Virus record (IMG/VR): IMGVR_UViG_3300045996_004585 | Coordinates: 1,334 to 65,333 of that record | Length of the DNA: 64,000 nucleotides | Source of the DNA: a virus | Lineage: Duplodnaviria > Heunggongvirae > Uroviricota > Caudoviricetes | Reading direction: 5' to 3' (one strand) | Part shown: one piece after another, positions 1 to 64,000 of the stretch | Layout of the letters: every line of letters starts with the position of its first letter | Position numbering within the stretch: the stretch's first letter is position 1 | The notes under the pieces: generated by a model | Database searches by the model: none | What the model saw: the letters and a program-made list of their open reading frames with translations, nothing else | What the model was told of the DNA's origin: nothing | Translations under genes and position numbers: made by a program

Positions 1-1
1 A

Positions 2-427
2 TTGTTTGACCCTGTTTCTCGTATCATGTACCGCTTTAACATCCGCCAGTACCTTCAGTGGTATGGGACAGAGGGCCACCGCTTAGTTTTCGGTGATGAC
101 TTCTGGGTGGATATGGCGCTCCCGAAGGACGTGAGCCATGAGGATCGACTGCTAGTTATCACTGATATGAGGTTCCCAAACGAAGCTCAGCGTGTACTCG
201 ACCTGGGTGGGTTCACCGTCAAGGTGGAGCGCGAGACAGCCACTGCTCACGCAGACCATCCTAGCGAACAGAGCATCGATCACATGATTGATTACTTCCT
301 GGACAACACCGGCACGATGACAGACTTGCGAGCGAACGTAGGTCAGATGCTCTTGGAGCTTTCTGAGCAGTCTAACGTACTTATAGAGAGGGTGACGAAT
401 CTTGCTGATCCAAGTAGACGTAGATAG
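2..427 (+). CDS. dNMP-kinase-like protein (5' end may lie outside the window)
   Basis: ORF abuts the window edge. Motif ITDMRFPNEA resembles phage deoxynucleoside monophosphate kinases. Assignment is weak. Confidence 0.35.
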   Translation: MFDPVSRIMYRFNIRQYLQWYGTEGHRLVFGDDFWVDMALPKDVSHEDRLLVITDMRFPNEAQRVLDLGGFTVKVERETATAHADHPSEQSIDHMIDYFLDNTGTMTDLRANVGQMLLELSEQSNVLIERVTNLADPSRRR

Positions 428-1112
428 CACACTGTACGATGCCGACAAGCTGTTTGGTGACCTTGCTGAAGAGGCAGGCATCAAGTGGCCGCGTCGCTCT
501 AACTCATGGAGCCAGCCAGACGGCATCCGCAAGATCGACGGCACTGTGTGTGGACGCGAAGACCTAACCAGGGTCTTCCGCAAGGCGCACAGCAAGGAAA
601 TCATCATGCAACAGAAGCCGTACCCGCGTGCAGCAGAGACGTTGGGGCGCATCGCTGAGATGTACGACAATGCAGAGATTGCTTACGTCTCCGACCGTCA
701 TTCATCACAGGCTGCTGCGCTGAACGAGTGGCTAGAGGCCAACGGATTCTTGCACACAGAGGATCAGCATGTTGTGGCCACGAAGGATAAGCGCCAGTGG
801 ATGCGCGAGAAGCGCCCAGACATCGTAATCGATGACCGCGTTCGTACCATGTTGATGGCTCGCTACGAGCTAGGCAGCTACGTTGTCTCGCTCATGCACA
901 ACCACAACATCAACCTGCTTGGCGAGGCAGACCACATCTACATCGTCAAGAAGTGGGCGGGCAACCAGAACCGTTTGCCTGATGAAGGTGGCAAGAGTCA
1001 AAGCTTGTGGCAAGACAAGGACTGCATCGACTACGTGTTGCATGAGATTGTCATCCCTAAGATCGAAGAGAAGGGCTTGGGTAGAAACTCCCGGCCCTAT
1101 GAACTAGTATAG
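402..1112 (+). CDS. HAD-superfamily 5'(3')-deoxyribonucleotidase-like protein
   Basis: N-terminal VDVDSTLYD (DxDxT HAD motif I), later IVIDDR; 236 aa; sits in a nucleotide-metabolism neighbourhood. Confidence 0.5.
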   Translation: MLIQVDVDSTLYDADKLFGDLAEEAGIKWPRRSNSWSQPDGIRKIDGTVCGREDLTRVFRKAHSKEIIMQQKPYPRAAETLGRIAEMYDNAEIAYVSDRHSSQAAALNEWLEANGFLHTEDQHVVATKDKRQWMREKRPDIVIDDRVRTMLMARYELGSYVVSLMHNHNINLLGEADHIYIVKKWAGNQNRLPDEGGKSQSLWQDKDCIDYVLHEIVIPKIEEKGLGRNSRPYELV

Positions 1113-1121
1113 GAGTGAGTT

Positions 1122-1394
1122 ATGGAAGAGAAGAAGCTAGAAGAGGCCGTGGAGATTGAGGAAGATGGCCTGCCTCGCGTCATGGTCAAGCCCCATCAGT
1201 TGGGTGGCATTGGCGTTGTTGTTCGTGGTGCTGATGGCACTGTTGCCGAGGGCCGCATCAATGTCAATGAGGCCGCGCTGATTGCTGCGCACCTACAGGC
1301 ACTGATCACGATGGCGTTTGGCACAGCCTACAATGCAGCGGCAGCAGAGGAAGAGGCTCTTCGTAGTTCTCGCCTCGTTGTTCCGGGTCGCTAG
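1122..1394 (+). CDS. hypothetical protein
   Basis: Non-overlapping ORF in the + strand gene series, start directly after the previous stop. Confidence 0.4.
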   Translation: MEEKKLEEAVEIEEDGLPRVMVKPHQLGGIGVVVRGADGTVAEGRINVNEAALIAAHLQALITMAFGTAYNAAAAEEEALRSSRLVVPGR

Positions 1395-1628
1395 ATGGCA
1401 CGCAAAATCCTGACGTTTCAGCACGTCTACGACTTGTACATGAGTGGCGTAATGGGCACCAAGGAGTTTCGTAACTGGCTAGCGAAGAAGGATGACGACT
1501 TCGCGTCTGTTCGTGACCCAGACGTAGACAATCAGATTGATGAGATGGCTCGTAGGCGCGAGCAGATGCTGTTCCCGCCGCCAGCCGAAGAGAGCGATTC
1601 TGATTCTGCCCTTGATTCACAGTCGTAG
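1395..1628 (+). CDS. hypothetical protein
   Basis: ORF start abuts the previous stop (TAGATG). Confidence 0.4.
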   Translation: MARKILTFQHVYDLYMSGVMGTKEFRNWLAKKDDDFASVRDPDVDNQIDEMARRREQMLFPPPAEESDSDSALDSQS

Positions 1629-1646
1629 TTCTGCTAGACTGTATCT

Positions 1647-1910
1647 ATGTCTCTAGATTTGATCCAGGCTCAACGCGAGCGCATCGACGTGCTAGTTCAA
1701 GGCATGGATGTGTACGACAAGAGTCTTTCTGACTTGGAGGATGCTCTTCGTGAGAAGGATCGTATGATCACTGGTATGCGAGAGGCTCTTCGTCGTGCTG
1801 CAAACTACAGGCATGATGATCTTCGCACACAGGTAGAGGGCATCCAGATTCTACTCGGCAAGGCTGCTGAATATGAGCCGCGTCGCCCGCAGAAGCGAGG
1901 GCGACGATGA
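1647..1910 (+). CDS. hypothetical coiled-coil protein
   Basis: Charged heptad-like sequence; the 3' end overlaps the next start (ATGA). Confidence 0.4.
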   Translation: MSLDLIQAQRERIDVLVQGMDVYDKSLSDLEDALREKDRMITGMREALRRAANYRHDDLRTQVEGIQILLGKAAEYEPRRPQKRGRR

Positions 1911-2125
1911 ACAAGTACAAGTGTTACGACTGTTTCTTGTCGATGATGGCGCTCTCCAATCCTCTTCAGTGCCCGCGCTGTGGGCTGAACCTGATGCAAC
2001 AGGTTGAAGACTTAGCGCCCACTGATGTTCCGTCAACGCTACACGAGATGAAGTCTGAGCTAGATATCGACCGCGAAGTTGATGCGGGCATGCTCAAAAT
2101 CCAGGAGTACCTTAAGGGGTGGTAG
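1907..2125 (+). CDS. small zinc-ribbon protein
   Basis: CYDC...CPRC four-cysteine motif. Confidence 0.4.
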   Translation: MNKYKCYDCFLSMMALSNPLQCPRCGLNLMQQVEDLAPTDVPSTLHEMKSELDIDREVDAGMLKIQEYLKGW

Positions 2126-2294
2126 CTATGCGCAAAAAGAAGGTTGTCATCGAGTTCAAGTACGAGGGTGGCCAGTGGGTCAAGTTCGATGAGACGCTTG
2201 TTCCTGCATGGGCTGACGAACAGGAGCGTCGAGCGCGTCTTGAGCATCCGCTAGCGGTGGTGCGTGTGCGTCCCGTAGAGAAGAGTAAGAAGTA

Positions 2295-3005
2295 GTGTTC
2301 TGGAACAGGAACCCGCGCGCCCAGCATAAGGCGGACTTCATCACGCTCTACAAGGGCGAGGACTTGCACCCAAAGATTGAGGATGCGTTCGACTGGGCTG
2401 ACGAGAATGTGTGGGAGCAGTTTCTTCCAGGGTCACATGACAGTGTGCGAGCGAAGACTATGCTGGCGGGTGGGGCACTCTTGTCTCACTTTACCAACCA
2501 GCCAGTTAGAGACTTCGACTTGTACTTCCGTAACCAGAAGGATTACGAAGCTGTAGTCTCTAACATCCCTGGCACTTTCGCGCTCGTGCCTCAGACTTCT
2601 GAGCGCTCTGTCACCTACCGGCGCACCGAGTCGATCCATGGGCAGATGTATGTGCGTGTGTTGAATTTGATCAAGGACAAGTTTCCTCAGTCGCCAGAAG
2701 ACTTGATTTCAGAATACGATTTCACTGTCACCATGTGTGCGATGACCCACGAGAGTATCGTGTACCATCCACAGTACTTCATGGACGTGGCGACTCGCGC
2801 TCTTCGCGTCTACAATCCTGAGAATGCAACAAGCACTCTCTACCGCATGCAGAAATACATCCAGCGTGGATACAGTATTGACCAAGAGAACATGCACAAA
2901 TTGTTGGAGGCCGTACAGGAGCGTGAGACGCTGCCAAATATCTACACGCCTGAGGATCAGAAGCTCGACGCCCAGGTGATGTCTAACCTTTATGGGAGTT
3001 CTTGA
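2295..3005 (+). CDS. hypothetical protein with Pol-beta-type nucleotidyltransferase-like motif
   Basis: AGGALLSHFTNQPVRDFDLYF fits hG[GS]-x(9-13)-DhD. Otherwise unassigned. Confidence 0.3.
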   Translation: MFWNRNPRAQHKADFITLYKGEDLHPKIEDAFDWADENVWEQFLPGSHDSVRAKTMLAGGALLSHFTNQPVRDFDLYFRNQKDYEAVVSNIPGTFALVPQTSERSVTYRRTESIHGQMYVRVLNLIKDKFPQSPEDLISEYDFTVTMCAMTHESIVYHPQYFMDVATRALRVYNPENATSTLYRMQKYIQRGYSIDQENMHKLLEAVQERETLPNIYTPEDQKLDAQVMSNLYGSS

Positions 3006-3286
3006 TGAGCAATGAGCAATTCGTAGAAGACTTGCGCCGAGACATCGGAGAGAAGATGGCTCGTGATGGCGAGACTCTACACGAGAATGCAAGTGAGAGT
3101 GTTAAGCAGGGTTATCGCCGTGGCGAGATTGGCTGGGGTTCCAACACAACCCCACGCCTTTTCGGAAAGGGTGGAAACGAGCGCACCGAATGGACGTGCG
3201 TTTGTGGTACACTGAATAGACGCTATCTAGTTCAGTGCAGCAAGTGTGGCATTCGTAAAGGTCTAGCACAGGAGGCAAATTCGTGA
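3002..3286 (+). CDS. small zinc-ribbon protein
   Basis: CVCG...CSKCG motif; overlaps the upstream stop. Confidence 0.4.
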   Translation: MMSNEQFVEDLRRDIGEKMARDGETLHENASESVKQGYRRGEIGWGSNTTPRLFGKGGNERTEWTCVCGTLNRRYLVQCSKCGIRKGLAQEANS

Positions 3287-3657
3287 GTGAGGTAAGCAAG
3301 ATTACGAGGTACCGCCGAACCAAGCGTGGTCTACTGACGGTGCGATACTCTGACATGGGTAGGCGCACGAGGGGCAAGACAGCGGGCGATGGCAAAAGCC
3401 AGATTTGGCTTGGCCTACCTCTGTTGCCTGTTCAGGAGTTTGTCGAGTGGGCGATGAGTGATCCTACTTATGACAAGCTCTACAACGAGTGGGTGCAGGC
3501 CGAGTATCAGCGTGGGCAGGCTCCATCGGTTCATCGTATCGACCGTGATGGTGGCTACACCATTGGCAACATCGAGTTTCGCAAGCACGTAGACAAGGCT
3601 CGTGAGTCACTGGCCAAGGGCAAGGAAACCATGAGGGCAAAGCGTGCGAATTCTTGA
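3283..3657 (+). CDS. HNH-family (HNH_3-like) endonuclease-like protein
   Basis: VHRIDRDGGYTIGNIEF resembles the H-x-I-D-x-x-x-x-N-x-x-x-N-I-E core of HNH_3 homing-endonuclease-like proteins. Confidence 0.4.
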   Translation: MSEVSKITRYRRTKRGLLTVRYSDMGRRTRGKTAGDGKSQIWLGLPLLPVQEFVEWAMSDPTYDKLYNEWVQAEYQRGQAPSVHRIDRDGGYTIGNIEFRKHVDKARESLAKGKETMRAKRANS

Positions 3658-4669
3658 TGACGTGGGTTTGTCTTTTGATGACGTGCTGCTCGTTCCCCAG
3701 AAGGGGACGCTACTAAAGCGTGAGGCAGCCGACATCTCTACACCGTTCTTTGCCAAGGGGTGGCACGATCAAACACTTCAGATTCCGATCCTCTCTGCTC
3801 CGATGTCGAGTGTTACTGAGGCAGCGATGGCTACAGCGATGCGAATGATTGGCGGGTTCGGTATCTTGCATCGTTTTTGCACACCTGAAGAGCAGGCCGC
3901 GATGTATCGTGAAGTCTACTTCTCGTGCAACAAGTTTCAGCCCGTGGCTGGTGCAGCGCTTGGTGTTAACGAGGGTTACGACCGCTGGGAGAAGCTGTAC
4001 GAAGCAGGTTGTCGCGTCTTCTGTCTTGACATTGCGCATGCTCATCACGACACGGTGGAGAATTTCCTAACTAACGCCCCTAAGCGTGAGGACAGCTACC
4101 TGATCGCAGGCAACGTAGCCACGTTCCATGGCTTCATGTTCTTGGCTCGTCTGGGGGTCGATGCAGTGAAGGTTGGGATCGGCCCAGGCGCTGCATGTAC
4201 GACGCGCGAAGTGACAGGTTTTGGTGTTCCCCAGCTAAGTGCCATCCTCTCTTGCGCGGCGGCACGGGATTCCTATGAGTTGCCTAATTCGACAACACCC
4301 CGTCAGAAGCGCATCCATATCATCGCTGACGGTGGTATCAGGAACAGCGGAGACATCGTTAAGGCACTGGCTGCTGGGGCTGACTCCGTGATGTTGGGTC
4401 GATTGCTCGCAGGTGCCGATGAGTCGCCACATCCTGGCTTGTATTGGGGCATGGCCAGTAAGCGTGTCAACTCTCATCGCGCACCGGAAGGTGTTGAGGG
4501 AGCCGTTCCGCGCACTGGCCCTGTCGAGGACACGATCAAGGCTTTGGCATGGGGCATTAAGAGCGGCGTTAGCTACGGTGGAGGTAGTAATTTAACTGAG
4601 TTACGCGAGAACGCAGAGTTCACGAGGGTAACTTCCCTCTCAATGAATGAGTCAGGGATACGAGTATGA
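3644..4669 (+). CDS. guaC: GMP reductase / IMPDH-family enzyme (GuaC-like, no CBS insert)
   Basis: [10 protein letters not shown]-terminus; catalytic-loop [11 protein letters not shown] (GxGxGSICTTR type); [21 protein letters not shown]; 341 aa TIM barrel without a CBS subdomain. Confidence 0.75.
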
Positions 4670-4878
4670 AAAATAGACTGTACCGAGCAGTGGTTTACGT
4701 TTTAACTTGGCTTGAAGAGCCGCAAGTGATGTGGCGACTGTGGAAGATGCGTTGGTTTCCTTATCGCACGGCCGAGTGGAAGGGTTACGACGAAGAGACA
4801 GGCGAAATGGTCTTAGGCCCATGGAAATGGAATCGACCCATGGTGCTGCGCAAGAAGAGGAAAGATGTTGAGGATTAG
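4666..4878 (+). CDS. hypothetical protein
   Basis: Trp-rich 70-aa ORF; ATGA overlap with guaC. Confidence 0.35.
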   Translation: MKNRLYRAVVYVLTWLEEPQVMWRLWKMRWFPYRTAEWKGYDEETGEMVLGPWKWNRPMVLRKKRKDVED

Positions 4879-5191
4879 AGCGAAGACACAGCAACGTCAC
4901 GAAGTCAGGGGGCTTGTTAACGAGTACCTTGCAGAAACTCGCAATGAATTTGACCTTATCTTGGCTCGCCTTGATGGGCTAGCCACTGACGTGCAGAAGC
5001 TACAGTCGGAAGAGGTAAAGATTGAGAGAATTGACGCGACCATTAAGCATGTTCAAGACAAGCTTGAAGCTAGGATTGCTGAATGCACAGAAGCAATCAT
5101 TGTTGTGGCAGGCAATGTTGAGCAGCATGCATCAGAGCTTGGTGAAATGCGTCATCGTCTTGAGTACATAGAGGAAAGGTTGGGTATCTAA
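4865..5191 (+). CDS. hypothetical coiled-coil protein (paralog of 6318..6659)
   Basis: C-terminus ELGEMRHRLEYIEERLGI matches SLLHRLEYLENRLGI of the 6318 ORF. Confidence 0.4.
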   Translation: MLRIRAKTQQRHEVRGLVNEYLAETRNEFDLILARLDGLATDVQKLQSEEVKIERIDATIKHVQDKLEARIAECTEAIIVVAGNVEQHASELGEMRHRLEYIEERLGI

Positions 5192-5192
5192 A

Positions 5193-5489
5193 ATGAGTGA
5201 GCCGTGGGAATCGTGGGATACCGCTAAGTGGGACGCTATGAATCCAAATCCGGTGTACAGGTCTGAACAGGAGCAGCTTAAGGAACTTGAAGCACTCATG
5301 AAGTCGCTTTCGGACGTAACTGGTGTGACTTTACCGCCCGCAAAGAAGCCCCGTGATCCGGTTGAGGTTATTGTAGAGCTTGAAGACAAATTCAAGGCAA
5401 TGACAGAACGACAAGAAGAGCTAGAGCTAGAACTGTCAGAGCTTGAAGAGCGAGTGATCAGAATGGAGCGCGAGCGTGAACAATCATAG
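5193..5489 (+). CDS. hypothetical acidic coiled-coil protein
   Basis: Start abuts the previous stop; E/L-rich C-terminus. Confidence 0.4.
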   Translation: MSEPWESWDTAKWDAMNPNPVYRSEQEQLKELEALMKSLSDVTGVTLPPAKKPRDPVEVIVELEDKFKAMTERQEELELELSELEERVIRMEREREQS

Positions 5490-6318
5490 CGGCATCGGTG
5501 ATGAGATAATTGGTTCAGAGATGGCTGAGCAGATTTCTGATGCGGTGATTGGTCGCTCTGGCTTCGCCAACGAGGCTCGTGTGCTTGACCATGGATTTGT
5601 CAGGCTTGTCGATCATATGGGCGATGACTTATCAGTCGTCAATTCTGCTCGTGTCAGCTTCGGCGCACAGTCCACCTTGGTGCGCACGTGTGGCGCATGT
5701 GGTGGTAACAAGCAAGAGTGCGGCCACAAGGGTTGGCACGACAAGGACACCTTGAAGCTGGCATCTGCTGACGCAGGGCTAATCAAGTTCTTGATGGTTA
5801 AGCGTCACGGTACACCGTTCGAACACAACAGCTTCAAGTTCCACGTCAAGGCTCCGCTGTTCGTGGTGCGTGAATGGCAGCGGCATAGGATAGCAAGCTA
5901 TAACGAGATGAGCGGACGCTACAAGGTCTTCGATAGCCTCGACTTCTATATTCCCGATGAGTACCGCACACAGTCAGGCAAGCCAGGCGACTACAAGATG
6001 GACAAGTGGCCTGGGAATGCCGACAAGATCAAGTCACTCACGCTGCGGCACTACGAGGATTGCTACGACCTGTACAAGTATCAGATCGATCAGGGCATCG
6101 CTAAGGAACTAGCAAGATGCGTTCTGCCGTTGGCTATGTACACAGAATTCTACTTCACCGTCAACGCTAGGAGCTTGATGAACTTCCTCTCGCTCCGCAA
6201 TGACGAGACGGCGCAGTACGAAATTAGAGAGTACGCTAAGGTCATCGAAGAGTTGTGGGGCAGCAAGATGCCCCACACCCACGCAGCGTTCATCGAGAAT
6301 GGAAGGGTGGCTCCCTAA
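5476..6318 (+). CDS. thyX: flavin-dependent thymidylate synthase ThyX
   Basis: ThyX signature RHRIASYNEMSGRY (RHRxxSxxxxSxR); length and upstream conserved blocks are consistent. Confidence 0.85.
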   Translation: MNNHSGIGDEIIGSEMAEQISDAVIGRSGFANEARVLDHGFVRLVDHMGDDLSVVNSARVSFGAQSTLVRTCGACGGNKQECGHKGWHDKDTLKLASADAGLIKFLMVKRHGTPFEHNSFKFHVKAPLFVVREWQRHRIASYNEMSGRYKVFDSLDFYIPDEYRTQSGKPGDYKMDKWPGNADKIKSLTLRHYEDCYDLYKYQIDQGIAKELARCVLPLAMYTEFYFTVNARSLMNFLSLRNDETAQYEIREYAKVIEELWGSKMPHTHAAFIENGRVAP

Positions 6319-6659
6319 TGGTGATTGGTATTGGGCTTGCGATTGTTCTACTACTCTTCTTGGGCGCTGTTTGGTATGATTCCTACCAGGACAAGAAAGA
6401 CCTTAAGTTTCTGCATAATTCTGTGGATAAGCCAGAGACATTGCCAAGCTATGACACACTGGACGGCCTTGTGGCGATGGTCGCCTCGTTGGATCGGTCG
6501 TTAGATCACGTAGACGTTCAATTGCAGACTTTAAGGGAGTGGGTTGCCGCTGAGGCGAAGCAGAAGAGCGAAGTAAAAGACTCGCAGCTAGCATTGGAAG
6601 AGGAAGTTAGAAGCTTGCTGCATAGGCTAGAGTACCTTGAGAATCGGCTAGGCATCTAG
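6318..6659 (+). CDS. membrane-anchored coiled-coil protein
   Basis: ATG overlapping the thyX stop (TAATG), chosen over the ORF-track start at 6255. N-terminal TM (VIGIGLAIVLLLFLGAV); C-terminal motif shared with 4865..5191. Confidence 0.45.
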   Translation: MVIGIGLAIVLLLFLGAVWYDSYQDKKDLKFLHNSVDKPETLPSYDTLDGLVAMVASLDRSLDHVDVQLQTLREWVAAEAKQKSEVKDSQLALEEEVRSLLHRLEYLENRLGI

Positions 6660-6759
6660 AAAAGTTTGGTTTTCAAACAGAAGGGGGTACCTTGCTTTCC
6701 GGCGCGGCGGCATATCTGAGGTTTTCGGACACATGTAGCGGACACTAGGAGAATGTGAT

Positions 6760-7311
6760 ATGATAGGTAGTATGAAGATTGAGTTTCGTGACTCTTCGCG
6801 TGGTGTGATCGCAGTGCCCGATGAGGCGACTATGGCCGTTATCGCTGCACGCGCGAATGCCCGCAGAACGTCTGCGCGCGATAAGAACCGCACACAGGCA
6901 TATTTCATCGAGGGCACCCAGTGGGATTCTCTGGATACGGAGATTCAGTCAATGTTGGCTGAACACGTTGTAGCGCACTATTTCGGCCAGACCGACTGGG
7001 AGCCAACTCTGCACAAGCCCGACAGACACGAGGGCGACCTTGTGATCGATACGGTGCCGATTGAGGTAAAATCCACCAATCGCGCCCGTGGCTCGCTCCC
7101 GATCAAGAAGGACGAGAAGCGAAATCGCCCATATGTGCTTGTAATTGTTGAGGGTCGCCAAGCGCGCATTGCGGGTTGGATCATGGCCCAGAATGGGCAG
7201 CAGGAGCGTTTCTGGCGCTCAGATGTTCGCTATCCGGCCTATTTCGTTCCACAGGGCGAATTGCTGCCCATTTCAGTCCTAAAGACAATTTTAGAGGATG
7301 ATGGCGCATGA
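6760..7311 (+). CDS. PD-(D/E)xK nuclease-like protein
   Basis: GDLVID ... IEVKS arrangement (D...E-x-K) typical of the restriction-endonuclease-like fold; RBS AGGAGA upstream. Confidence 0.45.
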   Translation: MIGSMKIEFRDSSRGVIAVPDEATMAVIAARANARRTSARDKNRTQAYFIEGTQWDSLDTEIQSMLAEHVVAHYFGQTDWEPTLHKPDRHEGDLVIDTVPIEVKSTNRARGSLPIKKDEKRNRPYVLVIVEGRQARIAGWIMAQNGQQERFWRSDVRYPAYFVPQGELLPISVLKTILEDDGA

Positions 7312-7775
7312 TGAGGGGTGGAACACCAGACGTGCCCTATGACGGGTTCTGTACGTGTGGGGTTGGCGATGATGTTGGAGCTATCGCGCATGCGGAAGAC
7401 TGCGTTTGCTCTGACTGGGTTTCTGGGCAACTAGAGGGCGGTTACGACGAAAATGATCCGTTGCAGAATCGGGCCATCGCTCCTGATCGGCGTTCATGTA
7501 AGGAGCGCGCATATGACGAGCTAGGGATCGCCACAGAGAGCGTGGATGCTAGGGTCTATCCGTACAAGGATACGGGCCATTACCACACAGATGGTCGTGG
7601 ACTTGTTCACCGCTGCTATCACCACTGTCGTCACCGCTGGTACATCTGGATTCCTCTTGCATTTGTTCTTCAGAGCCTGGCTGTGCCTCTTGAGCATGAC
7701 ATCGCAGAGTGGTTCTGGAATCTCGGGCCACTGCACGTAATTTCAGATTTTATGGGTTGGGGGCATGACAAGTAA
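7308..7775 (+). CDS. hypothetical Cys/His-rich protein
   Basis: ATGA overlap with the upstream gene; many Cys/His residues. Confidence 0.4.
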   Translation: MMRGGTPDVPYDGFCTCGVGDDVGAIAHAEDCVCSDWVSGQLEGGYDENDPLQNRAIAPDRRSCKERAYDELGIATESVDARVYPYKDTGHYHTDGRGLVHRCYHHCRHRWYIWIPLAFVLQSLAVPLEHDIAEWFWNLGPLHVISDFMGWGHDK

Positions 7776-8043
7776 GCCGACTAAACCATGGCCGCGAAAC
7801 ACAGTCTCTGTTGTCAACGACCTTTTTGCTGACGGCGAGCCTTTTATGGAGATGGCGTCAGAAGCGGCAAGGCAGTATTGTTTCGGCTACTATTGGGCGC
7901 TATGCGAGGCTGATGCACGCGCTGTGAAGAGCCACAGCGACCCGGACTATTGGGACTTGCGAACCACCATCAAGCCATACGGCTGGGATACTCCTGAATT
8001 CGAAATGGGGTTCTTCGATGGCAAAGCGTCCTTCGATTCGTAA
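7765..8043 (+). CDS. GY-motif small protein family member
   Basis: FGYYWAL ... EMGFFDGKASFD bipartite aromatic-GY / GY-DG motif shared with 9 other ORFs. Confidence 0.45.
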   Translation: MTSKPTKPWPRNTVSVVNDLFADGEPFMEMASEAARQYCFGYYWALCEADARAVKSHSDPDYWDLRTTIKPYGWDTPEFEMGFFDGKASFDS

Positions 8044-8178
8044 AGGTCATGAGTACTACAACGGCAAAGGTGCCAAGCCTTGCAAGATCAAGTGTGAGGA
8101 ATGTGGAGCCGAGAGGCAGCTAACAGAGCTTTTGCCCGGCCCGTGTTACAAGTGCCAGAATGAGACAGCGAGAGTAAT

Positions 8179-8439
8179 ATGAACACATCAACAGGAAGAA
8201 CCAACACTTGGAAAAACGTATGCGCAAGCTTTGGTGTTGAGCCATCGTCAATGAGTTACAAAACACCAACTTCATCTTACGCATATATTTTCGGTTACTA
8301 TTGGGGCAAAATAGGAGAGAATTTAGACGTTACGGCTGCTCATATACCAATCAGTAAAGGCAGCCCGCTTTACAATACGATTAAAGCCTATCATAAGGAT
8401 TTTCTGATGGGCTATCAAGATGCAGTTGAGGATGTATAG
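8179..8439 (+). CDS. GY-motif small protein family member
   Basis: IFGYYWGKIG ... FLMGYQDAVEDV. Confidence 0.45.
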   Translation: MNTSTGRTNTWKNVCASFGVEPSSMSYKTPTSSYAYIFGYYWGKIGENLDVTAAHIPISKGSPLYNTIKAYHKDFLMGYQDAVEDV

Positions 8440-8442
8440 ACA

Positions 8443-8991
8443 ATGGGCAGGCTAGAGGTAATTTGCGGCCCAATGTACTCGGGCAAATCGGAAGAGCTAT
8501 TGAGGCGACTTCGACGTGCTGAGATTGCTGGGCATAAGGTCGGCGTTATCAAGCCTGATATCGATAATCGCTATGATGCCTTTTCAGTTGTATCGAGGGC
8601 TGGTGTATCTAAGACAGCGATTCTCGTTAGCAGTAGCAGTGATATTAAGCTGAAAGGGCTAGGATTTGACGTTCTGGGTGTAGATGAAGCTCAATTCTTC
8701 GATCCTGATATCGTAGACGTTTTATCCCAGATGTCAACACGACAAGTAGTGATAGTTTCTGCACTGGATATGACCTATAGGCGAGAACCCTTTGGATCAG
8801 TACCGATTTTGCTGGCTATTGCGGATCGAGTAGATAAACTCACTGCCGTGTGCCATAGCTGCGGTGCTGACGCTACGCTGACACAGCGTTTGATCGACGG
8901 CAAGCCAGCGTCCTTTGGTGGCCCAACTGTTCAAGTCGGCGGTCTAGAGTCGTATGAAGCGCGATGCAGGGGATGTTTCCGTGCAGGATAA
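8443..8991 (+). CDS. tdk: thymidine kinase
   Basis: P-loop ICGPMYSGKSEELLRR, VDEAQFF Walker B, C-terminal Zn ribbon CHSCG...CRGCF; 182 aa. Confidence 0.85.
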   Translation: MGRLEVICGPMYSGKSEELLRRLRRAEIAGHKVGVIKPDIDNRYDAFSVVSRAGVSKTAILVSSSSDIKLKGLGFDVLGVDEAQFFDPDIVDVLSQMSTRQVVIVSALDMTYRREPFGSVPILLAIADRVDKLTAVCHSCGADATLTQRLIDGKPASFGGPTVQVGGLESYEARCRGCFRAG

Positions 8992-9190
8992 AGGAAAGCT
9001 TCTTGTCGATAGGCTCTACGACCTCACTCGTGGTGACAATGGGCCATCTAGCATCTTCTACCGTATTGGCTATACCGATGGCGTTAGAAAATCTCCCATG
9101 TATACTGCGCAGCAGTGGAATGATGAAAACAGCTATCATGTATACGTAATGGGTTACGAGGATGGAATGGGCGATGCTGAAGACTCATGA
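8981..9190 (+). CDS. GY-motif small protein family member
   Basis: IFYRIGYTDGVRKSPMY ... YVMGYEDGMGDAEDS. GTG start chosen to limit overlap with tdk; start uncertain. Confidence 0.45.
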   Translation: MQDKGKLLVDRLYDLTRGDNGPSSIFYRIGYTDGVRKSPMYTAQQWNDENSYHVYVMGYEDGMGDAEDS

Positions 9191-9380
9191 ACTGCTCAAT
9201 AAGTTGTACTCTGTTTCGTCGGCAGATTTTGGCTCAGACACGGTGTACTATCGCCTTGGCTATATGGATGGTGTCAGGAAGAATCCCAAATTTAACGCTC
9301 TAGGCGCTTGCAAAAATGACTTCATGGAAGAGATGTACACAATGGGATATGAGGATGGAAAAGCAGACATCGAAGTATAG
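9162..9380 (+). CDS. GY-motif small protein family member
   Basis: VYYRLGYMDGVRKNPKF ... YTMGYEDGKADIEV. Confidence 0.5.
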   Translation: MEWAMLKTHELLNKLYSVSSADFGSDTVYYRLGYMDGVRKNPKFNALGACKNDFMEEMYTMGYEDGKADIEV

Positions 9381-9699
9381 TGAGACAATTGTCAGTAAGA
9401 AGGATTTGAAGATCGACTATTTCCGCGCAGGCGGGAATGGTGGCCAGAACCAGAACGCGCGAGACACGGGCGTGCGGATAACGCATCTCGCGAGCGGTGC
9501 GGTAGGCGAAGGTCGCGATTCTCGTTATCAGTTGCAGAATAAGAAGGCTGCATTTCGTCGTATGGCTAAGCATCCCAAGTTTAAGGTTTGGCTTGCCAAG
9601 CAATTAGGGCAAGAGCGCGAAGCCCAGATTCCAACTCGTCGTTACACTTACAAGGCACCCAACATTAGCCTTGAAGGAAGAAAGCTGGATCGAGAGTAA
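9355..9699 (+). CDS. arfB: ArfB/YaeJ-like peptidyl-tRNA hydrolase (RF-1 GGQ domain)
   Basis: DYFRAGGNGGQNQNARDTGVRITH matches the class-I release factor GGQ catalytic domain; basic C-terminal tail as in ArfB. Start set at an internal ATG to avoid a 65-nt overlap. Confidence 0.6.
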   Translation: MEKQTSKYSETIVSKKDLKIDYFRAGGNGGQNQNARDTGVRITHLASGAVGEGRDSRYQLQNKKAAFRRMAKHPKFKVWLAKQLGQEREAQIPTRRYTYKAPNISLEGRKLDRE

Positions 9700-9959
9700 T
9701 GCATCCTCTAGCATCGCGAATGTATCGCGCTTGTCAGGGTGATGACGCATGCCGAGAGCAATACGTAAGTGGCCCATGGAAAGGCGCATGGAGAGATGCT
9801 GTATATAAACGAGCTTATCACCTTGGCGTCGATCCAACACAGAGCCTTGTTCCGGTTGACCATCACCAAGCTGGTAATCCAGATTGGCAAATGGGTTACG
9901 AGGACGGGAAAGGCGATCTAGAACTTTACGAAGCCCAGAGTACCAACAAACTGCCGTGA
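9699..9959 (+). CDS. GY-motif small protein family member
   Basis: AVYKRAYHLGVDPTQ ... WQMGYEDGKGDLELY. Confidence 0.5.
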   Translation: MHPLASRMYRACQGDDACREQYVSGPWKGAWRDAVYKRAYHLGVDPTQSLVPVDHHQAGNPDWQMGYEDGKGDLELYEAQSTNKLP

Positions 9960-9970
9960 GCGCTCGCTAA

Positions 9971-10168
9971 ATGAGTAAGATGGAAAAGCTCAAGTATCCT
10001 CCGTGCAATGTCAACCCCATGACTGAACAGCCGTACACTCGGCACAAGTGGGTAATTGTACCTGAGGCCAAGGCTATTACCAAGCGCACCAGAAAGGGCA
10101 CCCTTGCTTTCTACAAGGTTGCATGCTCCCGTTGCGGCATTAATGACCCACGACCCCCGGCCTATTAG
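9971..10168 (+). CDS. small zinc-ribbon-like protein
   Basis: PPCN ... CSRCG cysteine pairs. Confidence 0.35.
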   Translation: MSKMEKLKYPPCNVNPMTEQPYTRHKWVIVPEAKAITKRTRKGTLAFYKVACSRCGINDPRPPAY

Positions 10169-10171
10169 AGC

Positions 10172-10351
10172 ATGGCTGACACGACATCCAAAGAATGTGG
10201 CCAGTGCATTAAGGAGCGGGTTGCCCAAACGGGCGCACCTGAACCATTGGTGACGCTACCTCGCAGGCTCAAGAACAGCAAGAAAGCTGTTCAAGTCTGC
10301 GGCTGGTGTGATGGCCAAGAGCTACTTGCCATTGCCCTCAAAGACTCTTAA
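10172..10351 (+). CDS. small zinc-ribbon protein (59 aa, below ORF-track cutoff)
   Basis: ATG 4 nt after the previous stop; CGQC ... CGWC motif; read by eye. Confidence 0.25.
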   Translation: MADTTSKECGQCIKERVAQTGAPEPLVTLPRRLKNSKKAVQVCGWCDGQELLAIALKDS

Positions 10352-10365
10352 GGAGCTAGCTTCAA

Positions 10366-10764
10366 ATGACTCGTCAGGACGGTAAGTTCCCGCATGTTCC
10401 GAAGCTCGACATCGATCCAAATGTGTGGCCTGAGAACTATTGGAATCAGAGTCAAATTTGCATAGATTGCGAGATGGCTTGGCCCGCATCGCACTTGTTC
10501 CAACCCTCTGTGTGCTGCGATGCGAAGACACACATCGCAGATGCTCCACCTGACATGCGCTGGCCTGAGGCGGTCACACAGCTTCTTACACGGCGCTTTG
10601 AGCGAGCCTACGAGAGCTACAATGGCGGTATCTCAGATGAAGAGCTAGTCTTAGACGACATCGAGGTTGCACAAGCTGTCGAACAGCTAATTGAAGACAG
10701 CGCCAGCACTTCAAGTCCGTCGCCCGCGCCAGCTAATAGGTGGAGCGAACCACGGAGATACTAG
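10366..10764 (+). CDS. hypothetical Cys-rich acidic protein
   Basis: ORF fills the gap; next start abuts its stop. Confidence 0.4.
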   Translation: MTRQDGKFPHVPKLDIDPNVWPENYWNQSQICIDCEMAWPASHLFQPSVCCDAKTHIADAPPDMRWPEAVTQLLTRRFERAYESYNGGISDEELVLDDIEVAQAVEQLIEDSASTSSPSPAPANRWSEPRRY

Positions 10765-11529
10765 ATGTCAAATGGCTTAGGGCGCAGAACGCCACCCAAT
10801 TTTAGACACGTTTCACTTTTCCCGTATTCGGCATTTGCGCCGGATACGGTAACTGTAGCAGAGCGAGTCACTCAACTGCCTTATTGGCACTGGTCACACG
10901 ATCAGGGTGCCGAGGGCGCATGCGTAGGCTTCGGATCAAGCATGATGATGGCGATTGTCAACCTCATTCAGAGGCGAGACAACAAGCCTGAGCCAATTCG
11001 ACCGTTCGCGGTTCGTTATGACTCATGGTGGCTCTGGGACAGAGCTAAGGAAATCGACTACTGGCCCGACACGAACCCTGGCGACTCTAACGGCACGTCT
11101 GTTAGCGCAGCCATGGATGTTTTGCGCGCACAAGGCCACGTACAGGTACCAAATACCTCTAACGGACGGGCTAGCGATCCATCCCCGCTGATTATCAACG
11201 GCATCCAGATGAACCGTTGGGCACAGACGGTCGATGAGATGCGCACATCTATCGCCAATGGCGTTCCTGTCTCCATCGGAGTGAATTGGTACAGTAATTT
11301 CGACCGCCCGGTTGAGAAGAGCTACAACAACTTCTGGATCGGTGAAGGTTCGCTAGGAAACATCCGTGGAGGCCACTGCGTCTGTGTCTATGGTGTCTCA
11401 GACAAGCGTCAAGCGTTCCGCGTCAAGAACAGTTGGGGTAGAGGCTACCCGCTCGTGTGGATGCCCTACAGCACCATGGCTCGCCTTCTTAACGAGGACG
11501 GCGAGGCGACGATCATCACGGATCGGTAG
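10765..11529 (+). CDS. papain-like (C1-type) cysteine peptidase
   Basis: Nucleophile block GACVGFGSS, His block GGHCVCVYG, and an NSWG motif (KNSWGRGY). The NSWG Asn-Ser-Trp-Gly motif is diagnostic for the papain C1 family. Confidence 0.6.
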   Translation: MSNGLGRRTPPNFRHVSLFPYSAFAPDTVTVAERVTQLPYWHWSHDQGAEGACVGFGSSMMMAIVNLIQRRDNKPEPIRPFAVRYDSWWLWDRAKEIDYWPDTNPGDSNGTSVSAAMDVLRAQGHVQVPNTSNGRASDPSPLIINGIQMNRWAQTVDEMRTSIANGVPVSIGVNWYSNFDRPVEKSYNNFWIGEGSLGNIRGGHCVCVYGVSDKRQAFRVKNSWGRGYPLVWMPYSTMARLLNEDGEATIITDR

Positions 11530-11543
11530 AAAGGGAGTCACCC

Positions 11544-11786
11544 ATGCAGGAGAAAGACCTGTTTGTTATGTTGTCGCACAATCGTTACGCTGACGTGATG
11601 GGATTCGTTCAAGGGCGAATTGAAGTCATGGTTATGGATCGGCACAATTACCCGATGTGGCCTGCTCACGGTGGCAATCCCACAGATTCATTCGAAGAGG
11701 ATTTCCATGGTCGAAGTCGGCGCGTCTATTACGAGGCGACTAAGGACTTGATCTACGTATTGCGACAGCTTAGAAAAATCACATAG
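11544..11786 (+). CDS. hypothetical protein
   Basis: RBS AAGGGAG upstream. Confidence 0.4.
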   Translation: MQEKDLFVMLSHNRYADVMGFVQGRIEVMVMDRHNYPMWPAHGGNPTDSFEEDFHGRSRRVYYEATKDLIYVLRQLRKIT

Positions 11787-11825
11787 CTGCGGTGTAATAG
11801 GTGGAAGCTTCTAACAGGATGAGAC

Positions 11826-12197
11826 ATGGCTAGACGAGTAGGCGACAAGAATCAATTTTGGAACAACGTTGCTGTAGGTTCGAACGCAACCTCAGCAACG
11901 GTGAGGCTACCCCATTCTGTGGGCACCTTGGCTCTGTTCCTCACAACCAACGGTGCGACAACGATTAAGTTGCAAGCAGCACATCCCGGCGACCTATCAA
12001 GCTCAGGAAACGAGCCAGATACCGCCGACACAGTTTGGCATGACGCCTACCTCCTAGGTGCAGGCCAGATTCAGCACGTATTCGCTGGTGCAGGCTCTGC
12101 CGTCCTGGTAGTTCCTGACGCAGCTTTCGTGCATGTGAGGCTCCACAACCTAACAGCGGCAACGATCACGGCAGGTTGGCTAGGTATGCCTGAGTAG
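11826..12197 (+). CDS. hypothetical (possible virion) protein
   Basis: Leads the putative structural block; no recognisable motif. Confidence 0.4.
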   Translation: MARRVGDKNQFWNNVAVGSNATSATVRLPHSVGTLALFLTTNGATTIKLQAAHPGDLSSSGNEPDTADTVWHDAYLLGAGQIQHVFAGAGSAVLVVPDAAFVHVRLHNLTAATITAGWLGMPE

Positions 12198-12247
12198 GCA
12201 GACCTGTAAAATGCTCAGCAGCAACCACATAATCTACGAGGATATCT

Positions 12248-12817
12248 ATGGCAACTTGGACTTTAAACGCACGACTCACTAACTCGACTGACCTTTTGGT
12301 TGGTGCGACTGACCGTATCTGGTGGAGCGGCAGTGCAACTGACCCGACTGTGAACATCGTAGTCGGCAGCTACAACGACGGCACGCACGTCACCAACTCT
12401 TCTGACGTTCACCAGTGTACTACAAACCACGTTAACAACACGAAGTGGCTTGCAGACTCAGGCGCATCTTCAGTGAGCTTGAACGGCGCAGCAGCATCCA
12501 ACGTTACAGCGCTGACCACAGGTAACGCGGGGCTTCGCTTCAACTTTTCAGATGCAGCGTCAGTCGCGACATCTAACGGCAAGTTCTATGCTTACGATGG
12601 CACCACAGATGCAACAGCGATGGTCGGAGTAACCTTCAAGGCACTAGAGTCATCTGTTTCTTCCGCCTGGGTAACCGCCAACGGTTCAGCCGCAGCGCTA
12701 TCGCTCGCAGACGACACAGCAGCTACGTCACACGATTACTACATCGCAACAAGCATTTCACCCACATCAACCGGAGCTAAGACTGGCAAGATCAAGATCA
12801 GTCTTACGTATGTCTAA
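12248..12817 (+). CDS. hypothetical (possible virion) protein, Ser/Thr/Ala-rich
   Basis: RBS GAGGA upstream; composition typical of small beta-rich structural proteins. Confidence 0.4.
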   Translation: MATWTLNARLTNSTDLLVGATDRIWWSGSATDPTVNIVVGSYNDGTHVTNSSDVHQCTTNHVNNTKWLADSGASSVSLNGAAASNVTALTTGNAGLRFNFSDAASVATSNGKFYAYDGTTDATAMVGVTFKALESSVSSAWVTANGSAAALSLADDTAATSHDYYIATSISPTSTGAKTGKIKISLTYV

Positions 12818-13116
12818 TGGCTAGCATCAAGGCAGGACTTTACAGCGTAGATGAGCTTCTCAAGACAGCTAATTTTGACTTTGAAAAGGAGTCAGCAGCC
12901 GAGTACAATGGTGGCGCACCTGATTTCCGTCGAGTCAAGGTTGGCGGTCTAAGCTTTGACAGTCTTGACCGTCAGGTCAACGTTCCGGTCACAGCCGACA
13001 CAGTTACAGTCACTCTTGACGGCAAGAAGGTCGCAGAGTTGAGTGTCGAGCTAGACGATGAGCAAAAGGCCGAGCGCAAGCTCAGTCTAGAAACGGCAGC
13101 TAACGCGGAAGAGTAA
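12817..13116 (+). CDS. hypothetical protein
   Basis: TAATG overlap with the upstream gene. Confidence 0.4.
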   Translation: MASIKAGLYSVDELLKTANFDFEKESAAEYNGGAPDFRRVKVGGLSFDSLDRQVNVPVTADTVTVTLDGKKVAELSVELDDEQKAERKLSLETAANAEE

Positions 13117-13118
13117 GC

Positions 13119-14066
13119 GTGAAACGGGTTCTGGCAATTGCTAGCGCAGGGCTGGTTCTCTTTATCTCGGGCGCAGTTACTAGCGCCGTCGCTTCTCACT
13201 TTCTAACTGAGCTACACGTAGTTGATCCTCCTGCCATGACCACCGCTGTGATGATTGGCAAGCAGGTTCGCACAGTCGTACAAGACCCGCCGCCGATCAC
13301 CGTAACTGATTCGGACGAGGTTCAGCATGATACGACCACGGTGACAGTCACGGGGACTACAACTACGACCACCACTACGACTGAGCCTCCCCCGCCGACC
13401 ACTACTGTTCCTAGTGGAACGGTTCTTCCGGCTGGCTTTACAGGTGTGTATTTCCCTGTAACTGGCGAGACTCTTTCTTGTGCAGCGCCCCTCAACTACG
13501 TCACGATCAGGGTCAACAATCCTGGCGTGACGATTCAGGATTGTGACATTAGGGGTGCGGCGCAGGGACGTTCGCGTCCCGGTATGATTGAGGTTTACGC
13601 AAGCAGCCTTACGATCCGCAACGTCACTCTCCGAGGCGATGGCGCACAGCAGGCGCAGGGAGTCTATTCAACGGCCAACTCTGGTCTGAACGTAGATGGC
13701 CTGACCTGTCTTGACCCTGGCATCGACACCCGTTACGATCACTGCATCTATTTCGGCAGCAACACGACCAACTTCGTCGTGAACAACCTGCGCGGCACTG
13801 CCCGCTACGGCGGGATGCTTCATCTCTATCCCGGTGGGTCTACCGGCACGGTTCGTAACAGCGATCTTGGGGCTTCCGTTTGGAACGTCATTTCGTCTGG
13901 CGCGGGCAACAATGTTACGGTGGAGAATTCGAACCTCCACCACGCCACTGAGTACGCCGCTTATGCGCGTGATTCGGGCGTAATCACGCTCCGCAACTCC
14001 ACGGTCTGCGGCCCGCGTTCAGGCGCTATTGACGGTGGCGGCAACACCTTCAGTCAGACCTGTTAA
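13119..14066 (+). CDS. membrane-anchored right-handed beta-helix (pectate-lyase-fold) protein
   Basis: GTG start; N-terminal signal/TM (LAIASAGLVLFISGAVTSAVA); Thr/Pro-rich linker (TTTTTTTTTEPPPPTTT); repeated N-x-T/Asn-ladder beta-helix coils (NNPGVTIQDCDIRG, NVTLRGDG, NVTVENSNLHH). Confidence 0.55.
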   Translation: MKRVLAIASAGLVLFISGAVTSAVASHFLTELHVVDPPAMTTAVMIGKQVRTVVQDPPPITVTDSDEVQHDTTTVTVTGTTTTTTTTTEPPPPTTTVPSGTVLPAGFTGVYFPVTGETLSCAAPLNYVTIRVNNPGVTIQDCDIRGAAQGRSRPGMIEVYASSLTIRNVTLRGDGAQQAQGVYSTANSGLNVDGLTCLDPGIDTRYDHCIYFGSNTTNFVVNNLRGTARYGGMLHLYPGGSTGTVRNSDLGASVWNVISSGAGNNVTVENSNLHHATEYAAYARDSGVITLRNSTVCGPRSGAIDGGGNTFSQTC

Positions 14067-14142
14067 GCACGAACAGCCCTAATTTGCCAGTCTCTACACG
14101 CACGTAACAAGTAGAAACTACAACTTAGGAAAGGCACGGATA

Positions 14143-14613
14143 ATGGCCGACGCCGATGTAAGATGGGTAGCTACCCTCTCTGATGGGACAACTGCCGTAG
14201 AACACGCAGGAGAATACCAGATCGTTCCAGGGCAACGTAAGCCCTGGGTTAGGCTTTGCGAGTACGCAGCCGAGAACGATCTACACCTAACATCGCTCCG
14301 CTTGAATTTTCGAGGGCGCACGGTTCACATGCCGAGGCCGAAGTTTGATCGCTTCAGCTTCAATGAGAACAATCGTGCGCCCTTTTCTTATTCTCTTCAG
14401 TACCATATTGAAGGTGAAATGGGCGGGAGTGATATGGCACTAAGTCAAACGACCTTTATTGATCTTGCTGCGCACTATGAGACGCTAACGGTTCATTATG
14501 TTCAAGAGTTGGGTGACGGTAACAATAGTTGGGTAGTTGTTACAGAAAATGACAGGCCATTGGCTGAAACACCCAGGAGAACTAATGAACTGGAAGAACC
14601 TACAACGAGCTAA
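14143..14613 (+). CDS. hypothetical protein
   Basis: RBS AGGAAAGG upstream. Confidence 0.4.
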   Translation: MADADVRWVATLSDGTTAVEHAGEYQIVPGQRKPWVRLCEYAAENDLHLTSLRLNFRGRTVHMPRPKFDRFSFNENNRAPFSYSLQYHIEGEMGGSDMALSQTTFIDLAAHYETLTVHYVQELGDGNNSWVVVTENDRPLAETPRRTNELEEPTTS

Positions 14614-14636
14614 TCAACTAGCTAGGCTCGCCTAGC

Positions 14637-14951
14637 ATGGCTCTCGTTAACTGGTATCCCGCAGGCGCACCTGCTTGGCCACCCCCAGGCTATTCTCGGT
14701 TGGAATTTTCCAGCCTCGCTACTCTAGAAGCTTGGGCACGAAGGGCTATTGCAGATGGCATAGCAGACATCGACAACCCGACTAACCCAGAGCGCACAGC
14801 GATGATTACGCCCGCGCGTTGTAATCTGGGTCATACAGTCACTGCGCGCATGCTTGTTATTGGTGGATTGAGATACCCCTTTGCCCGATGCGACGACGCA
14901 ATCCATCGGGAATTCTTGGTTCCTTGGGCACCATACTTCTGGGGTTCTTAA
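14637..14951 (+). CDS. hypothetical protein
   Basis: Immediately precedes the large fibre gene (TAAATG junction). Confidence 0.4.
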   Translation: MALVNWYPAGAPAWPPPGYSRLEFSSLATLEAWARRAIADGIADIDNPTNPERTAMITPARCNLGHTVTARMLVIGGLRYPFARCDDAIHREFLVPWAPYFWGS

Positions 14952-17900
14952 ATGGCAGTCGTACACGCAGACGGATTTGAACACGGCTTAACTAACTCTG
15001 CCGGTGGTTACATCTGTGACAGCATCGTGCAAGGCCCAGGTTCACTCATGTCTATGGATACGAGTGTCTTTAAGCATGGTGCCTATTCGTTTAAGACAGT
15101 AATCACAAATGTAGCCAACAGTCCTGGATATCTCTATTCGGCAGGATTGGGTGGCACTGGTGAGTCTACTATGTCAGGGCAGATGCGCTTCAGTGCAACG
15201 CCCACAACGCGCTCTCCTATCTTTGATTACTTCTTGGACTCTGGTTACCTTCGCCTATTCCTTGAAACTAACGGATCGGTTACCCTAGAGTTCCCCACTG
15301 GTTCAGGCCAGGTTACTTCACCTGTTTTGGCCACCAATACGTTCCACTTGATCGAGATTATGGCAGATACAAGTGGAACAGCTTGGACAGCCCAATTAAG
15401 GGTTAATGGTTCTACGATCAGTGGGCAAACCACCTTTAGTGCTGCTGCGGGTCAGATGACCTATGACATGTCCATCGGTGGCGATACGACGAATGGCACA
15501 GCTAAAGGTGCCTTCACGGTATATTGGGATGACCTTGTTATCACTGATGCCTTTGCAGATTTCCCGCTGGGCGAGTATGACATCAAGGGGTATACGGTTG
15601 ACTCTGTAGGCACGCACAACCTTGATACCACACCATCGCTTCACTTCTTCAAGCACGACAATACCACCAGAACAGCACTAACGTCGAGCGAGACTACCTC
15701 GTATCAGATGATCGATGATTCGCCGATGTCTGTTTCTCTCTTTGAAGATCGCGTTCAAATTGAGTCCTACGCTGGCACTCCTACGCTTCCCACCTGGGTG
15801 GGCGCATCAACGCCCACGAGCAGCGCGTCTTCTTTCTCTCTTCCTATCCCCACTGGCACCCAGGATGGCGATATCCTTATCGCCATCATAGAGAGCGCCA
15901 ACCAGACTGCCGCCACACTATCAGGCGGCAACCAGACGTGGACTGAAATTGATACTGTCGGTGGTATTGGCGTCAATGCCTTCGGTGCTACTTCAACACG
16001 TATCCAGGCGTTCTGGGCGCGACGTGGTGCTACTGCACCCACATCTCCCACTGTTTCAGACACAACTGACCACCAGCACGGTGTCATGGTCGCGTTCCGC
16101 GACTGTATCGCTACAGGCAGCCCTATTGGCGACTCTGAGCCAAGTTCAGAAGCAGCAGTCGATACATCTGGATCAGCAACAGGAATCACAACGCCGACTG
16201 CGAACGAGATGGTTTGTTTGGCAGTTGGTACGTCGCTTCCTGATGCTTCAAGCACAGCCGCTAATATCTTCAGCGCGCACGCCTGTGCTTCACTTACTTC
16301 GATCACTGAGCGCGTAGACGCCTCAACCAACGCCGGTAATGGTGGTGGTCTTAACTTCATGCACGGTGCCAAGGCAACCGCTGGCGCAACGGGTGCGATC
16401 ACTTTCACATCACCTTCGGCTGCCAAGGCAATGATGGTGTTCTCGCTTAAGGGTGCCACACCGCTCGTGCATCCAGCTAACACCACCTATGTTGAATACA
16501 ATGTCGCCAATAGCGTCGAGGCGACTTCTCCCGCCTTCATCATTGGTCTTGCTGGTGTAAGCTCATCAGGAGCAGGCTCATCAGCGACCGTTAAGTTGCG
16601 TGATTCCTCCGCAGACACCAACCTCTTCACTGGAACCCTCTCTAACGTCATCCAAGTAAAGGGTGGCATCTGGGAGTTAGCTCCGTCAGGATCAGGTTGG
16701 ACAGATGCGCTCTTTGATTCACTCAAGATTCGGTTTGGTTTCACCAACACTGTCCCAGATATTGCCCATTTGCAGGCTGTTTCTATTCAGGCCGGGTTTC
16801 CTGTATCTGCTCTCACTAGTAACACCACTCGTGATGTTCGGGTAACTGGTAAGGCCGACTCTAACGCTGCTTTTGATGCCCGTGCAACAGGACAGGCAAC
16901 CTCCGACACGAGCAGAGATGTTAGAGTCACAGGCTCAGTTGCAGCTAGTGAGTCCGATACCACTCGTGATGCGCGCGTCACAGGTGATCCTTTCACCTTT
17001 GCTCAGGGACGCCTCCCCGCCGAGTCAAACACAGTCGGCCCACACAAGGCACCAAACGGCAACTTCTACACTGTGCTTTCGAGAAATGGTTTACAGACTC
17101 GCTACCAGATGTTCAAGGCATCTGATCCCACAAGCACATGGACAGCAGTTGGCGGTACTCTCAGCCCCACAGTCCCCGTAAGCAATCTTAACTCGTCTAC
17201 TGGATATGCCACCCATCTCAGCGGCACAGTAATTCATGTAGCTCAGGCCATTCTAAATGGGCAGGTATTGTATAGCGCCTTTGATACAGCATCCGATACA
17301 TGGACAGTCACAAATGAAGTAATTTCAGCAGGCGCTGACCCACAAAGTTTCGCTGGTGTAGCAATCGCGGTGCGCTCTGATGGTGACGTGATTGTACTTT
17401 ATGGTGAAGCCAGTGGTGGTGCCGAAAATGTTTACTACGCTCGCAGAGAAAGCGAATCATGGACAGCAGACATCGCCGTAAACAGTAGCGGCTCTTCCTG
17501 GGCTGGCGCAGCTATTCTTGCTGCATCTGATCGCATCCACCTTGTTTACCGCGATGGTCTTGCGATCAAAGCCAGAACGCTCTCGTCAGCGAACGCTCTA
17601 GGCACAGAAACAACATTGGCTTCAGATTCAGTAGACCAGTTAACAGGAAATGGTGTAAGTTGGAGTAGCGGAACTAAGCTAGCAGTAATCTTCCCTCAGG
17701 ATGCCACCAATAGACTCAAGATCGCTACCTGGGATGATGGCGCTACGCCGACTAACATTGCCGACACCGTGATTAGTGCTGCTGGGGTGGGCGCAGACGA
17801 TGGGCCACTTGCAGCATTGGCTGTTGACGGCACCATTCTGCACACATTGTTTTCAGATGAGGCAACCAGCGACCTGTTCCGTGATTCCAATCTAGGTTCA

Positions 17901-18545
17901 GGTTGGGGTACCGATGTAGAGATTGCAGACAACGTTACGGTGCGAAAGATCAGCGCAAATGTCTACGACAGGTCTGGCACTAAGCTTGCCTACTTGTGGG
18001 ATAACAATGGCACTGTTACCTACAGTGAAATTTCTCTTAGTTCAAGTGAAACCAGAGATGTGCGCGCTACGGGACAAGCTACCTCTGATGTTTCTTTTGA
18101 TGCACACACTACAGGTGAGGCCACAAGCTCTGACACTCGTGATATCCGTGTTGTAGGTGAGGCACCACCAGTCGTTCAGACCCTTATTCCCACGTCAGAT
18201 GTATCTACTGGAACTTGGGGAAGCACCCCACTCTATGCAAAGCTGGATGAGTCTGTGGCAGACGACAATGATTTTGTAACCACGCCTAATACCTCAACCT
18301 TCGAAGTAACATTTACGGTAGGCGATATTCCAGTCAGTGGAACCACAACGATTTACTACAGGATAGGCAAGACGAGTGCAGGTGGAACCATTGATTTCCT
18401 TGTTCAACTAATGGATGGCGCGACAGAGATTGATCAGTGGACTCACAATAATGTGGCAGAAGGTTTCACTACGTTTTCACAAGAAGTTATAGACCTTTAT
18501 GACGTAGATGACCTTCGTCTCGTAATTACGGGAACGGTAAGTTAA
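14952..18545 (+). CDS. large tail fibre / receptor-binding protein (1197 aa)
   Basis: Ser/Thr/Gly-rich; Asp-box-like segments (SDPTSTWTAV, SESWTADIAV); copies of the TRDVRVTG-x-ADS repeat; C-terminal module shared with the next gene. Confidence 0.6.
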   Translation: MAVVHADGFEHGLTNSAGGYICDSIVQGPGSLMSMDTSVFKHGAYSFKTVITNVANSPGYLYSAGLGGTGESTMSGQMRFSATPTTRSPIFDYFLDSGYLRLFLETNGSVTLEFPTGSGQVTSPVLATNTFHLIEIMADTSGTAWTAQLRVNGSTISGQTTFSAAAGQMTYDMSIGGDTTNGTAKGAFTVYWDDLVITDAFADFPLGEYDIKGYTVDSVGTHNLDTTPSLHFFKHDNTTRTALTSSETTSYQMIDDSPMSVSLFEDRVQIESYAGTPTLPTWVGASTPTSSASSFSLPIPTGTQDGDILIAIIESANQTAATLSGGNQTWTEIDTVGGIGVNAFGATSTRIQAFWARRGATAPTSPTVSDTTDHQHGVMVAFRDCIATGSPIGDSEPSSEAAVDTSGSATGITTPTANEMVCLAVGTSLPDASSTAANIFSAHACASLTSITERVDASTNAGNGGGLNFMHGAKATAGATGAITFTSPSAAKAMMVFSLKGATPLVHPANTTYVEYNVANSVEATSPAFIIGLAGVSSSGAGSSATVKLRDSSADTNLFTGTLSNVIQVKGGIWELAPSGSGWTDALFDSLKIRFGFTNTVPDIAHLQAVSIQAGFPVSALTSNTTRDVRVTGKADSNAAFDARATGQATSDTSRDVRVTGSVAASESDTTRDARVTGDPFTFAQGRLPAESNTVGPHKAPNGNFYTVLSRNGLQTRYQMFKASDPTSTWTAVGGTLSPTVPVSNLNSSTGYATHLSGTVIHVAQAILNGQVLYSAFDTASDTWTVTNEVISAGADPQSFAGVAIAVRSDGDVIVLYGEASGGAENVYYARRESESWTADIAVNSSGSSWAGAAILAASDRIHLVYRDGLAIKARTLSSANALGTETTLASDSVDQLTGNGVSWSSGTKLAVIFPQDATNRLKIATWDDGATPTNIADTVISAAGVGADDGPLAALAVDGTILHTLFSDEATSDLFRDSNLGSGWGTDVEIADNVTVRKISANVYDRSGTKLAYLWDNNGTVTYSEISLSSSETRDVRATGQATSDVSFDAHTTGEATSSDTRDIRVVGEAPPVVQTLIPTSDVSTGTWGSTPLYAKLDESVADDNDFVTTPNTSTFEVTFTVGDIPVSGTTTIYYRIGKTSAGGTIDFLVQLMDGATEIDQWTHNNVAEGFTTFSQEVIDLYDVDDLRLVITGTVS

Positions 18546-20938
18546 TGGCCACTGAGACTCTACTACCTGACGCGTTACTAGAAAATTCTGGTTGGGGAAG
18601 CATAGCCTTTGCAGATATTGACGAAGACCCTGATTCCCCAGATGGCAACTGGGCTGTAGCCAGTAGTAATAACAACGCGACTATTGCTAGAGTTAGCTTC
18701 CCTACGCCCACAGGCAACCCTGTGGGAATTCAGACTTTCAAGATGTATGTCAGGCAGTTCTCTGGCACACAGTCAGGCACTCCGCAAGCCCGTATTGATC
18801 TATATGAAAACGGCAGTTTGCTTGCTAGTGGAACAGATCAGGATGTAACGAGTACCACTGGTCAGATGCTTAGCCAAGATTTTGATTTGACTGGAATCAC
18901 ATTGGCTGATCCCACTGGGGCTAGCATTGAAGCTAGATTTGTAGGAACACAGAGTGGTGGTTCTCCTGGTGCCCGTAACAGCACTGATCTTGGTGCCATC
19001 AATTGGGACATCGTTACCTACGGGCTGAACAGCGATGTAGCATTTGCTGTATATGCTACAGGCAGTGCGACAGATTCAGATACAAGAGATTGTCGTGTTG
19101 AAGGAGCTTCTCCATCATCAGAGCCACAGGTGTCATGGCTACAGATCACTATTCCTGAAGCTACATCAGTTTTACAGTCATCCGACACCAGAGATGTGCG
19201 TGTTACGGGTAAGGCCGACTCTGACACAGCGCGTGATGCGCGAGTCACAGGTTTTGCGCATGCTACGTCATTCGATAGCTTTACGCGCACTAGAGCGCTG
19301 GGAGATGGCTGGGGAGCTACAACCTCGGGCCACGTTTGGACTCACCACTCCAACCTTTCAATCCCGGACTCGTCTAAGTTCGGCGTCAATGGCTCAGCAG
19401 GTTACATGCAGCTTAGCGCTGCGAATACCTCCGTTCATGCAAACTTGCGCGAGAACGACGCCACATTAACCGATGTTGATGTTCTCATCAAGGGTAAACT
19501 AGGCACAACGCCAACAGGCACAAGAGTAGAGCATTACGTCATCGCTCGTATGAAGGATGACGATGAGTACTACGCTCTAAGGCTCTACCACAACGTAGGT
19601 GATACTTCAACGCTGAGACTCACGAAGCGCAACGTCACAACAACTGATTTCGGATCAAGCGTCAGCATTGGAACCCTAGTACCTGAAGCTTGGTATTGGT
19701 TCAGGTTCCGAGTTGTTGGCACAACACTTGAGGGTAAGGTTTGGGCAGACGGATCGGGCGAGCCGTCAAGCTGGCAGGTTACAGCAACAGATAGTGATTT
19801 TGCTTCTGGTGGTGTAGGAGTCCGAGGATTTGCCCCGACAGGCAACACTAATCTGCCGACACTTGAGTGGGATGACTTACAGGTTAAGCTTCCTGTTCTT
19901 GCCGAGCGCGATGTACGCACGAGAGGTACACTAGACTCAAGCGACACCAGAGATGTGCGTGTTCGGGGTACTGTCGATAGTGACACCACTCGTGATGTAA
20001 GAGTTCGCGGTACCGCCGATAGCGCTGAGGCACGTGATGCGAGGGTAACAGGTAAAGCTGATTCCACTGTAGACCGAGATGTTCGGGTTACAGGTAAAGC
20101 CGACAGCGATACGACTAGAGATGCTCGCGTAAGGGGTCAGGCTGACAGTGATACTGCCCGTGACACACGAGTCACAGGACAAGCAACAGCAACTGAAGAT
20201 CGCAATGTTCGTGTTACAGGCCAAGCCGACTCTAGTGTTGACAGGGATGTTCGCACAACAGGAGCAGCAGGCGCTACAGCCTCTGAGAGGGCACAGGACG
20301 CCCGTGTAAGGGGTCAGGCGGACTCTGACACCACTCGTGACGTGCGCGCCCGTGGTGAGCTTACAACGGCTGAGAGCCGTGATGTTAGGGTTCGTGGTCA
20401 GGCAGACTCTTCGCGCACTCAGGATGTACGTATTACGGGTGCAGCCGACTCATCAACAACTCGTGACGCACGCGCCACAGGTAAGGCTGACTCGTCTCTT
20501 GCTCAGGATGTTCGCACATTCGGTCATAGCGCATCCTCAACTGATGTAGCAGTAAGAGTCACCGGAGTCATGCAGGTAATCAGGCCAACGTCTGATATCA
20601 CCGCAGGAGCCTGGGGAGTTGCGCCGCTGTACCAGAAGTTAGATGAAGTAACGCCAGACGATGGAGACTACGTTTCTACTACTTCGTCCTCAACAATGGA
20701 AGTCAGGTACGCAATCCCGGCCTCTCCTGAGCCAGGGTCAAGCTACGTTCGTTATAGACTAAGGAAGAGCGACAATGACGCAACGGTCGATTACACAGTC
20801 ACGTTGCTTGATGGGGCAACACAGATTGATCAATGGACGCACAATAACGTAGGAACCACATGGACGACTTATACGCAGACCGTAACGATTAGCAACTATG
20901 GCAACCTCCGTCTGCGCGTTCAGGCGGTGATAACCTAA
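18545..20938 (+). CDS. tail fibre protein with 14-aa tandem repeat array (797 aa)
   Basis: TAATG junction; at least 14 tandem copies of DS-x-x-x-RDVRVTG-x-A; shared module at both termini. Confidence 0.6.
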   Translation: MATETLLPDALLENSGWGSIAFADIDEDPDSPDGNWAVASSNNNATIARVSFPTPTGNPVGIQTFKMYVRQFSGTQSGTPQARIDLYENGSLLASGTDQDVTSTTGQMLSQDFDLTGITLADPTGASIEARFVGTQSGGSPGARNSTDLGAINWDIVTYGLNSDVAFAVYATGSATDSDTRDCRVEGASPSSEPQVSWLQITIPEATSVLQSSDTRDVRVTGKADSDTARDARVTGFAHATSFDSFTRTRALGDGWGATTSGHVWTHHSNLSIPDSSKFGVNGSAGYMQLSAANTSVHANLRENDATLTDVDVLIKGKLGTTPTGTRVEHYVIARMKDDDEYYALRLYHNVGDTSTLRLTKRNVTTTDFGSSVSIGTLVPEAWYWFRFRVVGTTLEGKVWADGSGEPSSWQVTATDSDFASGGVGVRGFAPTGNTNLPTLEWDDLQVKLPVLAERDVRTRGTLDSSDTRDVRVRGTVDSDTTRDVRVRGTADSAEARDARVTGKADSTVDRDVRVTGKADSDTTRDARVRGQADSDTARDTRVTGQATATEDRNVRVTGQADSSVDRDVRTTGAAGATASERAQDARVRGQADSDTTRDVRARGELTTAESRDVRVRGQADSSRTQDVRITGAADSSTTRDARATGKADSSLAQDVRTFGHSASSTDVAVRVTGVMQVIRPTSDITAGAWGVAPLYQKLDEVTPDDGDYVSTTSSSTMEVRYAIPASPEPGSSYVRYRLRKSDNDATVDYTVTLLDGATQIDQWTHNNVGTTWTTYTQTVTISNYGNLRLRVQAVIT
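19900..20560 (+). repeat. in-frame 42-nt tandem repeat array (14-aa unit DS-x-x-x-RDVRVTG-x-A)
   Basis: Recurring nt unit ~gac(a/t)cnnnnacncg(t/a)ga(t/c)gtncgngtnacnggn; it lies inside an ORF and is coding. Confidence 0.7.
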
Positions 20939-23430
20939 TGGGCGTTTTTGACATTCTGTCATTCCAGGGCAACGGCCTTGGGGCGAACTTGCCTACGAGA
21001 CTGGCTGCGTCTACAGGCACTCGTTACTACATCAGCCCGTCCGGCAACGACACCACAGGTGACGGCTCAAGCGGCACGCCTTGGCGCACACCTAAGAAGG
21101 CGCTCACCACTGTCGCCAACGGCTCGATCATCGAGATGGCTGCGGGCGACTACCCTTCACCCTACGCTGTAACCAAGGTTGCTGCATCGAACGCACCGAT
21201 CACATTCGTTCCTGCATCAGGATTGGCGCTTGGCGATGTGCGCTGGCTATGGTCATTTCGTCTCAACTCATCAGCGTATCTCCGATTCATCGGCATCGAA
21301 TTCTTCTTCGACAACGGCGTGCGCACGACGCTCGCCAACTCTGCCGCAATCGGCGCGACTACTGTAGACCTAGTAGATGCCAGTGCATTCCCGACTTCTA
21401 CAGCAGACGGCGCGCTAAACCCTGGTCAGAGACACTGCGGTGTCGGCAACACAGGGTTGACGGGCACAGAGGCCACTGAGAAAAACCACTTCACCTACAC
21501 CGGCAAGACAGGAAATACCCTAACTGGCGTAGCAGGATGGGCGAGCGGCACAGGCACCTTTAATGCTGGTTCAACGGTTGCCTATGGCGACGTAGGCGCA
21601 TACATCAACGGTGGCAGTAACATCGAGTTCCACTATTGCGACTTCCATCACGCCTCTGAGAGCAACATCTTCCCGGCAACCTCTGTAACTGATTTGCACT
21701 TCGTCAACTGTATCCTGCGTGACGCTGGAACACGCGAAGACCCGCGCCACCAGCGCGACCATGGAGCCTACTTTAACGGCGACAACAACCTGTTGCTGAA
21801 CTGCGTCATCCGCGATAATGACGCACACGCCTTCCAGCTTTATTCCAGTGGATCAGGCCGCTTGGTCATCAACTGCACCATCGATGGCAATGGCATCCAG
21901 CATGCAAGCAATCTAGCAGCTATGACTATCGCGGGCACAGCTTCTGCCGAGCGAATCATCAACTGTCTTGTCACTAACAACGGTGGCGTAGGATCAAACT
22001 CTACTGCGGGCACGGGCCACATCCTTAAGTACCCTCTCTTCTTCGGGAATGATGGTGCAGACCAGTCTGGTACCACGGGCATTACGTATACGGCGCACCC
22101 TGACAATAGTGAAGACCCACTGTATGTTAACCAACCTTCTAAGGACTTCTCACTTCAGTCTGGTAGCCCCGCCTTGGCTTCTGCCGATGGCGCATGGGCA
22201 CCACAGTTTGACTTCAATAACGATCTTCGTCCTGCGACTGCATCTGTAGGAGCATTCGAAAGTAGCGGTGGCACAACAGAGGCGCAGTTCTCTTGGACTG
22301 AGATTGAAGTTCCACTTGAGGGCGCTGGCACAGCTACAACTAGAGATGTCCGTGTTACTGGTACTGCTGACACTAATCGTACACAGGATGTTCGTGTAAC
22401 TGGATATCTCGACTCGTCAACTACACGAGACGTGCGAGCTAGAGGTTCTGCTGATTCGTCACGCGCACAGGACGTAAGAGCCACAGGACAGCAGACCACT
22501 ACAGAGAGTCGTGATGTGCGTGTTCGTGGTCAAGCCGACAGCACCACCAATCGTGACGTTCGTATTACTGGTGCAGCCGACAGTAATGCTACTCGTGACG
22601 TTAGGGTAACAGGCCAGCTTGGCTCTGAGCGCGCCCAGGACGTTAGAACAAGGGGCACGGCGACCAGCACTGTCGAGCGCGATGCTCGCGTGGTTGGTAC
22701 TGTCCCCGGCGAGGTAACTCACGCAGTTGATGCTCGTGTACGAGGTACTGCCACTTCTACAGACACTCGTGACGTTCGCGTATTCGCCAGCATTCCCGCA
22801 GATACAAGCAGAGATGTAAGAGCCAGAGGCCAAGCAGTCCTAGATGCTGTCCGCGACATTCGAATCGTTGCACAGGCAGACTCTACGATTGTCCGAGATG
22901 TGCGTCTACGAGGCCAACTATCGAGCGACACGTCGCGTGATGCGAGAACGACAGGTAAGGCCGACAGTTCGACTGAGACAAATGTTCGCGTCACAGGAAC
23001 CATCGCCACTAGTGTAGATTACGCCGCAAGAGTCACAGGTAAGGCTGACAGCGATACAACTCGTGACGTTTACGTTCGCGGTCAACTCGACAGCACGGTG
23101 CTACGCGACGTTCGTGTAACAGGCCAGGACGAAGCTGCTTGGGCGCAGGACGTTAGGACGCAAGGTCAAGCTGATCTTGCTCGTACTCAGGACGTTCGCG
23201 TCACAGGTTACCTCCCAGCCGCCTACGAGGTTGACGCTCGTGTCATAGGCGCAGAGGGCTACATCGACATCGCATTTGATGTGCGCGTAGCCGGTGGGAA
23301 CATTCCAGTGTGGGTTCGCCCAGGCCCATCTGAAACGAGAGTGGGTCACGGGCGAGGGGTATCCGGCATTGACAACACACTGTCAGAAGCTGGGATCGTC
23401 ACCAGTAGGGGTCAGTCAGAAACACTCTAG
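20938..23430 (+). CDS. tail spike/fibre with N-terminal pectate-lyase-like beta-helix and C-terminal repeat array (830 aa)
   Basis: TAATG junction; beta-helix coils (NCVIRDNDAHAF, INCTIDGNGIQHASN, INCLVTNNGGVGSN); then roughly 20 copies of the TRDVRVTG repeat. Confidence 0.6.
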   Translation: MGVFDILSFQGNGLGANLPTRLAASTGTRYYISPSGNDTTGDGSSGTPWRTPKKALTTVANGSIIEMAAGDYPSPYAVTKVAASNAPITFVPASGLALGDVRWLWSFRLNSSAYLRFIGIEFFFDNGVRTTLANSAAIGATTVDLVDASAFPTSTADGALNPGQRHCGVGNTGLTGTEATEKNHFTYTGKTGNTLTGVAGWASGTGTFNAGSTVAYGDVGAYINGGSNIEFHYCDFHHASESNIFPATSVTDLHFVNCILRDAGTREDPRHQRDHGAYFNGDNNLLLNCVIRDNDAHAFQLYSSGSGRLVINCTIDGNGIQHASNLAAMTIAGTASAERIINCLVTNNGGVGSNSTAGTGHILKYPLFFGNDGADQSGTTGITYTAHPDNSEDPLYVNQPSKDFSLQSGSPALASADGAWAPQFDFNNDLRPATASVGAFESSGGTTEAQFSWTEIEVPLEGAGTATTRDVRVTGTADTNRTQDVRVTGYLDSSTTRDVRARGSADSSRAQDVRATGQQTTTESRDVRVRGQADSTTNRDVRITGAADSNATRDVRVTGQLGSERAQDVRTRGTATSTVERDARVVGTVPGEVTHAVDARVRGTATSTDTRDVRVFASIPADTSRDVRARGQAVLDAVRDIRIVAQADSTIVRDVRLRGQLSSDTSRDARTTGKADSSTETNVRVTGTIATSVDYAARVTGKADSDTTRDVYVRGQLDSTVLRDVRVTGQDEAAWAQDVRTQGQADLARTQDVRVTGYLPAAYEVDARVIGAEGYIDIAFDVRVAGGNIPVWVRPGPSETRVGHGRGVSGIDNTLSEAGIVTSRGQSETL
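22320..23230 (+). repeat. in-frame 42-nt tandem repeat array (same 14-aa unit)
   Basis: The same degenerate unit as at 19900-20560, inside the 830-aa ORF. Confidence 0.7.
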
Positions 23431-23451
23431 AGCGAACACTAATAGCTGACC

Positions 23452-23607
23452 ATGGAACGAAGCGACAGACTTGGCACTCGCTGTAAACCCAGCGACAAGA
23501 AGAAATGGAAAAAGGCGGCTAAAGCTGCTGGAATGTCACTGTCTGCGTGGATCGAACAGACCCTAAATGAGAAGAGTGATGATGCAAAGCACCCTAATAA
23601 CGTGTGA
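23452..23607 (+). CDS. small ribbon-helix-helix-like DNA-binding protein (51 aa)
   Basis: KKKWKKAAKAAGMSLSAWIEQTL resembles the basic strand plus helix of RHH/CopG-like proteins; read by eye. Confidence 0.3.
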   Translation: MERSDRLGTRCKPSDKKKWKKAAKAAGMSLSAWIEQTLNEKSDDAKHPNNV

Positions 23608-23755
23608 CCATTGCGAAGACGAAGAGAAGTTCAGAGAAGAAGACAATCCTTTCGAAGCAGGCTGGCTTTCTGTGTGGGAGTATGATACACTAGCAGAAGA
23701 GATTAGAACATTCGACTTCTGTTGCCGAGACTGCATTGCTGCCCACTTCACCTAA
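23567..23755 (+). CDS. small zinc-binding protein
   Basis: CDHC ... CCRDC. Confidence 0.35.
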   Translation: MRRVMMQSTLITCDHCEDEEKFREEDNPFEAGWLSVWEYDTLAEEIRTFDFCCRDCIAAHFT

Positions 23756-25250
23756 AGACCCCTTTGTACAATCCGTTGATAATCAGATCAACGCTGTTCA
23801 TGATCAGATCAACGCTGACTTGAACAATCGCGTCGTTTCTGATAAAGTAGTAGGAGCAACCCCTAGACGCAAGATCGGCACTCGTGTCACCAAGATGACG
23901 AGCAAGGGGGTTGAGCAGACGTGGGAAAAGGTCAGCACCAACAAGTGGAAACGGATTAGTTCAGAAGCACTTGACACGGACGGCGAGAAAGGATATACTA
24001 GTACTATGACCACAAAAAAGGAAGACATCAGCCTCATCCCGAACGCCGACGTTTACCTCGACCAGGGGTTCAACGTTCTGCTGATCGGGCTTCATGGTAC
24101 AGGCAAGACGGCCAGCATTCAGGCGCTTGCTCGTGATCGCGGGTTCAAGATGAAGTACTACTCTTGTTCCACGCTCGACCCGTTCACCGATCTTGTCGGT
24201 GTCCCTACTCCGCGAGACTACTGCCCGGAGTGCAAGCTTTACTTCAAGGATGAGTCGAAGTGCCCGGAGTGCCAGGGGCGCACGGTCGAGGCTCTCAAGA
24301 TGGTTCGTCCTCGTGAGGTTGACGAGGCCGAGATTATCTTCCTTGACGAGTTCAACCGCGCCGATGGCAAGACGCAGAACGCTCTCTTTGAGATGATCCA
24401 GTTCGGCACGATCAACGGCGAGCCGCTCCCCAATCTCAAGGCATGCTGGGCAGCGATCAACCCGCCCGATGACGAGCAGAACTATCAGGTCGATGCCATC
24501 GACCCGGCGATGATGGATCGTTTCGATGTCTACATCGACATCACCCCGAAGCCGTCCGTCACGTACATGACCAAGCACATGCCTGAGCCGATTGCGCTCT
24601 CGCTGAAGCTCTGGTGGGACGATCATCAGAACGCGATTCGCTTGGGCAGCAAGGACGCACACTCGGACTACATCTCTCCGCGTCGTCTTGAGAAGATCGG
24701 TCTGGTGTGGTGCGCCACGAAGTCGCCCAAGAGCGTGTTCGCTGCTCTGCCGCGCGGTGGCCAGTTCGAAAAGAACAAGCTGGTCGATCATCTCAAGGCT
24801 GCTCAGAAGCAGGTTAACCAGGAGCAGGGTATTGTCGATCCGTCTCTGGACGATGGCCCTGACCTGGGAGGCAACGGCCTGGGTGACCGCCCGTCGCCAC
24901 TGTTCACCTACCGCAAGGCGAACATCCGCATGGACGCCGAGAAGCTCGCAGACCACCTGGCAGCTAACCCCAACGAGTTCGAAACGCACAAGAAGGTTGC
25001 GGACGAGCTTAAGTCGGGTGCAGGCGGACAGGACTTGGTTCTGCACTACGGCGCTGTCATCAACGCCCTAAACCCCTCGACGCTTGAGGGTATGGTTGCG
25101 GGCTTCCCGCCGCCGAAGGTGAAGCTGATGCGCGAGGGCTTCATGACGATGTACCAGGACACGCCGGACGAGGCCAAGAAGCTGACTCACCTGCACAAGG
25201 TGCTGACAGCCACGCCGGGTGCCCCCACGGGTTGGCCCGCTAAGCTCTAA
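23736..25250 (+). CDS. MoxR/CbbQ-type AAA+ ATPase with inserted zinc ribbon
   Basis: Walker A GLHGTGKT; Walker B/sensor IIFLDEFNRA (the DE(I/F)NRA MoxR signature); CPECKLYFKDESKCPECQG insert between the Walker motifs. Confidence 0.8.
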   Translation: MLPTSPKDPFVQSVDNQINAVHDQINADLNNRVVSDKVVGATPRRKIGTRVTKMTSKGVEQTWEKVSTNKWKRISSEALDTDGEKGYTSTMTTKKEDISLIPNADVYLDQGFNVLLIGLHGTGKTASIQALARDRGFKMKYYSCSTLDPFTDLVGVPTPRDYCPECKLYFKDESKCPECQGRTVEALKMVRPREVDEAEIIFLDEFNRADGKTQNALFEMIQFGTINGEPLPNLKACWAAINPPDDEQNYQVDAIDPAMMDRFDVYIDITPKPSVTYMTKHMPEPIALSLKLWWDDHQNAIRLGSKDAHSDYISPRRLEKIGLVWCATKSPKSVFAALPRGGQFEKNKLVDHLKAAQKQVNQEQGIVDPSLDDGPDLGGNGLGDRPSPLFTYRKANIRMDAEKLADHLAANPNEFETHKKVADELKSGAGGQDLVLHYGAVINALNPSTLEGMVAGFPPPKVKLMREGFMTMYQDTPDEAKKLTHLHKVLTATPGAPTGWPAKL

Positions 25251-25260
25251 GCGGCGCAAT

Positions 25261-25284
25261 GGGGAGGGGCGAAAGCCCCTCCCC
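25261..25284 (+). terminator. GC-rich hairpin with GAAA tetraloop
   Basis: ggggaggggc-GAAA-gcccctcccc, a perfect 10-bp stem, 11 nt after the MoxR stop; no U-tract follows. Confidence 0.45.
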
Positions 25285-25287
25285 GCC

Positions 25288-25316
25288 TTGACATCCCTGA
25301 CCAGATAGGATATACT
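25288..25316 (+). promoter_or_regulatory. sigma70-consensus promoter
   Basis: TTGACA, 17-nt spacer, TATACT. The -10 ends 6 nt before the ATG at 25323, which implies a leaderless or very short-leader transcript. Confidence 0.55.
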
Positions 25317-25322
25317 GTTCTT

Positions 25323-27077
25323 ATGGCCCCAAAGACTTCTCACGTTGACGACAAGATGAACACGAAGCAGCTTGCTAGGCATTACAGCGCTGCTATCGAG
25401 TATCTTGACGATCACTACGCCTACTTCCTCACGCACGTTCTGCACATCGGGCGACCGATGTGGGACGAGGCGGTTCAGACCGCCTGTGTTGCGATGCAGG
25501 AGGCCGAGAACAGCAAGGACGGCAGCAAGTGGGATTTCGATTTCATGTTCGCGCCGCGCTTCGCTTCTCAGCTTACGACTAAGGATATGGCGTTCGTGCT
25601 GGCGCACGAGGCATTCCACATCGTTCTCAACCACCTGAAGCTGGTCGAGAACTTCATTGATCGCAAGCGCCTCAAGAAGCTTGCTGAGATGGTCAGCAAC
25701 CGTGAGCGCCTGACGAAGGATGAAATCAAGGAACTGCTTGAGAACAAGCAGGCCGCAGCCAAGTTCAACATTGCCGCTGACGCGGTGATCAACGACTACC
25801 TCGTCAACAACGGCTTCTCGCCGCTTGAGGTTGACGGCGAGGTTATCGGCATTTACGGCCAGGATGTCATCGGTCAGAACGCCGCGTACCTCACGGTCAC
25901 CGATGTCTACGATATGCTCCCGGAGCAGAAGCAGGATCAGGGCGAGTGCAGCACGTGTGGTGGCACTGGCCAGAAGCCTGAGGACAAGCCCGAGGACGAG
26001 AAGAAGGACGAGGGCGACAAGGGCGAGGGAGACGAGAAGGGTGACGAGGGCGAGGGCCAGGATGATGGCGACTCTGAGGGCGAGGGCGAGGGCGACTCCG
26101 AGCAGGAGGGCGAGAACGCTAAGGGTGGCGCTGGCAAGGCCCACGGCGAAGATGGCAAGGGCGAGCCGTGCCCGGACTGCAAGGGTTCCGGCAAAGGCCA
26201 GGGTATGGGTTCTGGCATCCCTGGCGATCCTGGCGACGGACGTGGCGGCAACGCCATCGACAACCATGACTGGATGCTCGATCCCGACTGGGCTGAGAAG
26301 ATGGCTGAGGCTATCGACAAGCTCAACGACGACATCGACAAGCAGGGCAAGCTGCCCCAGGACGTGCGCGACAAGATGCAGGAAGAGGCCAACGGAGAGA
26401 CGGACGCACAAAAGGCTCTCGCCAACTCCATGCGCGCAGGATCAGAAGAGGGCAACATCCGCGAGTTCCAGGAGAAGCACGGCCTGAGCATGGCCTGGGC
26501 GAAGCTGCTCAAGGAAGTTGACCCGATGATCTTCAAGGAGCCGGGTGTCGGCCCGCCGCCGCGCGCAGAGTGGCATAAGCGCCCGCGCAAGCTGGGAGCG
26601 TTCCGCGATGTCAACCTGCCTGTCTACGGCACGTCACGTCACCAGGAGAAGCGCAGCAAGGAGAAGAAGAGCATCGTCCTTGCGCTGGACTACTCTGGTT
26701 CGTGTGGCCCTGAGGATGCAGACAAGTTCGCTTCGCTCGCTAAGAGCATTCCGCAAGAGCGCATCAAGGTTCTGGCCTGCACCTTCACCACCACGTGGAA
26801 GAAGCACGACATCGAGAATCCGCTTGGTGGCGGCAACGGCGGCACAGACTTCAACGCTATCGCTGACTTCATTGAGAAGGAGGTTCGCCCGGAGCTTAAC
26901 GGTCAGTACCCCACGGCAGTCGTCGTCATCACTGACGGTCAGGCGAGCTTCACCAATGCGCCCCAGGGCAAGGAGGCCGAGGCGTGGCTGTGGCTGCTCT
27001 CGCCGGATCGCACGCACGGGTATCCTGCCTCTAAGAACATCGGCCGCTGGGCGATGCTAGATGAATACACCCTCTGA
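25323..27077 (+). CDS. VWA-domain protein with N-terminal HExxH putative metallopeptidase domain (MoxR partner, DUF2201-like)
   Basis: N-domain AHEAFHIVLNH (HExxH); about 100-aa D/E/G/K low-complexity linker; C-terminal VWA with MIDAS motif LALDYSGSCG ... VVITDGQ. Confidence 0.75.
   Translation: MAPKTSHVDDKMNTKQLARHYSAAIEYLDDHYAYFLTHVLHIGRPMWDEAVQTACVAMQEAENSKDGSKWDFDFMFAPRFASQLTTKDMAFVLAHEAFHIVLNHLKLVENFIDRKRLKKLAEMVSNRERLTKDEIKELLENKQAAAKFNIAADAVINDYLVNNGFSPLEVDGEVIGIYGQDVIGQNAAYLTVTDVYDMLPEQKQDQGECSTCGGTGQKPEDKPEDEKKDEGDKGEGDEKGDEGEGQDDGDSEGEGEGDSEQEGENAKGGAGKAHGEDGKGEPCPDCKGSGKGQGMGSGIPGDPGDGRGGNAIDNHDWMLDPDWAEKMAEAIDKLNDDIDKQGKLPQDVRDKMQEEANGETDAQKALANSMRAGSEEGNIREFQEKHGLSMAWAKLLKEVDPMIFKEPGVGPPPRAEWHKRPRKLGAFRDVNLPVYGTSRHQEKRSKEKKSIVLALDYSGSCGPEDADKFASLAKSIPQERIKVLACTFTTTWKKHDIENPLGGGNGGTDFNAIADFIEKEVRPELNGQYPTAVVVITDGQASFTNAPQGKEAEAWLWLLSPDRTHGYPASKNIGRWAMLDEYTL
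25975..26125 (+). repeat. low-complexity GAGGGCGA-rich coding repeat (acidic linker)
   Basis: Iterated gagggcga / gacgag units encoding DEKKDEGDKGEGDEKGDEGEGQDDGDSEGEGEGDSEQEGE. Confidence 0.6.
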
Positions 27078-27285
27078 AGAAGATACGTTGGCCCACTTTG
27101 AAGCATGGTGGGCACAGCTTGTTAGGCAGCACCGTGACAGTGACGTACCTAGCGAGTGGTGGTATGTTGCAGGGTACTGGCATGGGGTGCGTCGTAGCCC
27201 AAGAGAATATGGCAATTTTGCCGACGCGGAGCGTACCAAGTATTGGCACATGGGTTACGATGATGCGGAAGGTGACCTAAGTTGA
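27061..27285 (+). CDS. GY-motif small protein family member
   Basis: WWYVAGYWHGVRRSPREY ... YWHMGYDDAEGDLS. Confidence 0.5.
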   Translation: MNTPSEEDTLAHFEAWWAQLVRQHRDSDVPSEWWYVAGYWHGVRRSPREYGNFADAERTKYWHMGYDDAEGDLS

Positions 27286-27503
27286 CTGCTTTTCTGCCAG
27301 GAACGCAAGAGCAAATTGAGCAATACGGTGAAGCATGGTGGCTAGTAGCCTCAACAATGTCCCCTGATCGCTGGTACCTGGGCGGCTATTACTCACGTAT
27401 GCGAGGCGACAGCAACGAACAGCATCTAGGGGATGATGACGAGGCCGTACAGTTCTGGCTTGAAGGTTGGAACGACGCGCATTGGGATTTGACCTATGGA
27501 TGA
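27282..27503 (+). CDS. GY-motif small protein family member
   Basis: RWYLGGYYSRMRGDSNEQ ... FWLEGWNDAHWDL. Confidence 0.5.
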   Translation: MTAFLPGTQEQIEQYGEAWWLVASTMSPDRWYLGGYYSRMRGDSNEQHLGDDDEAVQFWLEGWNDAHWDLTYG

Positions 27504-27708
27504 GTGGATGAGATTAAGAATCAAACAGGAGTGGGAGATGCGCTGGGCGGAACAGATGCAACCTCGCTCAGGTCAAGATTGGTATATAGGAGGGTATCTG
27601 TCGAAGCTGCGTGATTCGCCCCGTAGTACAGGCTTGAGAGGCACAGAAAAGGAATGGTGGCTTATGGGTTATGACGATGCAACCGGAGATATAGAGAGAA
27701 GATCATGA
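27496..27708 (+). CDS. GY-motif small protein family member
   Basis: DWYIGGYLSKLRDSPRS ... WWLMGYDDATGDIERRS. Confidence 0.5.
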   Translation: MDEWMRLRIKQEWEMRWAEQMQPRSGQDWYIGGYLSKLRDSPRSTGLRGTEKEWWLMGYDDATGDIERRS

Positions 27709-27878
27709 AACCTAATTCGAAATGCAAGCACAAAATCCTTCGACGTACACGTCTCGTAGAGTCACGTACTGATTATGATGCCGAGTGGCGCTATCAATGT
27801 GAAGAGTGCAAAGAAGAGCATACTATGACATACTGGCTCATTGCCTTGCAGCGGCCCGTAAAGTCTGATATAATTTAG
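27705..27878 (+). CDS. small zinc-ribbon protein (57 aa, below ORF-track cutoff)
   Basis: ATGA overlap with the previous gene; CKHK ... CEEC. Confidence 0.3.
   Translation: MKPNSKCKHKILRRTRLVESRTDYDAEWRYQCEECKEEHTMTYWLIALQRPVKSDII
27846..27874 (+). promoter_or_regulatory. sigma70-like promoter with extended -10
   Basis: TTGCAG, 17 nt, TGaTATAAT. The -10 ends 6 nt upstream of the ATG at 27881. It overlaps the 3' end of the small upstream ORF. Confidence 0.5.
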
Positions 27879-27880
27879 GT

Positions 27881-28357
27881 ATGCAGCTAACTCTTGAACA
27901 GCAGCTTCTCCTAGCGCCCCAGGTGGCCGCTAGAGCGCACGCGCATCAGAAGCGCAAGGATGGAACGCCGTATATCGCGCATCCCGTTAGGGTGGCTCTG
28001 AGGGTCACCAAGAACACACAGTCGGGCAGCCCTTGGCAGATGACGTGTCAGATCGGCGCATTTCTACATGACGTGGTTGAGGATACCGATGTCACACTTG
28101 ACGATCTTCGTGAGCTTGGCTTTTCTGAGGGTGTGCTGGCGGTAATCGACCGTGTAACCAAGCGCCCCGGCGAGAAGTACAAGGACTTCATTCTTCGCAT
28201 CAAGGGCGACGGTCTGAGCGAAACCTCACTCTACGCCATCGCGGTGAAGCTGGCTGACATCGATGACAATGTTGAAGACCAGTCGGCCCTCGATCCCGAG
28301 GAAGCTGAGTTCCTTCGTGAGCGATACGAAAGGGCGCGTGAGGTTCTTGAAGCTTAA
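27881..28357 (+). CDS. small alarmone hydrolase, (p)ppGpp hydrolase HD domain (SpoT/Mesh1-like)
   Basis: AHQKRKDGTPYIAHPVRVA ... GAFLHDVVEDTD matches the RelA/SpoT HD hydrolase core; 158 aa single-domain protein. Confidence 0.75.
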   Translation: MQLTLEQQLLLAPQVAARAHAHQKRKDGTPYIAHPVRVALRVTKNTQSGSPWQMTCQIGAFLHDVVEDTDVTLDDLRELGFSEGVLAVIDRVTKRPGEKYKDFILRIKGDGLSETSLYAIAVKLADIDDNVEDQSALDPEEAEFLRERYERAREVLEA

Positions 28358-28424
28358 TCGAAAAGGGCGCGAGCATGCCGTGAGATTTTTGATGCTTAGT
28401 CGAAGAGAGCGCGAGTCTGCCAAG

Positions 28425-28658
28425 GCTATGATGGTCATGGATGAGTCGTACAGAGATATGGTGATTCGCAGCATGGAGCCGTACCCCGGTACATCTGCCA
28501 AGAGGAATCGCGCCGGACTCCGCGCCGACCTAGAGATGTGGCGCTTCAATCGTAACTCACTTAGGGCACTTGAGCGTGGCGGCTTCGAAGCCATGTTTGA
28601 ATTCCAGCGCAAGTTTAACTGGAAGCACGACAAGCATTGGAGGCGTTACTTTGGATAG
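28425..28658 (+). CDS. hypothetical basic protein
   Basis: Internal ATG chosen because the ORF-track start at 28263 would overlap the SAH gene by about 95 nt. Start uncertain. Confidence 0.3.
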   Translation, partial: AMMVMDESYRDMVIRSMEPYPGTSAKRNRAGLRADLEMWRFNRNSLRALERGGFEAMFEFQRKFNWKHDKHWRRYFG

Positions 28659-28839
28659 GCTAAGAAAGCCGCTGATTGTGATTTTCATTTTGCTTATGGG
28701 CGTGTTCTACGCTGGCCTTGCTTTGTATGCTCTGGGTGGCATCACGAGCATTGGCGGCGCGCTGATTGCATGCGCTCTCGTCGCTGTTGCTTATGTGATT
28801 TGCGCGGCCCTCCTGCTATCGCTCTGGTGGAAGGGCTAA
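28650..28839 (+). CDS. small two-TM membrane protein (holin-like topology)
   Basis: Two hydrophobic helices (LIVIFILLMGVFYAGLALYALGG / ALIACALVAVAYVICAALLLSLWW). Start uncertain (TTG 28650, GTG 28677 or ATG 28705). Confidence 0.35.
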
Positions 28840-28840
28840 C

Positions 28841-29425
28841 ATGAACTTCGAAGTAGACATCATCGACAATCCGCATGAGTTGTGGACTGCGGCAGTCGAG
28901 TATCTCTCTATGCAGCGCAACACTCGTGAGGAAGCAGAGAAAGAGGCAACTGAGCTTGTTCAGTTCGTCACTGATGCGCGCAAGGGCGAGCTTGCGAATC
29001 GCCTAGAGAACGAGAGGTATGAGCGCGAGGTAGAAGAGAACCGAATTCAGAGAGAGCTAGACTTTCATCGAAAGCAGCAGCGCAAGGAACTGTGGAGTCT
29101 CGTTGGCTGGATTTCTTTCTGGGCCTTCCTTGTAGCTCTAATCGTTACCTTCGCCCTGTCCATGTACTGGATGAAGGAGAACGACCACGCTGGCTACGAT
29201 CAGAAGCAGGTTGGGCAGAGAGCCGCCGAGAAGCTTGAGGCGTGGTACGGTCACAATGAGAGCCAGAAGCTGGCTAACCTGAAGTTGATCGGTAAGCCGG
29301 TTAGGTCGGAGCTAGCAGGCAAGGAAGCCTGGCTGCTGCGTTTCCGCGAGGGCAAGAAGGTTCTGCGCGTCTTCATTTGGGAGACAGCAGCTAACAATGG
29401 ATTCGCTGCACGCTACGAACGATAA
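28841..29425 (+). CDS. coiled-coil membrane protein
   Basis: N-terminal charged coiled-coil then TM (WISFWAFLVALIVTFALSMYW). Confidence 0.4.
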   Translation: MNFEVDIIDNPHELWTAAVEYLSMQRNTREEAEKEATELVQFVTDARKGELANRLENERYEREVEENRIQRELDFHRKQQRKELWSLVGWISFWAFLVALIVTFALSMYWMKENDHAGYDQKQVGQRAAEKLEAWYGHNESQKLANLKLIGKPVRSELAGKEAWLLRFREGKKVLRVFIWETAANNGFAARYER

Positions 29426-29427
29426 TC

Positions 29428-29445
29428 TGCTATACTTAGTCTATG
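29428..29445 (+). promoter_or_regulatory. extended -10 promoter element inside conserved motif TGnTATACTTAGTCTATG
   Basis: TGcTATACT ends 6 nt before the ATG at 29443. An identical 15-nt core recurs at 40031. Confidence 0.45.
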
Positions 29446-30642
29446 GAGGAAAATGTGATCACAGATGAGATGCAGGGTTCCAAGCATTTCCCGATGCTCT
29501 ACAAGCGCACGTCCACTGGCAAGATTCAGCAGTGGATGATCTTCGTGCAGAAGCACGGCGCAGCTTTTCATGGCGAGCCTGCCGAGATTGTCACTGTCTA
29601 TGGGCTTAAGGACGGCAAGATGCAGACGGCCGTCGAGGTAATCCGCGAGGGCAAGAACATCGGCAAGTCCAACGAGACGACTCCCTTTGAGCAGGCTGTG
29701 CTTGAGGCACAGTCGCAGTGGGAGAAGAAGTCCAAGAAGAGCTATGTCCAGAACATCGAGGACGCACAGGCTGGCATCGTAGACACGAACTTCATCACGG
29801 GTGGCATCGACCCGATGCTCGCCAAGAGCTACGACAAGGATGGAGCCAAGATTACATTCCCGGCCTATGTTCAGCCGAAGCTCGACGGCCACCGCTGCAT
29901 TGCCATCATTCAGGACGGCAAGTGTACGCTCTGGTCGCGCACCCGCAAGCCCATCACGGGTGTGCCACACATCGCACGTCAGCTTGAGCGCCTGCTTGGC
30001 GATCTGCCCGTTCCGATTGTGCTGGATGGCGAGCTTTACAATCACGACTACAAGGATCGCTTCGAAGAGCTTACGAGCTTCATTCGTCAGGCTACGCCGA
30101 AGCCCGGTCATGAGGTTGTCCAGTATTGGGTCTACGACATCGTAGAAGAGGGCAAGCCGTTCTCGCATCGTGTGCAGAATCTTGAGCTTCTTGGCGACAA
30201 GATCGCTGCATCGCACAACGGCAGCGGCGTGTCTGTCGTAGCCACCAATAATGTTCTCAACGAAGAGGACATGATGACCGTCTTCAGTATCTACATGAAC
30301 AACGGCTTTGAGGGTCTGATGGTGCGCAATTATAATGGCAAGTACAAGCACGGGCGATCTGCCGACCTACAGAAGGTCAAGACGTTCATGGACTCCGAGT
30401 ATGAAGTCGTGGCCATCGAAGAGGGCAAGGGCAAGATGGCAGGCAAGGCCATGTTCGTCTGCGATGCTGGTGACGGCAAGACGTTCCGCGTCAAGATGAT
30501 GGGCGCTCTCGATGACTTGAAGACTTACTTCGACAACCCCGAGCCGTGGATTGGCCGTCAGCTTACGGTCAAGTATCAAAATCTCAGTGCAGACGGACTG
30601 CCGAGGTTTCCCGTAGCTCTTCGCTTTAGGGAGGACGTGTGA
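29443..30642 (+). CDS. ATP-dependent DNA ligase
   Basis: Adenylation motif I KLDGHR; motif III VLDGELY; motif IV EGLMVRN; motif V KYKHGRS..LQKVK; C-terminal OB-like region. 399 aa, which is T7/Chlorella-virus ligase size. Confidence 0.75.
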   Translation: MEENVITDEMQGSKHFPMLYKRTSTGKIQQWMIFVQKHGAAFHGEPAEIVTVYGLKDGKMQTAVEVIREGKNIGKSNETTPFEQAVLEAQSQWEKKSKKSYVQNIEDAQAGIVDTNFITGGIDPMLAKSYDKDGAKITFPAYVQPKLDGHRCIAIIQDGKCTLWSRTRKPITGVPHIARQLERLLGDLPVPIVLDGELYNHDYKDRFEELTSFIRQATPKPGHEVVQYWVYDIVEEGKPFSHRVQNLELLGDKIAASHNGSGVSVVATNNVLNEEDMMTVFSIYMNNGFEGLMVRNYNGKYKHGRSADLQKVKTFMDSEYEVVAIEEGKGKMAGKAMFVCDAGDGKTFRVKMMGALDDLKTYFDNPEPWIGRQLTVKYQNLSADGLPRFPVALRFREDV

Positions 30643-31253
30643 TGTTTCACATTGACGTAGAGATTCAGTTGCAGGACGAGGTTGTGTACCTTAATGTGAC
30701 ACGAGCCACTGAGGAAGAGGCAATCGCGTTTGCGCGTGAGCGCTTCCCGGAGGCCATCGAGATTGAGGTACAGTCATCTACGCCTGAGGAACCGTGGCCA
30801 TCATGATCAGCGTAGCTGAGATTTCGCAGAAGATGCTTGAGACAGCTAAGTCTGACGAGTCTCTTCAGGAGTGGGCCGAGCGTCATCGGGAGTGGCTTGA
30901 GTCTGTTGGCTATGAGGTTACTGCGACCGGATTCCGTGCGAGGGAGAAGAGTAATGGCTGACAACCTAACACAAGAAGACCTGGACGACTTCAAGGAATG
31001 GTTCAAGACTGACTTTCCTGAAGAAGCAGACCGTGTTGACGAACTAGACGTTCTGTTGGAGGAAGAATGAAATACGATCTTAGGTTGGCCAACAATATCT
31101 CGTGCAATGACGTGGAGAGCGATTTCCAGCTAGAGGACTTGCTGCACGAAATTCATCTTGGCTCTATCTGGCTCACCGATGAGTACGGATGGCGGATCAA
31201 CCCCGCGAGCATTGTGTTGGTGCGCCCGGTGGATGACGAGGATGAGCGTGAGA

Positions 31254-31439
31254 GTTACTAACACAGAGTGGGAGATGATCGTTCACGCCGTTGACAACTT
31301 TGCCGCTGAGCTAGCTGGCGACGAGGAAGAGCTATTTTCCGCATTGGCCGAGAAGCTGTACGGACAACACTTCAATGGCGAAGTAGAGATTAAGGCCGCG
31401 CATGAAGAGGTTAGGCGCAGCAGAGTTGACAAGAACTGA
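31254..31439 (+). CDS. hypothetical protein
   Basis: GTG start overlapping the previous stop. The ORF-track version (31158) would overlap 31067..31261 heavily. Confidence 0.3.
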   Translation, partial: VTNTEWEMIVHAVDNFAAELAGDEEELFSALAEKLYGQHFNGEVEIKAAHEEVRRSRVDKN

Positions 31440-31496
31440 GCAGCCTGTTATGCTGTACAGTGACCTGTAATGCAACATCAATGAAAGGAAAGTGAA

Positions 31497-32519
31497 GTGG
31501 GCTTTATCTTTTTGTCAGTGATCCTGCTGTTGGTCGCAGTGTCGTCAGTTTGGGCATCGAAATTGGTGCCAGCGACACTCGTGACGAAGGATCGTTTTGG
31601 TGGGCCGATCACTGAGACTCCGAATCCCGTGCGCCGCATGGTGCGTATCGGCGGAATCGTAGTCCCGGTCGCGCTGATTCTGTTGTTCGGTGCATTCAAG
31701 TCCTTCCACACTGTGGACAACGGCCACATCGGCATTGTCAAGCAGTTCGGTGAGGTAGTCGATACGACTGGCGACGGTTTCGTGACCACCATGCCTTGGC
31801 AGAACCTGCACGAGGTTTCGGTCAAGCGCGAGGTTCGTAAGTACAACATGACCAACAGCGGCGAGAACCTGATCGGTTCTGCTGTGTCGAAGGACTCACA
31901 GCCGATCTTCATCGAGTTGGTCGTGGACTATTCGCTCGACCGCACCAAGGCCGTTGAACTGTACAAGGAGACAGGTGGCGAGTATGTCGAGCGCTTGCTC
32001 GATCCGGCAGTTCCCCAGCTAACGAAGGAAGTCACGTCGCAGTACAAGGCAACCGAGGTAGCAGGCAAGCGTGGTGAGATTCGTACCAAGATCGTAGAGT
32101 CTCTTGAGCGCGAGATGGAAGTCCTCGGTATCCTGATCAATCAGGTAAGCATTCCTCAGTTTAGCCCGACGCGAGAGCTAAGCAAGGCTATCGAGGAAAC
32201 GGTTGTAGCTGGTCAGCAGGCACAGCGTGCCGAGGCCCAGGTTGCCATCAAGGAGGCCGAGGCTCGCCAGGTGGCTGCTGCTGCTAAGGGTGAAGCTGAT
32301 GCTAACCGCGCACGTGCAATCGGTGAAGCTGATGCGATCAAGCTCAAGGCTCAGGCTGACGCATACGCAACGCGCGTTAAGGGTCAGGCGCTTCGCAACA
32401 ACCCGAGCGTCCTTACTCTTGAGTCGATCAACAAGCTCAATCCGCAGGTACAGTTGATTGTTCCCGAAGACAGCACGCTTGTTCAGGGACTCAACGGCAA
32501 GACGGTAGTAACTCCGTAA
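31497..32519 (+). CDS. SPFH/band-7 (HflK/C-, prohibitin-like) membrane protein
   Basis: GTG start with RBS AAAGGAAAG; N-terminal TM; IGIVKQFGEV SPFH core; long Ala/Glu/Arg coiled-coil C-terminus. Confidence 0.65.
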   Translation: MGFIFLSVILLLVAVSSVWASKLVPATLVTKDRFGGPITETPNPVRRMVRIGGIVVPVALILLFGAFKSFHTVDNGHIGIVKQFGEVVDTTGDGFVTTMPWQNLHEVSVKREVRKYNMTNSGENLIGSAVSKDSQPIFIELVVDYSLDRTKAVELYKETGGEYVERLLDPAVPQLTKEVTSQYKATEVAGKRGEIRTKIVESLEREMEVLGILINQVSIPQFSPTRELSKAIEETVVAGQQAQRAEAQVAIKEAEARQVAAAAKGEADANRARAIGEADAIKLKAQADAYATRVKGQALRNNPSVLTLESINKLNPQVQLIVPEDSTLVQGLNGKTVVTP

Positions 32520-32528
32520 CGACAACCG

Positions 32529-32558
32529 CCCCTGGTGTGGCTATGGCTGCACCAGGGG
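32529..32558 (+). terminator. stem-loop (9-bp stem cccctggtg/caccagggg, 12-nt loop)
   Basis: Lies 10 nt after the SPFH stop; followed by cttcct. Confidence 0.4.
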
Positions 32559-32575
32559 CTTCCTAAGGGGATCGC

Positions 32576-32773
32576 ATGGCATTCAGTGTGTACGATGTCA
32601 AAAAGGTAATCGATCATGCTAGACTCAATTTAGTGCTTCCTTTGACCCAAGGCTATGTCGAGGGCAAGAAGCTAGAGGCCGAGGCGTTGATTAGAGCAGC
32701 CGAGATTGAAGCTGAGGCCAGACATCACGAGGCAGAAGCTCGCATCACCGCTGCTCAACTACTGGCACCCTAA
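32576..32773 (+). CDS. hypothetical protein
   Basis: Ala/Glu-rich small ORF. Confidence 0.3.
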   Translation: MAFSVYDVKKVIDHARLNLVLPLTQGYVEGKKLEAEALIRAAEIEAEARHHEAEARITAAQLLAP

Positions 32774-33060
32774 CCAAAGGAATAACTGCTATGATGGCAT
32801 CACAGGTCGAGCGGCTGGCAGCAGGGATACTCGCTCGCCTTGAGGATATCTACCTCAAGGGTAAGCAAATGGAAGCTGAGACGGCTAGGGAAGTAGCGAA
32901 AATTCAGGCAGATGCGATAATCTCTGCCGCACACATTCGAAGTGAGTGATCAAAATGGCTAAGAAGAAAACATGGGTCTGCAAGAAAGAACAGCACGAGA
33001 AATGCAACAACGTGGTTCTGTTAAGTAGCGTCATGACTGGCGTTCAGGGAATCCAGGCGT

Positions 33061-33300
33061 GTGCCTGCAACTGTCACAAGGAGAAAAATGTTCAAGCGTA
33101 AGTGGGAAGCAGTGTATGACGTGCAGTTTCACGTTGAGGGCATGCCCTCTGAGCAGGGCGTATGTGCTGGCAAGCATCTCTTTTGGACAGAGGGAGGGGC
33201 TAAACGCTGGGCGCTAGATGTTCAGCGTAAGACGATAATCTATAGCGCTGGACTGCCCTTCACTATCATGTGGTATGCGAGGCGTCGCAGTGACAGCTAA
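33061..33300 (+). CDS. hypothetical protein
   Basis: ORF track only. Confidence 0.35.
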   Translation: MPATVTRRKMFKRKWEAVYDVQFHVEGMPSEQGVCAGKHLFWTEGGAKRWALDVQRKTIIYSAGLPFTIMWYARRRSDS

Positions 33301-33606
33301 CGAGTTAATCAGGTTGCTCCGCGAGTGGCCGACTGAACTTGAAGTGCTGATTGAGTCACCGGACGGCAAGTGGTTTTTGTTGCCCAAGAGCGTCTCGCTA
33401 GAACAGGGTGGCGCATCCTCATGGCTAGAAATCAAGACGGATTAGGAGGAAGAGGAAATGACAACCAGAAAGCTGCGCAAGGCCGACCCAGAAGAGCTAG
33501 AGGAATACAACAAGCCTTCAGCGTATGAGAACATCATCGTGGGGATCGGTGTGGCTGCTTATTTGGCTGTTATTGTCTTCTGCCTCTATATCATTTTCAC
33601 ACTCTA

Positions 33607-33864
33607 ATGGCTATCACTCCTAAGAACGAGGCCATCATGATGGCCAAGATCAATTTAGAGTCAGACTCAGAACGCTACGTGCGGCAGATCGAGGCGCAGC
33701 TAATGGTCTGGGACACCAAGTCTGAAATCAAGATTGCTATCCCCGCAAATGATGTCGCTATTGGCCAACATTTGGTTAGAGAGTACAGGGAAGCTGGTTG
33801 GTTCCCCAGGCTCGTCAAGAAAGCTGGTTCAAGCAGAGACTACTGGTTCACGCTACCCGCATGA
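33607..33864 (+). CDS. hypothetical protein
   Basis: TAATG junction with a small upstream TM ORF (33458..33606, read by eye). Confidence 0.35.
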   Translation: MAITPKNEAIMMAKINLESDSERYVRQIEAQLMVWDTKSEIKIAIPANDVAIGQHLVREYREAGWFPRLVKKAGSSRDYWFTLPA

Positions 33865-33995
33865 AAGGACGCAATGTTTAGTTTACTTGCACATCAAGCT
33901 GACGCAGCTATGACTTGGCCTGATGTTGTTCTGATACTGGGCCTACCTATCTGTTTCGGCCTTGTCCTCTTCGTCATAGGAAAATGGTGGTAGGG

Positions 33996-34024
33996 TTGAC
34001 AAAACTCGTGACATCTGGTACATT
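33996..34024 (+). promoter_or_regulatory. sigma70-like promoter upstream of pnuC
   Basis: TTGACA, 17 nt, TGgTACATT. Transcription would start about 60 nt before the RBS AAGGGAGAG / ATG at 34089. Confidence 0.4.
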
Positions 34025-34088
34025 AATTAGTGAAGAGGTTAGGGTTCCTGATCGCCTAACCAAAAACAAAACAACAAGGGAGAGTACC

Positions 34089-34808
34089 ATGTTCGACAAG
34101 TTAGAAGGACTGTTCCACAGTGTGAAGTTCAACGTTGTGGTTGCAGCGCTGTTCGCGGTATTCGCATTCGTCGGATATCAGATGGGCGGACTAGAGTTTC
34201 TCACTGAGTGGGCTGGCGGCGTAGCTGCTGCTATCGGTATTGCCTGCTTGGTCTTCAAGACGCAGGGCTACTGGGCGTGGAGTATTGTCAACGCGATCCT
34301 GTGGTTCTACATGTTCTGGTATCAGTGGGACTTGCCGATGCTCGCTGGCCTACAGATCATGTACATTCTGTTCAGTCTCTACGGGTTGACAGTATGGGCA
34401 ACGACACATAACCGCATCGGCTATAGCGCAGAGAAGATCAAGGACAACATCGGCACGGTGTTGGGCCTTGGCATCCTGGCGTATGCAGTGTACGCTTTCC
34501 GAGGCTTGGAGGGCTACGCATTCACTGGTTGGTGGTGGGTGGAGTTCAGCGGAGTGCTGATCAGCATCGTAGCATTCTGGATGGACGCATTCAAGTACCG
34601 CACCAACTGGTTGGGATGGACAGCGACCAACTTCCTGTTCTTCCCGCTCTTCGTACACAACACGGGCACGTACTTCAACGGGCCTGCACTCTTGACTATC
34701 CTCTTCCAGACATTGTGCTTCTTCGGAATCTACAAGTGGTGGAAGGATCAGAAGGAAGCTGTCGAGAGCGGAGAAGTGGAACTAGTTGGTGGCGCACAGT
34801 ATGCATAA
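34089..34808 (+). CDS. pnuC: PnuC-like nicotinamide riboside transporter
   Basis: About 239 aa with 7-8 predicted TMs. Trp-rich helices (AWSIVNAILWFYMFWYQWD, FTGWWWVEF) are typical of PnuC. The internal ATG with a strong RBS is chosen over the ORF-track start because the promoter lies inside the longer ORF. Confidence 0.5.
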   Translation: MFDKLEGLFHSVKFNVVVAALFAVFAFVGYQMGGLEFLTEWAGGVAAAIGIACLVFKTQGYWAWSIVNAILWFYMFWYQWDLPMLAGLQIMYILFSLYGLTVWATTHNRIGYSAEKIKDNIGTVLGLGILAYAVYAFRGLEGYAFTGWWWVEFSGVLISIVAFWMDAFKYRTNWLGWTATNFLFFPLFVHNTGTYFNGPALLTILFQTLCFFGIYKWWKDQKEAVESGEVELVGGAQYA

Positions 34809-35046
34809 AGAATACGAGAATGTGTTGGGCACGTGTGATTGCGTGCCCAACATGTTCTCTTCTAAATCGTGTCGCAAGTGCGGGCGTCGTGCTGTAATGA
34901 CCGCCGAACACTTCAACGAGTGCATGATTAACCTATCGCAGTATCACTATGTGTTAAGCCAGATTCGTGATGGTGTATCGGATGGTCAGGCGCAAGATAT
35001 GGCTAAGCGAGTTCTTGATGGGGAGCGAAGTGTCAGACCTAACTAA
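34786..35046 (+). CDS. small zinc-ribbon protein
   Basis: CDCVPN ... CRKCG. Confidence 0.35.
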   Translation: MVAHSMHKEYENVLGTCDCVPNMFSSKSCRKCGRRAVMTAEHFNECMINLSQYHYVLSQIRDGVSDGQAQDMAKRVLDGERSVRPN

Positions 35047-35335
35047 AGAAGAAGTCGAGCAGCTAATCGAGGAATCGACTTGGCTGCTCAACATGCTTCA
35101 CAATGAATGGGGTGGGTGCGAAATCCTTTGCGCCCAAGCCGAACCTGTCCTACATCGACTGACCGCAGAAAGGTATAAGAATGACAAAGGAAACTGAGAA
35201 GAAGATTCTTGAACTGACGCTCTTCGGCCAGCAGACTGGTCATCATGCTGCGGTGAGCCACTATCCGCACCGTGTCACTGCTGTTGATGCGCTTGCTCTT
35301 CAAGAGAGACTGCGCGAGATTCGCAGGCTGGTCGA

Positions 35336-35923
35336 GTGGGGCGAGTCATGAGAGTCCAAGACTTGAAAGCTACAGGCAAGAAGCCGCGCGTTCATGGCAA
35401 TGGCTTTATTCAGCTTGACCTGAACGATGAGGGCACTCGTCGCCTGCATGTGTGGGATGAGAGCATCCCGCGACAGACTGTGGCTACACCTGTACACGAT
35501 CACGTCTTCGCCCTTAAGTCCAGGGTCATCGCAGGCACGCTGATCCATGAAGTGCTTGAGCCTATTGAGGGTGACACTCATCGTATCTTCCGAGCGCAGC
35601 AGGAAGAGGGCACACAGAACACAATCCTCGTACCGGATGAGGGCACGGTGGCTCTCAAGGTAGCAGAACGCTTTGTGCTTCCGGCTGGCGTCGAGTACGA
35701 GTTCCCAGCATGGGAGCTTCACCAAACTGATCATCGAGGACTGACAGCTACGATCATGGAGAAGATCGATGCGCCACAGGAGTATGGTCGTCCTCGTGTC
35801 CTCGTGCCCACAGGCCAAGAGCCTGACAACGAGTTCAAGCGTGATGGCATTGACCCTGAAACTCTGTGGCCATTGATTGAGCGAGCGCTAGAGCTTGCAC
35901 GCGCAATGGAGGAAGTGCTATAA
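35336..35923 (+). CDS. hypothetical protein (His-rich, possible cupin-like)
   Basis: PVHDHVFAL ... GTLIHEV His cluster; no firm assignment. Confidence 0.4.
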   Translation: MGRVMRVQDLKATGKKPRVHGNGFIQLDLNDEGTRRLHVWDESIPRQTVATPVHDHVFALKSRVIAGTLIHEVLEPIEGDTHRIFRAQQEEGTQNTILVPDEGTVALKVAERFVLPAGVEYEFPAWELHQTDHRGLTATIMEKIDAPQEYGRPRVLVPTGQEPDNEFKRDGIDPETLWPLIERALELARAMEEVL

Positions 35924-36156
35924 TGGAAGCGATGGGTTCTAATCTTCTCCCCGTTGAGGATGGGCTTCGCGTAGGAGAGTTCGTTACTCGTTTAGAGCAG
36001 CGAGGATATCCCATTACGGCAGATTCGCTTCCAGGCGTAGTGGCAATTGCTGACAAGGTGATCACCAGTGCCGAGCTTGACGAGAACGCAGAGTGGGTAG
36101 TGCTTTACTTGGAAGACAACACAACATTTAGAATCGAGGCTCGCTATGATGCATAA
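35923..36156 (+). CDS. hypothetical protein
   Basis: TAATG junction. Confidence 0.35.
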   Translation: MEAMGSNLLPVEDGLRVGEFVTRLEQRGYPITADSLPGVVAIADKVITSAELDENAEWVVLYLEDNTTFRIEARYDA

Positions 36157-36364
36157 CAGTTGGGAATACCGTCTGTGGCGTTGGTGCTACAACCTCGGTC
36201 GTAGGCTAGCGGGCGGTAAGGATGCATAAGCACAACTGGAATCTAATCGACAAGACAGTAATTGAGTCAGCATTTACGAAGCTGCTAAACAGCGGCCGTG
36301 CAGTTACCAGTTTCAAGATGGGCAACGCAGAGGTTGCGCGTGACATCGTTGTTCTTGTATTCAA

Positions 36365-36595
36365 GTGCGAGTGTGGCAAGATCAGGATCGAGGAACGATG
36401 ATGCGGCATCTGATTAGATTAGGCCGTGGGCTAGGCATTATGGTTATCATTCTTCTGCCCATTGCTGCGATTGTAGGATCAATTAAACTTCTGCTCGTCT
36501 TGGGTGACAATGGCTATGGCACTCATGTATTTGTTGTTTTCTCTGTCCTGCTAATAGGCGGGTTGGCATACAGTATTGGGAGTGATTTCGAATGA
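36365..36595 (+). CDS. small two-TM membrane protein
   Basis: GIMVIILLPIAAIVGSI / VFVVFSVLLIGGLAYSI. Confidence 0.35.
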   Translation: MRVWQDQDRGTMMRHLIRLGRGLGIMVIILLPIAAIVGSIKLLLVLGDNGYGTHVFVVFSVLLIGGLAYSIGSDFE

Positions 36596-36993
36596 GCGAA
36601 AAGATCGTGGCGAGCTATGCAGCCATCGAGTCAGTCCGCAACATCTGCGAGCCATGGATCGAGGCTTGGGGTGGCGACGAGTGGGGCGAGTCCATGTACA
36701 ATCTTCATGGTGCTGCGCACACTAGCTATGGTCTTTCAGATGAGGATTGCGCGACAGTTGCTGAAATCTTGCTTCGCAATGTCATTGAGGCCAAAGAGTT
36801 CGGAGATGAATATGGTAGCCCAGAGCAAGAGGCTCTGGCTCGCGCCGAAGCAACCAAACAGCGAAACTACTGGCTCAAGGGTGGCAACCTTGGTGACTGG
36901 CACACCACTATAGAGGACGCCAAATCTTCAATCGACCAGATGCCTGATTGGTTTTTCGAAGGGGGAGAAAGTGAAACTATCGACGGCACTTAA
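36592..36993 (+). CDS. hypothetical acidic protein
   Basis: ATGA junction. Confidence 0.4.
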   Translation: MSEKIVASYAAIESVRNICEPWIEAWGGDEWGESMYNLHGAAHTSYGLSDEDCATVAEILLRNVIEAKEFGDEYGSPEQEALARAEATKQRNYWLKGGNLGDWHTTIEDAKSSIDQMPDWFFEGGESETIDGT

Positions 36994-37285
36994 GCTAGTT
37001 CATGATGAGCTAGAGAGAGCGCAAGAGAATCACCCTAGCCCGATGCATGACCCTCATCACGGTTATGCAATCCTGCTTGAAGAGATTGATGAGCTATGGG
37101 CTGAGATTAAGGCCAGCCAGGGCACAACTCACCGTGGCGTTAGCGAGGCAGTACAAGTTGCTGCTATGGCGGTTCGATACCTCGTAGACCTATGCCCCGA
37201 CGAGACGGCCAAGGAACATACACACAAGGCAGAGGTTCATAAGGTTCAACGTTATGAAGGTGAGAGGGGAGGATACTCAGGATGA
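36971..37285 (+). CDS. MazG-like nucleotide pyrophosphohydrolase (all-alpha NTP-PPase)
   Basis: LLEEIDELWAEIKA (EExxE metal-binding motif) at the expected position in a ~100-aa helical protein. Confidence 0.45.
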   Translation: MKLSTALKLVHDELERAQENHPSPMHDPHHGYAILLEEIDELWAEIKASQGTTHRGVSEAVQVAAMAVRYLVDLCPDETAKEHTHKAEVHKVQRYEGERGGYSG

Positions 37286-37464
37286 TCGATAAGCTCTACG
37301 ATGTTTATTGGACGGATACCAGGAACAACAATGAGCGTTGTTCTGAGAAAGGTGGCCTTACGCGCGAGGAAGCAGAACGGATGATCGCTGAATGGGCGCG
37401 TGAGGCACCATTCTTTGTAGATTGCGTTATCCTACCCCACAATTCTAAGGAAGAACATGCGTAG
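37282..37464 (+). CDS. hypothetical protein
   Basis: ATGA junction. Confidence 0.3.
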   Translation: MIDKLYDVYWTDTRNNNERCSEKGGLTREEAERMIAEWAREAPFFVDCVILPHNSKEEHA

Positions 37465-38467
37465 AGGACTCGTAGTAGGTAAGTTCATGCCCCTGCACCG
37501 TGGGCATCAATTGCTCATCGAGACGGCTCTAGCGCGCTCTGATGAGCTTACAGTGGTAGTGTACGACTCTGAGGTTCCCGAGCGCTGGGCGAACGAGATG
37601 ATGCCTGTCGAGAAGAGGGCGCGTTGGGTTGCCGAGCTTTACCCTGGCATCCACAACATCGTGACGCAAGAGGATACACTTGGTGGCACGCACGAAGACC
37701 ATGACCACCCCAAGTATGCGCAGCATTACGCCGATCAGCTAGCGTACCTTGGCCCATTCACTCACGTGTTCAGCAGCGAAGAGTACGGTAAGCCGTTCGC
37801 TGAAGCTCTGGGCGCAGAACATGTGATGGTGGATGCTGCTCGTGAGCTTGTGCCGATGAGCGGCACCAAGTTCCGACAGAGCATGTACGAAAATCGTGCC
37901 TATGTCGATCCTCTCGTTTACCGTGATCTAGTACAAAAGGTGGTCTTCGTGGGCACTGAGAGTACTGGGAAGTCAACTCTCGCCAAGGCAATGGCCGAAG
38001 AGCTAAAAACACTGTACACTGAAGAGTACGGACGCTCTCTGTGGATTGAGCGTGACGAGCAAGGTGTGAAGCCCAGCTTCCATGACTTGCTCCACGTGGG
38101 TCAGACGCAGTACATGCAGGAGCAGGCGGCGCAGCTTCACGCCAATCGCTTCCTGTTCTGCGACACCAATGCATGGACGACCATGCTATGGAGCGAGATG
38201 TACTATGGCGCTGCGGATACACGGCTAATCGAGTTGGCTCGTCAAACCATAGGTGAGTACAAGTGGTTCCTCTGCTCTAACGATTTCGATTGGGTGCAAG
38301 ATGGCTACAGAGAACTGAAGGGCGACAAGTCCAAGAACTTCCAGAGGGTCAACGAAGCTACGTTGCAGCACTGGGGTATCGACTACCACATTCTGTCTGG
38401 CCCTGTTGAGCAGCGCATTCAACAGGTGAAGGACGACCTAGGCATTACGATAGGAGCATACGCATGA
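37457..38467 (+). CDS. nadR: NadR-like bifunctional NMN adenylyltransferase / ribosylnicotinamide kinase (no HTH domain)
   Basis: N-terminal GLVVGKFMPLHRGHQ (GxFxPxHxGH nucleotidyltransferase motif); second domain P-loop VFVGTESTGKSTLAKAMA; 336 aa. Confidence 0.7.
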   Translation: MRRGLVVGKFMPLHRGHQLLIETALARSDELTVVVYDSEVPERWANEMMPVEKRARWVAELYPGIHNIVTQEDTLGGTHEDHDHPKYAQHYADQLAYLGPFTHVFSSEEYGKPFAEALGAEHVMVDAARELVPMSGTKFRQSMYENRAYVDPLVYRDLVQKVVFVGTESTGKSTLAKAMAEELKTLYTEEYGRSLWIERDEQGVKPSFHDLLHVGQTQYMQEQAAQLHANRFLFCDTNAWTTMLWSEMYYGAADTRLIELARQTIGEYKWFLCSNDFDWVQDGYRELKGDKSKNFQRVNEATLQHWGIDYHILSGPVEQRIQQVKDDLGITIGAYA

Positions 38468-38630
38468 GTAAGCGAGACATCTTTTATATCTTCTTAGACG
38501 GACTTCTTCTTTCTTGGTTCCTTTACGAGGGCGGACGTTGGTTCGCGTTTATTGCTGGCATGTTGTTTGTATTGATTCTAAACAAGTTGTTCGACTGGTA
38601 CTTGCGCCGTCCTCGTGCTACACTGTAATT

Positions 38631-39305
38631 ATGACTCACGTTGTAGCTATCAGCGATCTGCACGGCAACCTGCCTGAGATTCCTGAGTGTGATCTTCTAC
38701 TGATTGCTGGGGATGTCACACCCGTATGGAATCACGAGCGCAAGTTCCAGGCTGACTGGTTGCGTAACGATTTCTCGCAGTGGCTGATGAACGCACCCGC
38801 ACGAGCCATCGTTGGTGTGGGAGGTAACCACGACTTCGTGCTTGAGGATAGCAAGAAGATCGGCTCCGAGCTACCATGGGTTTACCTTAACAACGAATCG
38901 GTGACTCTGGGCCAATTCCATGATGACGAGAACCCTCTAACTATTTGGGGGTCGCCGCTATCCAACATGTTCGGCAATTGGGCTTTCATGAAGTGGGAGG
39001 AAGAGCTTGTTGCCGAGTGGATGAACATCCCTCGTGACATCGACATCCTCATCACACACGGGCCAGCTTACGGCTATGGTGACCGTGTGCCTGATCACTA
39101 TGCGCACGACCGTGATCCACATGTGGGTTCGACTTCGCTTACCTATCAGCTTGAGAACGACGAGTGGCCGAACTTGAAGTTGCATGTCTTCGGGCACATC
39201 CATAACGGGTATGGCTCCTACGTTGGCCCTACTCTCATGGTCAATGCAGCACACGTCAACGAGGAATACAAGCCTGTCAACGCACCAGTGGAGCTAGAGC
39301 TATGA
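38631..39305 (+). CDS. calcineurin-like metallophosphoesterase
   Basis: DLHGN, GDV, GNHD, GH-x-H motif series (ISDLHGNL; IAGDVTP; GGNHDF; FGHIHNG). ATG at 38631 chosen, after a small TM ORF. Confidence 0.6.
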   Translation: MTHVVAISDLHGNLPEIPECDLLLIAGDVTPVWNHERKFQADWLRNDFSQWLMNAPARAIVGVGGNHDFVLEDSKKIGSELPWVYLNNESVTLGQFHDDENPLTIWGSPLSNMFGNWAFMKWEEELVAEWMNIPRDIDILITHGPAYGYGDRVPDHYAHDRDPHVGSTSLTYQLENDEWPNLKLHVFGHIHNGYGSYVGPTLMVNAAHVNEEYKPVNAPVELEL

Positions 39306-39523
39306 GCGAACGGGATAGAATCCTAGATCAAATCGAAGCAGCTATTGAGTCTCTCAATCCAGGCTATGGCGAATCAGACGGTTGGTACAGCAGACGAATA
39401 GCCGAAGCTGCATTAGCCGTCATCGAGAAGCCTGAGTCTACCACTGTTCAAGACATCAAGACGTGTACGTGTTCAAACACGGGCTACTCTACAGCCCACA
39501 CTAAGGAGTGCCCCTTAGGATGA
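39302..39523 (+). CDS. hypothetical protein
   Basis: ATGA junction. Confidence 0.35.
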   Translation: MSERDRILDQIEAAIESLNPGYGESDGWYSRRIAEAALAVIEKPESTTVQDIKTCTCSNTGYSTAHTKECPLG

Positions 39524-39774
39524 CCAACTCAATAGGCAGCCTCTACGAGCTTGGCTATTGGCATGGCTACCAGGAACTAGCTCGTGGTACTTACGGTGGC
39601 CCGGAATATGAAATGGGATATAAGGATGGTGTTGGATCGAGAGAACTTAAGGATGAGCAGGCAAATGACAGATGGCAAGCTCTAAAAGATGTGTGGAAGC
39701 AACACGATAGCAATCTTCGTGACATCGTGTTCTCGGCAGAAGAACTACCTGATTTCAGGTTTCATAAGTCATGA
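39508..39774 (+). CDS. GY-motif small protein family member
   Basis: LYELGYWHGYQELARG ... YEMGYKDGVGSRELKD. Confidence 0.5.
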   Translation: MPLRMTNSIGSLYELGYWHGYQELARGTYGGPEYEMGYKDGVGSRELKDEQANDRWQALKDVWKQHDSNLRDIVFSAEELPDFRFHKS

Positions 39775-40028
39775 GAAATAGGCCGCATGATGATGAAAGA
39801 ACCATGGCGGACTACAGCAAGCTTGCATCTTGGCGTGATGACCCAACCCAGAACATGGGTTCGGGTGGTGTATGTGATGCCGAATTCCTGACCGCAGCTT
39901 ACTTGCAAGGTTGGGAGGCAGCAAAGAAGGGGCAACCTTCTAAGAGCTTCTACGTACACCCAAGAAACCAAGAGGCGTACCTGATGGGCTACGAAGATGC
40001 GCAAGGGGACTTGCGCTCCCCCTCATAA
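39771..40028 (+). CDS. GY-motif small protein family member
   Basis: FLTAAYLQGWEAAKKGQ ... YLMGYEDAQGDLRSP. Confidence 0.5.
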   Translation: MRNRPHDDERTMADYSKLASWRDDPTQNMGSGGVCDAEFLTAAYLQGWEAAKKGQPSKSFYVHPRNQEAYLMGYEDAQGDLRSPS

Positions 40029-40030
40029 AC

Positions 40031-40048
40031 TGATATACTTAGTCTATG
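40031..40048 (+). promoter_or_regulatory. extended -10 promoter element, second copy of TGnTATACTTAGTCTATG
   Basis: TGaTATACT followed by the conserved TAGTCTATG. Lies upstream of 40046 (an alternative RBS-led ATG is at 40070). Confidence 0.45.
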
Positions 40049-40906
40049 AGCAACGAAAGGGGATCGGAAATGAGCATCACAGAGTACACGCATGACGAGA
40101 AGGGCACCCGCGTTGACGTGCATCGCCCGTCCGCGATCAACCCTGGCGACTACGAGTACATCAAGGTCTTCCAGCATCGCAAGGCTGTCATCAAGCCTGG
40201 ACAGAAGCTTGCTGGCCCTGGTGGCACCTGCCATCACTGTGGCAAGGCCATCGTCTGGGAGGTTCTCTTCCGCTACCTGCCGACTGGTGATGTCGTCACC
40301 TTCGGTTACATCTGCGCAGGCATCCTTGAGATGACGGACAACCGCATCGACCACGAGATGAATCTGCTCAAGCGCCAGGCCGCGAACGAGCGCCGTCAGG
40401 AGCAGTGGAACCAGCAGAAGCTGGATCGTCACGCCGAGTTCGTCACCAACCACCCCGACCTTGCCAACTTCGTGGACGAGTGGGACTTGGACGATGAGCC
40501 GAACGGCTACATCGCCCGCATCAAATGGGGCATCGAGACTTACGGATCGCCCGCCGAGTGGCAGATGGACGGCCTGCGCCGCTTCAAGGATGGCCGCGAG
40601 AAGTTCATCGCACGCCGCATCGAAGAGGCCAAGCTGCTTGAGAACGCGCCGCTGCTTCAGGATGGTCGCCAGGTGATCGAGGGCTACGTCCTCAACACCA
40701 AGCTTCAGTCGAGCGATTACGGCGACACGCTCAAGATGACGGTGCGCACGCTCGATGGCAACCGCGTCTACGGCACGGTGCCGAGCAACATCGAGTTCGC
40801 AGTCCTTGAGGGCAAGGATGTCAAGGTTCGCTTCACCGCCAAGGTGGAGGCCAAGGAGGATCACTTCGGCTTCTTCAGCCGCCCCACCAAGGCAGAGGTT
40901 CTTTGA
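40046..40906 (+). CDS. hypothetical protein with CxxC zinc-binding motif
   Basis: CHHCGKAIVWE. Start may be 40046 (leaderless) or 40070 (RBS AAAGGGGA). Confidence 0.45.
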   Translation: MSNERGSEMSITEYTHDEKGTRVDVHRPSAINPGDYEYIKVFQHRKAVIKPGQKLAGPGGTCHHCGKAIVWEVLFRYLPTGDVVTFGYICAGILEMTDNRIDHEMNLLKRQAANERRQEQWNQQKLDRHAEFVTNHPDLANFVDEWDLDDEPNGYIARIKWGIETYGSPAEWQMDGLRRFKDGREKFIARRIEEAKLLENAPLLQDGRQVIEGYVLNTKLQSSDYGDTLKMTVRTLDGNRVYGTVPSNIEFAVLEGKDVKVRFTAKVEAKEDHFGFFSRPTKAEVL

Positions 40907-41436
40907 GTAACCCCTACGTGATGTACGGACTGAAGCCGAGTAGCTCCGCTCTTCTGAGCGGGGCTGTTCTGCTTTCCTCTGATCAGTATGACATCAAGAT
41001 CAGACACCTTGAGGGGATTGGCCTTAGCACGGCCAGCGCAACAATGTCCCTAACAGCCGCAGAGATGATCGAGGCTTACAAGGCGCTATGGGAGCCGATC
41101 CAGGTTACAGCCACCAGCACCATGTATCGTTTCAAGGCCGCCACTATTCCTTACACGGGCCGCCAATACACGCCCCCTGAGCCAGTGGAACCGCAGGATG
41201 TCATGGACGAATGGTGGAATCAGCATAATGCGCTGGCCGACAAGTTCGCGGACAACTTCATCATTGCGACTACAGGCACGTTCCTCATTGAGGGTGACGA
41301 GGACGAAGACTTCACCTATGGCGCATTCTTGCAGGCCATCGCGAACCTTAATCTGCGTGACGATCAGTGGATTCTTGCTCGCGAGTTCGGCAACTACTAC
41401 TCCGTGCGCAACATTGACATTCTACTCAACTCGTGA
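40903..41436 (+). CDS. hypothetical protein
   Basis: Overlapping stop/start with the previous gene. Confidence 0.45.
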   Translation: MSNPYVMYGLKPSSSALLSGAVLLSSDQYDIKIRHLEGIGLSTASATMSLTAAEMIEAYKALWEPIQVTATSTMYRFKAATIPYTGRQYTPPEPVEPQDVMDEWWNQHNALADKFADNFIIATTGTFLIEGDEDEDFTYGAFLQAIANLNLRDDQWILAREFGNYYSVRNIDILLNS

Positions 41437-41452
41437 TAAGATAGGAGCATCT

Positions 41453-41779
41453 ATGACGATAAAGCTACCCAAGAGCTTAAGTCCAGGTAGGATCAGCGAG
41501 ACACTGTATCCGCTCACGCTGATCGTGAGCGGCATGTTGTTCTACCTAGTAGCAACAGGGCAGACGGGCTGGTACTTCTATGTTGGATTGGCATTCCTGC
41601 TCATTGAGCGAGCTATCGTCGCATTCGTGCATTGGATCGCCAAGGTTATGGCTGTTCAGGTCATGCAGCGTGTGCTGAGCGCCGCTGCTGCCCAGACTTC
41701 ACAGCCTGTCGATCCTACACTTGGCCCCATCCATGGTGGAATGATTGAGCCGCCCCCACCCGCCGATGATCAAGAATAG
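41453..41779 (+). CDS. membrane protein (two TM)
   Basis: Internal ATG of the ORF-track ORF 41198..41779, chosen to avoid overlap with 40903..41436. Hydrophobic helices LTLIVSGMLFYLVA / VGLAFLLIERAIVAFV. Confidence 0.35.
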   Translation: MTIKLPKSLSPGRISETLYPLTLIVSGMLFYLVATGQTGWYFYVGLAFLLIERAIVAFVHWIAKVMAVQVMQRVLSAAAAQTSQPVDPTLGPIHGGMIEPPPPADDQE

Positions 41780-42077
41780 GGACGACGAGGGCGAGCTAGA
41801 CCCTGAGCTAGCGCCCAGAGAAGAAATCATGCCCAAGGTGGAGGCTGAGATTGAGACGGCGCGCAATGCTGTAGGAGCCGCGCATCAGTTCGCTCAGGCC
41901 AAGGCCAAAGAAGCCGCGCGTGCTAAGCTGGATGCGGAAGTGTTGAGGGCAGAATGTGCCACCCACTTTACCCAACTCAAGTTTGAAGAGCAGCGATCTA
42001 AGATGTGGAGGCTCTTGTTCGTCATGGCTTTAGTCTTGTGGCTGCTAACTTCATTTGTCCTTCTAACGACCACTTAA
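41745..42077 (+). CDS. coiled-coil protein with C-terminal TM anchor
   Basis: LLFVMALVLWLLTSFVLLT at the C-terminus. Confidence 0.35.
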   Translation: MSRPHPPMIKNRDDEGELDPELAPREEIMPKVEAEIETARNAVGAAHQFAQAKAKEAARAKLDAEVLRAECATHFTQLKFEEQRSKMWRLLFVMALVLWLLTSFVLLTTT

Positions 42078-42095
42078 TCAATAGTAAAAGAGGGG

Positions 42096-42506
42096 ATGAT
42101 GGATATGTCATGGCACCTTTACGCGGTATTGGGTTTGCTGATCGCAGCAGTGTATGGGCTGCCCAGGCTTGTGAACGCCCTACTCCCTAAGCCGCCTGCA
42201 CCACCCGAGTTGATTCCCGTCCACCTGTTTGGTGGGCCGCATCACGACACGACACAACAGATTCGTGCAGACGAGAAGCCCCAGTTCTTCATCGCGCAAT
42301 ACCTGCCAGTCGATGAAGAGACGGGCGAGCCTAAGGAAGAGAACCTGATTAAGGCTGACGAGCAGAAGATGTACTTTAAGCCCAGTTATGCCTACTATCA
42401 GGCAATCACAGACAACGATTACTTCTACGTGCGCGACATCACAGCACAAGAGATTTACACGATGCAGAAGACCGGCAAGCTGCCGAGTCCTCAGCCTGAA
42501 GAGTAA
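42096..42506 (+). CDS. N-terminally anchored membrane protein
   Basis: HLYAVLGLLIAAVYGL TM near the N-terminus. Confidence 0.4.
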   Translation: MMDMSWHLYAVLGLLIAAVYGLPRLVNALLPKPPAPPELIPVHLFGGPHHDTTQQIRADEKPQFFIAQYLPVDEETGEPKEENLIKADEQKMYFKPSYAYYQAITDNDYFYVRDITAQEIYTMQKTGKLPSPQPEE

Positions 42507-42538
42507 CACCAAACACCAGAACGCCATAGCCACAGGTG

Positions 42539-42558
42539 GGCCACCGAAAGGTGGCCCT
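42539..42558 (+). terminator. hairpin with GAAA tetraloop (gggccacc-GAAA-ggtggccc)
   Basis: Perfect 8-bp stem 33 nt after the stop at 42506; followed by a ttccatttgg T-rich tract. Confidence 0.5.
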
Positions 42559-42617
42559 TCCATTTGGCGTCCTTCTGCTGCCTAATAGGTGAGTGGTTTA
42601 CTAAGGATTGAGGGCAC

Positions 42618-42887
42618 ATGAGCGGCAGCATCGTGTTTGTCCTGGTCGAACTAGATGACGGCGTGCAGGAGTTTTTCGAAACTGCTTACGATGGCTTCAA
42701 GTTTGCGAAGGAAGCAGAGCAGCGACGTAGGGGCAGTGTTGAGTACGTGGCTGTGGGCGAATTCTACGAATCAGAAGGATCAATCTATGCTGGCCAAGAG
42801 CTAAGGCACCTGCTTAGGTCGCTCGACAACGTACATGGATGGCTTAAGGCGCAGCATGAAGCAGAGACACATGAAGAGACAGATTAG
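42618..42887 (+). CDS. hypothetical protein
   Basis: RBS-like GGATTGAGGG upstream. Confidence 0.4.
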   Translation: MSGSIVFVLVELDDGVQEFFETAYDGFKFAKEAEQRRRGSVEYVAVGEFYESEGSIYAGQELRHLLRSLDNVHGWLKAQHEAETHEETD

Positions 42888-45800
42888 CAAGCTAGCGGCA
42901 CGAGTGTACGATGCTCTCGTTGAGGATGTAAGAGCTAATCTAACACCGGAATTGCTCAAGCCAGAGTTCAGGGAGTCTCCGTTCCCTACTGGCCACTGTT
43001 ATGTCGCCGCAGAGGCTATTTATCACTTAGCTGGTGGGCCTGAGTCAGGTCTAAAGCCTATGCGCCTACGTATGCCTGACGGTGTAGTACATTGGTGGCT
43101 TCAAACGGCTGAGGGTGAAGTCATCGATCCCACACATGATCAGTACCACGAACCTGTACCATACGCCCAGGGCCGCTCAGGAGGCTTCCTGACGGCCTCT
43201 CCGTCCAAACGGGCTAGAGAGGTCATGAAGCGCGTCACAGGGGCTGTAAAGACCGCACAAGAGCTTGTGTTGATTGAGCCTAGAGAGTACAAGTTCCATG
43301 GTGGTGGCTATCCCTTCTTCTACATCCCCAGTGAGCAGAAGCTATATGTGATGCCCGCACATGCGTTTCACACTGACATGGCACTCAATGACCCCGAGTT
43401 ACGGGAATTAATCAAGAACTACATGGTCAATACCTATCGCACAACAACAGCGCCGTACATCCCAGGTCGCATCCATCTTGATCGCCCAGGTGCAACAGAT
43501 GGTGAAGTTGATGTGTATGGGGAAATTGTTGGTATCGATGCTAAGAACCACTGGCAGCCAATCCTTCAATCCATGGTTGATCAGTGGTGGGGCACAGAGA
43601 TTCCAGTGACTACAAGCGACTATCAAGGCGATGAGTTTGAAGCAGAGCCTGATGAGTTAGGCGAGTACCGCGATGTTCTCTCTGGTTATGAACAGCAGAT
43701 GGGGCGAGTAGCCAAGATTGTCAATCTTCCAGCGTTCGAGAAGACCCATGATGGTGACGAACCCACAAAAGACACGTGGAGGCGAACGTTCGTCTACCTC
43801 CCCACCACTGACACGCTCTACCTAGCGAATCACAACGCATATCACACAGATATCTGGCGCTGGATCGCTGAGCAGAACCCTGACATGGACTGGGAGCCAC
43901 TACACAATCGTGAGGTAGAGCCATCTCTGGGCTTGATCCAACGCAATTATGATGACAAGCAGCTTGAGGTTCATTACTACCACGCCGAGGGTGCGCCATT
44001 ACCCGATCACATGATGTTCGAATTAGAAGAGCATCTAGGTGAACACATGTCGCAGGTGCCGTGGCAGTATCCTCGCCCACTCGCTGACGACTGGTATGGC
44101 GATTGGGACGATGACGATTACGGTGCGACAGAACAGTGGCCCACAGACACCAAGAGCATCGCTCGACTTTCAACACAGTTTGATCACCCCATCGAGAATC
44201 CAGTCAACTATGACTTCGTGCCTCTGTCGCCTCTTGAGACAACAGCATGGGACACTTTGACACCAAGAGAGCGACACTGGTGGAGACGTAAGGCGCTTAA
44301 GTTGAACAACTACAGTGACAACCGAGGCAAGGTTAGACCACAAGATTTGCATGCACTTTATACCCGTTACCAGGGCTTTTGTGCATATTGTGGTGGGCCA
44401 GGAGCCACAAGTTGGGATCATGTCATCCCACTATCGCAGGGTGGCCAGAACGCTATTGAGAACCTGTTGCCTTGCCATCGCGAATGCAATGGACAGTTGA
44501 ATGACTGGGATCAACGTATGAATCCATTTGATCCAAACTCCCAGACTAAGCCTCCCGGCTACTGGGGCTTCCAACCTGCTGAGGCTGCTGTGGATTGGTC
44601 GCGCTCTGATCGCGTTCCTTACCAGTTTGGATTCGCGTTTATGTATCACGAGGGTGAACTATATGTAACTCACAATGGTCATCATCCAGACCTAATGCGT
44701 GAGTACTTGCGACAACAGGGGAGCCAAGAGCTAGAAGCAATCCAAGGAGTACGAGCCTTCAAGGAACAGGTTAAGGCTGGCAAGACAGTCTTTGGCTGGG
44801 TAAATCGCGACGACATCGAGTTTGTGAGTGGTAGTGCAGGCGACGACATGGCGTGGCATGCCGATCCTAAGCTCAAAGCTGAAGCGCATGGGGCTGTTAA
44901 GCAGTACATGCAGGAACATAAGACAGCAGGCACATTGTCTACCAAGTTCATTAACATAACCGATGACATTTGGCCCAATTATCCTCACAAAGATTCAAGT
45001 AGTTTCGCATGGATGTATCTCGATGGCACACTTTACGTATTGAACACAGGCCATCATCCCGACATCATGCGCTGGTATTTGAAGAATAAAGCTTTGGGGA
45101 GCCGCGATCTTGCACGAGCTTTCAAGGAGGCTATTGGAGAGGGTCGCGCTGTGTTCGGTTGGACAGTAAATGCAGACTCTGCTGTGTTAAGCGGCAACGC
45201 GCCTGACTCTATGGCCCGTCAGGCTCCACCCGAATTACAAGCAGAAGCACTCGCTGCTTGTGATGCATATATCGAATCTTTGCGAGCTACCTACAAACGA
45301 GCAGGCACACAGCCTGTCGAGTTAATGGTGTCAGATGACAGGCGCTGGCACTTCGATGACTATCTCAAGAGATACGACCGATTCGCATGGGTTTACTTCG
45401 ACGGCACCCTCTACTGTGGTGACTTGCACAGGGATATCATGGCCGAGATGAGACGAGAAGGTTTAGACTTCAGAAATGGAGCTTACTACGGCTGGTATGA
45501 TCCTTGGGGCAAGGAAGCGCCCAAGCAACCGAATGGTATTGACTACGTAACAGATTACGGCGAGCAGCATGAGGCACTGTTGCCTGAAGTCGAAGCGTTT
45601 TTTGAGCGTTATCCGCCTAAAGCTGTCCTTGACTACCTCAAGCATGGCACAAGACTAGGTGCTGCGCCCATGAAGGTGATGCGCGTGAAGACACCGCGCA
45701 CGAAGTTCCGTGGGGTCTATGGCATGCCCTTTAGTTATGTGCCCAGTCTCAACACCATCTTCCTTGCAGACTCGCACACCTATCACACGCGCATGTGGCC

Positions 45801-48800
45801 ACGACTGCCTGAAGAGTTTAGGCGCATAGTTTTAAGTGAACGGGCATCTATGGTCAATGGGCACATCGTTCCGGTCAAGGGAGATTACCTTGGTGGAGTT
45901 CAGTTCTATCTAGAACAAGATCAGATCGTAGACGAGGCGACAGCGGCAGCGATCCAGGATGCGCTCGTGCCCTACGTCGAACAGCTTGAGTTCGAAGAGG
46001 AAGAGTACGTCGAAGAGACTAAGCCCGGTGACCAGGATCAGCTATCGCTATTAGGGAAGACAAGTGCCGATTGGGGTTGGCTCATGAACGATATCGAGTA
46101 CAAAGCACAAGAGATTGCTGCTCGTCACAATTGGGAAATGACATTTGAATGGCGGGGGATGCCAATGTCAGATTGGGATGGCCGAAAGTATTACAATGGC
46201 GATATTGGTGGAAGGGTTGACTTTCAGGTTCCCTGGTTTTTAGCAGAGAGTGACGAGACGTGGTTGCCTGATCAGATTACCACTGTCATATTCACTGCGC
46301 CACCTATTGTTGACAAGCTCACTTACTACATTGCACTACATGAGCTAGGGCACATGGCATTCGTGAGTCAATATGGGCGAGATGTTAACAGTCAGGAAGA
46401 AGAGTTCTGGGCGATGCATTGGGCTATTGAGAACGGTGGTGGCGTAGTGGATCGCGCAACTATGGAATACGCCGCTGATTTCGTCAACTCATATTTCACT
46501 GGCGAGGCTGTAGAGCAAGGTATTAAGCGTCGAGCGCCGTCCCTTCCTTACAAGTATGTTGAAGACACACGTTTCCAGCAATTGCCGCTCAGCAAAGTTG
46601 CAGGCACAACGATGTATCGTGTTCTCCCAAAGAAGTTCCGTGATTTTGTGATGAAGCATGGATTAGTTAGATTGCCGGATCACAGTGGCAGCATGGATGA
46701 TGCGAGATTGTACGTTTTTCAAGACTTAGATTCTGCGCGATTGTTTGCAGAACATTATCGTCATTATCAAACCTCAGATATCTGGCGTATCAATGCGCCC
46801 ACTGATCTGCCGATAAAGTTTGACCCACGAGATTATCCACTTCTCGGCGTTGAGCATCCAGATGTAGATGAAGTTGGCTATTGGAAGCCCACACCATTCT
46901 ATCTCCATGTGGATATTCCGCCCGAATATGTAGAGCTTGTCGATACAGTGGTTGGTGCGCGTCAGTTTGATACAAGTCTATCTAAGACCGCCAACGAGGA
47001 CGACATCTGGGTAGATGGCCTGCCATTTCATGAAGCGCTCGATGGTCAAGTGGCGTTCTTACTCTACCCTGATTTGCTCGTAGCTGCCGAAAGCACGGGC
47101 CACAACGACATTAGACGATGGGTGCGAGAGAACAGGCCCGAGTTGTTGCGTGAGGAAATCCTACAGGGCTACAGCCGCGTTGTCCAGGGCAGGCCATCAG
47201 TAAGCTCATACGAGTATGGCTTGCACACTGAAGACTCGTTCCCTGGCCTAACCAAGCGCGTGTTCAACCTCGCGCTCTTCAACGAGGTTGAAGTTGCCGA
47301 CTTCGATGTAATCCGAGGTTTGAGTAAGGAGGCAGCATTGTCTCCTTCAGACTTTGAGAAGGGCGACTACTACACTGAGGTCATCCACAACATCTGGATT
47401 TACAACGGTGTCACCAAGAAGCTTTACTATGGCCACATAAAGCCAACAGTTGAGCGCAATCTTTCGTCATGGGAAGACAACCACCCTGAGCTTATGCGTC
47501 GGTACCGTGATGAGTTGGGTGGCGAGAATCGAGACAAGAATGTCTATGGTTGGTGGGTGAGGCGCATTGATGATGGATCACTTCGACCTATCATCCATAG
47601 TGACGCTTTCTCTAACACACGACGATGGGAGCCGCTAGTCGAAGAGGCATTTGAAGCAGCAAAGGCTGCGATTTCAGAACAAGAGCGACCCATCGTAGAG
47701 GATTACCGTTATTCATCCAGGTGGTCTGAGATGCCGCCGATTGGCTCACAGTGGGAGTGGCACAACGATCAGTTCGAGAATATGCTAACGGTCGTTCGCC
47801 TCGATCCACGCAACGAGGTTGTCATCATCCGTGGTCAAGCGGGACATGAGGTAGAGATTCATCTAGATGACTGGCACGAGTATGTGAGTGATGGCATGTT
47901 AAAGACGGCAGCAGCAACAGATTACATCTGGGTCTACGATCCTAACACAGGAGAACTACTCATACACGAGGAAGATTATGGATTGGTTAGACACGTGACA
48001 TTGATGGCTCAGCTTGGCGACAAAGAATATGCCAAGACGCTTTGGGGTGGTCACTGGCGCGACGGTGAAATAGATGTGCAGCATTGGCCCGCGAAAATAC
48101 TCGATTGGAATATGTCAATAGAGGAACGAGAGCAGGCAACTCAAGAAGCACTCAAGGAAAAGGAAGACGCATACGCTGCGGTAAGAGCCAAGCTTGGCTC
48201 AGTGCGTGTAGGTGCCGCTATTCCTTATGAGTGGGTGGAGTTATACGATTCAGCCAGCGAGCAATACATGAAGGGTTCTTTGCCATTCGTGTATATAGAT
48301 GGCAAAATCTATATTGCTAATGGGTCAGCTTATCACACGGCGATATGGAGAGCGCTGAAGCGAAACGATTTGGTGCGCCACATTAGCACTGATCAATACG
48401 TTCAGGGATGGGTGAGCATTAGTGGTGATATCCACTTCTATGAGGGCGATGAGGCATGGCCTGACCCTGATCCTGAAGTGCTGAAGCAGATTAAACAGGC
48501 AGTAAGAGAAGCACATGATGAGCGCGTCAATGAGCGAGCCGATATGGGAGACTGGTTAACAACGGCGGCATGGCCGAGTAATCCTGCTTGGGTCTATGAC
48601 CCTGAGGTTGATAAGCTTTACGTTGGCCAATGGCACCAGGACATCATTAGAAGGAACAAGCTGATGGGTAAGGCTAAATTAGAGCGTGACCCTGACGGCG
48701 ACTTTGATTTGGTTCGATTCACTACGTCGCTCGTGCTGGGCTGGCATCATGCTGGCGTCTTCTCTGATTATGGCGCGAGTACTGCAACAGAAGAGCAGAA

Positions 48801-51800
48801 GCAGCGAGCGCTTGAACTGGCAGAGGAATACTATGCGGATGTCGATGATGATCCACGATACACGCGCACAGCGGCTGTGCCTAATCCTGTGCCCAAGTAC
48901 AGGTGGGTCGTGATGACCGATGGCACTGTGTTTGTAGACGAGGACGACATCTACTTGAATCACCCGCAGTTGTTCCGCATGAAGGCTAAGCCATTGGGCT
49001 ATACGAAGGACGACATTGCGGATGCTGGATATCGCTCACAGTCTTATATGAGGATGCTTCCTTGGTATCAGGAGAATGCTGATACGTATGCGGTTGAGGA
49101 TGACGAGAGGGTAAAACGACACACAGGCAATCTGGTAGTGCGCGATGATCCGCGCACTGATATCTTCATCTTCACTTATTCGCCGCAGTCAGACACGATG
49201 ATCATCGGCAATCGGAGATGGAATCACACTAGGTACTGGCAGAGTGATGATCAGGGGCTAATTGCAGGTGGCGTTAACCTAACGAGCGGGCTATGGTTCT
49301 ACGATGAGAGTATGGTCACGGCAGAGATAGAGGCGCGAGTAGAAGAACTAATAGACGAGTGGCGATCTTCTAACATAGGAGTAGGAGATAACACCACAAC
49401 ACCCACGGTATCAAGCCATCAGTCTACTGGAACAACCGCAGAGAATAGCGGTCAGTCTCGCCCTATACTCAGCACAACTGTCCTACAGGATTCTGCCCTG
49501 GTACCTAGTACTGCGCAGCTAGCACAGTTAGATGGCCAGGTCAAGGGCAATCACGATAAGCTGTGGGGTGTGATGACTGCACCGCATCCATCAGCATGGA
49601 TGCCCGCCACATATCCCGCCATCACCGCCACTCATACCGCCATGGATACAACACACGACCTTCTAACATCAGAGTGGTCACCTACACCTAGACCCGTACA
49701 CCTAGACCCCCACCAAGGTGGCACCATAGGGTACCCCCAGGGGTATACCGGAAAGGTGCTTTTCCCGACTGACACTACTTCAGCCTTTTCGGGTACTAGA
49801 CTGGCAGACTGGGACGAGGATTCCCCTAACATCGACGTAGCCTACACTGAAGCGCATGGATGGCGGGTATATCTGCTGGATACCAGCCTAATCCCCGGCC
49901 CTCCACCCTGGGAGAATCTGCGTAGGCCAGCGCATTGGAGCAAGGAACAGAAGCTGATCTTCATTGGTTCAGAGGGCACTCACCACAATCCATTGTTGAG
50001 GGGTCTGATCCTCACTGGGCTTGTTCAAAGCCCGGAGGATATCAATGATCTGAAGTGGGAAATCATCCTCCCTACAGGTGAGATACGCATGTCTCTACGC
50101 TTCGAAGAGGGGGCGCAGGAGGCAGTGAATGAAGCGCTGGGCACTGATTACGACCCATTGAAGAAGAACATTCCTGTCGGTTTGGAAGAGGGTCTGCGCG
50201 TGGACACATCTCGGACAGGTGCCGAGGAAAGTATGTCCGAGAATGAGATGTCATATGGAGGATGGACACTGCGAAGATTGCCTGACACTACAGTGTACGG
50301 CATGGGTACTAGATGGTCATGGGTAGCCAACCCTGACACCAGGGAGATTGTCTATGGATCAGGTTGGACTCACCGACCACTTTTCAAAGAATTGGGCTTG
50401 AGAGGCGATCATGCAGTCAACTTGAAAGAACGATCAAAACCTGCTGCTGGTATTGTCTGGGATGATGGGACTAGTTGGTTGTATGGTAATGCATTTATTG
50501 GCAACACAGTTGAAACAATCATGAAAGACGTATACCTGAAATCAAGTGCAAATGAGCCTCCTAGGCTCCCTAGACACACGGGCGCTATTCAGCTTCGTGA
50601 GGGCTGGGTATGGGGCGAGTGGCATCACCCTGAAGATGTCTATACGCCGCAGCCGTTCATCTACCAGAACCACACTCTTTGGTTAGGGGGCGACGATGCT
50701 CCTACACATCCTTTCGTTGTACGGAAGTATGGCCTAGATCGGGAGAAGCCCATGCTGCCGGGTTGGGTCTATCATGAGTCGAAGCAGATCGCTTTCCAGT
50801 CGTGGGAAGAGAATGTAGACCGGAGCCTCATCGAGGAAGCCATGCCGCTGATCTTGGCCTCTCTTCCTGAGGGGTATCAGAGAGTGCCGCAACGTACCAC
50901 GGCAGCTTCTGAATGGACTATCCATCTCGTGGACAATGCGCCTTACGAAGATGTAGGAAGCGATTGGTTATGGGCACCCACGCGATTCCCTGTTCTTTTC
51001 CAGAAGGAGCGAAAGATCATGTTCGTCGGCACGCAGCCTGGGTCGCATCACGTGCCTCTTATGAGGGCAATGAAAGAAAGTGTGCCATTCCAGGCATACA
51101 CTACACCAACGATTCGACCCACCCTATCGTGGGATTTCTTGGACAACGGCAAGCCGGGACGTGGCGACCATGCTATCGGCAGTACGCCCGGTGGAAGACA
51201 GGCCGTCCAAAAGGCATGGGCGATGCTACACCCAAAGAAGCCTGAACCAGCGGATCAGCTATCGCTCTTTGAAGCGAAGACGAGTGATTTCTATCCCCGC
51301 GAGAGAGCGTTCGCCTTCATTGATGGCAGACTGATTTTCGGCACTTCTCATAGCTCGATTCTGCGAAGAGCGAGGGAGGAAGGATTGTTGCTGAGCGATG
51401 ACCCGCAAATTGATCTGGGCTGGATGCAGCAATTAGATGACGACCACTGGGAGCCTGAGTCTATCTCATATGACAACAACGCCTTCGTTCGCTCTAGTTC
51501 CGAGTACCGAGCGCAAATGCTGGCTGAGGCACGCCGATTGTGGCCTGAGCATATGAGGAACTTGAAGGTTTCAAAGGACTCTCTTGTACTTGTAGATCAG
51601 CATCTCTGGGATGATGTCGCTCCGCACGTCAAGACCTTCAAACTTCATGATAGCGAAACGCAAACCGATGTCGGCAAGATCACGTATGGAATCATAGAGG
51701 ATGAGAAGAGAATCCATGTTGGCACGATGCATGTCGATGGGTTGTACCGCAAGACGGATGCTTTCATGCGACTAATTGAGCCTCTTGTACCGTACCTCTC

Positions 51801-53349
51801 CCAGGGCTATACCTTAGATGCTACGTATGTGAACCCGCGCTTGAAGAATGTGGTAGAGCGCTGGTTCGGTCGGCATGCAACATTGGGAGACATCGGCTCA
51901 GACTTCTTCTGTTGGGTCTACTGTGGTCAGTGTAAGCAGCTATGGATCGACGGTTACTCCTACCACGGTGACCTATACCGGAACAATCCTGAGATTAGAC
52001 GGGTGCATGCAAAAGAAGGCCATTCTCTTATCTGGGGTCAAGTCGCACTCTATGACAACCCTCCTATCCGCATGTACTCAGATTGGTATGAAGGCTGGGC
52101 TGATCAGCAAGAGAAGCCAGGAACCGACGATGGCTATGACTATGAAAGAGATGATGAGCTATTCGCAAACGCACAGCAGTTTGGTTACTTCAAGGAAGCT
52201 GAGCCTCTTGTTGAGGCTTGGCTGGATAAGGAGCGCGAAGGATGGAGAAAGGATGCGGCTGTCACCGACTGGGAAGTTGTCGATGTCACCACCATAATGG
52301 AAGGCAATGATAATCGCATCTTCAAGCCTGACCGTATTGCATTTGTAGCTGATACGGAATCTAAGCTCATTGCGATTGGTCGTGGCCTATACCACAAGCC
52401 CTTGATCAGGATGCTGGTAGACAACATGATAGGTAACACAGAAGTCGAGCATGGAGCAGAGCTTAACCGCAACGAAGGCTTGCGTGACAGATTCGTGGCT
52501 GGATACTACTTCCAGGCCGACAAGCATTTCGATCCTGAGTCAGGCTATCACTTAGAAGGAAGAGAGGTTCAGACGGCTGTTGCACTGTACGTGGATCAAC
52601 ATCCGGTGTTAAGCAAGACGGCAGCTATCAAGATTGTAGAGGTCGATACAACAGGCGTGCAGTACGATGATTGGATTGGCGAAGACATCGCAAAGGTGCG
52701 TCGCCCAATGCTCTATCAGCCATGGGACGACACCGTGTACATCGGGCCGACAAAGGGTCTTCATGGGCAGATAGCTAGGAAGCTGGGATGGGATAAGACG
52801 TGGTGGGATGATTCATTGCGAGGCATGATCGTCCGAGATGAAATTTTGTGGTTTGGTAGCGTACCCCAAGAGGCTCAAGATGCCGTGCAAGCTTGGCATG
52901 ATGACAGAAGCCATCTGCGAACAGCAGGAACACAGGACGCTGATTTGGCTTTCGATCCGTTCAGTAATAGGCCCAATGCCAAGGGTCTGCGTGGAGAAGA
53001 CTACGGACTTGACCCCCGTGGAACCTTCGTTTACGTGGACGGTGTGCTATTCTGGGGCGACCGTATTCACCCGCGCATGTTGAAGCAGATTATGGAGGAA
53101 CACTTCGATATCCCCGATCCCAAGATTGCTGACTTCAAGAACTTCATCGCTACGCACGAGACAGCTTTCGGGCGTGTACGTTGGGAAGGTGAGTTCCTTT
53201 GGTACATGGGAGGTACGCCCGAGTTTGCTGAAGAGACAGCGGTGAGTTTCGTTAGTTGGGATTTTGGAGATACCGCGCCTGAAACTAAAGAGAAGGTGTT
53301 GGCTGAAATCCGCAAGTATGCTCCTGACCTAGAAATGGAAGAAGAGTAA
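42835..53349 (+). CDS. giant polyvalent protein (3504 aa) with ~20 repeated modules, HNH nuclease motif and HExxH zincin motif
   Basis: Uninterrupted 10.5-kb ORF (alternative starts at 42856 and 42871). HNH motif CAYCGGPGATSWDHVIPLSQGGQNAIENLLPCHRECN at nt ~44380-44492. HExxH motif ALHELGHMAF at nt ~46339. About 20 copies of the module [FW]-x-[FWY]-h-Y-x-D-G-x-L-Y-h-x(5-7)-H-x-x-h-h-R. Low-complexity linker at ~49380-49800. Confidence 0.8.
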   Translation: MDGLRRSMKQRHMKRQISKLAARVYDALVEDVRANLTPELLKPEFRESPFPTGHCYVAAEAIYHLAGGPESGLKPMRLRMPDGVVHWWLQTAEGEVIDPTHDQYHEPVPYAQGRSGGFLTASPSKRAREVMKRVTGAVKTAQELVLIEPREYKFHGGGYPFFYIPSEQKLYVMPAHAFHTDMALNDPELRELIKNYMVNTYRTTTAPYIPGRIHLDRPGATDGEVDVYGEIVGIDAKNHWQPILQSMVDQWWGTEIPVTTSDYQGDEFEAEPDELGEYRDVLSGYEQQMGRVAKIVNLPAFEKTHDGDEPTKDTWRRTFVYLPTTDTLYLANHNAYHTDIWRWIAEQNPDMDWEPLHNREVEPSLGLIQRNYDDKQLEVHYYHAEGAPLPDHMMFELEEHLGEHMSQVPWQYPRPLADDWYGDWDDDDYGATEQWPTDTKSIARLSTQFDHPIENPVNYDFVPLSPLETTAWDTLTPRERHWWRRKALKLNNYSDNRGKVRPQDLHALYTRYQGFCAYCGGPGATSWDHVIPLSQGGQNAIENLLPCHRECNGQLNDWDQRMNPFDPNSQTKPPGYWGFQPAEAAVDWSRSDRVPYQFGFAFMYHEGELYVTHNGHHPDLMREYLRQQGSQELEAIQGVRAFKEQVKAGKTVFGWVNRDDIEFVSGSAGDDMAWHADPKLKAEAHGAVKQYMQEHKTAGTLSTKFINITDDIWPNYPHKDSSSFAWMYLDGTLYVLNTGHHPDIMRWYLKNKALGSRDLARAFKEAIGEGRAVFGWTVNADSAVLSGNAPDSMARQAPPELQAEALAACDAYIESLRATYKRAGTQPVELMVSDDRRWHFDDYLKRYDRFAWVYFDGTLYCGDLHRDIMAEMRREGLDFRNGAYYGWYDPWGKEAPKQPNGIDYVTDYGEQHEALLPEVEAFFERYPPKAVLDYLKHGTRLGAAPMKVMRVKTPRTKFRGVYGMPFSYVPSLNTIFLADSHTYHTRMWPRLPEEFRRIVLSERASMVNGHIVPVKGDYLGGVQFYLEQDQIVDEATAAAIQDALVPYVEQLEFEEEEYVEETKPGDQDQLSLLGKTSADWGWLMNDIEYKAQEIAARHNWEMTFEWRGMPMSDWDGRKYYNGDIGGRVDFQVPWFLAESDETWLPDQITTVIFTAPPIVDKLTYYIALHELGHMAFVSQYGRDVNSQEEEFWAMHWAIENGGGVVDRATMEYAADFVNSYFTGEAVEQGIKRRAPSLPYKYVEDTRFQQLPLSKVAGTTMYRVLPKKFRDFVMKHGLVRLPDHSGSMDDARLYVFQDLDSARLFAEHYRHYQTSDIWRINAPTDLPIKFDPRDYPLLGVEHPDVDEVGYWKPTPFYLHVDIPPEYVELVDTVVGARQFDTSLSKTANEDDIWVDGLPFHEALDGQVAFLLYPDLLVAAESTGHNDIRRWVRENRPELLREEILQGYSRVVQGRPSVSSYEYGLHTEDSFPGLTKRVFNLALFNEVEVADFDVIRGLSKEAALSPSDFEKGDYYTEVIHNIWIYNGVTKKLYYGHIKPTVERNLSSWEDNHPELMRRYRDELGGENRDKNVYGWWVRRIDDGSLRPIIHSDAFSNTRRWEPLVEEAFEAAKAAISEQERPIVEDYRYSSRWSEMPPIGSQWEWHNDQFENMLTVVRLDPRNEVVIIRGQAGHEVEIHLDDWHEYVSDGMLKTAAATDYIWVYDPNTGELLIHEEDYGLVRHVTLMAQLGDKEYAKTLWGGHWRDGEIDVQHWPAKILDWNMSIEEREQATQEALKEKEDAYAAVRAKLGSVRVGAAIPYEWVELYDSASEQYMKGSLPFVYIDGKIYIANGSAYHTAIWRALKRNDLVRHISTDQYVQGWVSISGDIHFYEGDEAWPDPDPEVLKQIKQAVREAHDERVNERADMGDWLTTAAWPSNPAWVYDPEVDKLYVGQWHQDIIRRNKLMGKAKLERDPDGDFDLVRFTTSLVLGWHHAGVFSDYGASTATEEQKQRALELAEEYYADVDDDPRYTRTAAVPNPVPKYRWVVMTDGTVFVDEDDIYLNHPQLFRMKAKPLGYTKDDIADAGYRSQSYMRMLPWYQENADTYAVEDDERVKRHTGNLVVRDDPRTDIFIFTYSPQSDTMIIGNRRWNHTRYWQSDDQGLIAGGVNLTSGLWFYDESMVTAEIEARVEELIDEWRSSNIGVGDNTTTPTVSSHQSTGTTAENSGQSRPILSTTVLQDSALVPSTAQLAQLDGQVKGNHDKLWGVMTAPHPSAWMPATYPAITATHTAMDTTHDLLTSEWSPTPRPVHLDPHQGGTIGYPQGYTGKVLFPTDTTSAFSGTRLADWDEDSPNIDVAYTEAHGWRVYLLDTSLIPGPPPWENLRRPAHWSKEQKLIFIGSEGTHHNPLLRGLILTGLVQSPEDINDLKWEIILPTGEIRMSLRFEEGAQEAVNEALGTDYDPLKKNIPVGLEEGLRVDTSRTGAEESMSENEMSYGGWTLRRLPDTTVYGMGTRWSWVANPDTREIVYGSGWTHRPLFKELGLRGDHAVNLKERSKPAAGIVWDDGTSWLYGNAFIGNTVETIMKDVYLKSSANEPPRLPRHTGAIQLREGWVWGEWHHPEDVYTPQPFIYQNHTLWLGGDDAPTHPFVVRKYGLDREKPMLPGWVYHESKQIAFQSWEENVDRSLIEEAMPLILASLPEGYQRVPQRTTAASEWTIHLVDNAPYEDVGSDWLWAPTRFPVLFQKERKIMFVGTQPGSHHVPLMRAMKESVPFQAYTTPTIRPTLSWDFLDNGKPGRGDHAIGSTPGGRQAVQKAWAMLHPKKPEPADQLSLFEAKTSDFYPRERAFAFIDGRLIFGTSHSSILRRAREEGLLLSDDPQIDLGWMQQLDDDHWEPESISYDNNAFVRSSSEYRAQMLAEARRLWPEHMRNLKVSKDSLVLVDQHLWDDVAPHVKTFKLHDSETQTDVGKITYGIIEDEKRIHVGTMHVDGLYRKTDAFMRLIEPLVPYLSQGYTLDATYVNPRLKNVVERWFGRHATLGDIGSDFFCWVYCGQCKQLWIDGYSYHGDLYRNNPEIRRVHAKEGHSLIWGQVALYDNPPIRMYSDWYEGWADQQEKPGTDDGYDYERDDELFANAQQFGYFKEAEPLVEAWLDKEREGWRKDAAVTDWEVVDVTTIMEGNDNRIFKPDRIAFVADTESKLIAIGRGLYHKPLIRMLVDNMIGNTEVEHGAELNRNEGLRDRFVAGYYFQADKHFDPESGYHLEGREVQTAVALYVDQHPVLSKTAAIKIVEVDTTGVQYDDWIGEDIAKVRRPMLYQPWDDTVYIGPTKGLHGQIARKLGWDKTWWDDSLRGMIVRDEILWFGSVPQEAQDAVQAWHDDRSHLRTAGTQDADLAFDPFSNRPNAKGLRGEDYGLDPRGTFVYVDGVLFWGDRIHPRMLKQIMEEHFDIPDPKIADFKNFIATHETAFGRVRWEGEFLWYMGGTPEFAEETAVSFVSWDFGDTAPETKEKVLAEIRKYAPDLEMEEE

Positions 53350-55623
53350 ATGGCACCACGAGTTCTATATCACTACAGTGACCCAGCTAACCGCGAGTCC
53401 ATTCAGTTAGGAGGGCTTTCGCCTGACTTCGATTTCACAGGTCTTGGCGCGGTCTATCTCTCCACTGAGCCTCTTGACACTTCAGATGAGGCTGACGTGT
53501 GGCGCGTTTATACTCAGGGACTTGACGTTGTTGACGATGTTTCAACGCCAGGTTTCGAAGGCGAGTGGTTCATGTACTACGGTGTCATTCCGCCCGAGCG
53601 CCTAGAGTTGATGGGCGAGTGGGAAAAGGCAGCCAAGTGGAAGAAGATGGCCGAGACTTACATGGGGTGGCCCAAGTTCGACCGTGGTGACAAGGTGATC
53701 GTTTTGGGCTATGGAGAGAAGGGCACTGTCGATTCTGCTCACTGGGTAGAGGATCGAGACGAATGGTGGTATCGCGTCTGGACTATTGTCGATGGTATTC
53801 ATGAGCTTACTCCTGTTCCAGAAAGCGACCTTGAGCGCCTTAGCGCGGGACTCGATGATAATGCTGACCTAGATCAGCCGTCTGCCTGGACGCTCAAAGA
53901 CTTCGGAATCCCACCTGAAGCAGAAGAATACTTCCGTTCAGCGGGATTACGTGACCAAATTGAGTGGATACGCGCTCAAGTGGGGATAGATGGTGAAGAG
54001 TTTGAGCCAACCAGGGCAGCGACACCCTGGGCTAAGGGTAAGTCAAATGGAATGTGGTACTGCCGTAAGTGTGGCGAAGGGCCATGGGATAAGTTGTGGT
54101 ACGCGCAACAACACACACAATCTCGACATCCAATAGCGAAATATGTTACAATGGATAGGATGAGTGCTAACCAAGCACAGCTTGACGCTATCCGCGAAAC
54201 CTATGAGGCGGATATCAACGCCCGTGCCGCAACGGACGCGCTGACGGCTGCCGGTGGACGGGTCTTCATCGTTGGTGGGGCCGTTCGTGACGCTTTCCTT
54301 GGAAGACCGTCCAAGGACGTAGATTTGATGTGTCAAGGCTTGACTGGCGACGAGATTATGGCGGCGCTGTCTCCCTTGGGCATCGTCAAGCTGACGGGCG
54401 AAGCGTTCGGCGTCTACCGCTTCAGGCTCCCTAACACAGACGCAAGTCAAGAGGTTGAGATTGCCCTTCCTCGTACCGAGCGCTCCACAGGCGCTGGCCA
54501 CAAGGACTTTGAGGTTCAGACTGATCCTTACCTCGACCCTGTGGTCGATCTACAGCGCCGTGACTTCACTGGAAACGCGATGGCCTATGATCCTGTCGGC
54601 AATGAGCTTCTCGACCCGCACGGGGGCGCTGATGACCTTACAGCGGGTCGCCTGAGGTTGGTCAATGACAGCGCGCTTGCAGATGACCCTCTGAGAATCG
54701 TGCGCGCACTTGTGGCAAACGCTCGCTTCGGACTTCAGCCTGATGAAGACCTACTTGACGCGCTGTCTGCGAACGCACACAGACTAAAGTCTCTCCCTGG
54801 CGAGCGCATCCAGATGGAGATGGATAAGCTGCTCGCTGGCGACAACCCTGCGGGGGCTATGGAGATTGCTGCTGCCTCAGGGTTGATTGACTACATGGTG
54901 CCCGAGCTTGCCGCTGCGGTTGGCTTCGATCAGATGAACCCGCACCATGACCTGAGTGTCTACGATCATACGATGGAAGTCTTAAGGGCGGCAGCACGCC
55001 TAACAACCGATCCTGACATTCGCCTAGCTGCACTCTTCCACGATGCTGGTAAGCCCGAATCCTTCTGGCGAGATGAGACTGCACCCGAGGGTGGCGGCGG
55101 GCACTTCTACAAGAAGGTGTTGGAGGACGGCACTGAGATTGGGGAGAACCATGAAGAGGTTTCTGCTCGCTTGGTCGAGGCGTTCATGAAGCGCCTGCGC
55201 TACCCTAACGACCGCATGAAGCGTGTCACGACGCTGTGCGCCAACCATATGTTCCCGTACTTCAAGACCGAGAAGGGGGCACGTAAGTTCTTGGCCGCAC
55301 TCGACGGTGACTTCAAGCTGGCTGAGGATTTGCTGACTCTTCGTGAGGCCGATGCTTCAGGTAAGAGGGATGGTTCAATCAATGAGCGTGACCGCAAGGC
55401 AATCGACCGCGCAAGAGAATTGCTCGCAGCAGCGAAGGAAAACAACACTGCCGTCACGGTGAAGGACTTGGCTGTGAATGGCCACGACTTGATGCAGTTT
55501 GGACTGAAAGGGCCGCAGATTGGGCAAGCTCAGAAGAAGCTGCTTGAAGTTATCATCGACAATCCAGAACTCAATGAACGAGAATCATTGCTTAGACTGT
55601 TGAGGGACGGCCTGGTGGGTTAA
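53350..55623 (+). CDS. CCA-adding-enzyme-like nucleotidyltransferase + HD domain protein with Tpt1/KptA-like ART-fold N-terminal domain
   Basis: Pol-beta head motif VFIVGGAVRDAFLGRPSKDVDLM; HD motifs HHDLSVYDHTMEV and LFHDAGKP; N-terminal VLYHYSDPANRESIQLGGLSP ... VYLSTEP ... VIPPERLEL. Confidence 0.7.
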   Translation: MAPRVLYHYSDPANRESIQLGGLSPDFDFTGLGAVYLSTEPLDTSDEADVWRVYTQGLDVVDDVSTPGFEGEWFMYYGVIPPERLELMGEWEKAAKWKKMAETYMGWPKFDRGDKVIVLGYGEKGTVDSAHWVEDRDEWWYRVWTIVDGIHELTPVPESDLERLSAGLDDNADLDQPSAWTLKDFGIPPEAEEYFRSAGLRDQIEWIRAQVGIDGEEFEPTRAATPWAKGKSNGMWYCRKCGEGPWDKLWYAQQHTQSRHPIAKYVTMDRMSANQAQLDAIRETYEADINARAATDALTAAGGRVFIVGGAVRDAFLGRPSKDVDLMCQGLTGDEIMAALSPLGIVKLTGEAFGVYRFRLPNTDASQEVEIALPRTERSTGAGHKDFEVQTDPYLDPVVDLQRRDFTGNAMAYDPVGNELLDPHGGADDLTAGRLRLVNDSALADDPLRIVRALVANARFGLQPDEDLLDALSANAHRLKSLPGERIQMEMDKLLAGDNPAGAMEIAAASGLIDYMVPELAAAVGFDQMNPHHDLSVYDHTMEVLRAAARLTTDPDIRLAALFHDAGKPESFWRDETAPEGGGGHFYKKVLEDGTEIGENHEEVSARLVEAFMKRLRYPNDRMKRVTTLCANHMFPYFKTEKGARKFLAALDGDFKLAEDLLTLREADASGKRDGSINERDRKAIDRARELLAAAKENNTAVTVKDLAVNGHDLMQFGLKGPQIGQAQKKLLEVIIDNPELNERESLLRLLRDGLVG

Positions 55624-55624
55624 C

Positions 55625-55909
55625 GTGATGTTTGATCCTTCACTACTCAGCGAGAAATTGAGAGATGGAACAGTCTCGTATGAGGGCGGCTTTAATCTGG
55701 GCTTGAAGGGTCACGTTCGTCAGTTGCTTGTCATCACTGGGCAAATCAAACATGAGTACGATGATGGCATGGGTGCCGCGACCGGCAAGATTGGCAAAGC
55801 ATGGGTCATGGGCAACTTAGATGGACTAGCTACTGGTGGCCACGAAGACATGTTGACCGAAGATCAGATGAGACTTGCGCACGAGTGGCTAGACTCAGAA
55901 CCTGACTAG
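55625..55909 (+). CDS. hypothetical protein
   Basis: Sits between two large genes; GTGATG junction. Confidence 0.35.
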   Translation: MMFDPSLLSEKLRDGTVSYEGGFNLGLKGHVRQLLVITGQIKHEYDDGMGAATGKIGKAWVMGNLDGLATGGHEDMLTEDQMRLAHEWLDSEPD

Positions 55910-58065
55910 TGCGTACACCAATAAGTGCTATGCAGAAAACAGCACGCACAACGCTTTACCACGTTACTCCACAAGCCAACAGAGAGAGCATCTTGGCTGA
56001 AGGATTAAATCCTGCCTATGCCCCTGGTCGTGATTACGTGTGGCTATGGGATGATCCACAGGAGATGTCTGAAATACTTGTTAATAGTCTGACGTGGGGC
56101 GGGGATCGAACACCCGATGTTTGGCTGGTTGATGGTTCCGGTATCCAATTGCAACGTGATCCCCATCCAAGTGGCTGGGCGCATGCATTTGCTACGCGCG
56201 ATGCGATCCCGCCCGATAGACTCCAACTGATGCCTCCTGAAAGGTTCTCTCTAGCCCGAACCAGTAATATTTTCGACCCAATCGAGAAGTCGCTCGACCA
56301 ACAGGTGTTCCGGGGCATCGAGCCACGGCAGCACCACATTGACTGGATTCTTAGACTGTACGCACGAGCGCTGATGCAGCGATTCGGCGTCCAGGGAGAC
56401 GGCTGGACTGACCTGTACTTCACTGGCTCGCTGACGACCTATCAGTACAGCGAGACAAGCGATGCTGACATCTCTGTCTTCGCCAACTGGGATCGTTTCA
56501 CTGAAGAGCTAGGCATGGATGTTCAGACGACTCGTAAGGAGTTGATCGCCATGAGCATCGACCATCTCGATGGAACCTTCCTCCCAGGCACCACGCACCC
56601 GCTACAGTTCTTTGTAGTACCCCAGGGAGTACTTCCATCCGACCTGTACCAGCCGGGGCTTAGAAGCGCTTACAGCCTCGATGACCGTATGTGGTATCAG
56701 GAACCTGAGCCGGATCGTGTTCACGAGATTGCTGTCGAGCTACCGGAATTCATGGCTCGTGCCGCTGATATGGCTGAAAAGATGACTGAAATGCTCGACC
56801 ACGATCCTGAGTCTGCCCGCCAACTCTGGCACGACATTCACAAGAAGCGTCAGCTTGATCAGCAGGCAGGGCTTGGTGACTTTAGTGAAGGGAACATCGT
56901 CTATAAGTACCTGCTTCACGAGGGGCTGTTCGACCGCATCCGTGAAGAACTAGGCGAGTACATCGCCAAGACGGCCATTTCACGTGGACAGGCTTGGGTC
57001 TATGATCCTAAAACTGACACGCTAGCTTCTGGCCATCCTTTTCATGCGCACGTTTTGCATGATATGGGTTATCATTCTGGCAAAGACCCGGCACTTCATG
57101 GATTTATCTATGGTGTCGTCAACGATGCTGGACTATATTCTGTGTTGATCAAAACTGATTTTCCTACGGTGGATTACCGTGACTACATTCCTCAGATTGA
57201 GGTCAAGCTGACAGAACTGATGGGCATGCCCGTTAAGAATCGGTGGGTACTAGAGGATAGCGACCGGCTGAGTCAGAGGAAAGTTGCAGCACTCCTTGAT
57301 GAAGAGACAATCGCTGATCTAACTGCTCACATCTACGAGCTAGCGGAGAAATATAGAATTGAGATTCGATGGGGAGAAGATAGGCATAATGCTTGGGCTG
57401 CGCCTGATCTTGTCATGACTCCGCAAATTCGCTATGACATCGATTACCTTGTGGCTCTTCATGAGGTAGGCCACGTTGTCTTGCAGATGGAAGGGCAGCA
57501 CCCTGACTGGGAGTTTTACGACGAATGGTCAGAGGTTGAGGAAGAGGCTCAAGTCTGGCGGTGGGCACTCGATAACACGATCATTCCTATTAGCCCGGAG
57601 ATGCTACGTCAAGCGAAGTGGGATTTGGGCACGTACTATGAGCATGCTACCCAGACATTTGGCAAGCCGCGCGAACCAGAGGAAGTTGGAGAGAATTACA
57701 GATGGCTTCTCAATTTCCAGAGCGCCAACCTTTGGGATAGAGTTACGACCAAGGTCATCTACGACTTTGACAAAGACCAGATTGTGCTTGGAACACAGGC
57801 AACCCTAGCTGACTTGCCACATTCTAAGATCATCGGGGAGTACGCCGACGAGGCAGTTACTCTCTTTGAAGCAGAGAAGCAGTGGATCAACCCCGGTTAC
57901 TTCCACCGCTTATGGCAGCACACCTTCCCGAATCGACCGCTCAAGGATGTCTACTACCGGCGCGGCGACAACTCGGAATACAAACTCAAGACAAGGGTAA
58001 AGCAATGGACGCGAGGCGACTTAGAAGACGGGCCGTATCCATGGGAAGACGGCGATACAGATTAG
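55909..58065 (+). CDS. multidomain protein: Tpt1/KptA-like ART-fold N-domain, minimal nucleotidyltransferase motif, one copy of the giant-protein module, HExxH zincin motif
   Basis: N-terminal TLYHVTPQANRESILAEGLNP ... AIPPDRLQLM (paralogous to the 53350 N-terminus); NTase motif FTGSLTTYQYSETSDADISVF; module WVYDPKTDTLASGHPFHAHVLHDMGY; zincin motif ALHEVGHVVL. Confidence 0.6.
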   Translation: MRTPISAMQKTARTTLYHVTPQANRESILAEGLNPAYAPGRDYVWLWDDPQEMSEILVNSLTWGGDRTPDVWLVDGSGIQLQRDPHPSGWAHAFATRDAIPPDRLQLMPPERFSLARTSNIFDPIEKSLDQQVFRGIEPRQHHIDWILRLYARALMQRFGVQGDGWTDLYFTGSLTTYQYSETSDADISVFANWDRFTEELGMDVQTTRKELIAMSIDHLDGTFLPGTTHPLQFFVVPQGVLPSDLYQPGLRSAYSLDDRMWYQEPEPDRVHEIAVELPEFMARAADMAEKMTEMLDHDPESARQLWHDIHKKRQLDQQAGLGDFSEGNIVYKYLLHEGLFDRIREELGEYIAKTAISRGQAWVYDPKTDTLASGHPFHAHVLHDMGYHSGKDPALHGFIYGVVNDAGLYSVLIKTDFPTVDYRDYIPQIEVKLTELMGMPVKNRWVLEDSDRLSQRKVAALLDEETIADLTAHIYELAEKYRIEIRWGEDRHNAWAAPDLVMTPQIRYDIDYLVALHEVGHVVLQMEGQHPDWEFYDEWSEVEEEAQVWRWALDNTIIPISPEMLRQAKWDLGTYYEHATQTFGKPREPEEVGENYRWLLNFQSANLWDRVTTKVIYDFDKDQIVLGTQATLADLPHSKIIGEYADEAVTLFEAEKQWINPGYFHRLWQHTFPNRPLKDVYYRRGDNSEYKLKTRVKQWTRGDLEDGPYPWEDGDTD

Positions 58066-58242
58066 ACGGCAACAAGTTTTGGGCGGGCACAGCTATCGGT
58101 CTTGGCGTTTGGGAGACGACCGCCATCACAACTAAGAAGGTTCCGACCATCACTAAGACGTGCCAATCAGCACGGAGTAGATACCGCCGCCGCGCTGAAG
58201 TGGTGATTGCTATGTGGCTCTTGGGCTTAGCTGCCCACCTGT

Positions 58243-58503
58243 TCAAGCAATAATCTGATAGAACGGGCCGCTCATGATCTTCTCTGCGGCCTTGCGAATC
58301 TCAGGATCGTCGGACTTGAGCGCGACATCGAGTGCCGCGAACATATCCATTGCGGCCTCCGCGCCAAGGCTTGATGCCTTGAGTGCCTTGTCCTGAACCG
58401 CATTGAGGCGAGTTACAAGCCCTCGATTGCGTCCGCCTGGGCGAGCCACCTTGATGAGCCTCTCGGCCATCTCATGCGTGTACATTGAATCATGCGTCGG
58501 CAT
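58243..58503 (-). CDS. hypothetical protein
   Basis: First gene of a short minus-strand cluster; stop overlaps the next minus gene. Confidence 0.4.
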   Translation of the reverse strand: MPTHDSMYTHEMAERLIKVARPGGRNRGLVTRLNAVQDKALKASSLGAEAAMDMFAALDVALKSDDPEIRKAAEKIMSGPFYQIIA

Positions 58504-58909
58504 TGTTTTCCCTCCACTCTTGGTTGTATCTTTCCATGAACTTCTCTAGCGGGCCACCCCAGCGCCAATCGCCGTCTACGAACTTGTGGCCCTCTATCTT
58601 GAGCATCCACGTGAACATCTCGCGGAAGACCCCCTCGTTTTGGTACGAAGGATTGACATAGGCAGAACGGAGGAAAATGAAGTCTCCCTCGTCTGACCAC
58701 GTTAGGGAGCCGATCAGGTCGGCTCCGTCGAAAGCGTTGATGCCATAGCGGGTGCGGCCTTCAAACTCTGGCTCAAAGACCAGAGTGGCGCTGTTCCAGT
58801 TAAGGAATTCGTCTCCCGCTTGGATACGCTGATACTCAACCATCTGCTGGCTCAATCTCAATCTGGTAGTGCCAACAGAGATTTGGGTAGTGTGCATCAC
58901 GATCATCAC
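58490..58909 (-). CDS. hypothetical protein (possible GNAT-like fold)
   Basis: SAYVNPSYQNEGVFREMFTWM is weakly reminiscent of acetyltransferase motif A; low confidence. Confidence 0.35.
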   Translation of the reverse strand: MMIVMHTTQISVGTTRLRLSQQMVEYQRIQAGDEFLNWNSATLVFEPEFEGRTRYGINAFDGADLIGSLTWSDEGDFIFLRSAYVNPSYQNEGVFREMFTWMLKIEGHKFVDGDWRWGGPLEKFMERYNQEWRENNADA

Positions 58910-59057
58910 ATGGAAGCTTGGTCACCATGAGAGTTGCCCACTCCCAATGACCTGTCTTGTAATACTCGCCAAAAGCACGGTCGAGCGCTCGTTGTTCAGC
59001 AGACGACTGTTTCCAGCCGCCATCATTAACTTCGCTGCTGATATAGACGAAGGTCAA
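58836..59057 (-). CDS. hypothetical protein
   Basis: Minus-strand ORF. A further 39-aa ORF (59057..59176) read by eye overlaps by ATGA. Confidence 0.35.
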   Translation of the reverse strand: MTFVYISSEVNDGGWKQSSAEQRALDRAFGEYYKTGHWEWATLMVTKLPCDDRDAHYPNLCWHYQIEIEPADG

Positions 59058-59228
59058 TGATCCTCTCGCTCTGCGTCATTGAAGTCATCGCTACCGAAAA
59101 GCTCGATAAGCTCTTCAAGCGTGTAGTCACTCCAATCGAGGCGGGAAGCCTCGCGGATGTTCTCTGCGCTCATCATACTTATATTATAACACACTTTCGA
59201 ACTGCTCGCAAGCGACAGCTAATAGACG

Positions 59229-62200
59229 ATGATAGGCAACTTCCTCTGGGCCGATGGCCAGCTTAAGCTGGTTCCCGGCAACCTCACTCACCCCATGAAG
59301 CTTCTGATGGAGGCTAAGTCCTCCAACTTCTGTGCGGGCGAGTTTCACCTAGATGACCATGGGCCTGACTTCGATAGCATCTCTCTTGAATGGGAAGCTG
59401 GCAAATGCCCTACCGATAACGACTTGCGGCGCATGATCCGTCTAGAGATTGACAGCTACGGTCGAGAGGCACGTTATCGCAAGCGTGTAGCGGCTACTTC
59501 AGAAGACACTGAGCCAGTCGGCAAGGACGTAGGATTCCTTCGTGACCCGCGTCCGAATCTCTACCCTCCACTCTTCCGTGGCAGTGAAGAAATTTCACCT
59601 GATGTCATCGGAAAGCTGAAGGCCCACGTCCTGAATGCATTGGAGGCAGAGCTTCCCAATCCAGACAGTTTTATCTACTTCACCATCTACGGAAGCGGCA
59701 TCTCGTACAACTGGGACGAGGCCGGTGACATGGATGTGCAGATGTGGGTCGATATCGAAAAGTACGAGGGCGAGGACATGACTTCCGATGACCTGATCGC
59801 CACCATTCGCCGTATCGTTCAGCCGATCAACTTCCCGACCTTTAACGACCTTGGCCTTGAATCTCCCGATGACTCGGCTGAGGGCACGATGATGATTCAG
59901 TATTACCCCAAGCCGGGTAGGGGCACGCCCGAAGAGAACCTCGCATCTAAGCCTTATGCCTGCTACGACCTTGAGACAGGCGAGTGGCTAGAGAAGGCGA
60001 AGCCCATCACACCAACTTTCTACGGGGAACACTTCCTCATGCTTGAGCCGAAGTGCGAAGACATCGCACTACAGGCCGAAGCGCTCATTGGCGAGCTAGA
60101 GAGGAATATCCTCAACTGGCAGTTTTGGTACAGCATGTATCAAAGGTTCGACAATGACCACTATCGGGAGCGGTATGAAAAGGCTCAACAAAACGCTGAA
60201 CAGGAGAAGGCAGGAGTCATTGCCCTGTTCGAAGGTGTGTTCGGGGGAAGGGCAAAGGCTTACTCCCCTGAAGGTAAGGGAATCGAAGACGAGCGAGATA
60301 TGGTACAGAAGATGCTTGAGGTCTGGGGAATCTTTCAGAAGCTGAAGCACTACGCTCGTGAGGCATTGCCATGGGAAGAGAAGGAGATGCCGAACGCACC
60401 CAAAAAGACTGCGGGTGGCGACACATGGGATGGCAGTCCTGGTCTATACACTGAGGAACATAACCCACGTGGATTACCTCGCCCAATCTGGAAAGGCATG
60501 CCTGTTCCATGGACAGGTGATTCTGAAATGACATTAGATGGGTATGTACCTAACTTTCCTAACACCAGAGAGGACAGAATGAATCAGGCTGAAAATCTTG
60601 ACCTTTGTTTGCTTTGCGGCCTGGAACTTTCTGATCCTGTAATAGTTTTCGCAGACTCATCAGGCGGCATCGTAGATGGCGGTTTGCACCCTCGTTGCGC
60701 AAAAATCACGAAGGCACATTGCCCCCATTTGCGCGACGATGATGGGTACTACACTCTTATATCTATACCTTTATCTTCTTGGAATCATGGCAACAATGGC
60801 ATCGTGCCAGAAGATAATTTCCTCTTTGAATCTGCCAAGCTGGCTGAAGTCACTGATTCGATCTACGAGGCAATCAGAGCCAGTGGTGGCGGCACGTATG
60901 ATGCTCAAACGCTACAGCCCGCACAGCATTCACATGGATTCTATGTCGGCATCAAAGGCGCTGAGTTAAAGCTGCCCGTCGAAGAGATGACCGACGACAC
61001 CATCGAGGAATACGCGGCACACACCACAACCCCGTTTGTGGGCGCATGGATTAGCGACGGCTATGTCTTCCTAGACAACGTTCTTTGGGTAGAGAATCCT
61101 CACGATGCCACGATCCTTGGCAAGCAGCAAGATCAGCAGGCTATCTGGGACATTCGTAATCAGCGAGAGATTTGGCTCAAGAAGGGCTGGGCTATCACAA
61201 CGATGGCTGAGCGCACGGGCGATCCTGAGCTTGATATGCTGATTGAAGAGTTTAAGGCAAGTGATCCATTTGACCGGGGCATCCTAGACATAGCCCAATA
61301 CGAAGAGTTGCGCGATCCCGAAACGGCAGAAGGTTTGTGTGTGTTGCTCACCAATGCCTTTACTGGCTTCATTCGACGCGAGGGAATTGAGGCTTGGCCA
61401 GCGGATTCTCCTGGCACTATGGGTGGCAATGTTCCAGGGTTCTTTTCGCCCGACGAACTAGGATACGCAGACAGGAAGCGCCCTGGCTTCAATTCACATT
61501 CGGCGGCGATGGTTCGAAAGGACGGCCAGACGTACATGATTGACTTCACACCTGCCCAATATGGTTACTCAGAATTTCCAATGGTGCAGAAGCTCGATGG
61601 CCAGGAGTGGCAACGCGAATGGACAAGCAGTCTGCACAAGACCGCTGACTGGCAGGACATCCAAGACAAGGCACAGCGCTTACGCGGAACAGGTGTTACG
61701 GTTCTTCGCAACGGCTACGAGAACGTGGTTGGTGAGGTTCCGTCCGAGTCTCGCCCTGGCATGATGCACTACCCGGAGATTTGGCGACAAGACCCGAACC
61801 GTGGCACGATCACGCTTTGGGATTGTACCTGCGAGTGGGCAGGCTTCTCGTGGGGCAGAACCCGCCAGTGGAAGAAGTTTGAGGGCCGACCGTGCGCACA
61901 CGTTCTAGCACTGTTTTGGGAGGCGTCAACGCAACCCATTGAAGATGATGCGCAGACGTTCATGCCTACGCCAGAAGAGGAAATTCCACCACCTGGGCAG
62001 CTTACAGACGCCTTGCGCGCTACCGTACCAGGACAGCCGCAGCAGGCACCCGTCATCCCTGGCTCACAACCGACGCAGCCACAGCGTGCGCCCGCTCCAC
62101 CCGTCTCTGAGTTGACCACGGTGAATGAAGCAGAAGATCAACAGCTAACCCTGCCGGGCACATTCTCTCGCTGGTATCGAGCAAGCAACTTCATGAACGG

Positions 62201-62435
62201 CGACTACGTGCGCACCAACGTCAAAGTAGACGGTTTCGATGATCGTGAAACCTACTATGTCGTGCCTCGCAACATGATTGGCGAGGTCATCTGGGCAGAT
62301 GATGAGAGCGCTGTCGTCATCTTCTCAATCAACTCTAAAGCTCTTGGCCCTCATAACGTGCGAGTAGAAGCGCCAGTAGAGTCATTCTCCCTTGTGCCGC
62401 GCACGAGGGGCACAGCCCCAAGGCGAAGACGCTAA
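59229..62435 (+). CDS. multidomain protein with Pol-beta-type nucleotidyltransferase motif, SWIM zinc finger and Pro/Gln-rich linker (1068 aa)
   Basis: N-terminal module copy FLWADGQLKLVPGNLTHPMKLLMEA; NTase motif YGSGISYNWDEAGDMDVQMWVD; SWIM CTCEWAGFSW ... RPCAHVLAL (CxCx(n)CxH); linker PPPGQLTDALRATVPGQPQQAPVIPGSQPTQPQRAP. Confidence 0.6.
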   Translation: MIGNFLWADGQLKLVPGNLTHPMKLLMEAKSSNFCAGEFHLDDHGPDFDSISLEWEAGKCPTDNDLRRMIRLEIDSYGREARYRKRVAATSEDTEPVGKDVGFLRDPRPNLYPPLFRGSEEISPDVIGKLKAHVLNALEAELPNPDSFIYFTIYGSGISYNWDEAGDMDVQMWVDIEKYEGEDMTSDDLIATIRRIVQPINFPTFNDLGLESPDDSAEGTMMIQYYPKPGRGTPEENLASKPYACYDLETGEWLEKAKPITPTFYGEHFLMLEPKCEDIALQAEALIGELERNILNWQFWYSMYQRFDNDHYRERYEKAQQNAEQEKAGVIALFEGVFGGRAKAYSPEGKGIEDERDMVQKMLEVWGIFQKLKHYAREALPWEEKEMPNAPKKTAGGDTWDGSPGLYTEEHNPRGLPRPIWKGMPVPWTGDSEMTLDGYVPNFPNTREDRMNQAENLDLCLLCGLELSDPVIVFADSSGGIVDGGLHPRCAKITKAHCPHLRDDDGYYTLISIPLSSWNHGNNGIVPEDNFLFESAKLAEVTDSIYEAIRASGGGTYDAQTLQPAQHSHGFYVGIKGAELKLPVEEMTDDTIEEYAAHTTTPFVGAWISDGYVFLDNVLWVENPHDATILGKQQDQQAIWDIRNQREIWLKKGWAITTMAERTGDPELDMLIEEFKASDPFDRGILDIAQYEELRDPETAEGLCVLLTNAFTGFIRREGIEAWPADSPGTMGGNVPGFFSPDELGYADRKRPGFNSHSAAMVRKDGQTYMIDFTPAQYGYSEFPMVQKLDGQEWQREWTSSLHKTADWQDIQDKAQRLRGTGVTVLRNGYENVVGEVPSESRPGMMHYPEIWRQDPNRGTITLWDCTCEWAGFSWGRTRQWKKFEGRPCAHVLALFWEASTQPIEDDAQTFMPTPEEEIPPPGQLTDALRATVPGQPQQAPVIPGSQPTQPQRAPAPPVSELTTVNEAEDQQLTLPGTFSRWYRASNFMNGDYVRTNVKVDGFDDRETYYVVPRNMIGEVIWADDESAVVIFSINSKALGPHNVRVEAPVESFSLVPRTRGTAPRRRR

Positions 62436-62674
62436 TGGAGAAGAAAACCCGCAAGAAGAAGTGGGGCGCTTGCCCTGATTGTGCGCAGTTGGTCTATGCT
62501 GCTGTTGGCACTCTGGGCAATCACGTGTGCCCCGAGAAGCTTATAGCCAGGAAAGAGGCCGAACTCGATATCGTAATAGATGCAGAGCTATCAACCTGGG
62601 ATGCAGATGTCAAGAAGTTCTGGCGCTCTAAGGATGTCAAGTTCTACCAACACCTACTAAAGGAAGAGAAGTAA
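62435..62674 (+). CDS. small zinc-ribbon protein
   Basis: CPDC ... NHVCP; TAATG junction. Confidence 0.4.
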   Translation: MEKKTRKKKWGACPDCAQLVYAAVGTLGNHVCPEKLIARKEAELDIVIDAELSTWDADVKKFWRSKDVKFYQHLLKEEK

Positions 62675-63645
62675 TGCAAGACGGAGAATTCTTCTCAGAC
62701 TGGTGGTTCGACAAGATTGCCGGACTAGAGATTCCTGCCAACTATAGCGACGACGATCCGCTCGACCTACAGGGCAAAGAGCCTGTGTTCCAGGCCATGC
62801 ATGTGGATTGGGTCAACCTGCCGCCGATGGAGCAGAAGCAGGCCATCGTCAACGCTTTCCGTGCGACCATGCTCAGCCCGAGGATGAATCTCAAGTCCAA
62901 CGCTATCCTGTACCAAACCCTTATGAGTGTTCCCGCAGATGAGTCTGACCCAGACGTGTTTGAAAAGCTAGTCCGTGAGGTCAAAGCAAAGTGGGATGCC
63001 TACGAGATGGCATTGCGTGCGCAGGAAAGCGGACAGCCTGTCGAGGCTCCCGAAGCCCCCGAGAAGTTCGTTCGTGGGCGCTACATGCCAGGATTCTGGC
63101 AGAACATTCGCAGGCTCGCCAACCTTGGCCCGTACTCTGACGAGCTTCACCGCGTTGCCGTCGAGGACGTACAGATGGGCGGCGGCGGACAACACTTCCG
63201 CAATGAAGTTCTGAAGATGAAGATTCCGGGCGTAGGCGCTAAGGTCGGATCGTTTGCTTGGCTCGCTCTTGCGCCGCTTACCTCTGAGCTAGCGACCATC
63301 GACGTTCACATGATGCGCCACCTGGGGCTACAGCACGAGTCACCCAAGAACGTGAAAGAGTACTTTGCGCTTGAGGAACAACTGCGCGAAGAACGCAACC
63401 AGTCGCCCTACGGCGATACTGTTCCCCTAACCAAGTATCAGTGGGGTGTATGGGATAAGCGCAGGACTCCCGGCTACCATCAGGATCACTCGCCGTTGAG
63501 GGTCTACGAGCCAACCCCGTTCCATGAAGTAGAGTGGCCCACGACGCTGAAAGTTCGCCGCAAGAAAGTTGATCCCAACCAGCAGGAGCTACTGCCCATA
63601 GCGAAATGGACTAGGGCTTCTGTTCCGGCTTGGGTGCGACGTTAA
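62674..63645 (+). CDS. hypothetical protein with helix-hairpin-helix-like element (possible HhH-GPD-type DNA glycosylase-like)
   Basis: IPGVGAKVGSFAWLAL ... IDVHMMRHLGL resembles the L-PGVG-x-x-TA ... (D/V)-x-H-x-x-R element of endonuclease III-like proteins; TAATG junction. Confidence 0.35.
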   Translation: MQDGEFFSDWWFDKIAGLEIPANYSDDDPLDLQGKEPVFQAMHVDWVNLPPMEQKQAIVNAFRATMLSPRMNLKSNAILYQTLMSVPADESDPDVFEKLVREVKAKWDAYEMALRAQESGQPVEAPEAPEKFVRGRYMPGFWQNIRRLANLGPYSDELHRVAVEDVQMGGGGQHFRNEVLKMKIPGVGAKVGSFAWLALAPLTSELATIDVHMMRHLGLQHESPKNVKEYFALEEQLREERNQSPYGDTVPLTKYQWGVWDKRRTPGYHQDHSPLRVYEPTPFHEVEWPTTLKVRRKKVDPNQQELLPIAKWTRASVPAWVRR

Positions 63646-63793
63646 TCACCTTGGCGTCATCAAACACTGAGCCATCCATCTGGGCCTGGAAAAGCTCAGG
63701 CCAAGGGCGTGAACGAACTAGAACGACCTGTGTTGGCTCTTCCAGCAGGCCCAACTTGCGCCAACGCTCAATCTTCTCTTCGTAAGTCATTAC

Positions 63794-64000
63794 TCTACGG
63801 CTCGTAGATGGTCAGGTTGCGGTCGGAGTCGAACGCTTCGCGGATGTCCTCTTCCGCCATACCGATGGCGCGAGCGATGCCGATGATGCCAGAGTTCATG
63901 TGTTCGTGCGTGTCGCCCGAGAAGCCGCCGTCCTGCTCACGAACATACTTGCGCATTGCATCCACAAGAGCGAGCGTGTTGCCCTCGGCCCACCAGCCAA
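63794..64000 (-). CDS. hypothetical protein (C-terminal fragment; gene continues beyond window end)
   Basis: Open minus-strand frame to the window edge ending ...DSDRNLTIYEP*; no assignment. Confidence 0.3.

What the first reader, a model, noticed from the sequence alone, without database searches (positions are those of the whole stretch)
16800..23230. Three consecutive fibre/spike genes share a 14-aa (42-nt) tandem repeat DS-x-x-x-RDVRVTG-x-A
The 797-aa and 830-aa proteins each carry long arrays of a strictly 14-residue-periodic unit. Example run: DSDTTRDVRVRGTA / DSAEARDARVTGKA / DSTVDRDVRVTGKA / DSDTTRDARVRGQA... There are roughly 14 or more copies in each, at 19900-20560 and 22320-23230.

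The 1197-aa protein carries two short arrays of the same unit, at ~16810-16990 and ~18050-18150.

The invariant core is R-D-V-R-V-T-G with an Asp/Ser turn. A 14-aa period with alternating charged and small residues and a conserved Gly suggests a beta-roll- or beta-helix-like fibrous shaft. At nucleotide level the 42-nt periodicity could superficially mimic a repeat array, and it creates potential for recombinational length variation.
Basis: seen in the sequence. Interest (0 to 1): 0.6.

Follow-up and report, generated by a model that had tools for sequence, protein, structure and literature searches.

The report
14-residue β-solenoid repeat in phage fibres
Three adjacent genes of an uncultured phage encode large fibre- or spike-like proteins whose sugar-binding and sugar-cutting modules are joined by arrays of an uncatalogued 14-amino-acid repeat, which is predicted to stack one unit per turn into a thin, rigid stalk of variable length.

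Summary
The three co-oriented, tightly coupled ORFs (1197, 797 and 830 aa) contain 50 in-register copies of a 14-aa unit, D-S-x-T-T-R-D-V-R-V-T-G-Q-A (7, 20 and 23 copies).

It is a protein-level repeat, not a DNA repeat. Units are about 47% identical in nucleotides, third codon positions are near random, and TRF finds nothing. An assembly artefact is excluded, and there is little substrate for slippage today.

No Pfam, NCBIfam, PHROG or PDB entry matches the repeat. A profile search of 1.84 billion proteins finds 139 clusters, all unnamed. The members whose surroundings I examined lie in phage contigs, several of them beside head or tail genes. The partner domains are lectin, CBM and depolymerase types. 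Arrays run from 3 to 58 units. An ortholog of the 797-aa protein has 43 units against 21.

Best reading: a new repeat family forming rigid, length-tunable stalks in modular phage receptor-binding proteins. The oligomeric state is untested, and a trimeric intertwined fold is not excluded. Interest is moderate.

The parts
14952..18545 (+). Gene 1, 1197-aa modular fibre-like protein
   Evidence: ORF. The start is TAAATG-adjacent to the upstream ORF. The N-terminal 640 aa are 47% identical to P0166, which has no arrays, and the homology stops at the first array.
16815..16991 (+). Array A1: 4 units (aa 622-680)
18039..18164 (+). Array A2: 3 units (aa 1030-1071)
18177..18542 (+). C-terminal domain of gene 1 (about 120 aa), homologous to the C-terminal domain of gene 2
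   Evidence: 45% identity to aa 681-769 of the 797-aa protein. That homolog folds like a CBM.
18545..20938 (+). Gene 2, 797-aa modular fibre-like protein
   Evidence: ORF. TAATG 1-nt overlap with gene 1. Identical to the JGI protein P0001.
19028..19258 (+). Short arrays B1: 2+2 units (aa 162-189 and 211-238), split by the element PQVSWLQITIP (nt 19124-19156)
19262..19882 (+). Middle globular domain of gene 2 (aa 240-446)
   Evidence: phrog_24476, E = 7.5e-26. 25-35% identity to Streptomyces and Thermobifida phage minor tail or carbohydrate-binding proteins.
19892..20572 (+). Main array B2: 16 units (aa 450-676)
   Evidence: The first nine units (aa 450-575) were modelled as a beta-solenoid with pLDDT 94.9.
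20582..20935 (+). C-terminal CBM-like beta-sandwich of gene 2 (aa 680-797)
   Evidence: pLDDT 86-97. Foldseek matches CBM35, CBM6 and CBM4 with probability about 1.0 and TM about 0.5 on the target.
20938..23430 (+). Gene 3, 830-aa spike-like protein (JGI called a 764-aa version, P0003)
   Evidence: ORF. It has the same TAATG overlap as the gene 1/2 junction. Weak family hits at aa 27-73 favour the long start.
21568..22017 (+). Right-handed beta-helix (pectate-lyase type) region, aa 211-360
   Evidence: Pfam PF13229, E = 6.5e-9
22282..22314 (+). Junction element AQFSWTEIEVP just before the array
   Evidence: The element phi-(S/T)-W-x-E-phi-x-phi(-P) lies upstream of 17 of 213 family arrays, against 1.1% background.
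22327..23301 (+). Array C: 23 units (aa 464-788)
23302..23427 (+). Short Gly/Pro/Arg-rich C-terminal tail after the array
   Evidence: Seen in the sequence. 103 family proteins end 15-75 aa after the last unit, with Pro- and basic-enriched tails.

Best explanation
The three genes encode modular virion fibre- or spike-type receptor-binding proteins of an uncultured phage. Their globular modules are a pectate-lyase-type beta-helix, lectin- and CBM-like beta-sandwiches, and other domains. These modules are connected by arrays of a previously uncatalogued 14-residue repeat, or are followed by one.

Predicted structure: each unit forms one coil of a narrow right-handed parallel beta-solenoid.
- Small hydrophobic residues at positions 8 and 10 point inward, possibly with 2 and 14.
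- Gly12 sits at one corner.
- The R6-D7-x8-R9 motif forms the other corner, probably as a salt-bridge ladder.
- Positions 3-5 and 13 are exposed and variable.

An array would therefore be a rigid rod of roughly 0.48 nm per unit. That gives about 1.5-2 nm for the 3-4-unit connectors, about 8 nm for the 16-unit array and about 11 nm for the 23-unit array. The rod sets the spacing and reach of the sugar-binding or sugar-cutting modules. Its length changes over evolutionary time by gain and loss of units.

What is shown: the repeat, its strict period, selection acting on the protein, the size of the family, its phage context, the partner domains, and the copy-number differences.

For: - Repeat and period. 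Family-wide there are 3,522 units, and 2,652 successive spacings are exactly 14 aa.
- Selection on the protein: units are 47% identical in nucleotides, codon position 3 is 33% identical, and all six Arg codons and both Ser codon families occur at conserved positions.
- No known family or solved structure matches.
- Family size: 139 cluster representatives at E<=1e-3 and 88 at E<=1e-10, out of 1.84 billion. Ten sampled members are all unnamed metagenomic sequences.
- Viral origin: 8 of 9 IMG/VR pattern hits are real arrays, against 1 of 30 hits in genomes and MAGs.
- Virion context: repeat genes lie downstream of a tape-measure gene, of portal and major-head genes, and of a weak internal-virion-protein match.
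- Partner domains: Laminin_G_3, CBM_4_9, H_lectin, polysaccharide lyase and DUF4082; Beta_helix in the 830-aa protein; a CBM35/6-like C-terminal fold.
- Arrays sit at module boundaries.
- Length variation: arrays of 3-58 units. The L001 ortholog of the 797-aa protein has the same C-terminal domain (53% identity) but 43 units against 21.
Against: - Two of the five AF2 models had pLDDT of only 54-58.
- The full-length model with a shallow alignment gave a different strand register at pLDDT about 60.
- AlphaFold2 is known to favour solenoids for regular repeats (my own knowledge). I built the alignment from in-register slices, which may bias the model towards in-register stacking.
- Covariation shows no stacking signal between the same positions of adjacent units.
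- Phage fibres are usually trimers, and no multimer model could be run.
- In this window the three genes lie between nucleotide-metabolism and ATPase/VWA genes, not next to recognisable head or tail genes. No N-terminal virion-anchor domain was identified.
Confidence: 0.6

Rival explanations
1. The arrays form a trimeric, intertwined fibrous fold: a triple beta-spiral as in adenovirus and reovirus fibre shafts, or a triple-stranded beta-helix. Each 14-residue unit would contribute strands to a three-chain shaft, and the single-chain solenoid would be an artefact of monomer modelling.
For: Phage and viral fibres are typically trimers, and the triple beta-spiral has a repeat of about 15 residues with a conserved Gly or Pro turn and alternating hydrophobics (my own knowledge). 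The unit here has V8-x-V10-x-G12-x-A14. Covariation points to a tight turn with conserved flanks. The shallow-alignment monomer model was of low confidence.
Against: With a deep alignment a single chain folds confidently on its own (pLDDT 94.9) into a compact solenoid. No PDB fibre sequence matches the family profile even at E<=10. The hydrophobic pattern is shorter and weaker than the adenovirus consensus. None of this excludes a trimer.
Confidence: 0.2
2. The array is not mainly a spacer. It is itself the binding surface: a long, regular solenoid face with ladders of Arg, Asp and Thr that binds a repetitive host polymer (capsule, teichoic acid, O-antigen) multivalently, as adhesin and ice-binding solenoids bind their targets.
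For: In 90 of 213 arrays the array ends within 60 aa of the C-terminus, and 103 family proteins end 15-75 aa after their last unit, as in the 830-aa protein. In those proteins no globular domain follows the array. The structural neighbours include adhesins (Ag43, pertactin, Hap, TibA) and ice-binding proteins.
Against: The surface charge is not conserved across the family: position 9 is R, K or E and position 11 is T, R or H. Short 3-4-unit arrays between domains look like connectors. The proteins already carry dedicated lectin and CBM domains.
Confidence: 0.12
3. The arrays form an antiparallel beta-hairpin ribbon (a meander), as a naive reading of the secondary-structure strings suggests: one long strand per unit.
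For: DSSP strings of both models show one 11-12-residue strand per unit separated by 2-3-residue turns. The 6-9 covariation would also fit a closing pair of a 2-residue hairpin.
Confidence: 0.05
4. The repeat is a DNA-level feature or an artefact: a collapsed or expanded assembly of a tandem repeat, a VNTR-like slippage-prone tract, or a non-coding repeat array read as protein.
For: A degenerate 42-nt periodicity can be detected.
Against: TRF finds nothing. Units are 47% identical in nucleotides with near-random third positions. The longest exact repeat is a single 22-nt pair. The reading frames stay open through 2.2 kb of arrays. Equivalent arrays occur in many independent assemblies.
Confidence: 0.01

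Closest known systems
Narrow beta-solenoid (beta-roll) ice-binding protein of Lolium perenne (PDB 3ULT)
   Different: There is no sequence relationship (6% identity). 3ULT has a 7-residue NxVxG half-repeat with internal Asn ladders, which are absent here. The superposition rmsd is 8.3 A, which I read as opposite handedness; my recollection of the primary paper is left-handed, although the review PMC5744647 says right-handed. It is a plant antifreeze protein, not a virion protein.
Right-handed parallel beta-helices of phage tailspikes and depolymerases and of autotransporter adhesins (Pfam Beta_helix PF13229; e.g. K1 lyase 7W1C, 9NA tailspike 3RIQ, Ag43b 7KOB, pertactin)
   Same: The predicted handedness and parallel stacking agree: rmsd 2.0-2.6 A over 113-126 residues. 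They occur in the same biological setting, and the 830-aa protein carries one upstream of its array.
   Different: Those helices have three strands per coil and longer coils (22 or more residues in the pectate-lyase type, my own knowledge) with irregular sequence. The arrays here have a strict 14-residue period, do not match PF13229, and appear to be connectors rather than catalytic bodies.
Triple beta-spiral of adenovirus fibre shaft, reovirus sigma1 and PRD1 P5
   Same: Both are viral fibre shafts built from a repeat of about 15 (14-16) residues, with alternating hydrophobics, a conserved Gly or Pro turn, variable copy number and a distal receptor-binding domain (my own knowledge).
   Different: That fold exists only as an intertwined trimer. 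Here a single chain is predicted to fold alone. The hydrophobic pattern differs, and there is no sequence match to any PDB chain.
Triple-stranded beta-helix of the T4 gp5 C-terminal domain (PMC4576200)
   Same: It is a phage fibrous or spike element made of short Gly-containing sequence repeats, and its length scales with repeat number.
   Different: It has an 8-residue VxGxxxxx repeat and three interdigitated chains. Period, motif and predicted chain topology all differ.
Tenebrio molitor antifreeze protein and the Ca2+-dependent MpAFP solenoid (PDB 3P4G)
   Same: Both are very regular right-handed solenoids with short coils (12 and 19 residues, my own knowledge). 3P4G superposes at 2.1 A over 113 residues.
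   Different: Those are stabilised by disulfides or by Ca2+ bound to Gly/Asp turns. The repeat here has no Cys, and any Ca2+ binding by its Asp/Ser/Asn-rich half is untested.

Membership tests
Pfam Beta_helix (PF13229) / pectate-lyase-type right-handed beta-helix | The region matches the family HMM | tested here: not met
   PF13229 matches only aa 211-360 of the 830-aa protein, not any array. None of 50 family members matches a repeat-type Pfam family.
Pfam Beta_helix (PF13229) / pectate-lyase-type right-handed beta-helix | Three beta-strands per coil and coils of about 22 or more residues | tested here: not met
Pfam Beta_helix (PF13229) / pectate-lyase-type right-handed beta-helix | Right-handed parallel stacking of coils | tested here: met
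   On a predicted model only: 2.0-2.6 A rmsd to right-handed helices and 8-10 A to left-handed ones.
Triple beta-spiral fibre shaft (adenovirus / reovirus type) | Pseudo-repeat of about 15 residues with a conserved Gly/Pro turn and alternating hydrophobic residues | tested here: inconclusive
   The period is 14, G12 is 90% conserved, and there are hydrophobics at 8, 10 and (14). The full adenovirus pattern of five hydrophobic positions is not present.
Triple beta-spiral fibre shaft (adenovirus / reovirus type) | Obligate intertwined homotrimer | not testable with these tools
Triple beta-spiral fibre shaft (adenovirus / reovirus type) | Detectable sequence similarity to solved members | tested here: not met
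   No PDB chain matches the array or the family profile at E<=10.
14-15-residue beta-roll of the LpIBP (3ULT) type | One coil per 14-15 residues, two-faced narrow solenoid | tested here: met
14-15-residue beta-roll of the LpIBP (3ULT) type | NxVxG heptad half-repeats with internal Asn ladders | tested here: not met
   The unit consensus has no heptad symmetry and no conserved Asn.
RTX / Ca2+ beta-roll | Nonapeptide GGxGxDxUx, 18 residues per coil | tested here: not met
   The period is 14 with a single Gly per unit, and there is no Pfam hit.
Phage receptor-binding protein (tail fibre / tailspike) | Encoded in a virion structural gene block | tested here: inconclusive
   Met for relatives: after a tape-measure gene in L004, after portal and major-head genes in L036, L038, L040 and L041, and after a weak internal-virion-protein match in L005. 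In the window itself the neighbours are nucleotide-metabolism and ATPase/VWA genes and unknowns.
Phage receptor-binding protein (tail fibre / tailspike) | Carries carbohydrate-binding or depolymerase domains | tested here: met
   Beta_helix, a CBM35/6-like fold, a domain shared with actinophage minor tail proteins, and LamG, CBM_4_9, H_lectin and polysaccharide lyase in family members.
Phage receptor-binding protein (tail fibre / tailspike) | N-terminal virion-attachment domain and trimeric assembly | not tested
   No anchor domain was recognised. Several members start directly with a lectin-like domain. Oligomeric state cannot be tested here.
DNA tandem repeat / slippage-prone VNTR | Head-to-tail DNA copies of high identity (roughly 70-80% or more) | tested here: not met
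   TRF is negative, mean unit identity is 47%, and the longest exact repeat is 22 nt.

The most novel reading that the evidence does not exclude
The repeat defines a new class of minimal, single-chain, right-handed beta-solenoid with 14 residues per coil and no disulfides or known metal sites. Uncultured phages would use it as a modular molecular ruler. These fibres may also have reversed polarity: an N-terminal lectin distal, the solenoid as stalk, and the short aromatic/basic C-terminal tail as the docking peptide. Alternatively the solenoid face itself may be a multivalent glycan-binding surface.
Probability: 0.2. Interest if true: 0.6.

Novelty: new variant of a known kind. Interest (0 to 1): 0.42.

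Why it matters
Receptor-binding proteins decide phage host range, and they are the parts people try to re-engineer. Most such proteins from uncultured phages cannot be annotated.

This repeat gives a simple sequence signature (a 14-residue period, R-[DNS]-[AV]-[RK]-[IVL]-T-G). It flags about 140 protein clusters as fibre- or spike-like, marks their domain boundaries, and predicts a rigid stalk whose length can be read from the unit count.

If the fold is confirmed, it would add a very short-coil right-handed beta-solenoid to the known set. It would also offer a natural, length-programmable rigid linker for protein engineering.

Tried and rejected
- Word-index homology search with the 42-column repeat profile found nothing. 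The same profile scores the known members at 1e-142 to 1e-30 locally, so that null came from candidate selection. The exhaustive search replaced it.
- Look-ups of window proteins in the contig index failed, so the rest of the 88.8-kb source contig could not be read.
- PHROG scans of the neighbours of the repeat genes in the window, L001 and L002 found nothing.
A hand-made degenerate DNA pattern was used instead. 29 of its 30 genome hits were chance matches or unrelated repeats, so my a priori chance estimate was too optimistic.
- AFDB50 was not available. BFVD gave no good match.
- The first AF2 model (full-length protein, shallow alignment) was poor outside the C-terminal domain, and covariation did not support its strand register.
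- Covariation between adjacent units and units two apart gave no clear stacking signal.
- tblastn of the whole 797-aa protein against 50,697 deposited phages matched only its middle domain, and a divergent synthetic array matched nothing. megablast of the locus found nothing.
- Literature searches for a described 14-residue phage fibre repeat found nothing. The phage 7-7-1 paper was not relevant.
Full report
**Observation**

The window carries three co-oriented ORFs at 14952-18545 (1197 aa), 18545-20938 (797 aa) and 20938-23430 (830 aa). They are joined by identical TAATG one-base overlaps, and the first is TAAATG-adjacent to the upstream ORF. This is an operon-like block. It also favours the 830-aa start over the 764-aa version called by JGI (P0003).

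A register-anchored scan finds 50 copies of a 14-residue unit with consensus D-S-(D/S)-T-T-R-D-V-R-V-T-G-Q-A:
- 4+3 units in the 1197-aa protein (nt 16815-16991 and 18039-18164).
- 2+2 and 16 units in the 797-aa protein (nt 19028-19258 and 19892-20572).
- 23 units in the 830-aa protein (nt 22327-23301).

Spacing is exactly 14 residues, apart from five spacings of 15-17 within arrays. Shuffled proteins give at most one such spacing, against 12 and 14 observed, and autocorrelation peaks at 14, 28, 42 and 56. Only D7, R9 and G12 are nearly invariant, so the "invariant R-D-V-R-V-T-G core" is overstated.

**Protein repeat, not DNA repeat**

- TRF reports nothing in the region.
- Units are on average 47% identical in nucleotides. 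Codon positions 1 and 2 are 55% identical and position 3 is 33%.
- The conserved Arg residues use all six codons, and the conserved Ser uses both codon families.
- Adjacent units are no more alike than distant ones.
- A seed-and-extend search recovers the 42-nt periodicity only as 60-80% identical copies.
- The longest exact repeat among all arrays is a single 22-nt pair.

The arrays are therefore old and are held by selection on the protein. An assembly artefact is excluded: the units are too diverged to collapse or expand, the frames stay open, and equivalent arrays occur in many independent assemblies. Present-day slippage or homologous recombination has little substrate.

**What else is in the proteins**

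- The 830-aa protein has a pectate-lyase-type right-handed beta-helix at aa 211-360 (PF13229, 6.5e-9). The separate 315-aa ORF upstream (13119-14066) also has one.
- The 797-aa protein has a middle domain (aa 240-446) shared with minor tail or carbohydrate-binding proteins of Streptomyces and Thermobifida phages.
- Its C-terminal domain (aa 680-797) folds with pLDDT 86-97 and matches CBM35, CBM6 and CBM4 beta-sandwiches. A homologous domain ends the 1197-aa protein (45% identity).
- The N-terminal 640 residues of the 1197-aa protein recur at 47% identity in a protein without arrays, and the homology stops exactly at the first array.

Arrays therefore sit at module boundaries.

**The family**

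Nothing in Pfam, NCBIfam or PHROGs, and no PDB chain sequence, matches the repeat.

A 42-column profile of three units, searched exhaustively against 1.84 billion representative proteins, finds 139 proteins at E<=1e-3, 88 at E<=1e-10 and 32 at E<=1e-30. In these I count 3,522 units, with 2,652 successive spacings of exactly 14 residues. The family-wide signature is R6-[DSN]7-[AV]8-[RK]9-[IVL]10-T11-G12 with G12 at 90%. Sub-families read RDVRVTG, RDFRVTG, RDAEVTG and ERNAVITG. Arrays range from 3 to 58 units.

Ten sampled members are all unnamed metagenomic sequences, mostly singletons.

A degenerate DNA pattern for three consecutive units gave 8 real arrays among 9 IMG/VR hits. It gave only 1 real array among 30 hits in 185,579 species-representative genomes: a 38-kb contig binned to a Patescibacteria MAG. 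Neither the 797-aa protein nor a divergent synthetic array found an array match in 50,697 deposited phage genomes.

Partner domains in 50 members are Laminin_G_3 (6 members), CBM_4_9, H_lectin, polysaccharide lyase, DUF4082, 3-keto-disaccharide-hydrolase-like and Gly_rich_2.

**Genomic context**

Contigs L001, L002 and L003 belong to relatives of the window's phage. Small flanking genes are 61-89% identical in protein (window 12395-13113 and 14107-14577), while the large repeat genes between them differ.

The L001 1032-aa protein is the counterpart of the 797-aa protein. It has the same C-terminal domain (53% identity) and the same junction to the next gene, but 43 units instead of 21.

In more distant members the repeat gene follows a tape-measure gene (L004), portal and major-head genes (L036, L038, L040, L041), or a gene with a weak match to an internal virion protein (L005).

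In the window itself the cluster lies between nucleotide-metabolism genes (IMPDH/GMP-reductase-like, ThyX, thymidine kinase) and an AAA ATPase / VWA-like pair. Its virion role there rests on homology and domain content.

**Structure**

The full-length 797-aa model with a shallow alignment was poor (mean pLDDT 52.7), with about 60 in the array.

I then modelled nine units (aa 450-575) with an alignment of 97 in-register nine-unit slices, three from the window and 94 taken from the 100 family proteins that supplied such slices. This gave mean pLDDT 94.9 and pTM 0.84. The five models scored 94.9, 87.4, 84.7, 58.0 and 53.7.

- Right-handed helices superpose at 2.0-2.6 A over 113-126 residues. Examples are Ag43b, K1 capsule lyase, MpAFP, pertactin, alginate epimerase, several phage tailspikes and the phage Andhra RBP.

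I infer a right-handed solenoid. 125 of the model's 126 residues align to an 18-residue-per-coil helix, 107 align to the eight coils of 3ULT, and 82 align to the six windings of bactofilin. The model must therefore have at least 7-9 coils, which means one 14-residue unit per coil.

Caveats:
- I could not see coordinates.
- AlphaFold2 tends to favour solenoids for regular repeats.
- My alignment may bias the model towards in-register stacking.
- No multimer model was possible.

**Mechanism**

The best-supported reading is that each array is a rigid rod of about 0.48 nm per unit (the textbook rise of a beta-solenoid). That makes the 3-4-unit arrays short stiff connectors, and the 16- and 23-unit arrays stalks of about 8 and 11 nm. 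The rod spaces interchangeable sugar-binding and sugar-cutting modules.

Three observations fit this: arrays lie at homology breakpoints, array lengths are continuously distributed, and copy number differs between orthologs.

The main rival is an intertwined trimeric fold. A second possibility, not exclusive, is that the regular solenoid face is itself a binding surface. This is suggested by the many proteins in which the array is nearly C-terminal.

**Comparison and novelty**

The repeat works like known fibre-shaft and solenoid repeats, but it is not a member of any catalogued family. PF13229, RTX, the gp5 octapeptide and the LpIBP heptad motif all fail on period or motif. Triple beta-spiral membership cannot be tested without a trimer model.

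I rate it a new variant of a known kind: a new sequence family with an unusually short coil, used as a stalk in phage receptor-binding proteins. It is of moderate interest.

Noticed in passing
window 23302-23427 (tail of the 830-aa protein); family proteins P0050, P0065, P0087, P0038, P0069 and others: 103 family proteins end 15-75 aa after the last unit. Their tails are enriched in Pro and Lys/Arg (net +3.6 per 100 aa, against -4.6 for the N-terminal parts). Many carry mini-repeats of an aromatic plus a basic residue (PYTRK, WYxK, LYNR). Several members start directly with a lectin-like domain, so the C-terminal tail might be the virion-docking end.
   Followed up: partly
window 22282-22314 and 19124-19156; L001 1032-aa protein; P0002, P0039, P0043: A conserved element, phi-(S/T)-W-x-E-phi-x-phi-P (AQFSWTEIEVP, PQVSWLQITIP), lies just upstream of arrays and sometimes between two arrays. 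It is found before 17 of 213 arrays (against 1.1% background), mostly in the close sub-family. Its role is unknown; it could be a cap or a hinge.
   Followed up: partly
window 42835-53349 (+): A 3504-aa ORF whose only Pfam hit is an HNH nuclease motif at aa 516-556. Its size recalls giant virion or polymerase proteins, but nothing else was recognised.
   Followed up: partly
window 49541-49965 (-): ARAGORN calls a permuted 'tmRNA*' on the strand opposite the 3504-aa ORF and inside it. It is probably a false positive.
   Followed up: no
window 13119-14066 (+): A 315-aa ORF with a hydrophobic N-terminus (signal- or anchor-like), a Thr/Pro-rich linker (TTTTTTTTTEPPPPTTT) and a Beta_helix domain (PF13229, 2.9e-7). 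At the same position the related contig L001 has unrelated genes of 132, 444 and 551 aa, so the whole cassette is variable.
   Followed up: partly
window 3644-4669, 5476-6318, 8443-8991, 23736-27077, 29443-30642, 37457-38467, 53350-55623: The phage carries a large set of auxiliary genes: IMPDH/GMP-reductase-like, ThyX, thymidine kinase, an AAA ATPase with a VWA-like partner that has an acidic low-complexity stretch (TRF hits at 25974-26114), DNA ligase, a NadR-like adenylyltransferase, and a tRNA nucleotidyltransferase. All genes are on one strand over 64 kb.
   Followed up: partly
window 14952-16870 (aa 1-640 of the 1197-aa protein) versus P0166: The N-terminal 640 aa recur at 47% identity in a 1189-aa protein that lacks arrays. 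The homology ends at the first array, which suggests module shuffling at array borders.
   Followed up: yes
L034 (alphaproteobacterial MAG CAVZBG010000004.1), around 5003-5106: A near-perfect 42-nt tandem DNA repeat reads ARLLRRDVRVAGAV x4 in one frame. It was caught by my degenerate pattern but is unlike the diverged phage arrays. It is probably an unrelated DNA repeat.
   Followed up: no
L005 (contig BPJL01000010.1, binned to a Patescibacteria MAG): This is the only real array (24 units) found among 185,579 species-representative genomes. It lies after a 1335-aa gene with a weak match to an internal virion protein. It may be a phage contig binned with, or a prophage of, a CPR bacterium, and so a possible host clue.
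   Followed up: partly

Follow-up and report, generated by a model that had tools for sequence, protein, structure and literature searches.

The window, that is, the whole 64-kb stretch of phage DNA analysed here, carries on its plus strand two neighbouring genes, A and B (Table 1). The long form of ORF A comprises an N-terminal extension, a MoxR-type AAA+ ATPase and a family-specific C-terminal helical domain, with Walker A (GLHGTGKT) at residues 117–124 and Walker B/sensor (FLDEFNRA) at residues 202–209, and a 504-aa protein identical to it (P0102) is encoded on an 88.8-kb JGI contig. Pfam searches scored ORF A at 31.4 bits for AAA_5 (cutoff 22), 32.7 bits for AAA and 25.3 bits for AAA_3, the MoxR-proper model, the last being slightly under its cutoff of 27. 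The AF2 model (pLDDT 90.2) contains the helix-2 insert and the short hairpin before sensor 1, and its best Foldseek matches were NorQ, CbbQ and the CHU_0153 protein 2R44; the NorQ hexamer and the NorQ–NorD VWA complexes matched with E = 1e-9 and TMt 0.64–0.66, with CbbQ2 and 2R44 also on top. The A family profile had its best PDB match to 2R44 (E = 8e-5), a putative ATPase from Cytophaga hutchinsonii that we take to be a MoxR-family structure. ORF A is a AAA+ ATPase of the MoxR (helix-2-insert) clade, as the preliminary description had proposed, and neither the AAA_5 score nor the structural matches place it outside that clade. The N-terminal extension is modelled as a helix (residues 9–30), a small beta domain (about 50–74) and a disordered linker (80–91), with block-mean pLDDT of about 84–93 at residues 31–70 and below 50 at 80–91. 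It is optional in the family: relatives carry a homologous extension, one homologue (L087) has none, and at another locus (L088) it is apparently a separate 103-aa ORF, to which the similarity is weak and confined to the N-terminal helix.

Table 1. Features of the A–B locus (positions in the window)
Feature	Position	Strand	Remarks
Two small ORFs upstream of the pair	23452..23755	+	ORF list, synteny; module membership uncertain
ORF A, long form	23736..25250	+	504 aa from TTG; ORF list
N-terminal extension of A (aa 1–90)	23736..24005	+	AF2 model; relatives
Internal sigma-70-type promoter TTGACA-17-TATACT in ORF A	23971..23999	+	kept in relatives
ORF A, short form	24006..25250	+	414 aa, starts MTTKKEDISLIPNA; AAA+ core alone
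Zn ribbon CPECKLYFKDESKCPECQG (aa 163–181)	24222..24278	+	predicted tip of the helix-2-insert beta-hairpin (AF2 model)
GC-rich hairpin with GAAA loop	25261..25284	+	between A and B; GGGGAGGGGC-GAAA-GCCCCTCCCC
B promoter TTGACA-17-TATACT, then 6 nt, then ATG	25288..25316	+	same geometry in relatives
ORF B	25323..27077	+	584 aa
HEAFHIVLNH (H95, E96, H99, H104)	25605..25634	+	putative zinc site and catalytic Glu
Two DnaJ-type CxxCxGxG motifs and acidic Gly/Asp/Glu/Lys loop	25929..26192	+	ORF B translation
VWA domain (aa ~449–584)	26667..27077	+	MIDAS D456-x-S458-x-S460, T508, D538

A zinc-ribbon insert had been noted between the Walker motifs of A. The insert is real, and it is missing from canonical MoxR structures and from many members of the family. 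A gap of 74 residues separates the 'DLVG' motif of A from Walker B, and in the AF2 model the hairpin strands (156–163, 168–170 and 184–190) lie between helices 149–154 and 193–197 and directly precede the Walker B strand (200–204), the zinc ribbon being predicted to sit at the hairpin tip. Among 120 homologues of A, 19 had a CxxC…CxxC insert, 37 C/H variants of it, 10 a 3-Cys form and 53 a short basal insert, and in the alignment the zinc ribbon was absent from the phiRSL1, BCSR5 and LR756511 homologues. Judged from these alignments, the zinc-ribbon insert of A is clade-specific.

Perfect TTGACA-N17-TATACT promoters occur exactly twice in the 64 kb, at 23971 and 25288, and these are also the only 11/12 sigma-70-type sites on either strand, one lying upstream of the short form of A and the other upstream of B. 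The B promoter and the GAAA hairpin before it had been described previously and both were located, while the internal promoter and the start at 24006 had been overlooked. The in-frame ATG at 24006 lies 6 nt past the internal −10 element, and the arrangement TTGACA-17-TATA[AC]T-(6–7 nt)-ATG is kept in all six nearest relatives, with the hexamers falling in two different codon phases; L087 retains both promoter and ATG despite the loss of the N-domain. A Met at this position is present in the aligned long forms, the short-form genes P0103 and P0130 start just upstream, and the phiRSL1 and BCSR5 homologues begin at the equivalent point. The TATAMT-N6-ATG class was observed 6 times against 0.44 expected, and all five plus-strand matches end on ORF start codons. 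Conservation of the internal promoter in six of six relatives and in two codon phases therefore argues for a short A isoform on a leaderless-type mRNA. Two forms of A are probably made, a long one with the small N-terminal domain and a short one from ATG 24006, the latter probably from a leaderless-type transcript. The B promoter likewise keeps its geometry (−10, 6–7 nt, ATG) in 6/6 relatives, and conservation thus extends to both promoters. The hairpin between the genes resembles a terminator, although this copy lacks a U-run, and the 81-nt stretch containing it folds at −32.4 kcal/mol (z = −3.25). A GC-rich hairpin of differing sequence lies between the A stop and the B −10 element in all six nearest-clade loci (three were computed and the other three read from the sequence). 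Since B has its own promoter behind the hairpin, the A:B ratio could be set independently.

ORF B contains, in order, a zincin-like DUF2201_N domain, an acidic loop bracketed by Zn knuckles, a helical middle domain, a basic conserved segment and a VWA domain with a MIDAS, and the motifs AHEAFHIVLNH, DYSGS and TDG lie at residues 94–104, 456–460 and 537–539. DUF2201_N matched with 47.0 bits (Pfam cutoff 23.2), and the profile search upheld the earlier assignment of this N-domain joined to a VWA domain with an intact MIDAS. H95, H99 and H104 were invariant, and E96 kept in at least 90%, among 24 diverse B sequences. The HExxHxxxxH motif was found in 99 of 102 B homologues and DxSxS in all 102. 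The catalytic Glu is lost from the phiRSL1 (HMCQH) and BCSR5 (HLVTH) homologues, and proteolysis is therefore not a family-wide activity. Profile hints toward zincin peptidases were weak (M48 in Pfam, E = 0.13; MJ1213 in the PDB, E = 0.1). Two CxxCxGxG motifs, CSTCGGTG and CPDCKGSG, flank an acidic stretch of 77 aa with 28 D/E, 21 G and 9 K/R, in a loop whose DNA is built of imperfect 6/12/18/24-nt tandem repeats (25974–26114). B homologues carry either none of these motifs or at least two, never one (72 versus 30 of 102), and the match of ORF B to DnaJ_CXXCXGXG in Pfam was weak (E = 0.12). The paired zinc motifs were absent from the preliminary description, which had reported an acidic linker of about 100 aa. 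Its disorder was borne out, as the region of roughly 100 aa holding the acidic stretch (residues ~205–303) has pLDDT mostly below 50, but the acidic stretch itself is shorter than claimed.

The A–B pair is a known phage module, corresponding to N4 gp24–gp25 and AR9 g028–g029 and already described for jumbo phages (PMC7824862), and not the new one that had been implied. At least 597 records of sequenced phages contain partner B, relatives of ATPase A are encoded on 223 IMG/VR contigs, and homologous pairs are spread over phages of Gram-negative and Gram-positive hosts. Linkage of the two genes is tight: B stood beside the ATPase in 83 of the 85 loci examined, mostly immediately downstream on the same strand. 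In N4 and its Schitoviridae orthologues, gp24 (AAA ATPase) and gp25 (vWFA protein), whose function is listed as 'unknown', form the same two-gene module of a MoxR-like ATPase followed by a protein with HExxH and VWA/MIDAS. In hhalign, gp24 matched the A family with 95.9% probability (E = 6e-9), and gp25 matched the B family over almost the full length with 98.9% probability (E = 2e-17); identity was about 23–27% over the aligned stretches. However, at 352 and 380 aa the two N4 proteins fall short of A and B in length; gp24 is aligned from near its residue 20, and so lacks the long N-terminal extension, and shows gaps across the Zn-ribbon segment, and in gp25 nothing aligns with the CxxCxGxG motifs or with the greater part of the acidic loop.

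AR9 g028–g029 share the architecture and gene order of A–B (tblastn identity 28% over the AAA core), the AR9 record annotates PF09967 and PF13203, and the PBS1 partner is a full-length structural match to B (E = 4.5e-14). The AR9 pair was the only homologue for which expression data were found, and it is early with a peak at 20 min: g028 has a mapped early TSS and reached 88, 464 and 378 FPKM at 5, 20 and 40 min, g029 reached 77, 595 and 465 FPKM, and AR9 virion genes stood at about 0–3 FPKM at 5 min. Its promoter is of the virion-RNAP early type, whereas those of A–B are of the sigma-70 type. AR9 is a distant homologue (about 28% identical) with a different RNA polymerase system, and sigma-70-like promoters alone do not fix timing. 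Iyer, Anantharaman, Krishnan, Burroughs and Aravind (2021) described a group 2.2 jumbo-phage MoxR–vWA pair with an N-terminal metallopeptidase, called a 'chaperone–cochaperone pair' (examples ASV44729.1 and ASV44728.2), and proposed for it a role in virion assembly and proteolytic processing (PMC7824862). A MoxR–vWA pair with a fused metallopeptidase is exactly the architecture of A–B, and Atu_ph07 was among the tblastn matches of the family; the part of that paper dealing with the jumbo-phage pair makes no mention of a Zn ribbon, Zn knuckles or an internal promoter.

Directly upstream of the pair lie two small ORFs, one ribbon-helix-helix-like with 51 aa (23452–23607) and one Cys-rich with 62 aa and a CxxC…CxxC pattern (23567–23755), which are syntenic with a NikA-like ORF of 52 aa (weak Pfam mark) and a 55–59-aa ORF at loci L004–L006 and L087. 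Neither matched a PHROG, and both are possible regulators. They also stand between the pair and the large upstream ORFs, and the placement directly after tail-fibre genes is not supported: Beta_helix was the only Pfam match of the large ORFs, which matched no tail-fibre family or phage. The pair's neighbours in the window are HD_4, ligase, PnuC and NMNAT, and the region is a nucleotide/NAD-metabolism arm.

The partners NorD and CbbO resemble B in layout, a linker joining the N-terminal domain to a C-terminal VWA/MIDAS domain, but they lack the HExxH domain, and the roles of NorQ–NorD and CbbQ–CbbO are metal insertion or Rubisco reactivation; sequence identity to A–B is 15–20%. NorQ chains have about 255 residues, against 414–504 for A, and the NorQ account drawn on here reports neither a Zn ribbon nor an N-terminal extension. 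In NorQD, a finger of the VWA domain inserts into the pore, where it touches the H2-insert loops, and the linker joining the VWA and N-terminal domains is twisted and stretched by the ATPase, a mechanism that the authors propose to be general for AAA+/VWA pairs (PMC13036017). The helix-2-insert hairpin that grips the finger there is the one that in A carries the Zn-ribbon tip. By analogy with NorQ–NorD, CbbQ–CbbO and Midasin, A would form a hexameric ring serving as the docking platform for B's VWA domain, and part of B would extend into the pore to meet the helix-2-insert hairpins, each Zn-ribbon-tipped in this clade. The MIDAS metal site of B would capture an acidic side chain of the target, though the acidic loop of B itself may occupy the site instead, as an autoinhibitory pseudo-ligand. 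ATP hydrolysis would then twist and stretch the long linker of B, in which the acidic loop, clamped by the Zn knuckles, is combined with the helical middle domain, and this movement would position or unmask the N-terminal HExxH domain, after which the captured protein could be cleaved.

The catalytic, MIDAS and ATPase motifs of the pair are intact. Because the AR9 pair is early and the promoters found here are host-type, we favour a cytoplasmic remodelling and protease machine over a virion-assembly chaperone. The odds are roughly even (probability about 0.5) that A–B is a remodelling machine of the MoxR–VWA type incorporating a zinc peptidase, expressed from host-type promoters in early-to-mid infection and working in the cytoplasm on a protein target. 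We infer that A and B form a complex, that B acts as a peptidase, and that such timing and such a target apply in this phage.

An alternative is that large fibre or spike proteins are folded or put together with the help of the pair and processed by its peptidase, as proposed by analogy with Acidianus two-tailed virus (ATV) p618/p892 (PMC7824862) and, as virion or fibre maturation, in the preliminary description. In the literature covered, p618 (MoxR) and p892 (VWA) are the only viral MoxR–VWA pair described with a chaperone role, namely in extracellular tail development (PMC7824862), but they come from an archaeal virus and lack a peptidase domain, and the structural similarity between ATV ORF892 and B is weak (E = 1e-5, low TM-score). 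In every nearest-clade locus the genes before the pair encode large, variable proteins with Beta_helix or Laminin_G (Laminin_G_3), which would fit fibre maturation, and the PA5oct MoxR-like ATPase is flagged as detected by ESI-MS/MS in virion preparations, which would fit a particle-associated role; however, the 93 MS-detected PA5oct products include 'virion-unrelated enzymes', and the partner gp144 was not flagged. Against assembly, g028/g029 of AR9 differ from virion genes in being early and having an early promoter, and A–B is driven by the strongest host-type promoters of the window. The N4 and Axy10 pairs are surrounded by nucleotide-metabolism genes; neighbours in these phages and AR9 are dCTP deaminase, gyrase and DNA-binding proteins, and in the window the surroundings of the pair revealed neither hallmark structural genes nor tail-fibre families. 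Timing and context point away from a late structural role, and we consider an assembly function unlikely.

Quite doubtful is a metal-insertion chaperone comparable to NorQD, CoxDE, CobST and BchID, which would supply a metalloenzyme of phage or host with a metal ion, the three-His site of DUF2201_N and the Zn knuckles handling metal instead of forming a protease. The closest solved structures are indeed the NorQ/NorD metal-insertion system and CbbQ, the invariant H95, H99 and H104 persist in phiRSL1 and BCSR5, which have lost the catalytic Glu, both A and B have extra Cys/His metal sites, and the pair lies amid nucleotide-metabolism enzymes. However, retention of this Glu in 99 of 102 close homologues and in 66 of 69 IMG/VR pairs argues for catalysis, the weak profile hints are toward zincin peptidases, and no metalloenzyme gene accompanies the pair regularly in N4, AR9, phiRSL1 and this clade alike.

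A narrower form of the remodelling–peptidase reading takes the machine to be a protease of counter-defence, as the preliminary description had also suggested, or of host takeover, which would cleave a host immune or housekeeping protein early in infection; it is improbable to a similar degree. Early expression of the AR9 pair and the host-type promoters of A–B agree with it, as do neighbouring genes, namely HD_4, which is alarmone-hydrolase-like, and the NAD-salvage genes PnuC and NMNAT, kinds of genes associated with counter-defence or takeover, and a conserved host target would fit the broad spread across phages of both host groups; but PADLOC gave no match for the pair, and one homologous pair lies in a cellular genome with no called phage-like neighbour. 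The module therefore also has a role outside viruses. The copy described here extends this known phage module by zinc-binding inserts and by a conserved promoter within the ATPase gene.

The A–B pair, in which the partner gene begins 72 nt downstream of a MoxR-type AAA+ ATPase gene, represents a phage module that is very common and was described before, rather than a new kind of system, and the main new observation on it is a promoter inside ORF A, which predicts a second isoform of the leaderless type. Three features are specific to its clade: a zinc ribbon on the helix-2 insert (H2 insert) of A, a zinc-knuckle-bracketed acidic loop in B and the conserved promoter within the A reading frame. 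Megablast matched the locus to none of 50,697 phage records; this phage has no close sequenced relative. A relative of A is encoded on 223 IMG/VR contigs, and the partner was present in 83 of the 85 loci examined, nearly always immediately downstream of the ATPase. When a Schitoviridae partner protein was used as query, 597 phage records were matched, among them PA5oct, Atu_ph07, coliphages of ~350 kb and Pseudomonas, Escherichia, Vibrio and Klebsiella phages of about 66–78 kb, with 'HNH endonuclease' and 'metallopeptidase domain protein' as frequent labels. A and B, adjacent on the same strand, match the two families of the N4-type module, phrog_1297 and phrog_1314, and gp24 and gp25 of coliphage N4 form the same module: hhalign gave 95.9% for the A family against gp24 and 98.9% (E = 2e-17) for the B family against gp25, the latter over nearly the full length and with the HExxH, DxSGS, GGT and TD motifs aligned. 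In a 2009 paper, gp24 and gp25 appear under 'AAA' and 'vWFA' with their function given as unknown (PMC2784036), and Iyer et al. propose a virion-assembly role, taking Acidianus two-tailed virus as the parallel (PMC7824862). Together, the spread of the pair and these earlier descriptions show that its architecture was already known. Assignment to a known anti-phage defence system was rejected, since no PADLOC family matches A or B at E ≤ 0.01. A homologous pair in reversed order, B then A, lies beside a two-component system at 10001–12569 of L090, a cellular 1.1-Mb ENA contig, with no phage-like Pfam family among the called neighbours of that pair.

Features of the A–B locus, with coordinates in the window unless given in amino acids (aa) or by locus
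Feature	Position	Strand	Details
830-aa Beta_helix protein	20938–23430	+	
RHH/NikA-like small ORF	23452–23607	+	51 aa, upstream of A
Cys-rich small ORF	23567–23755	+	62 aa, CDHC…CCRDC, directly upstream of A
ORF A	23736–25250	+	504 aa from TTG
Promoter inside ORF A	23971–23999	+	TTGACA-17-TATACT
(TGn)TATA[AC]T-N6-ATG site	23994–24008	+	ATG 24006, predicted short form of A
Promoter of B	25288–25316	+	TTGACA-17-TATACT
(TGn)TATA[AC]T-N6-ATG site	25311–25325	+	ATG 25323, B
ORF B	25323–27077	+	584 aa
B N-terminal helical domain	aa 14–200		well ordered, carries HEAFHIVLNH (model)
B acidic loop	between the two CxxCxGxG motifs		disordered, most of aa 230–275 with pLDDT below 50 (model)
B helical middle domain	aa 316–399		model
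B conserved basic segment			…PPPRAEWHKRPRKL…; WHKRPRKL at aa ~417–424
B compact VWA domain	aa 449–584		model
(TGn)TATA[AC]T-N6-ATG site	27869–27883	+	ATG 27881, HD_4 gene; extended -10
HD_4-type phosphohydrolase	27881–28357		
(TGn)TATA[AC]T-N6-ATG site	29431–29445	+	ATG 29443, DNA ligase; extended -10
PnuC-like NMN transporter	33984–34808		
NMNAT	37457–38467		
(TGn)TATA[AC]T-N6-ATG site	40034–40048	+	ATG 40046, ORF; extended -10
3504-aa ORF	42835–53349	+	HNH motif aa 516–556
ATPases of the ~74-aa H2-insert clade	ORFs starting near 5920–6000		L036, L047, L061, L064, L065, L069, L076

Both ORFs of the preliminary description exist, on the plus strand, and every motif that it quoted was recovered in its place. 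ORF A exceeded the Pfam cutoffs for AAA (32.7 bits) and AAA_5 (31.4 bits, cutoff 22) and scored 25.3 bits against the MoxR-proper family AAA_3 (PF07726), under the gathering score of 27; a precomputed PF07726 annotation is present on close homologues. PHROGs assigned A to phrog_1297 ('ATPase', 3e-20). Across 120 ATPase homologues there is no variation at Walker A residues G121, G123 and K124, at Walker B residues D204 and E205, or at N242, R262, R316 and R317; T125 is invariant among 23 homologues and at least 90% conserved among the 120. By position, N242, R262 and R316/R317 were assigned the putative roles of sensor 1, Arg finger and sensor 2. In an AlphaFold2 model built on the 120 homologues (mean pLDDT 90.2), helices 149–154 and 193–197 flank a beta-hairpin (strands 156–163, 168–170 and 184–190) that directly precedes the Walker B strand 200–204. 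The MoxR clade is defined by a beta-hairpin that interrupts helix 2 in the stretch separating Walker A from Walker B (PMC7159879), and the modelled hairpin of A is this helix-2 insert. Foldseek ranked the NorQ hexamer and NorQ–NorD VWA complexes as the best PDB matches of the model (E about 1e-9, TMt 0.64–0.66), followed by CbbQ2, the CHU_0153 protein 2R44 and carboxysomal cso-CbbQ, with MCM, dynein and clamp loaders below. Searches of A and B singly against PDB with phmmer yielded nothing useful, so profiles were needed for this comparison, and the top PDB sequence match of the A family profile was again 2R44 (E = 8e-5), which we take to be a MoxR-family structure. A therefore belongs to the wider, helix-2-insert MoxR clade and not to 'MoxR proper', fitting AAA_5 by profile and NorQ/CbbQ structurally; the original MoxR-clade reading holds in this sense, with AAA_5 over cutoff, NorQ, CbbQ and 2R44 nearest and the helix-2 insert modelled.

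The insert between the Walker motifs that had been noticed in the sequence is real and can now be described more exactly. Its CPEC…CPEC motif (aa 163–179) maps to the tip of the modelled H2-insert hairpin, which identifies it as a zinc-ribbon elaboration of the helix-2 insert. A literature search found no relevant published account of a zinc ribbon in a MoxR helix-2 insert, and a search on COG3864 likewise returned nothing relevant. Among 69 distinct IMG/VR pairs, the stretch from 'DLVG' to Walker B falls into three length classes: a basal class of about 23–31 aa, a second of 44–52 aa with Cys/His ligands and a third, in another clade, with an unrelated insert of about 74 aa. With an unrelated insert at the same position, the site is a recurrent insertion hot-spot. 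Across the 120 closest ATPases, the insert was short in 53, of mixed C/H type in 37, of CxxC…CxxC type in 19 and of three-Cys type in 10.

For B, two Pfam families had been named. The first, DUF2201_N (PF13203), was found well over its cutoff (47.0 against 23.2 bits, aa 74–263), with HEAFH and a third His at 104; the VWA-like family DUF2201 (PF09967) stayed below its gathering score (20.8 against 26.4 bits). The MIDAS is intact, as had been claimed: none of 102 partners departs from D456-x-S458-x-S460 or G507-T508, and variation at T537-D538-G539 is slight, D538 being conserved in at least 90% of them. PHROGs placed B in phrog_1314 over its full length (7e-31), and the AlphaFold2 model had a mean pLDDT of 81.8. 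In a set of 24 diverse members, H95, H99 and H104 never vary and at least 90% carry E96; 99 of 102 close homologues retain HExxHxxxxH, and all 102 retain DxSxS. Zincin-type profile matches were weak (MJ1213 PDB entries, E = 0.1; M48, E = 0.13). From the motif we infer a putative peptidase activity of B. A rival is that the three-His site has a metal-handling, non-proteolytic role: in the phiRSL1 (HMCQH) and BCSR5 (HLVTH) partners the catalytic Glu is replaced and the three His are kept, and this keeps the rival alive. The 'HNH endonuclease' label given to B-type proteins by PHROGs and RefSeq is a misnomer, since they have no HNH Pfam match and carry DUF2201_N and VWA domains instead. The label is attached to AR9 gp029 (NC_031039), N4 gp25 (NC_008720), Axy10 gp32 (NC_054971), PA5oct gp144 and phrog_1314, and is a propagated misannotation of DUF2201_N–VWA phage proteins, wide in RefSeq and PHROGs.

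Two exact DnaJ-type CxxCxGxG motifs, CSTCGGTG and CPDCKGSG, flank the acidic loop of B at aa ~203 and ~283; the preliminary description missed them. Among 102 B homologues, 72 have no such motif, 30 have at least two and none has one, a pattern consistent with one putative zinc clamp that holds a variable loop closed. The Pfam DnaJ_CXXCXGXG match was weak (E = 0.12), and the blocks holding the two motifs were modelled with mixed confidence (mean pLDDT 64 and 79). The loop comprises 77 aa, with 28 D/E, 21 G and 9 K/R, and an equally acidic one occurs in just 2 of the 102 homologues, that of the window included. Its DNA consists of imperfect 6/12/18/24-nt repeats, so the loop probably expands and contracts by slippage. 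Directly 3' of B, at 27061–27708 (+), lie three overlapping tandem paralogous small ORFs (70–74 aa, 33–34% identical) with the common motif W…WY.GGY…W..G.DDA.

The perfect TTGACA-17-TATACT sequence occurs in exactly two copies in the 64-kb window, and these are its sole 11/12 sigma-70-type sites on both strands. One is the consensus promoter ahead of B, correctly described before; the other lies inside ORF A. At both, an ATG (24006 in A, 25323 in B) stands 6 nt past the -10, a spacing that has the geometry of leaderless mRNAs. TATAMT-N6-ATG was observed 6 times in the window against 0.44 expected, a number reached in 0 of 100 shuffles, and all five plus-strand matches end exactly on ORF start codons. 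At three of these (27881, 29443 and 40046), an extended -10 (TGn) replaces the consensus -35. This class of sites suggests that the phage makes several leaderless mRNAs. In the six loci of the nearest clade (the window, L004, L005, L006, L007 and L087), TTGACA-17-TATA[AC]T-(6–7 nt)-ATG, in frame, precedes the ATPase core without exception. The hexamers are read in different codon phases across these loci, the -35 as CTT-GAC-A (Leu-Asp) or TTG-ACA (Leu-Thr) and the -10 as GGA-TAT-ACT or GAT-ATA-CT, which argues that the internal promoter is conserved at the DNA level. Between A and B, all six share a layout of stop codon, GC-rich hairpin, -10 (with -35 or TGn), 6–7 nt and ATG; the hairpin sequences differ among the loci, and that of the window is stable (z = −3.25) and lacks a U-run. 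At L004 ~9700, L007 ~7575 and L087 ~6325, the 6–7 nt that separate the -10 from the ATG of B are AGGAG(T/C/AC). This Shine-Dalgarno-like sequence is too near that ATG but could serve a second in-frame ATG that follows within a few codons; the start codon of B may thus differ between read-through transcripts and those initiated at the promoter.

Because the promoter sits in it, the whole N-terminal extension of A was first suspected to be non-coding. This was rejected, as the extension is homologous among relatives and is predicted to fold, with a block-mean pLDDT of about 84–93 over residues 31–70, into a helix and a small beta domain, which a disordered linker (aa 80–91) joins to the core in the AlphaFold2 model; the DNA encoding this linker region contains the promoter. 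In L087 the extension has been lost, and the promoter and ATG are kept. The extension also holds a 21-nt tandem duplication (23775–23817) encoding the repeated peptide …QINAVHDQINA…. The simplest reading of ORF A, and a plausible one, is that it would give two products, a long form of 504 aa and a short form of 414 aa. In length the short form is comparable to the ATPases of phiRSL1 and BCSR5 (419 and 477 aa), whose AAA domain begins at residue ~19.

Direct expression data for a homologue of the pair were found for AR9 only. There, the primary 5' end mapped for g028 lies behind an early-promoter consensus (Table S2), and FPKM values at 5, 20 and 40 min were 88, 464 and 378 for g028 and 77, 595 and 465 for g029, a profile like that of gyrase and DnaB; the virion genes stood at about 0–3 FPKM at 5 min and had climbed into the hundreds or thousands at 40 min (Table S4). 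In N4, Axy10 and AR9 the neighbours of the pair are nucleotide-metabolism genes. The AR9 timing, the near-consensus host-type promoters and the nucleotide-metabolism and auxiliary-gene neighbours together point to early-to-middle expression of the pair. PA5oct points the other way: its MoxR-like ATPase (hhalign 96%) is annotated as detected by ESI-MS/MS in virion preparations. However, the 93 products detected in the PA5oct paper include 'virion-unrelated enzymes', and the partner is unflagged.

The preliminary description had also placed the pair after tail-fibre genes. PHROGs, Pfam and tblastn found no tail-fibre family and no sequenced-phage match for the three large upstream ORFs (1197, 797 and 830 aa) and returned just Beta_helix, among these only in the 830-aa protein, and also in a 315-aa protein further upstream; the associated idea of fibre maturation is weakly supported at best. 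Close relatives carry variable large Beta_helix or Laminin_G_3 proteins at these positions, followed by two small ORFs (RHH/NikA-like and Cys-rich), the pair, HD_4 and ligase, and a receptor-binding role of the large proteins is plausible. The two small ORFs, which also occupy the same upstream positions in L004–L006 and L087, could be regulators of the module. The 830-aa protein ends (aa ~470–790) in a ~13-aa repeat, …RDVRVTGxxDSxxx…, which is present in about 25 degenerate copies and was undetected in the DNA by TRF. No capsid, portal, terminase or tail gene was recognisable among the window ORFs scanned, which encode thymidylate synthase, thymidine kinase, a dehydrogenase, an HD_4-type phosphohydrolase, an ATP-dependent ligase, PnuC, NMNAT, a metallophosphoesterase, a CCA-adding enzyme and a 3504-aa ORF with an HNH motif. 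PnuC, NMNAT and HD_4 make up an NAD-salvage, possibly alarmone-hydrolase, set that recurs beside the pair in relatives. The N-terminal ~130 aa of the 3504-aa ORF alone resemble a phiCbK-like Caulobacter phage protein (45–48% identity), and apart from this stretch and the HNH motif no family match was found. A permuted 'tmRNA*' called by ARAGORN at 49541–49965 (−) lies inside this ORF, has no Rfam match and is probably a false positive; Rfam gave nothing at gathering threshold in the whole window.

In the NorQ–NorD structures reported in 2026, the ring carries the VWA domain on top, and a finger reaches into the pore, where it touches the H2-insert loops; generality is proposed there for AAA+/VWA pairs, including CbbQO and Midasin (PMC13036017). 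B has the NorD-like layout of N-domain, linker and C-terminal VWA, and on this likeness we propose that A would form a hexamer (A6) that engages B through the VWA side, with the pore contact formed by the zinc-ribbon-tipped H2 inserts. The MIDAS of B might bind either an acidic target residue or the acidic loop of B itself, and ATP hydrolysis by A6 would work on the linker of B, so that the zincin domain is positioned or unmasked for cleavage. Complex formation between A and B and engagement of a target are thus suggested by analogy. The two-product reading of A extends this proposal: the embedded host-type promoter would give a leaderless mRNA for the short AAA+ core, read-through transcripts would give long A with its extra N-terminal domain, and mixed or alternative hexamers with zinc-ribbon-tipped pore loops might act as a switch that sets the target of the VWA–peptidase partner, or whether its role is an early or a late one. 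We regard this reading as tentative, with roughly one chance in four of being right; if true, it would be a regulatory design undescribed for any MoxR system.

Found in N4, N4-like phages, several jumbo-phage lineages and hundreds of metagenomic phages, the pair is one of the more widespread among phage gene pairs of unassigned function. Handles on that function are offered by the zinc ribbon, placed on the part of the pore that in NorQD takes hold of the VWA partner, by the early AR9 homologue and by the internal promoter predicting two isoforms in one clade, and the genes are approachable in tractable phages, such as N4 (gp24/gp25) and AR9 (g028/g029).

Follow-up and report, generated by a model that had tools for sequence, protein, structure and literature searches.

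A candidate NARP3-type nicotinamide riboside salvage locus with a riboswitch-like leader in an uncultivated phage

Do a transporter gene and a nadR-like gene that lie apart on the genome of an uncultivated phage together encode a route from nicotinamide riboside (NR; vitamin B3) to NAD+, and if so, what controls this route and what does it serve? The two genes are found in a 64-kb stretch of viral DNA (64,000 nt in full; the window). A phage origin of the window is supported by many PHROG matches, coding on one strand and the presence of ThyX, TK, an ATP-dependent ligase and beta-helix fibre-like proteins. Structural hallmark genes were not identified within the window, and its phage had no megablast match in INPHARED. 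GMP reductase and a dNMP kinase are also encoded in the window. All ORFs of the initial annotation were found at their coordinates on the + strand (Table 1). We consider it probable that the locus represents NARP3-type NR salvage of a large uncultivated phage, with the leader of pnuC acting as a translational switch.

Table 1. Features of the pnuC-nadR locus; positions are counted from the first nucleotide of the window
Feature	Position	Strand	Description
39-aa hydrophobic ORF	33874..33993	+	AAAGGA ribosome-binding site 4 nt upstream; stop directly before -35 hexamer
Promoter	33996..34024	+	sigma-70-type, extended -10: TTGACA-N17-(TGg)TACATT
Leader RNA motif	34036..34085	+	conserved 5'-leader element of pnuC, candidate riboswitch
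Leader P1 stem	34037-34043 paired with 34055-34061	+	covarying, 6-7 bp
Leader loop GUUCCUGAUCG	34044-34054	+	11 nt, invariant
Leader A-rich tail AAAACAACAAGGGAG	34068-34082	+	invariant; includes Shine-Dalgarno 34078-34082
pnuC-like ORF	34089..34808	+	PnuC-family transporter, 239 aa, ~8 TM helices, presumed NR importer
Variable island of small ORFs	34786..36993	+	between pnuC and nadR
'MazG-like' ORF	36971..37285	+	104 aa, four-helix, all-alpha NTP-pyrophosphohydrolase-like fold
60-aa ORF	37282..37464	+	overlaps nadR start
nadR-like ORF	37457..38467	+	HTH-less bifunctional: N-terminal NMN adenylyltransferase (NMNAT) domain, C-terminal ribosylnicotinamide kinase (RNK) domain
54-aa hydrophobic ORF	38464..38628	+	between nadR and phosphoesterase
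Metallophosphoesterase	38631..39305	+	MPPED2-type (class III phosphodiesterase-like); syntenic neighbour of nadR in phage lineage

The transporter and the bifunctional enzyme

The proposed PnuC-like permease is recognised by Pfam (PF04973, 59.1 bits, cut-off 27.3) and PHROG (phrog_1880 'PnuC-like', E 1.4e-11). In the PDB, the fold of the AF2 model of the protein (pLDDT 88.8) significantly matches PnuC 4QTN alone (prob 1.0, TM 0.59), and the profile of its 22-member clade also reached 4QTN (E 3.8e-4). The WxxWxxxN motif is invariant, and the C-terminal tail, GEVELVGGAQYA, is conserved and clade-specific. Among isolated phages no match to this protein was found by tblastn. The second protein had been described as a NadR without HTH but with both the NMNAT motif and the RNK P-loop, and this description was confirmed. 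It scored 109.8 bits with AAA_28, 29.2 bits with CTP_transf_like (Pfam) and 198.9 bits with phrog_3462 (PHROG), and it did not reach the NCBIfam equivalog cut-off. The full E. coli-type NadR model aligned from model position 66 on, and the HTH is therefore absent. The protein carries the motifs GKFMPLHRGH, SGTKFR, Walker A GTESTGKST, FCDTN and DGYRE, of which nearly all residues are invariant or at least 90% conserved among 28 relatives. The best solved relative is Bas30_86 (PDB 9x6f/9x6h, E 1.8e-31), with which K10, F11, F110, S112, E230 and K168 are shared; other solved relatives are 1lw7, 8x7f and 6gye. By family, fold, catalytic motifs and analogy with the homologous Bas30_86/87 pair, the two proteins would form the route from NR via NMN to NAD+ that had been suggested for them.

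Both genes occur on at least 12 related contigs, identified as shared by their equal lengths. In the 12 distinct phage-like loci, the window included, pnuC is located upstream of nadR on one strand, and in nine of these, small ORFs spanning 0.7-4.9 kb come between the two. Relatives show spacings of 0 to 4.9 kb, with pnuC and nadR adjacent in one of them, and in the window the gap is 2.65 kb with about nine ORFs inside. As convincing terminators and internal promoters are absent in between, we infer that the two genes are co-transcribed. The island ORFs encode 86 aa (with CxxC motifs), 56, 195, 77, 59, 76 (TM) and 133 aa. The sole family match among them is that of the 195-aa ORF to phrog_4784, an uncharacterised family, and this is the only island ORF recurring at the same position, in the related loci L076/77 and L078. 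Among cellular sequences, the pnuC-nadR operons of Gaiellaceae/Actinomycetota MAGs are nearest (NadR 50-58%, PnuC 36-45% identical), and where actinobacterial contigs are of high GC, the two genes directly adjoin each other. An operon like those of Gaiellaceae and other Actinomycetota appears to be the source of the pair and its leader, and in the phage lineage this operon appears to have been split later by the insertion of small ORFs. The cellular NR salvage of Haemophilus influenzae (V-factor) and of E. coli/Salmonella employs both protein families with the same motifs, but NadR of the window is without the HTH regulatory domain and its nearest kin are actinobacterial, not proteobacterial.

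A conserved leader RNA upstream of pnuC

The promoter claimed for pnuC itself was located. Its strict pattern occurs three times in the window, always on the + strand, against 0.05 expected, and L076/77, L078 and L035 likewise have a promoter of this type upstream of pnuC. The 39-aa ORF reported ahead of pnuC also exists, ribosome-binding site included, but as its stop abuts the -35 hexamer it closes the transcription unit upstream and lies outside that of pnuC; no homologue of it was detected in the related loci. The predicted transcript start is about 6 nt ahead of P1, the stem of an RNA element shared by 26 distinct sequences from phages and actinobacteria. In these, the six pairs of P1 are formed in 100% of cases, each of them with double-sided changes, and the covariation score is 0.621 vs 0.201+/-0.021 for shuffled alignments (0/500 shuffles). 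The hairpin was also predicted independently by RNAalifold. The CM (R1) matched the leader with 47.5 bits (E 1.6e-9) and nothing else in the window, and across 734 kb it gave one match per locus, always upstream of pnuC; the Rfam 15 models, searched at E<=10, did not recognise the leader. Loop (11 nt) and A-rich tail (about 12 nt) are unchanged across phage and bacterial genomes of 38-72% GC while the stem varies freely, and bacterial leaders have variable hairpins inserted between P1 and tail that leave both intact. The UUCC of the loop is able to pair with the Shine-Dalgarno (SD) sequence of pnuC, and a pseudoknot may thus form, for which the invariance of the loop leaves no covariation signal. 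Three Gaiellaceae contigs retain just 20 codons of pnuC, and there the motif stands in front of nadR, which ties the RNA to NAD+ salvage and not to the transporter alone. We regard the leader as a candidate for a previously undescribed NAD+-type riboswitch that would bind a ligand and gate the pathway.

With its layout P1-GUUCCUGAUCG-P1'-..AAAACAACAAGGAG, the leader may be compared to the NAD+-II riboswitch (pnuC motif) of Streptococcus (PMC7749635, PMC9841397, PMC10085692), which reads AGAGC-GUUGCGUCCGAAA-[P1a]-ACG-GCUCU-UU-AAAAACAAAAGGAGA and forms a UCC:GGA pseudoknot on the SD (PMC10085692, PMC9841397). Both have a P1 stem in the pnuC 5' UTR, a loop or junction that starts with GUU, holds a UCC pairable with the GGA of the SD and ends in ..CG, an A-rich 3' tail in which a single C is conserved a few nt ahead of GGAG, and a predicted translational OFF logic. 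They differ in that the leader is without the P1a stem, has an 11-nt closed loop lacking GCG instead of the GCG of J1 and the 13+3-nt internal loop, carries variable hairpins in its bacterial versions where NAD+-II has UU(U), and is spread among Actinomycetota and phages. The preQ1-I riboswitches are small H-type pseudoknots with a P1 of 5-7 bp, a loop of about 11 nt and an A-rich tail ending in the SD (e.g., ..AACAAAACAAGG in T. tengcongensis). The leader resembles them in size, P1 length, loop length and the A-rich tail into the SD, and differs in loop sequence, gene context and the lack of an Rfam match.

It is a real possibility, although we lean against it, that the hairpin is a constitutive structure and not a ligand sensor, i.e., an mRNA-stabilising 5' stem-loop, a site for a protein or sRNA, or a fixed damper for a potentially toxic membrane protein; the anti-SD-like loop could damp translation constitutively. 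The covariation is confined to P1, the fold energy of the leader in the window is ordinary (z = -1.07), no Rfam family matches, and a transcript beginning this close to P1 is typical of protective 5' hairpins. On the other hand, an invariant loop and tail combined with a freely changing stem is what characterises a tertiary or ligand-binding core as opposed to a generic hairpin, the inserted hairpins disturb neither P1 nor tail, the outline is common to the NAD+-II and preQ1-I pseudoknot riboswitches, and the element is associated exclusively with pnuC/nadR.

Relation to NARP3 and role in infection

Import of NR followed by conversion to NAD+ was proposed as a phage anti-defence route in the discussion of Osterman et al. 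(bioRxiv 10.1101/2024.02.11.579819), and NARP3 was demonstrated in August 2026 for Bas30_86/87 of T5-like coliphages. There the transporter binds NR, the enzyme converts NR to NAD+, and the pair imports NR and rescues from DSR1 and, 10^3-10^4-fold, from Sir2-HerA (Sci Adv 2026, PMC13464706). With a proposal in 2024 and this demonstration the counter-defence idea for PnuC/NadR is no longer new. Judged by sequence, the locus is a distant NARP3-type member. As in NARP3 of Epseptimavirus/Markadamsvirinae (Bas30_86 NadR-like, Bas30_87 PnuC-like), a PnuC transporter and an HTH-less NMNAT-RNK NadR are encoded on one strand, and the expected chemistry is the same. However, identity is about 31% between NadR and Bas30_86 and only about 20% between PnuC and Bas30_87 (hhalign E 0.005 for the latter), nadR precedes pnuC in NARP3, and the phage lineage of the window is from soil metagenomes. 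In Salmonella phage S114 (MH370367) the genes are 1 nt apart instead of 2.65 kb, and the leader motif is absent by CM search. The same NARP3 pair has been annotated in S114 since 2018. Phage NAD+ reconstitution with NMNAT chemistry is also known from NARP2/KVP40 NadV-NatV and jumbo-phage NAD+ synthesis clusters, but NARP2 starts at nicotinamide and PRPP through Nampt, and neither Nampt, Nudix nor other NAD+ genes were found within the window.

By analogy, the rescue by the homologous NARP3 pair supports the suggestion that the phage regenerates NAD+ against NAD+-depleting defences. The genes might instead be a general auxiliary metabolic module providing more NAD(P) for phage nucleotide enzymes and for long infection in nutrient-poor soil hosts with or without a NADase defence. 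This is possible but to us somewhat doubtful: the window is rich in genes of nucleotide metabolism using or feeding from NAD(P)H (GMP reductase, ThyX, TK, dNMP kinase), such a reading has been given to the NAD+ synthesis genes of KVP40-type and jumbo phages (PMC11662467), and cellular Gaiellaceae use the same operon and leader for ordinary homeostasis, whereas the extent of the NARP3 rescue speaks for counter-defence, as do the Macro and NADAR genes that related phages carry in this island, which suggest a conflict over NAD+/ADP-ribose. The metabolic and the counter-defence role are mutually compatible. A point against our main reading is that no NAD+-dependent enzyme is obvious among the phage's own proteins, since its ligase is ATP-dependent.

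Neighbouring genes, transported substrate and proposed switch

The calcineurin-like metallophosphoesterase was correctly named, as PF00149 (37.8 bits, cut-off 21.5), the best PDB relative (MPPED2 3rl4, E 1.3e-19 over the whole domain) and a complete DxH..GD..GNH..H..GHIH metal site agree; it differs from the MPPED2/239FB enzymes in being a phage protein of 224 aa. For the MazG-like pyrophosphohydrolase the ORF was confirmed, and support for its identity is at the level of fold: searches of Pfam, NCBIfam and PDB sequences extended to E<=10 gave the ORF no match, and none of 25 homologues has a Pfam domain. Synteny is what backs the claim that the phosphoesterase processes ADP-ribose or NAD+-derived products, the gene being downstream of nadR in eight of 11 distinct related phage loci and sometimes immediately so (L028, L035). 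We find it unlikely that the two proteins act in the NAD+ pathway, e.g., as hydrolases of ADP-ribose, of cyclic ADPR or gcADPR signals, or of nucleotides derived from NAD+. MPPED2-type relatives do hydrolyse cyclic nucleotides, but the phosphoesterase is missing from cellular pnuC-nadR operons, L170 and L171, the order ligase..pnuC..nadR..mpe..o286 is backbone synteny, and the MazG-like ORF is conserved in none of the related loci. Moreover, nadR is adjoined by RtcB in L076 and L078 and by HD_4 in L079, which makes RNA repair or nucleotide signalling as good a context for the phosphoesterase.

Mutation of N45, Q94 and N180 abolished NR binding of Bas30_87 (PMC13464706). The corresponding residues in the window are A47, S96 and N181, i.e., one of three is conserved, and of the four residues contacting NR in N. 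mucosa PnuC, three are missing. The Gln of helix 5 (Q94 in Bas30_87, Q124 in N. mucosa PnuC) is Ser or Ala throughout the clade, and the TIGR01528 score (29.9) is under the NCBIfam equivalog cut-off (42.45). A protein carrying another vitamin or nucleoside, as PnuT, PnuX and PnuN, and uncoupled from NadR would fit these differences, but is very improbable given that pnuC and nadR abut or overlap in over 20 actinobacterial contigs, that pnuC invariably comes first in the phage lineage, that WxxWxxxN is invariant, and that the common leader remains at nadR after loss of pnuC.

For NR salvage under control of the leader the following course of events is conceivable. Transcription from the host-type promoter would give an RNA of which the first 50-60 nt fold as a hairpin, and the invariant loop would pair with the SD of pnuC. 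PnuC, a facilitator of PnuC/SWEET-like fold, would admit NR, which the RNK domain of NadR would trap by phosphorylation (NR + ATP to NMN) and the NMNAT domain would adenylate (NMN + ATP to NAD+). This would restore an NAD+ pool that is needed by phage replication and destroyed by Sir2, TIR, SEFIR or DSR-type defences. The leader is most likely a translational OFF switch; a plentiful ligand with a nicotinamide moiety (NAD+ or NMN) would stabilise the loop-SD pseudoknot and keep pnuC silent, and a collapse of NAD+ would free the SD and turn pnuC on. It is this riboswitch-like leader ahead of the importer gene that is new at the locus.

The PnuC and NadR proteins

In the initial annotation a PnuC-like permease and an HTH-less NadR were read as a complete route from nicotinamide riboside (NR) through NMN to NAD+. 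This reading is correct and the concept is already published: NadR together with PnuC was suggested as a third NAD+ reconstitution route by Osterman et al. (bioRxiv 10.1101/2024.02.11.579819), and the pair was named NARP3 in Sci Adv on 12 August 2026 (PMC13464706). In that study, which includes crystal structures, the PnuC-like Bas30_87 binds NR, the NadR-like Bas30_86 converts NR to NMN and then to NAD+, and the pair rescues phage from Sir2-HerA and DSR1 (PMC13464706). In the T5-like Salmonella phage S114 a NadR and PnuC pair has been annotated since 2018.

As in NARP3, the window encodes a PnuC-type transmembrane transporter. Its membership of the PnuC family is established by a PF04973 score of 59.1 bits (gathering cut-off 27.3) and a match to a PHROG family annotated as PnuC-like. 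The sole significant PDB fold match of its AF2 model (pLDDT 88.8) is PnuC 4QTN, and a profile built from its clade retrieves the N. mucosa PnuC structure; the NCBIfam equivalog cut-off for PnuC (TIGR01528) is not reached (29.9 vs 42.45 bits). Identity to Bas30_87 is about 20% (hhalign E 0.005). N45, Q94, and N180 of Bas30_87, each essential to NR binding (PMC13464706), correspond to A47, S96, and N181, i.e., only the Asn of WxxWxxxN is retained, and the Gln position is Ser or Ala throughout the clade, cellular members included. Similarly, Q124, Q196, N214, and Y242 of the N. mucosa protein correspond to S96, F163, N181, and F206. The clade has invariant polar residues of its own (N68, Q89, D166, K169, and Q207 in the window) and the phage members have a nearly invariant C-terminal cytoplasmic tail, GEVELVGGAQYA (residues 223–239), in which V230, V233, G234, G235, and A236 do not vary. 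This tail is without counterpart in Bas30_87 and may be an interaction motif, e.g., with NadR.

The NadR-like enzyme has the NARP3 layout of a truncated protein without HTH, carrying NMN adenylyltransferase (NMNAT) and ribosylnicotinamide kinase (RNK) domains. The match to the E. coli-type model NF005988 spans positions 66–387 of 411, CTP_transf_like and AAA_28 each score above cut-off, and the catalytic motifs GKFMPLHRGH, SGTKFR, GTESTGKST, FCDTN, and DGYRE are in place. None of the canonical motifs (HxGH, ISSTxxR-like, Walker A/B, and LID Arg) is missing; nearly all residues of the catalytic motifs are invariant or at least 90% conserved among 28 relatives. The cut-off of TIGR01526 (341.15) is not reached at 175 bits, yet the alignment is full-length (model positions 2–317 of 325). 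The closest solved structures are Bas30_86 (9x6f/9x6h; the best PDB match), at about 31% identity, followed by the NadR proteins of E. coli, H. influenzae, and L. lactis. Mutation has shown K10/F11, F110, S112/D115, E230, D275, E80/P84/G89, and K10/S37 to be needed in Bas30_86 (PMC13464706). K10, F11, F110, S112, and E230 are identical in the window protein, Glu stands in for D115 and D275, and S37, E80, P84, and G89 are replaced by Y, L, T, and D, respectively.

Given family membership, motifs, conserved linkage and an experimentally characterised homologous pair, it is quite probable that PnuC imports NR and that NadR converts it to NAD+ in two steps. As to purpose, a counter-defence role and general metabolic support appear evenly balanced.

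Organisation and origin of the locus

In sequence and in organisation the locus departs from published NARP3, of which it is a new variant. NARP3 is a compact operon of two adjacent genes, whereas the window pair is separated by 2,648 nt holding about nine ORFs. In 12 distinct phage-like loci of 47–53% GC (the window, L027, L028, L029/30, L035, L063, L076/77, L078, L079/80, L169, L170, and L171) pnuC lies 5' of nadR on one strand, usually with an MPPED2-type gene downstream. The gap between the two genes ranges among relatives from an overlap (L171) through 0.6–2.2 kb to 4.9 kb (L079), and holds differing small ORFs from locus to locus. With a shared strand, a single strict-type promoter upstream and no convincing terminator, co-transcription of pnuC and nadR in the window is possible. 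The overlapping cassette of L171 (GCA_034680565.1, JAXOUH010012724.1) stands behind the same leader motif as in the window, and is probably the ancestral arrangement of the phage lineage.

The nearest cellular proteins (50–58% identity for NadR, 36–45% for PnuC) come from metagenome-assembled genomes (MAGs) of Gaiellaceae and other Actinomycetota with 66–72% GC, where pnuC abuts nadR. NadR homologues are present in 744 deposited phage records, and an identical (100%) NadR is found on an 88.8-kb JGI contig; relatives occur on contigs of up to 110–256 kb from soil-type metagenomes. A single-NadR query of IMG/VR gave no related locus and an alignment query only one close locus, L001. Among 50,697 phage records no match was found by megablast of the 5.6-kb region, by tblastn of a 1068-aa window protein, or by tblastn with the window PnuC, so the lineage is not among isolated phages.

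The initial annotation had also placed two further enzymes in the region. The metallophosphoesterase holds, as a complete MPPED2-type enzyme (PF00149, 37.8 vs 21.5 bits) with a full metal set in the 3rl4 alignment (D9xH11, GD37, GNH76, H(thgp), and GHIH). The MazG-like assignment fails by profile: the ORF has no match to Pfam MazG, PRA-PH, MazG-like, or dGTP_diPhyd_N, even at E ≤ 10, and none of its homologues carries a precomputed Pfam domain. Both the phosphoesterase and this ORF, which is all-alpha NTP-PPase-like, are best seen as neighbours with no assigned function. A 195-aa ORF of phrog_4784 with a conserved HGNGFIQLDL..HVW..HDH motif, for which no Pfam or PDB sequence relative was found, lies between pnuC and nadR also in three relatives (L076/77 and L078). 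Just 5' of the NAD+ region lies a gene, served by a promoter of its own, for an SPFH/Band-7 membrane protein; it is conserved near the same stretch in L169.

The promoter previously proposed for pnuC is statistically real. The window has three matches to TTGACA-N14-TGnTAnnnT, always on the + strand, against 0.05 expected; the three fall within 10 kb, and the rest of the window has none. Promoters of this type also precede pnuC in relatives and are frequent across related loci, a distribution that suggests early or middle transcription units dependent on host sigma-A.

In or beside the pnuC-nadR-mpe stretch of relatives, genes for Macro domain, NADAR, isochorismatase-family (nicotinamidase-like), RtcB, and HD_4 proteins were observed, and the Macro, NADAR, isochorismatase, and RtcB genes point to an island for ADP-ribose, NAD+, and RNA repair. 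Macro, NADAR, isochorismatase, and RtcB genes are absent from the window itself; when 63 window ORFs were swept with Pfam for more genes of NAD+ metabolism (Nampt, Nudix, Macro, NADAR, and Sir2), none was found.

The window is coding almost wholly on the + strand, at about 52% GC, and its gene set is typical of a large phage, many ORFs belonging to PHROG-only families. Besides the genes tabulated, it encodes a dNMP-kinase fragment, beta-helix fibre-like proteins, and an AAA_5 ATPase paired with a DUF2201 protein. The RF-1-domain, HD_4, and CCA-adding proteins form a translation/tRNA-rescue set. An N4-like virion RNA polymerase was considered for the 3504-aa ORF and rejected, since only phrog_12251 and an HNH insert, and no polymerase profile, were matched; a permuted tmRNA called by ARAGORN inside this ORF is probably a false positive.

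Coordinates of features in the window and in related pnuC/nadR loci (L numbers; phage-like or actinobacterial contigs)
Feature	Location	Strand	Remarks
GMP reductase	3644–4669		
ThyX	5476–6318		
Thymidine kinase	8443–8991		
RF-1-domain protein	9316–9699		ArfB/peptidyl-tRNA-hydrolase-like
HD_4 protein	27881–28357		RelA/SpoT-type hydrolase-like
ATP-dependent DNA ligase	29443–30642		
Strict promoters	31426–31454, 33996–34024, 41414–41442	+	perfect TTGACA, 17-nt spacer, TGn extended -10
SPFH/Band-7 protein	31497–32519		
Leader motif	34036–34085; L001 3694–3741; L006 1283–1364; L028 5097–5145; L171 4773–4820		~35 other loci
pnuC	34089–34808		
PnuC C-terminal tail	34755–34808		
phrog_4784 ORF	35336–35923		
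ORF annotated as MazG-like	36971–37285		
nadR	37457–38467		
Metallophosphoesterase (mpe)	38631–39305		
3504-aa ORF	42835–53349		N-terminus phrog_12251; HNH endonuclease domain inserted at ~480–570
ARAGORN tmRNA*	49541–49965	opposite	
CCA-adding enzyme	53350–55623		300-aa N-terminal extension
pnuC/nadR overlapping cassette	L171 4827–6522		
Macro, NADAR, isochorismatase-family, RtcB genes	L079 11056–11535; L078 17066–17521, 7937–8461, 14520–15887; L076 7452–8888		
Leader motif with pnuC remnant	L011 5859–6004; L012 5850–5995; L065 1100–1245		Gaiellaceae

The RNA leader of pnuC

The part of the locus most deserving follow-up is an RNA motif 5' of pnuC that Rfam does not recognise. It emerged when the stretches from promoter to pnuC start were compared among relatives, and is common to phage and actinobacterial pnuC-nadR loci. 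A hairpin, P1, closes an invariant loop of 11 nt, GUUCCUGAUCG, and is followed by a nearly invariant A-rich tail, AAAC(C/A)AACAAGGAG, or AAAC(C/A)AACAAGG(G)AG across the loci compared, which ends in the Shine-Dalgarno (SD) sequence 5–9 nt before the start codon; in the window the actual pnuC start codon is preceded by AAGGGAGAG. In high-GC actinobacterial operons one or two extra variable hairpins are placed between P1 and the tail. The P1 stem varies by locus with pairing always kept: GGUUAGG/CCUAACC in the window and GGUAGG/CCUACC, ACGAGC/GCUCGU, CGCGG/CCGCG, GUGAC/GUCAC, or GGCGGC/GCCGCC elsewhere. In an alignment of instances selected for at least four stem pairs, from which the variable insert was cut, each of the six P1 pairs is formed in 100% of cells and carries double-sided substitutions (46 cells in total; 26 distinct sequences). 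The covariation score is 0.621, compared to 0.201 ± 0.021 for shuffles (none of 500 as high) and at most 0.156 for slid partners, and RNAalifold predicted the same stem independently from natural phage sequences.

A covariance model of the motif gave one match per locus in 734 kb, each directly upstream of pnuC; in the window it matches the pnuC leader only, and it has no match in the T5-like NARP3 locus. Rfam 15 (4227 models, the pnuC family perhaps not among them) gave no + strand match at E ≤ 10 in 33950–34150 and none at E ≤ 1 in eight motif-bearing loci. A search of a limited literature set for the loop sequence or an actinobacterial pnuC riboswitch returned nothing relevant. The pattern GTTCCTGATCG-N5-35-AACAAGG has 88 matches in IMG/VR. 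Among these, L001 alone combines the stem with a pnuC context; the others fit a rough chance estimate made by hand (18 specified bases, variable gap).

The motif was compared with the NAD+-II riboswitch, the pnuC motif of Streptococcus. The S. parasanguinis aptamer reads AGAGC-GUUGCGUCCGAAA-[P1a]-ACG-GCUCU-UU-AAAAACAAAAGGAGA, U12C13C14 pairing with G-G-A of the SD and the A-strand lying in the P1 minor groove (PMC10085692, PMC9841397). The order in the window is P1-GUUCCUGAUCG-P1'-(linker)-AAAACAACAAGGAG. Both elements are located in the pnuC 5' UTR (in the window, after the promoter and before the ATG at 34089), with the SD in a possible pseudoknot. They share a junction starting with GUU, a (U)CC:GGA pseudoknot with the SD, which is a prediction in our case, a G-A past the pseudoknot strand, a terminal CG, and an A-rich tail with a conserved C. 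On the other hand, NAD+-II joins P1 and P1a by a large internal loop (GUUGCGUCCGAAA / ACG), whereas the window motif has a covarying P1 and no P1a; its closed loop keeps only GUU..(U)CC..G(A)..CG of the NAD+-II junction and lacks the GCG. As P1a and the junction GCG are missing, we place the leader outside that family and treat it as an element that would work like NAD+-II, by means of an H-type pseudoknot that sequesters the SD.

Loop UUCC is complementary to the SD GG(A/G)(G/A) in 26/26 sequences, and since the loop is invariant this pairing is without covariation support. A tentative reading, to which we give slightly less than an even chance, is that the leader switches translation in response to a nicotinamide nucleotide as its ligand. 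The main rival of this reading is a constitutive structural or protein-binding hairpin. A DNA operator (NadR, NiaR, or NrtR box) was rejected because varying, covarying arms around an invariant asymmetric centre are the opposite of what a protein operator displays.

In three Gaiellaceae loci all that is left of pnuC is a remnant of 20 codons (MIDRLGRHVGSPLLHAAIAA*), which separates the leader motif from nadR. Here the motif precedes nadR, which it appears to control through this leader-peptide-like mini-ORF.

Implications for phage NAD+ metabolism

The protein pair by itself adds a distant, environmental member to a counter-defence pathway so far known only from phages of Enterobacteriaceae. 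It indicates that a phage lineage quite unlike those gained NR-based NAD+ reconstitution independently, its source being an operon of actinobacterial type. Of the two, the leader RNA holds more promise: this motif is small (~45 nt) and covaries strongly, and it goes with pnuC/nadR in genomes of two widely different kinds. To our knowledge NAD+ is one of a small number of universal cofactors for which hardly any riboswitches are known.

Returning to the ligand-responsive switch, it is tempting to speculate, with confidence that stops a little short of even, that the leader is an undescribed riboswitch class or a minimised, P1a-less relative of NAD+-II that senses NAD+ or NMN, has its home in actinobacterial pnuC-nadR operons (those of Gaiellales and others), and was captured with the operon by a lineage of large soil phages, in which it gates counter-defence. 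A counter-defence of the NARP3 type would then be self-regulating in the phage, the NR importer being translated only when host NAD+ collapses, e.g., when an NADase defence fires. If true, this would be the first case of a metabolite-sensing RNA gating an anti-defence pathway in a phage, and NAD+ riboswitches would reach well past Acidobacteria (class I) and Streptococcus (class II). A leader sensing NAD+ or NMN would also be of use as a compact genetic part that responds to NAD+, and would link riboswitch biology to the conflict over NAD+ between phages and bacteria.
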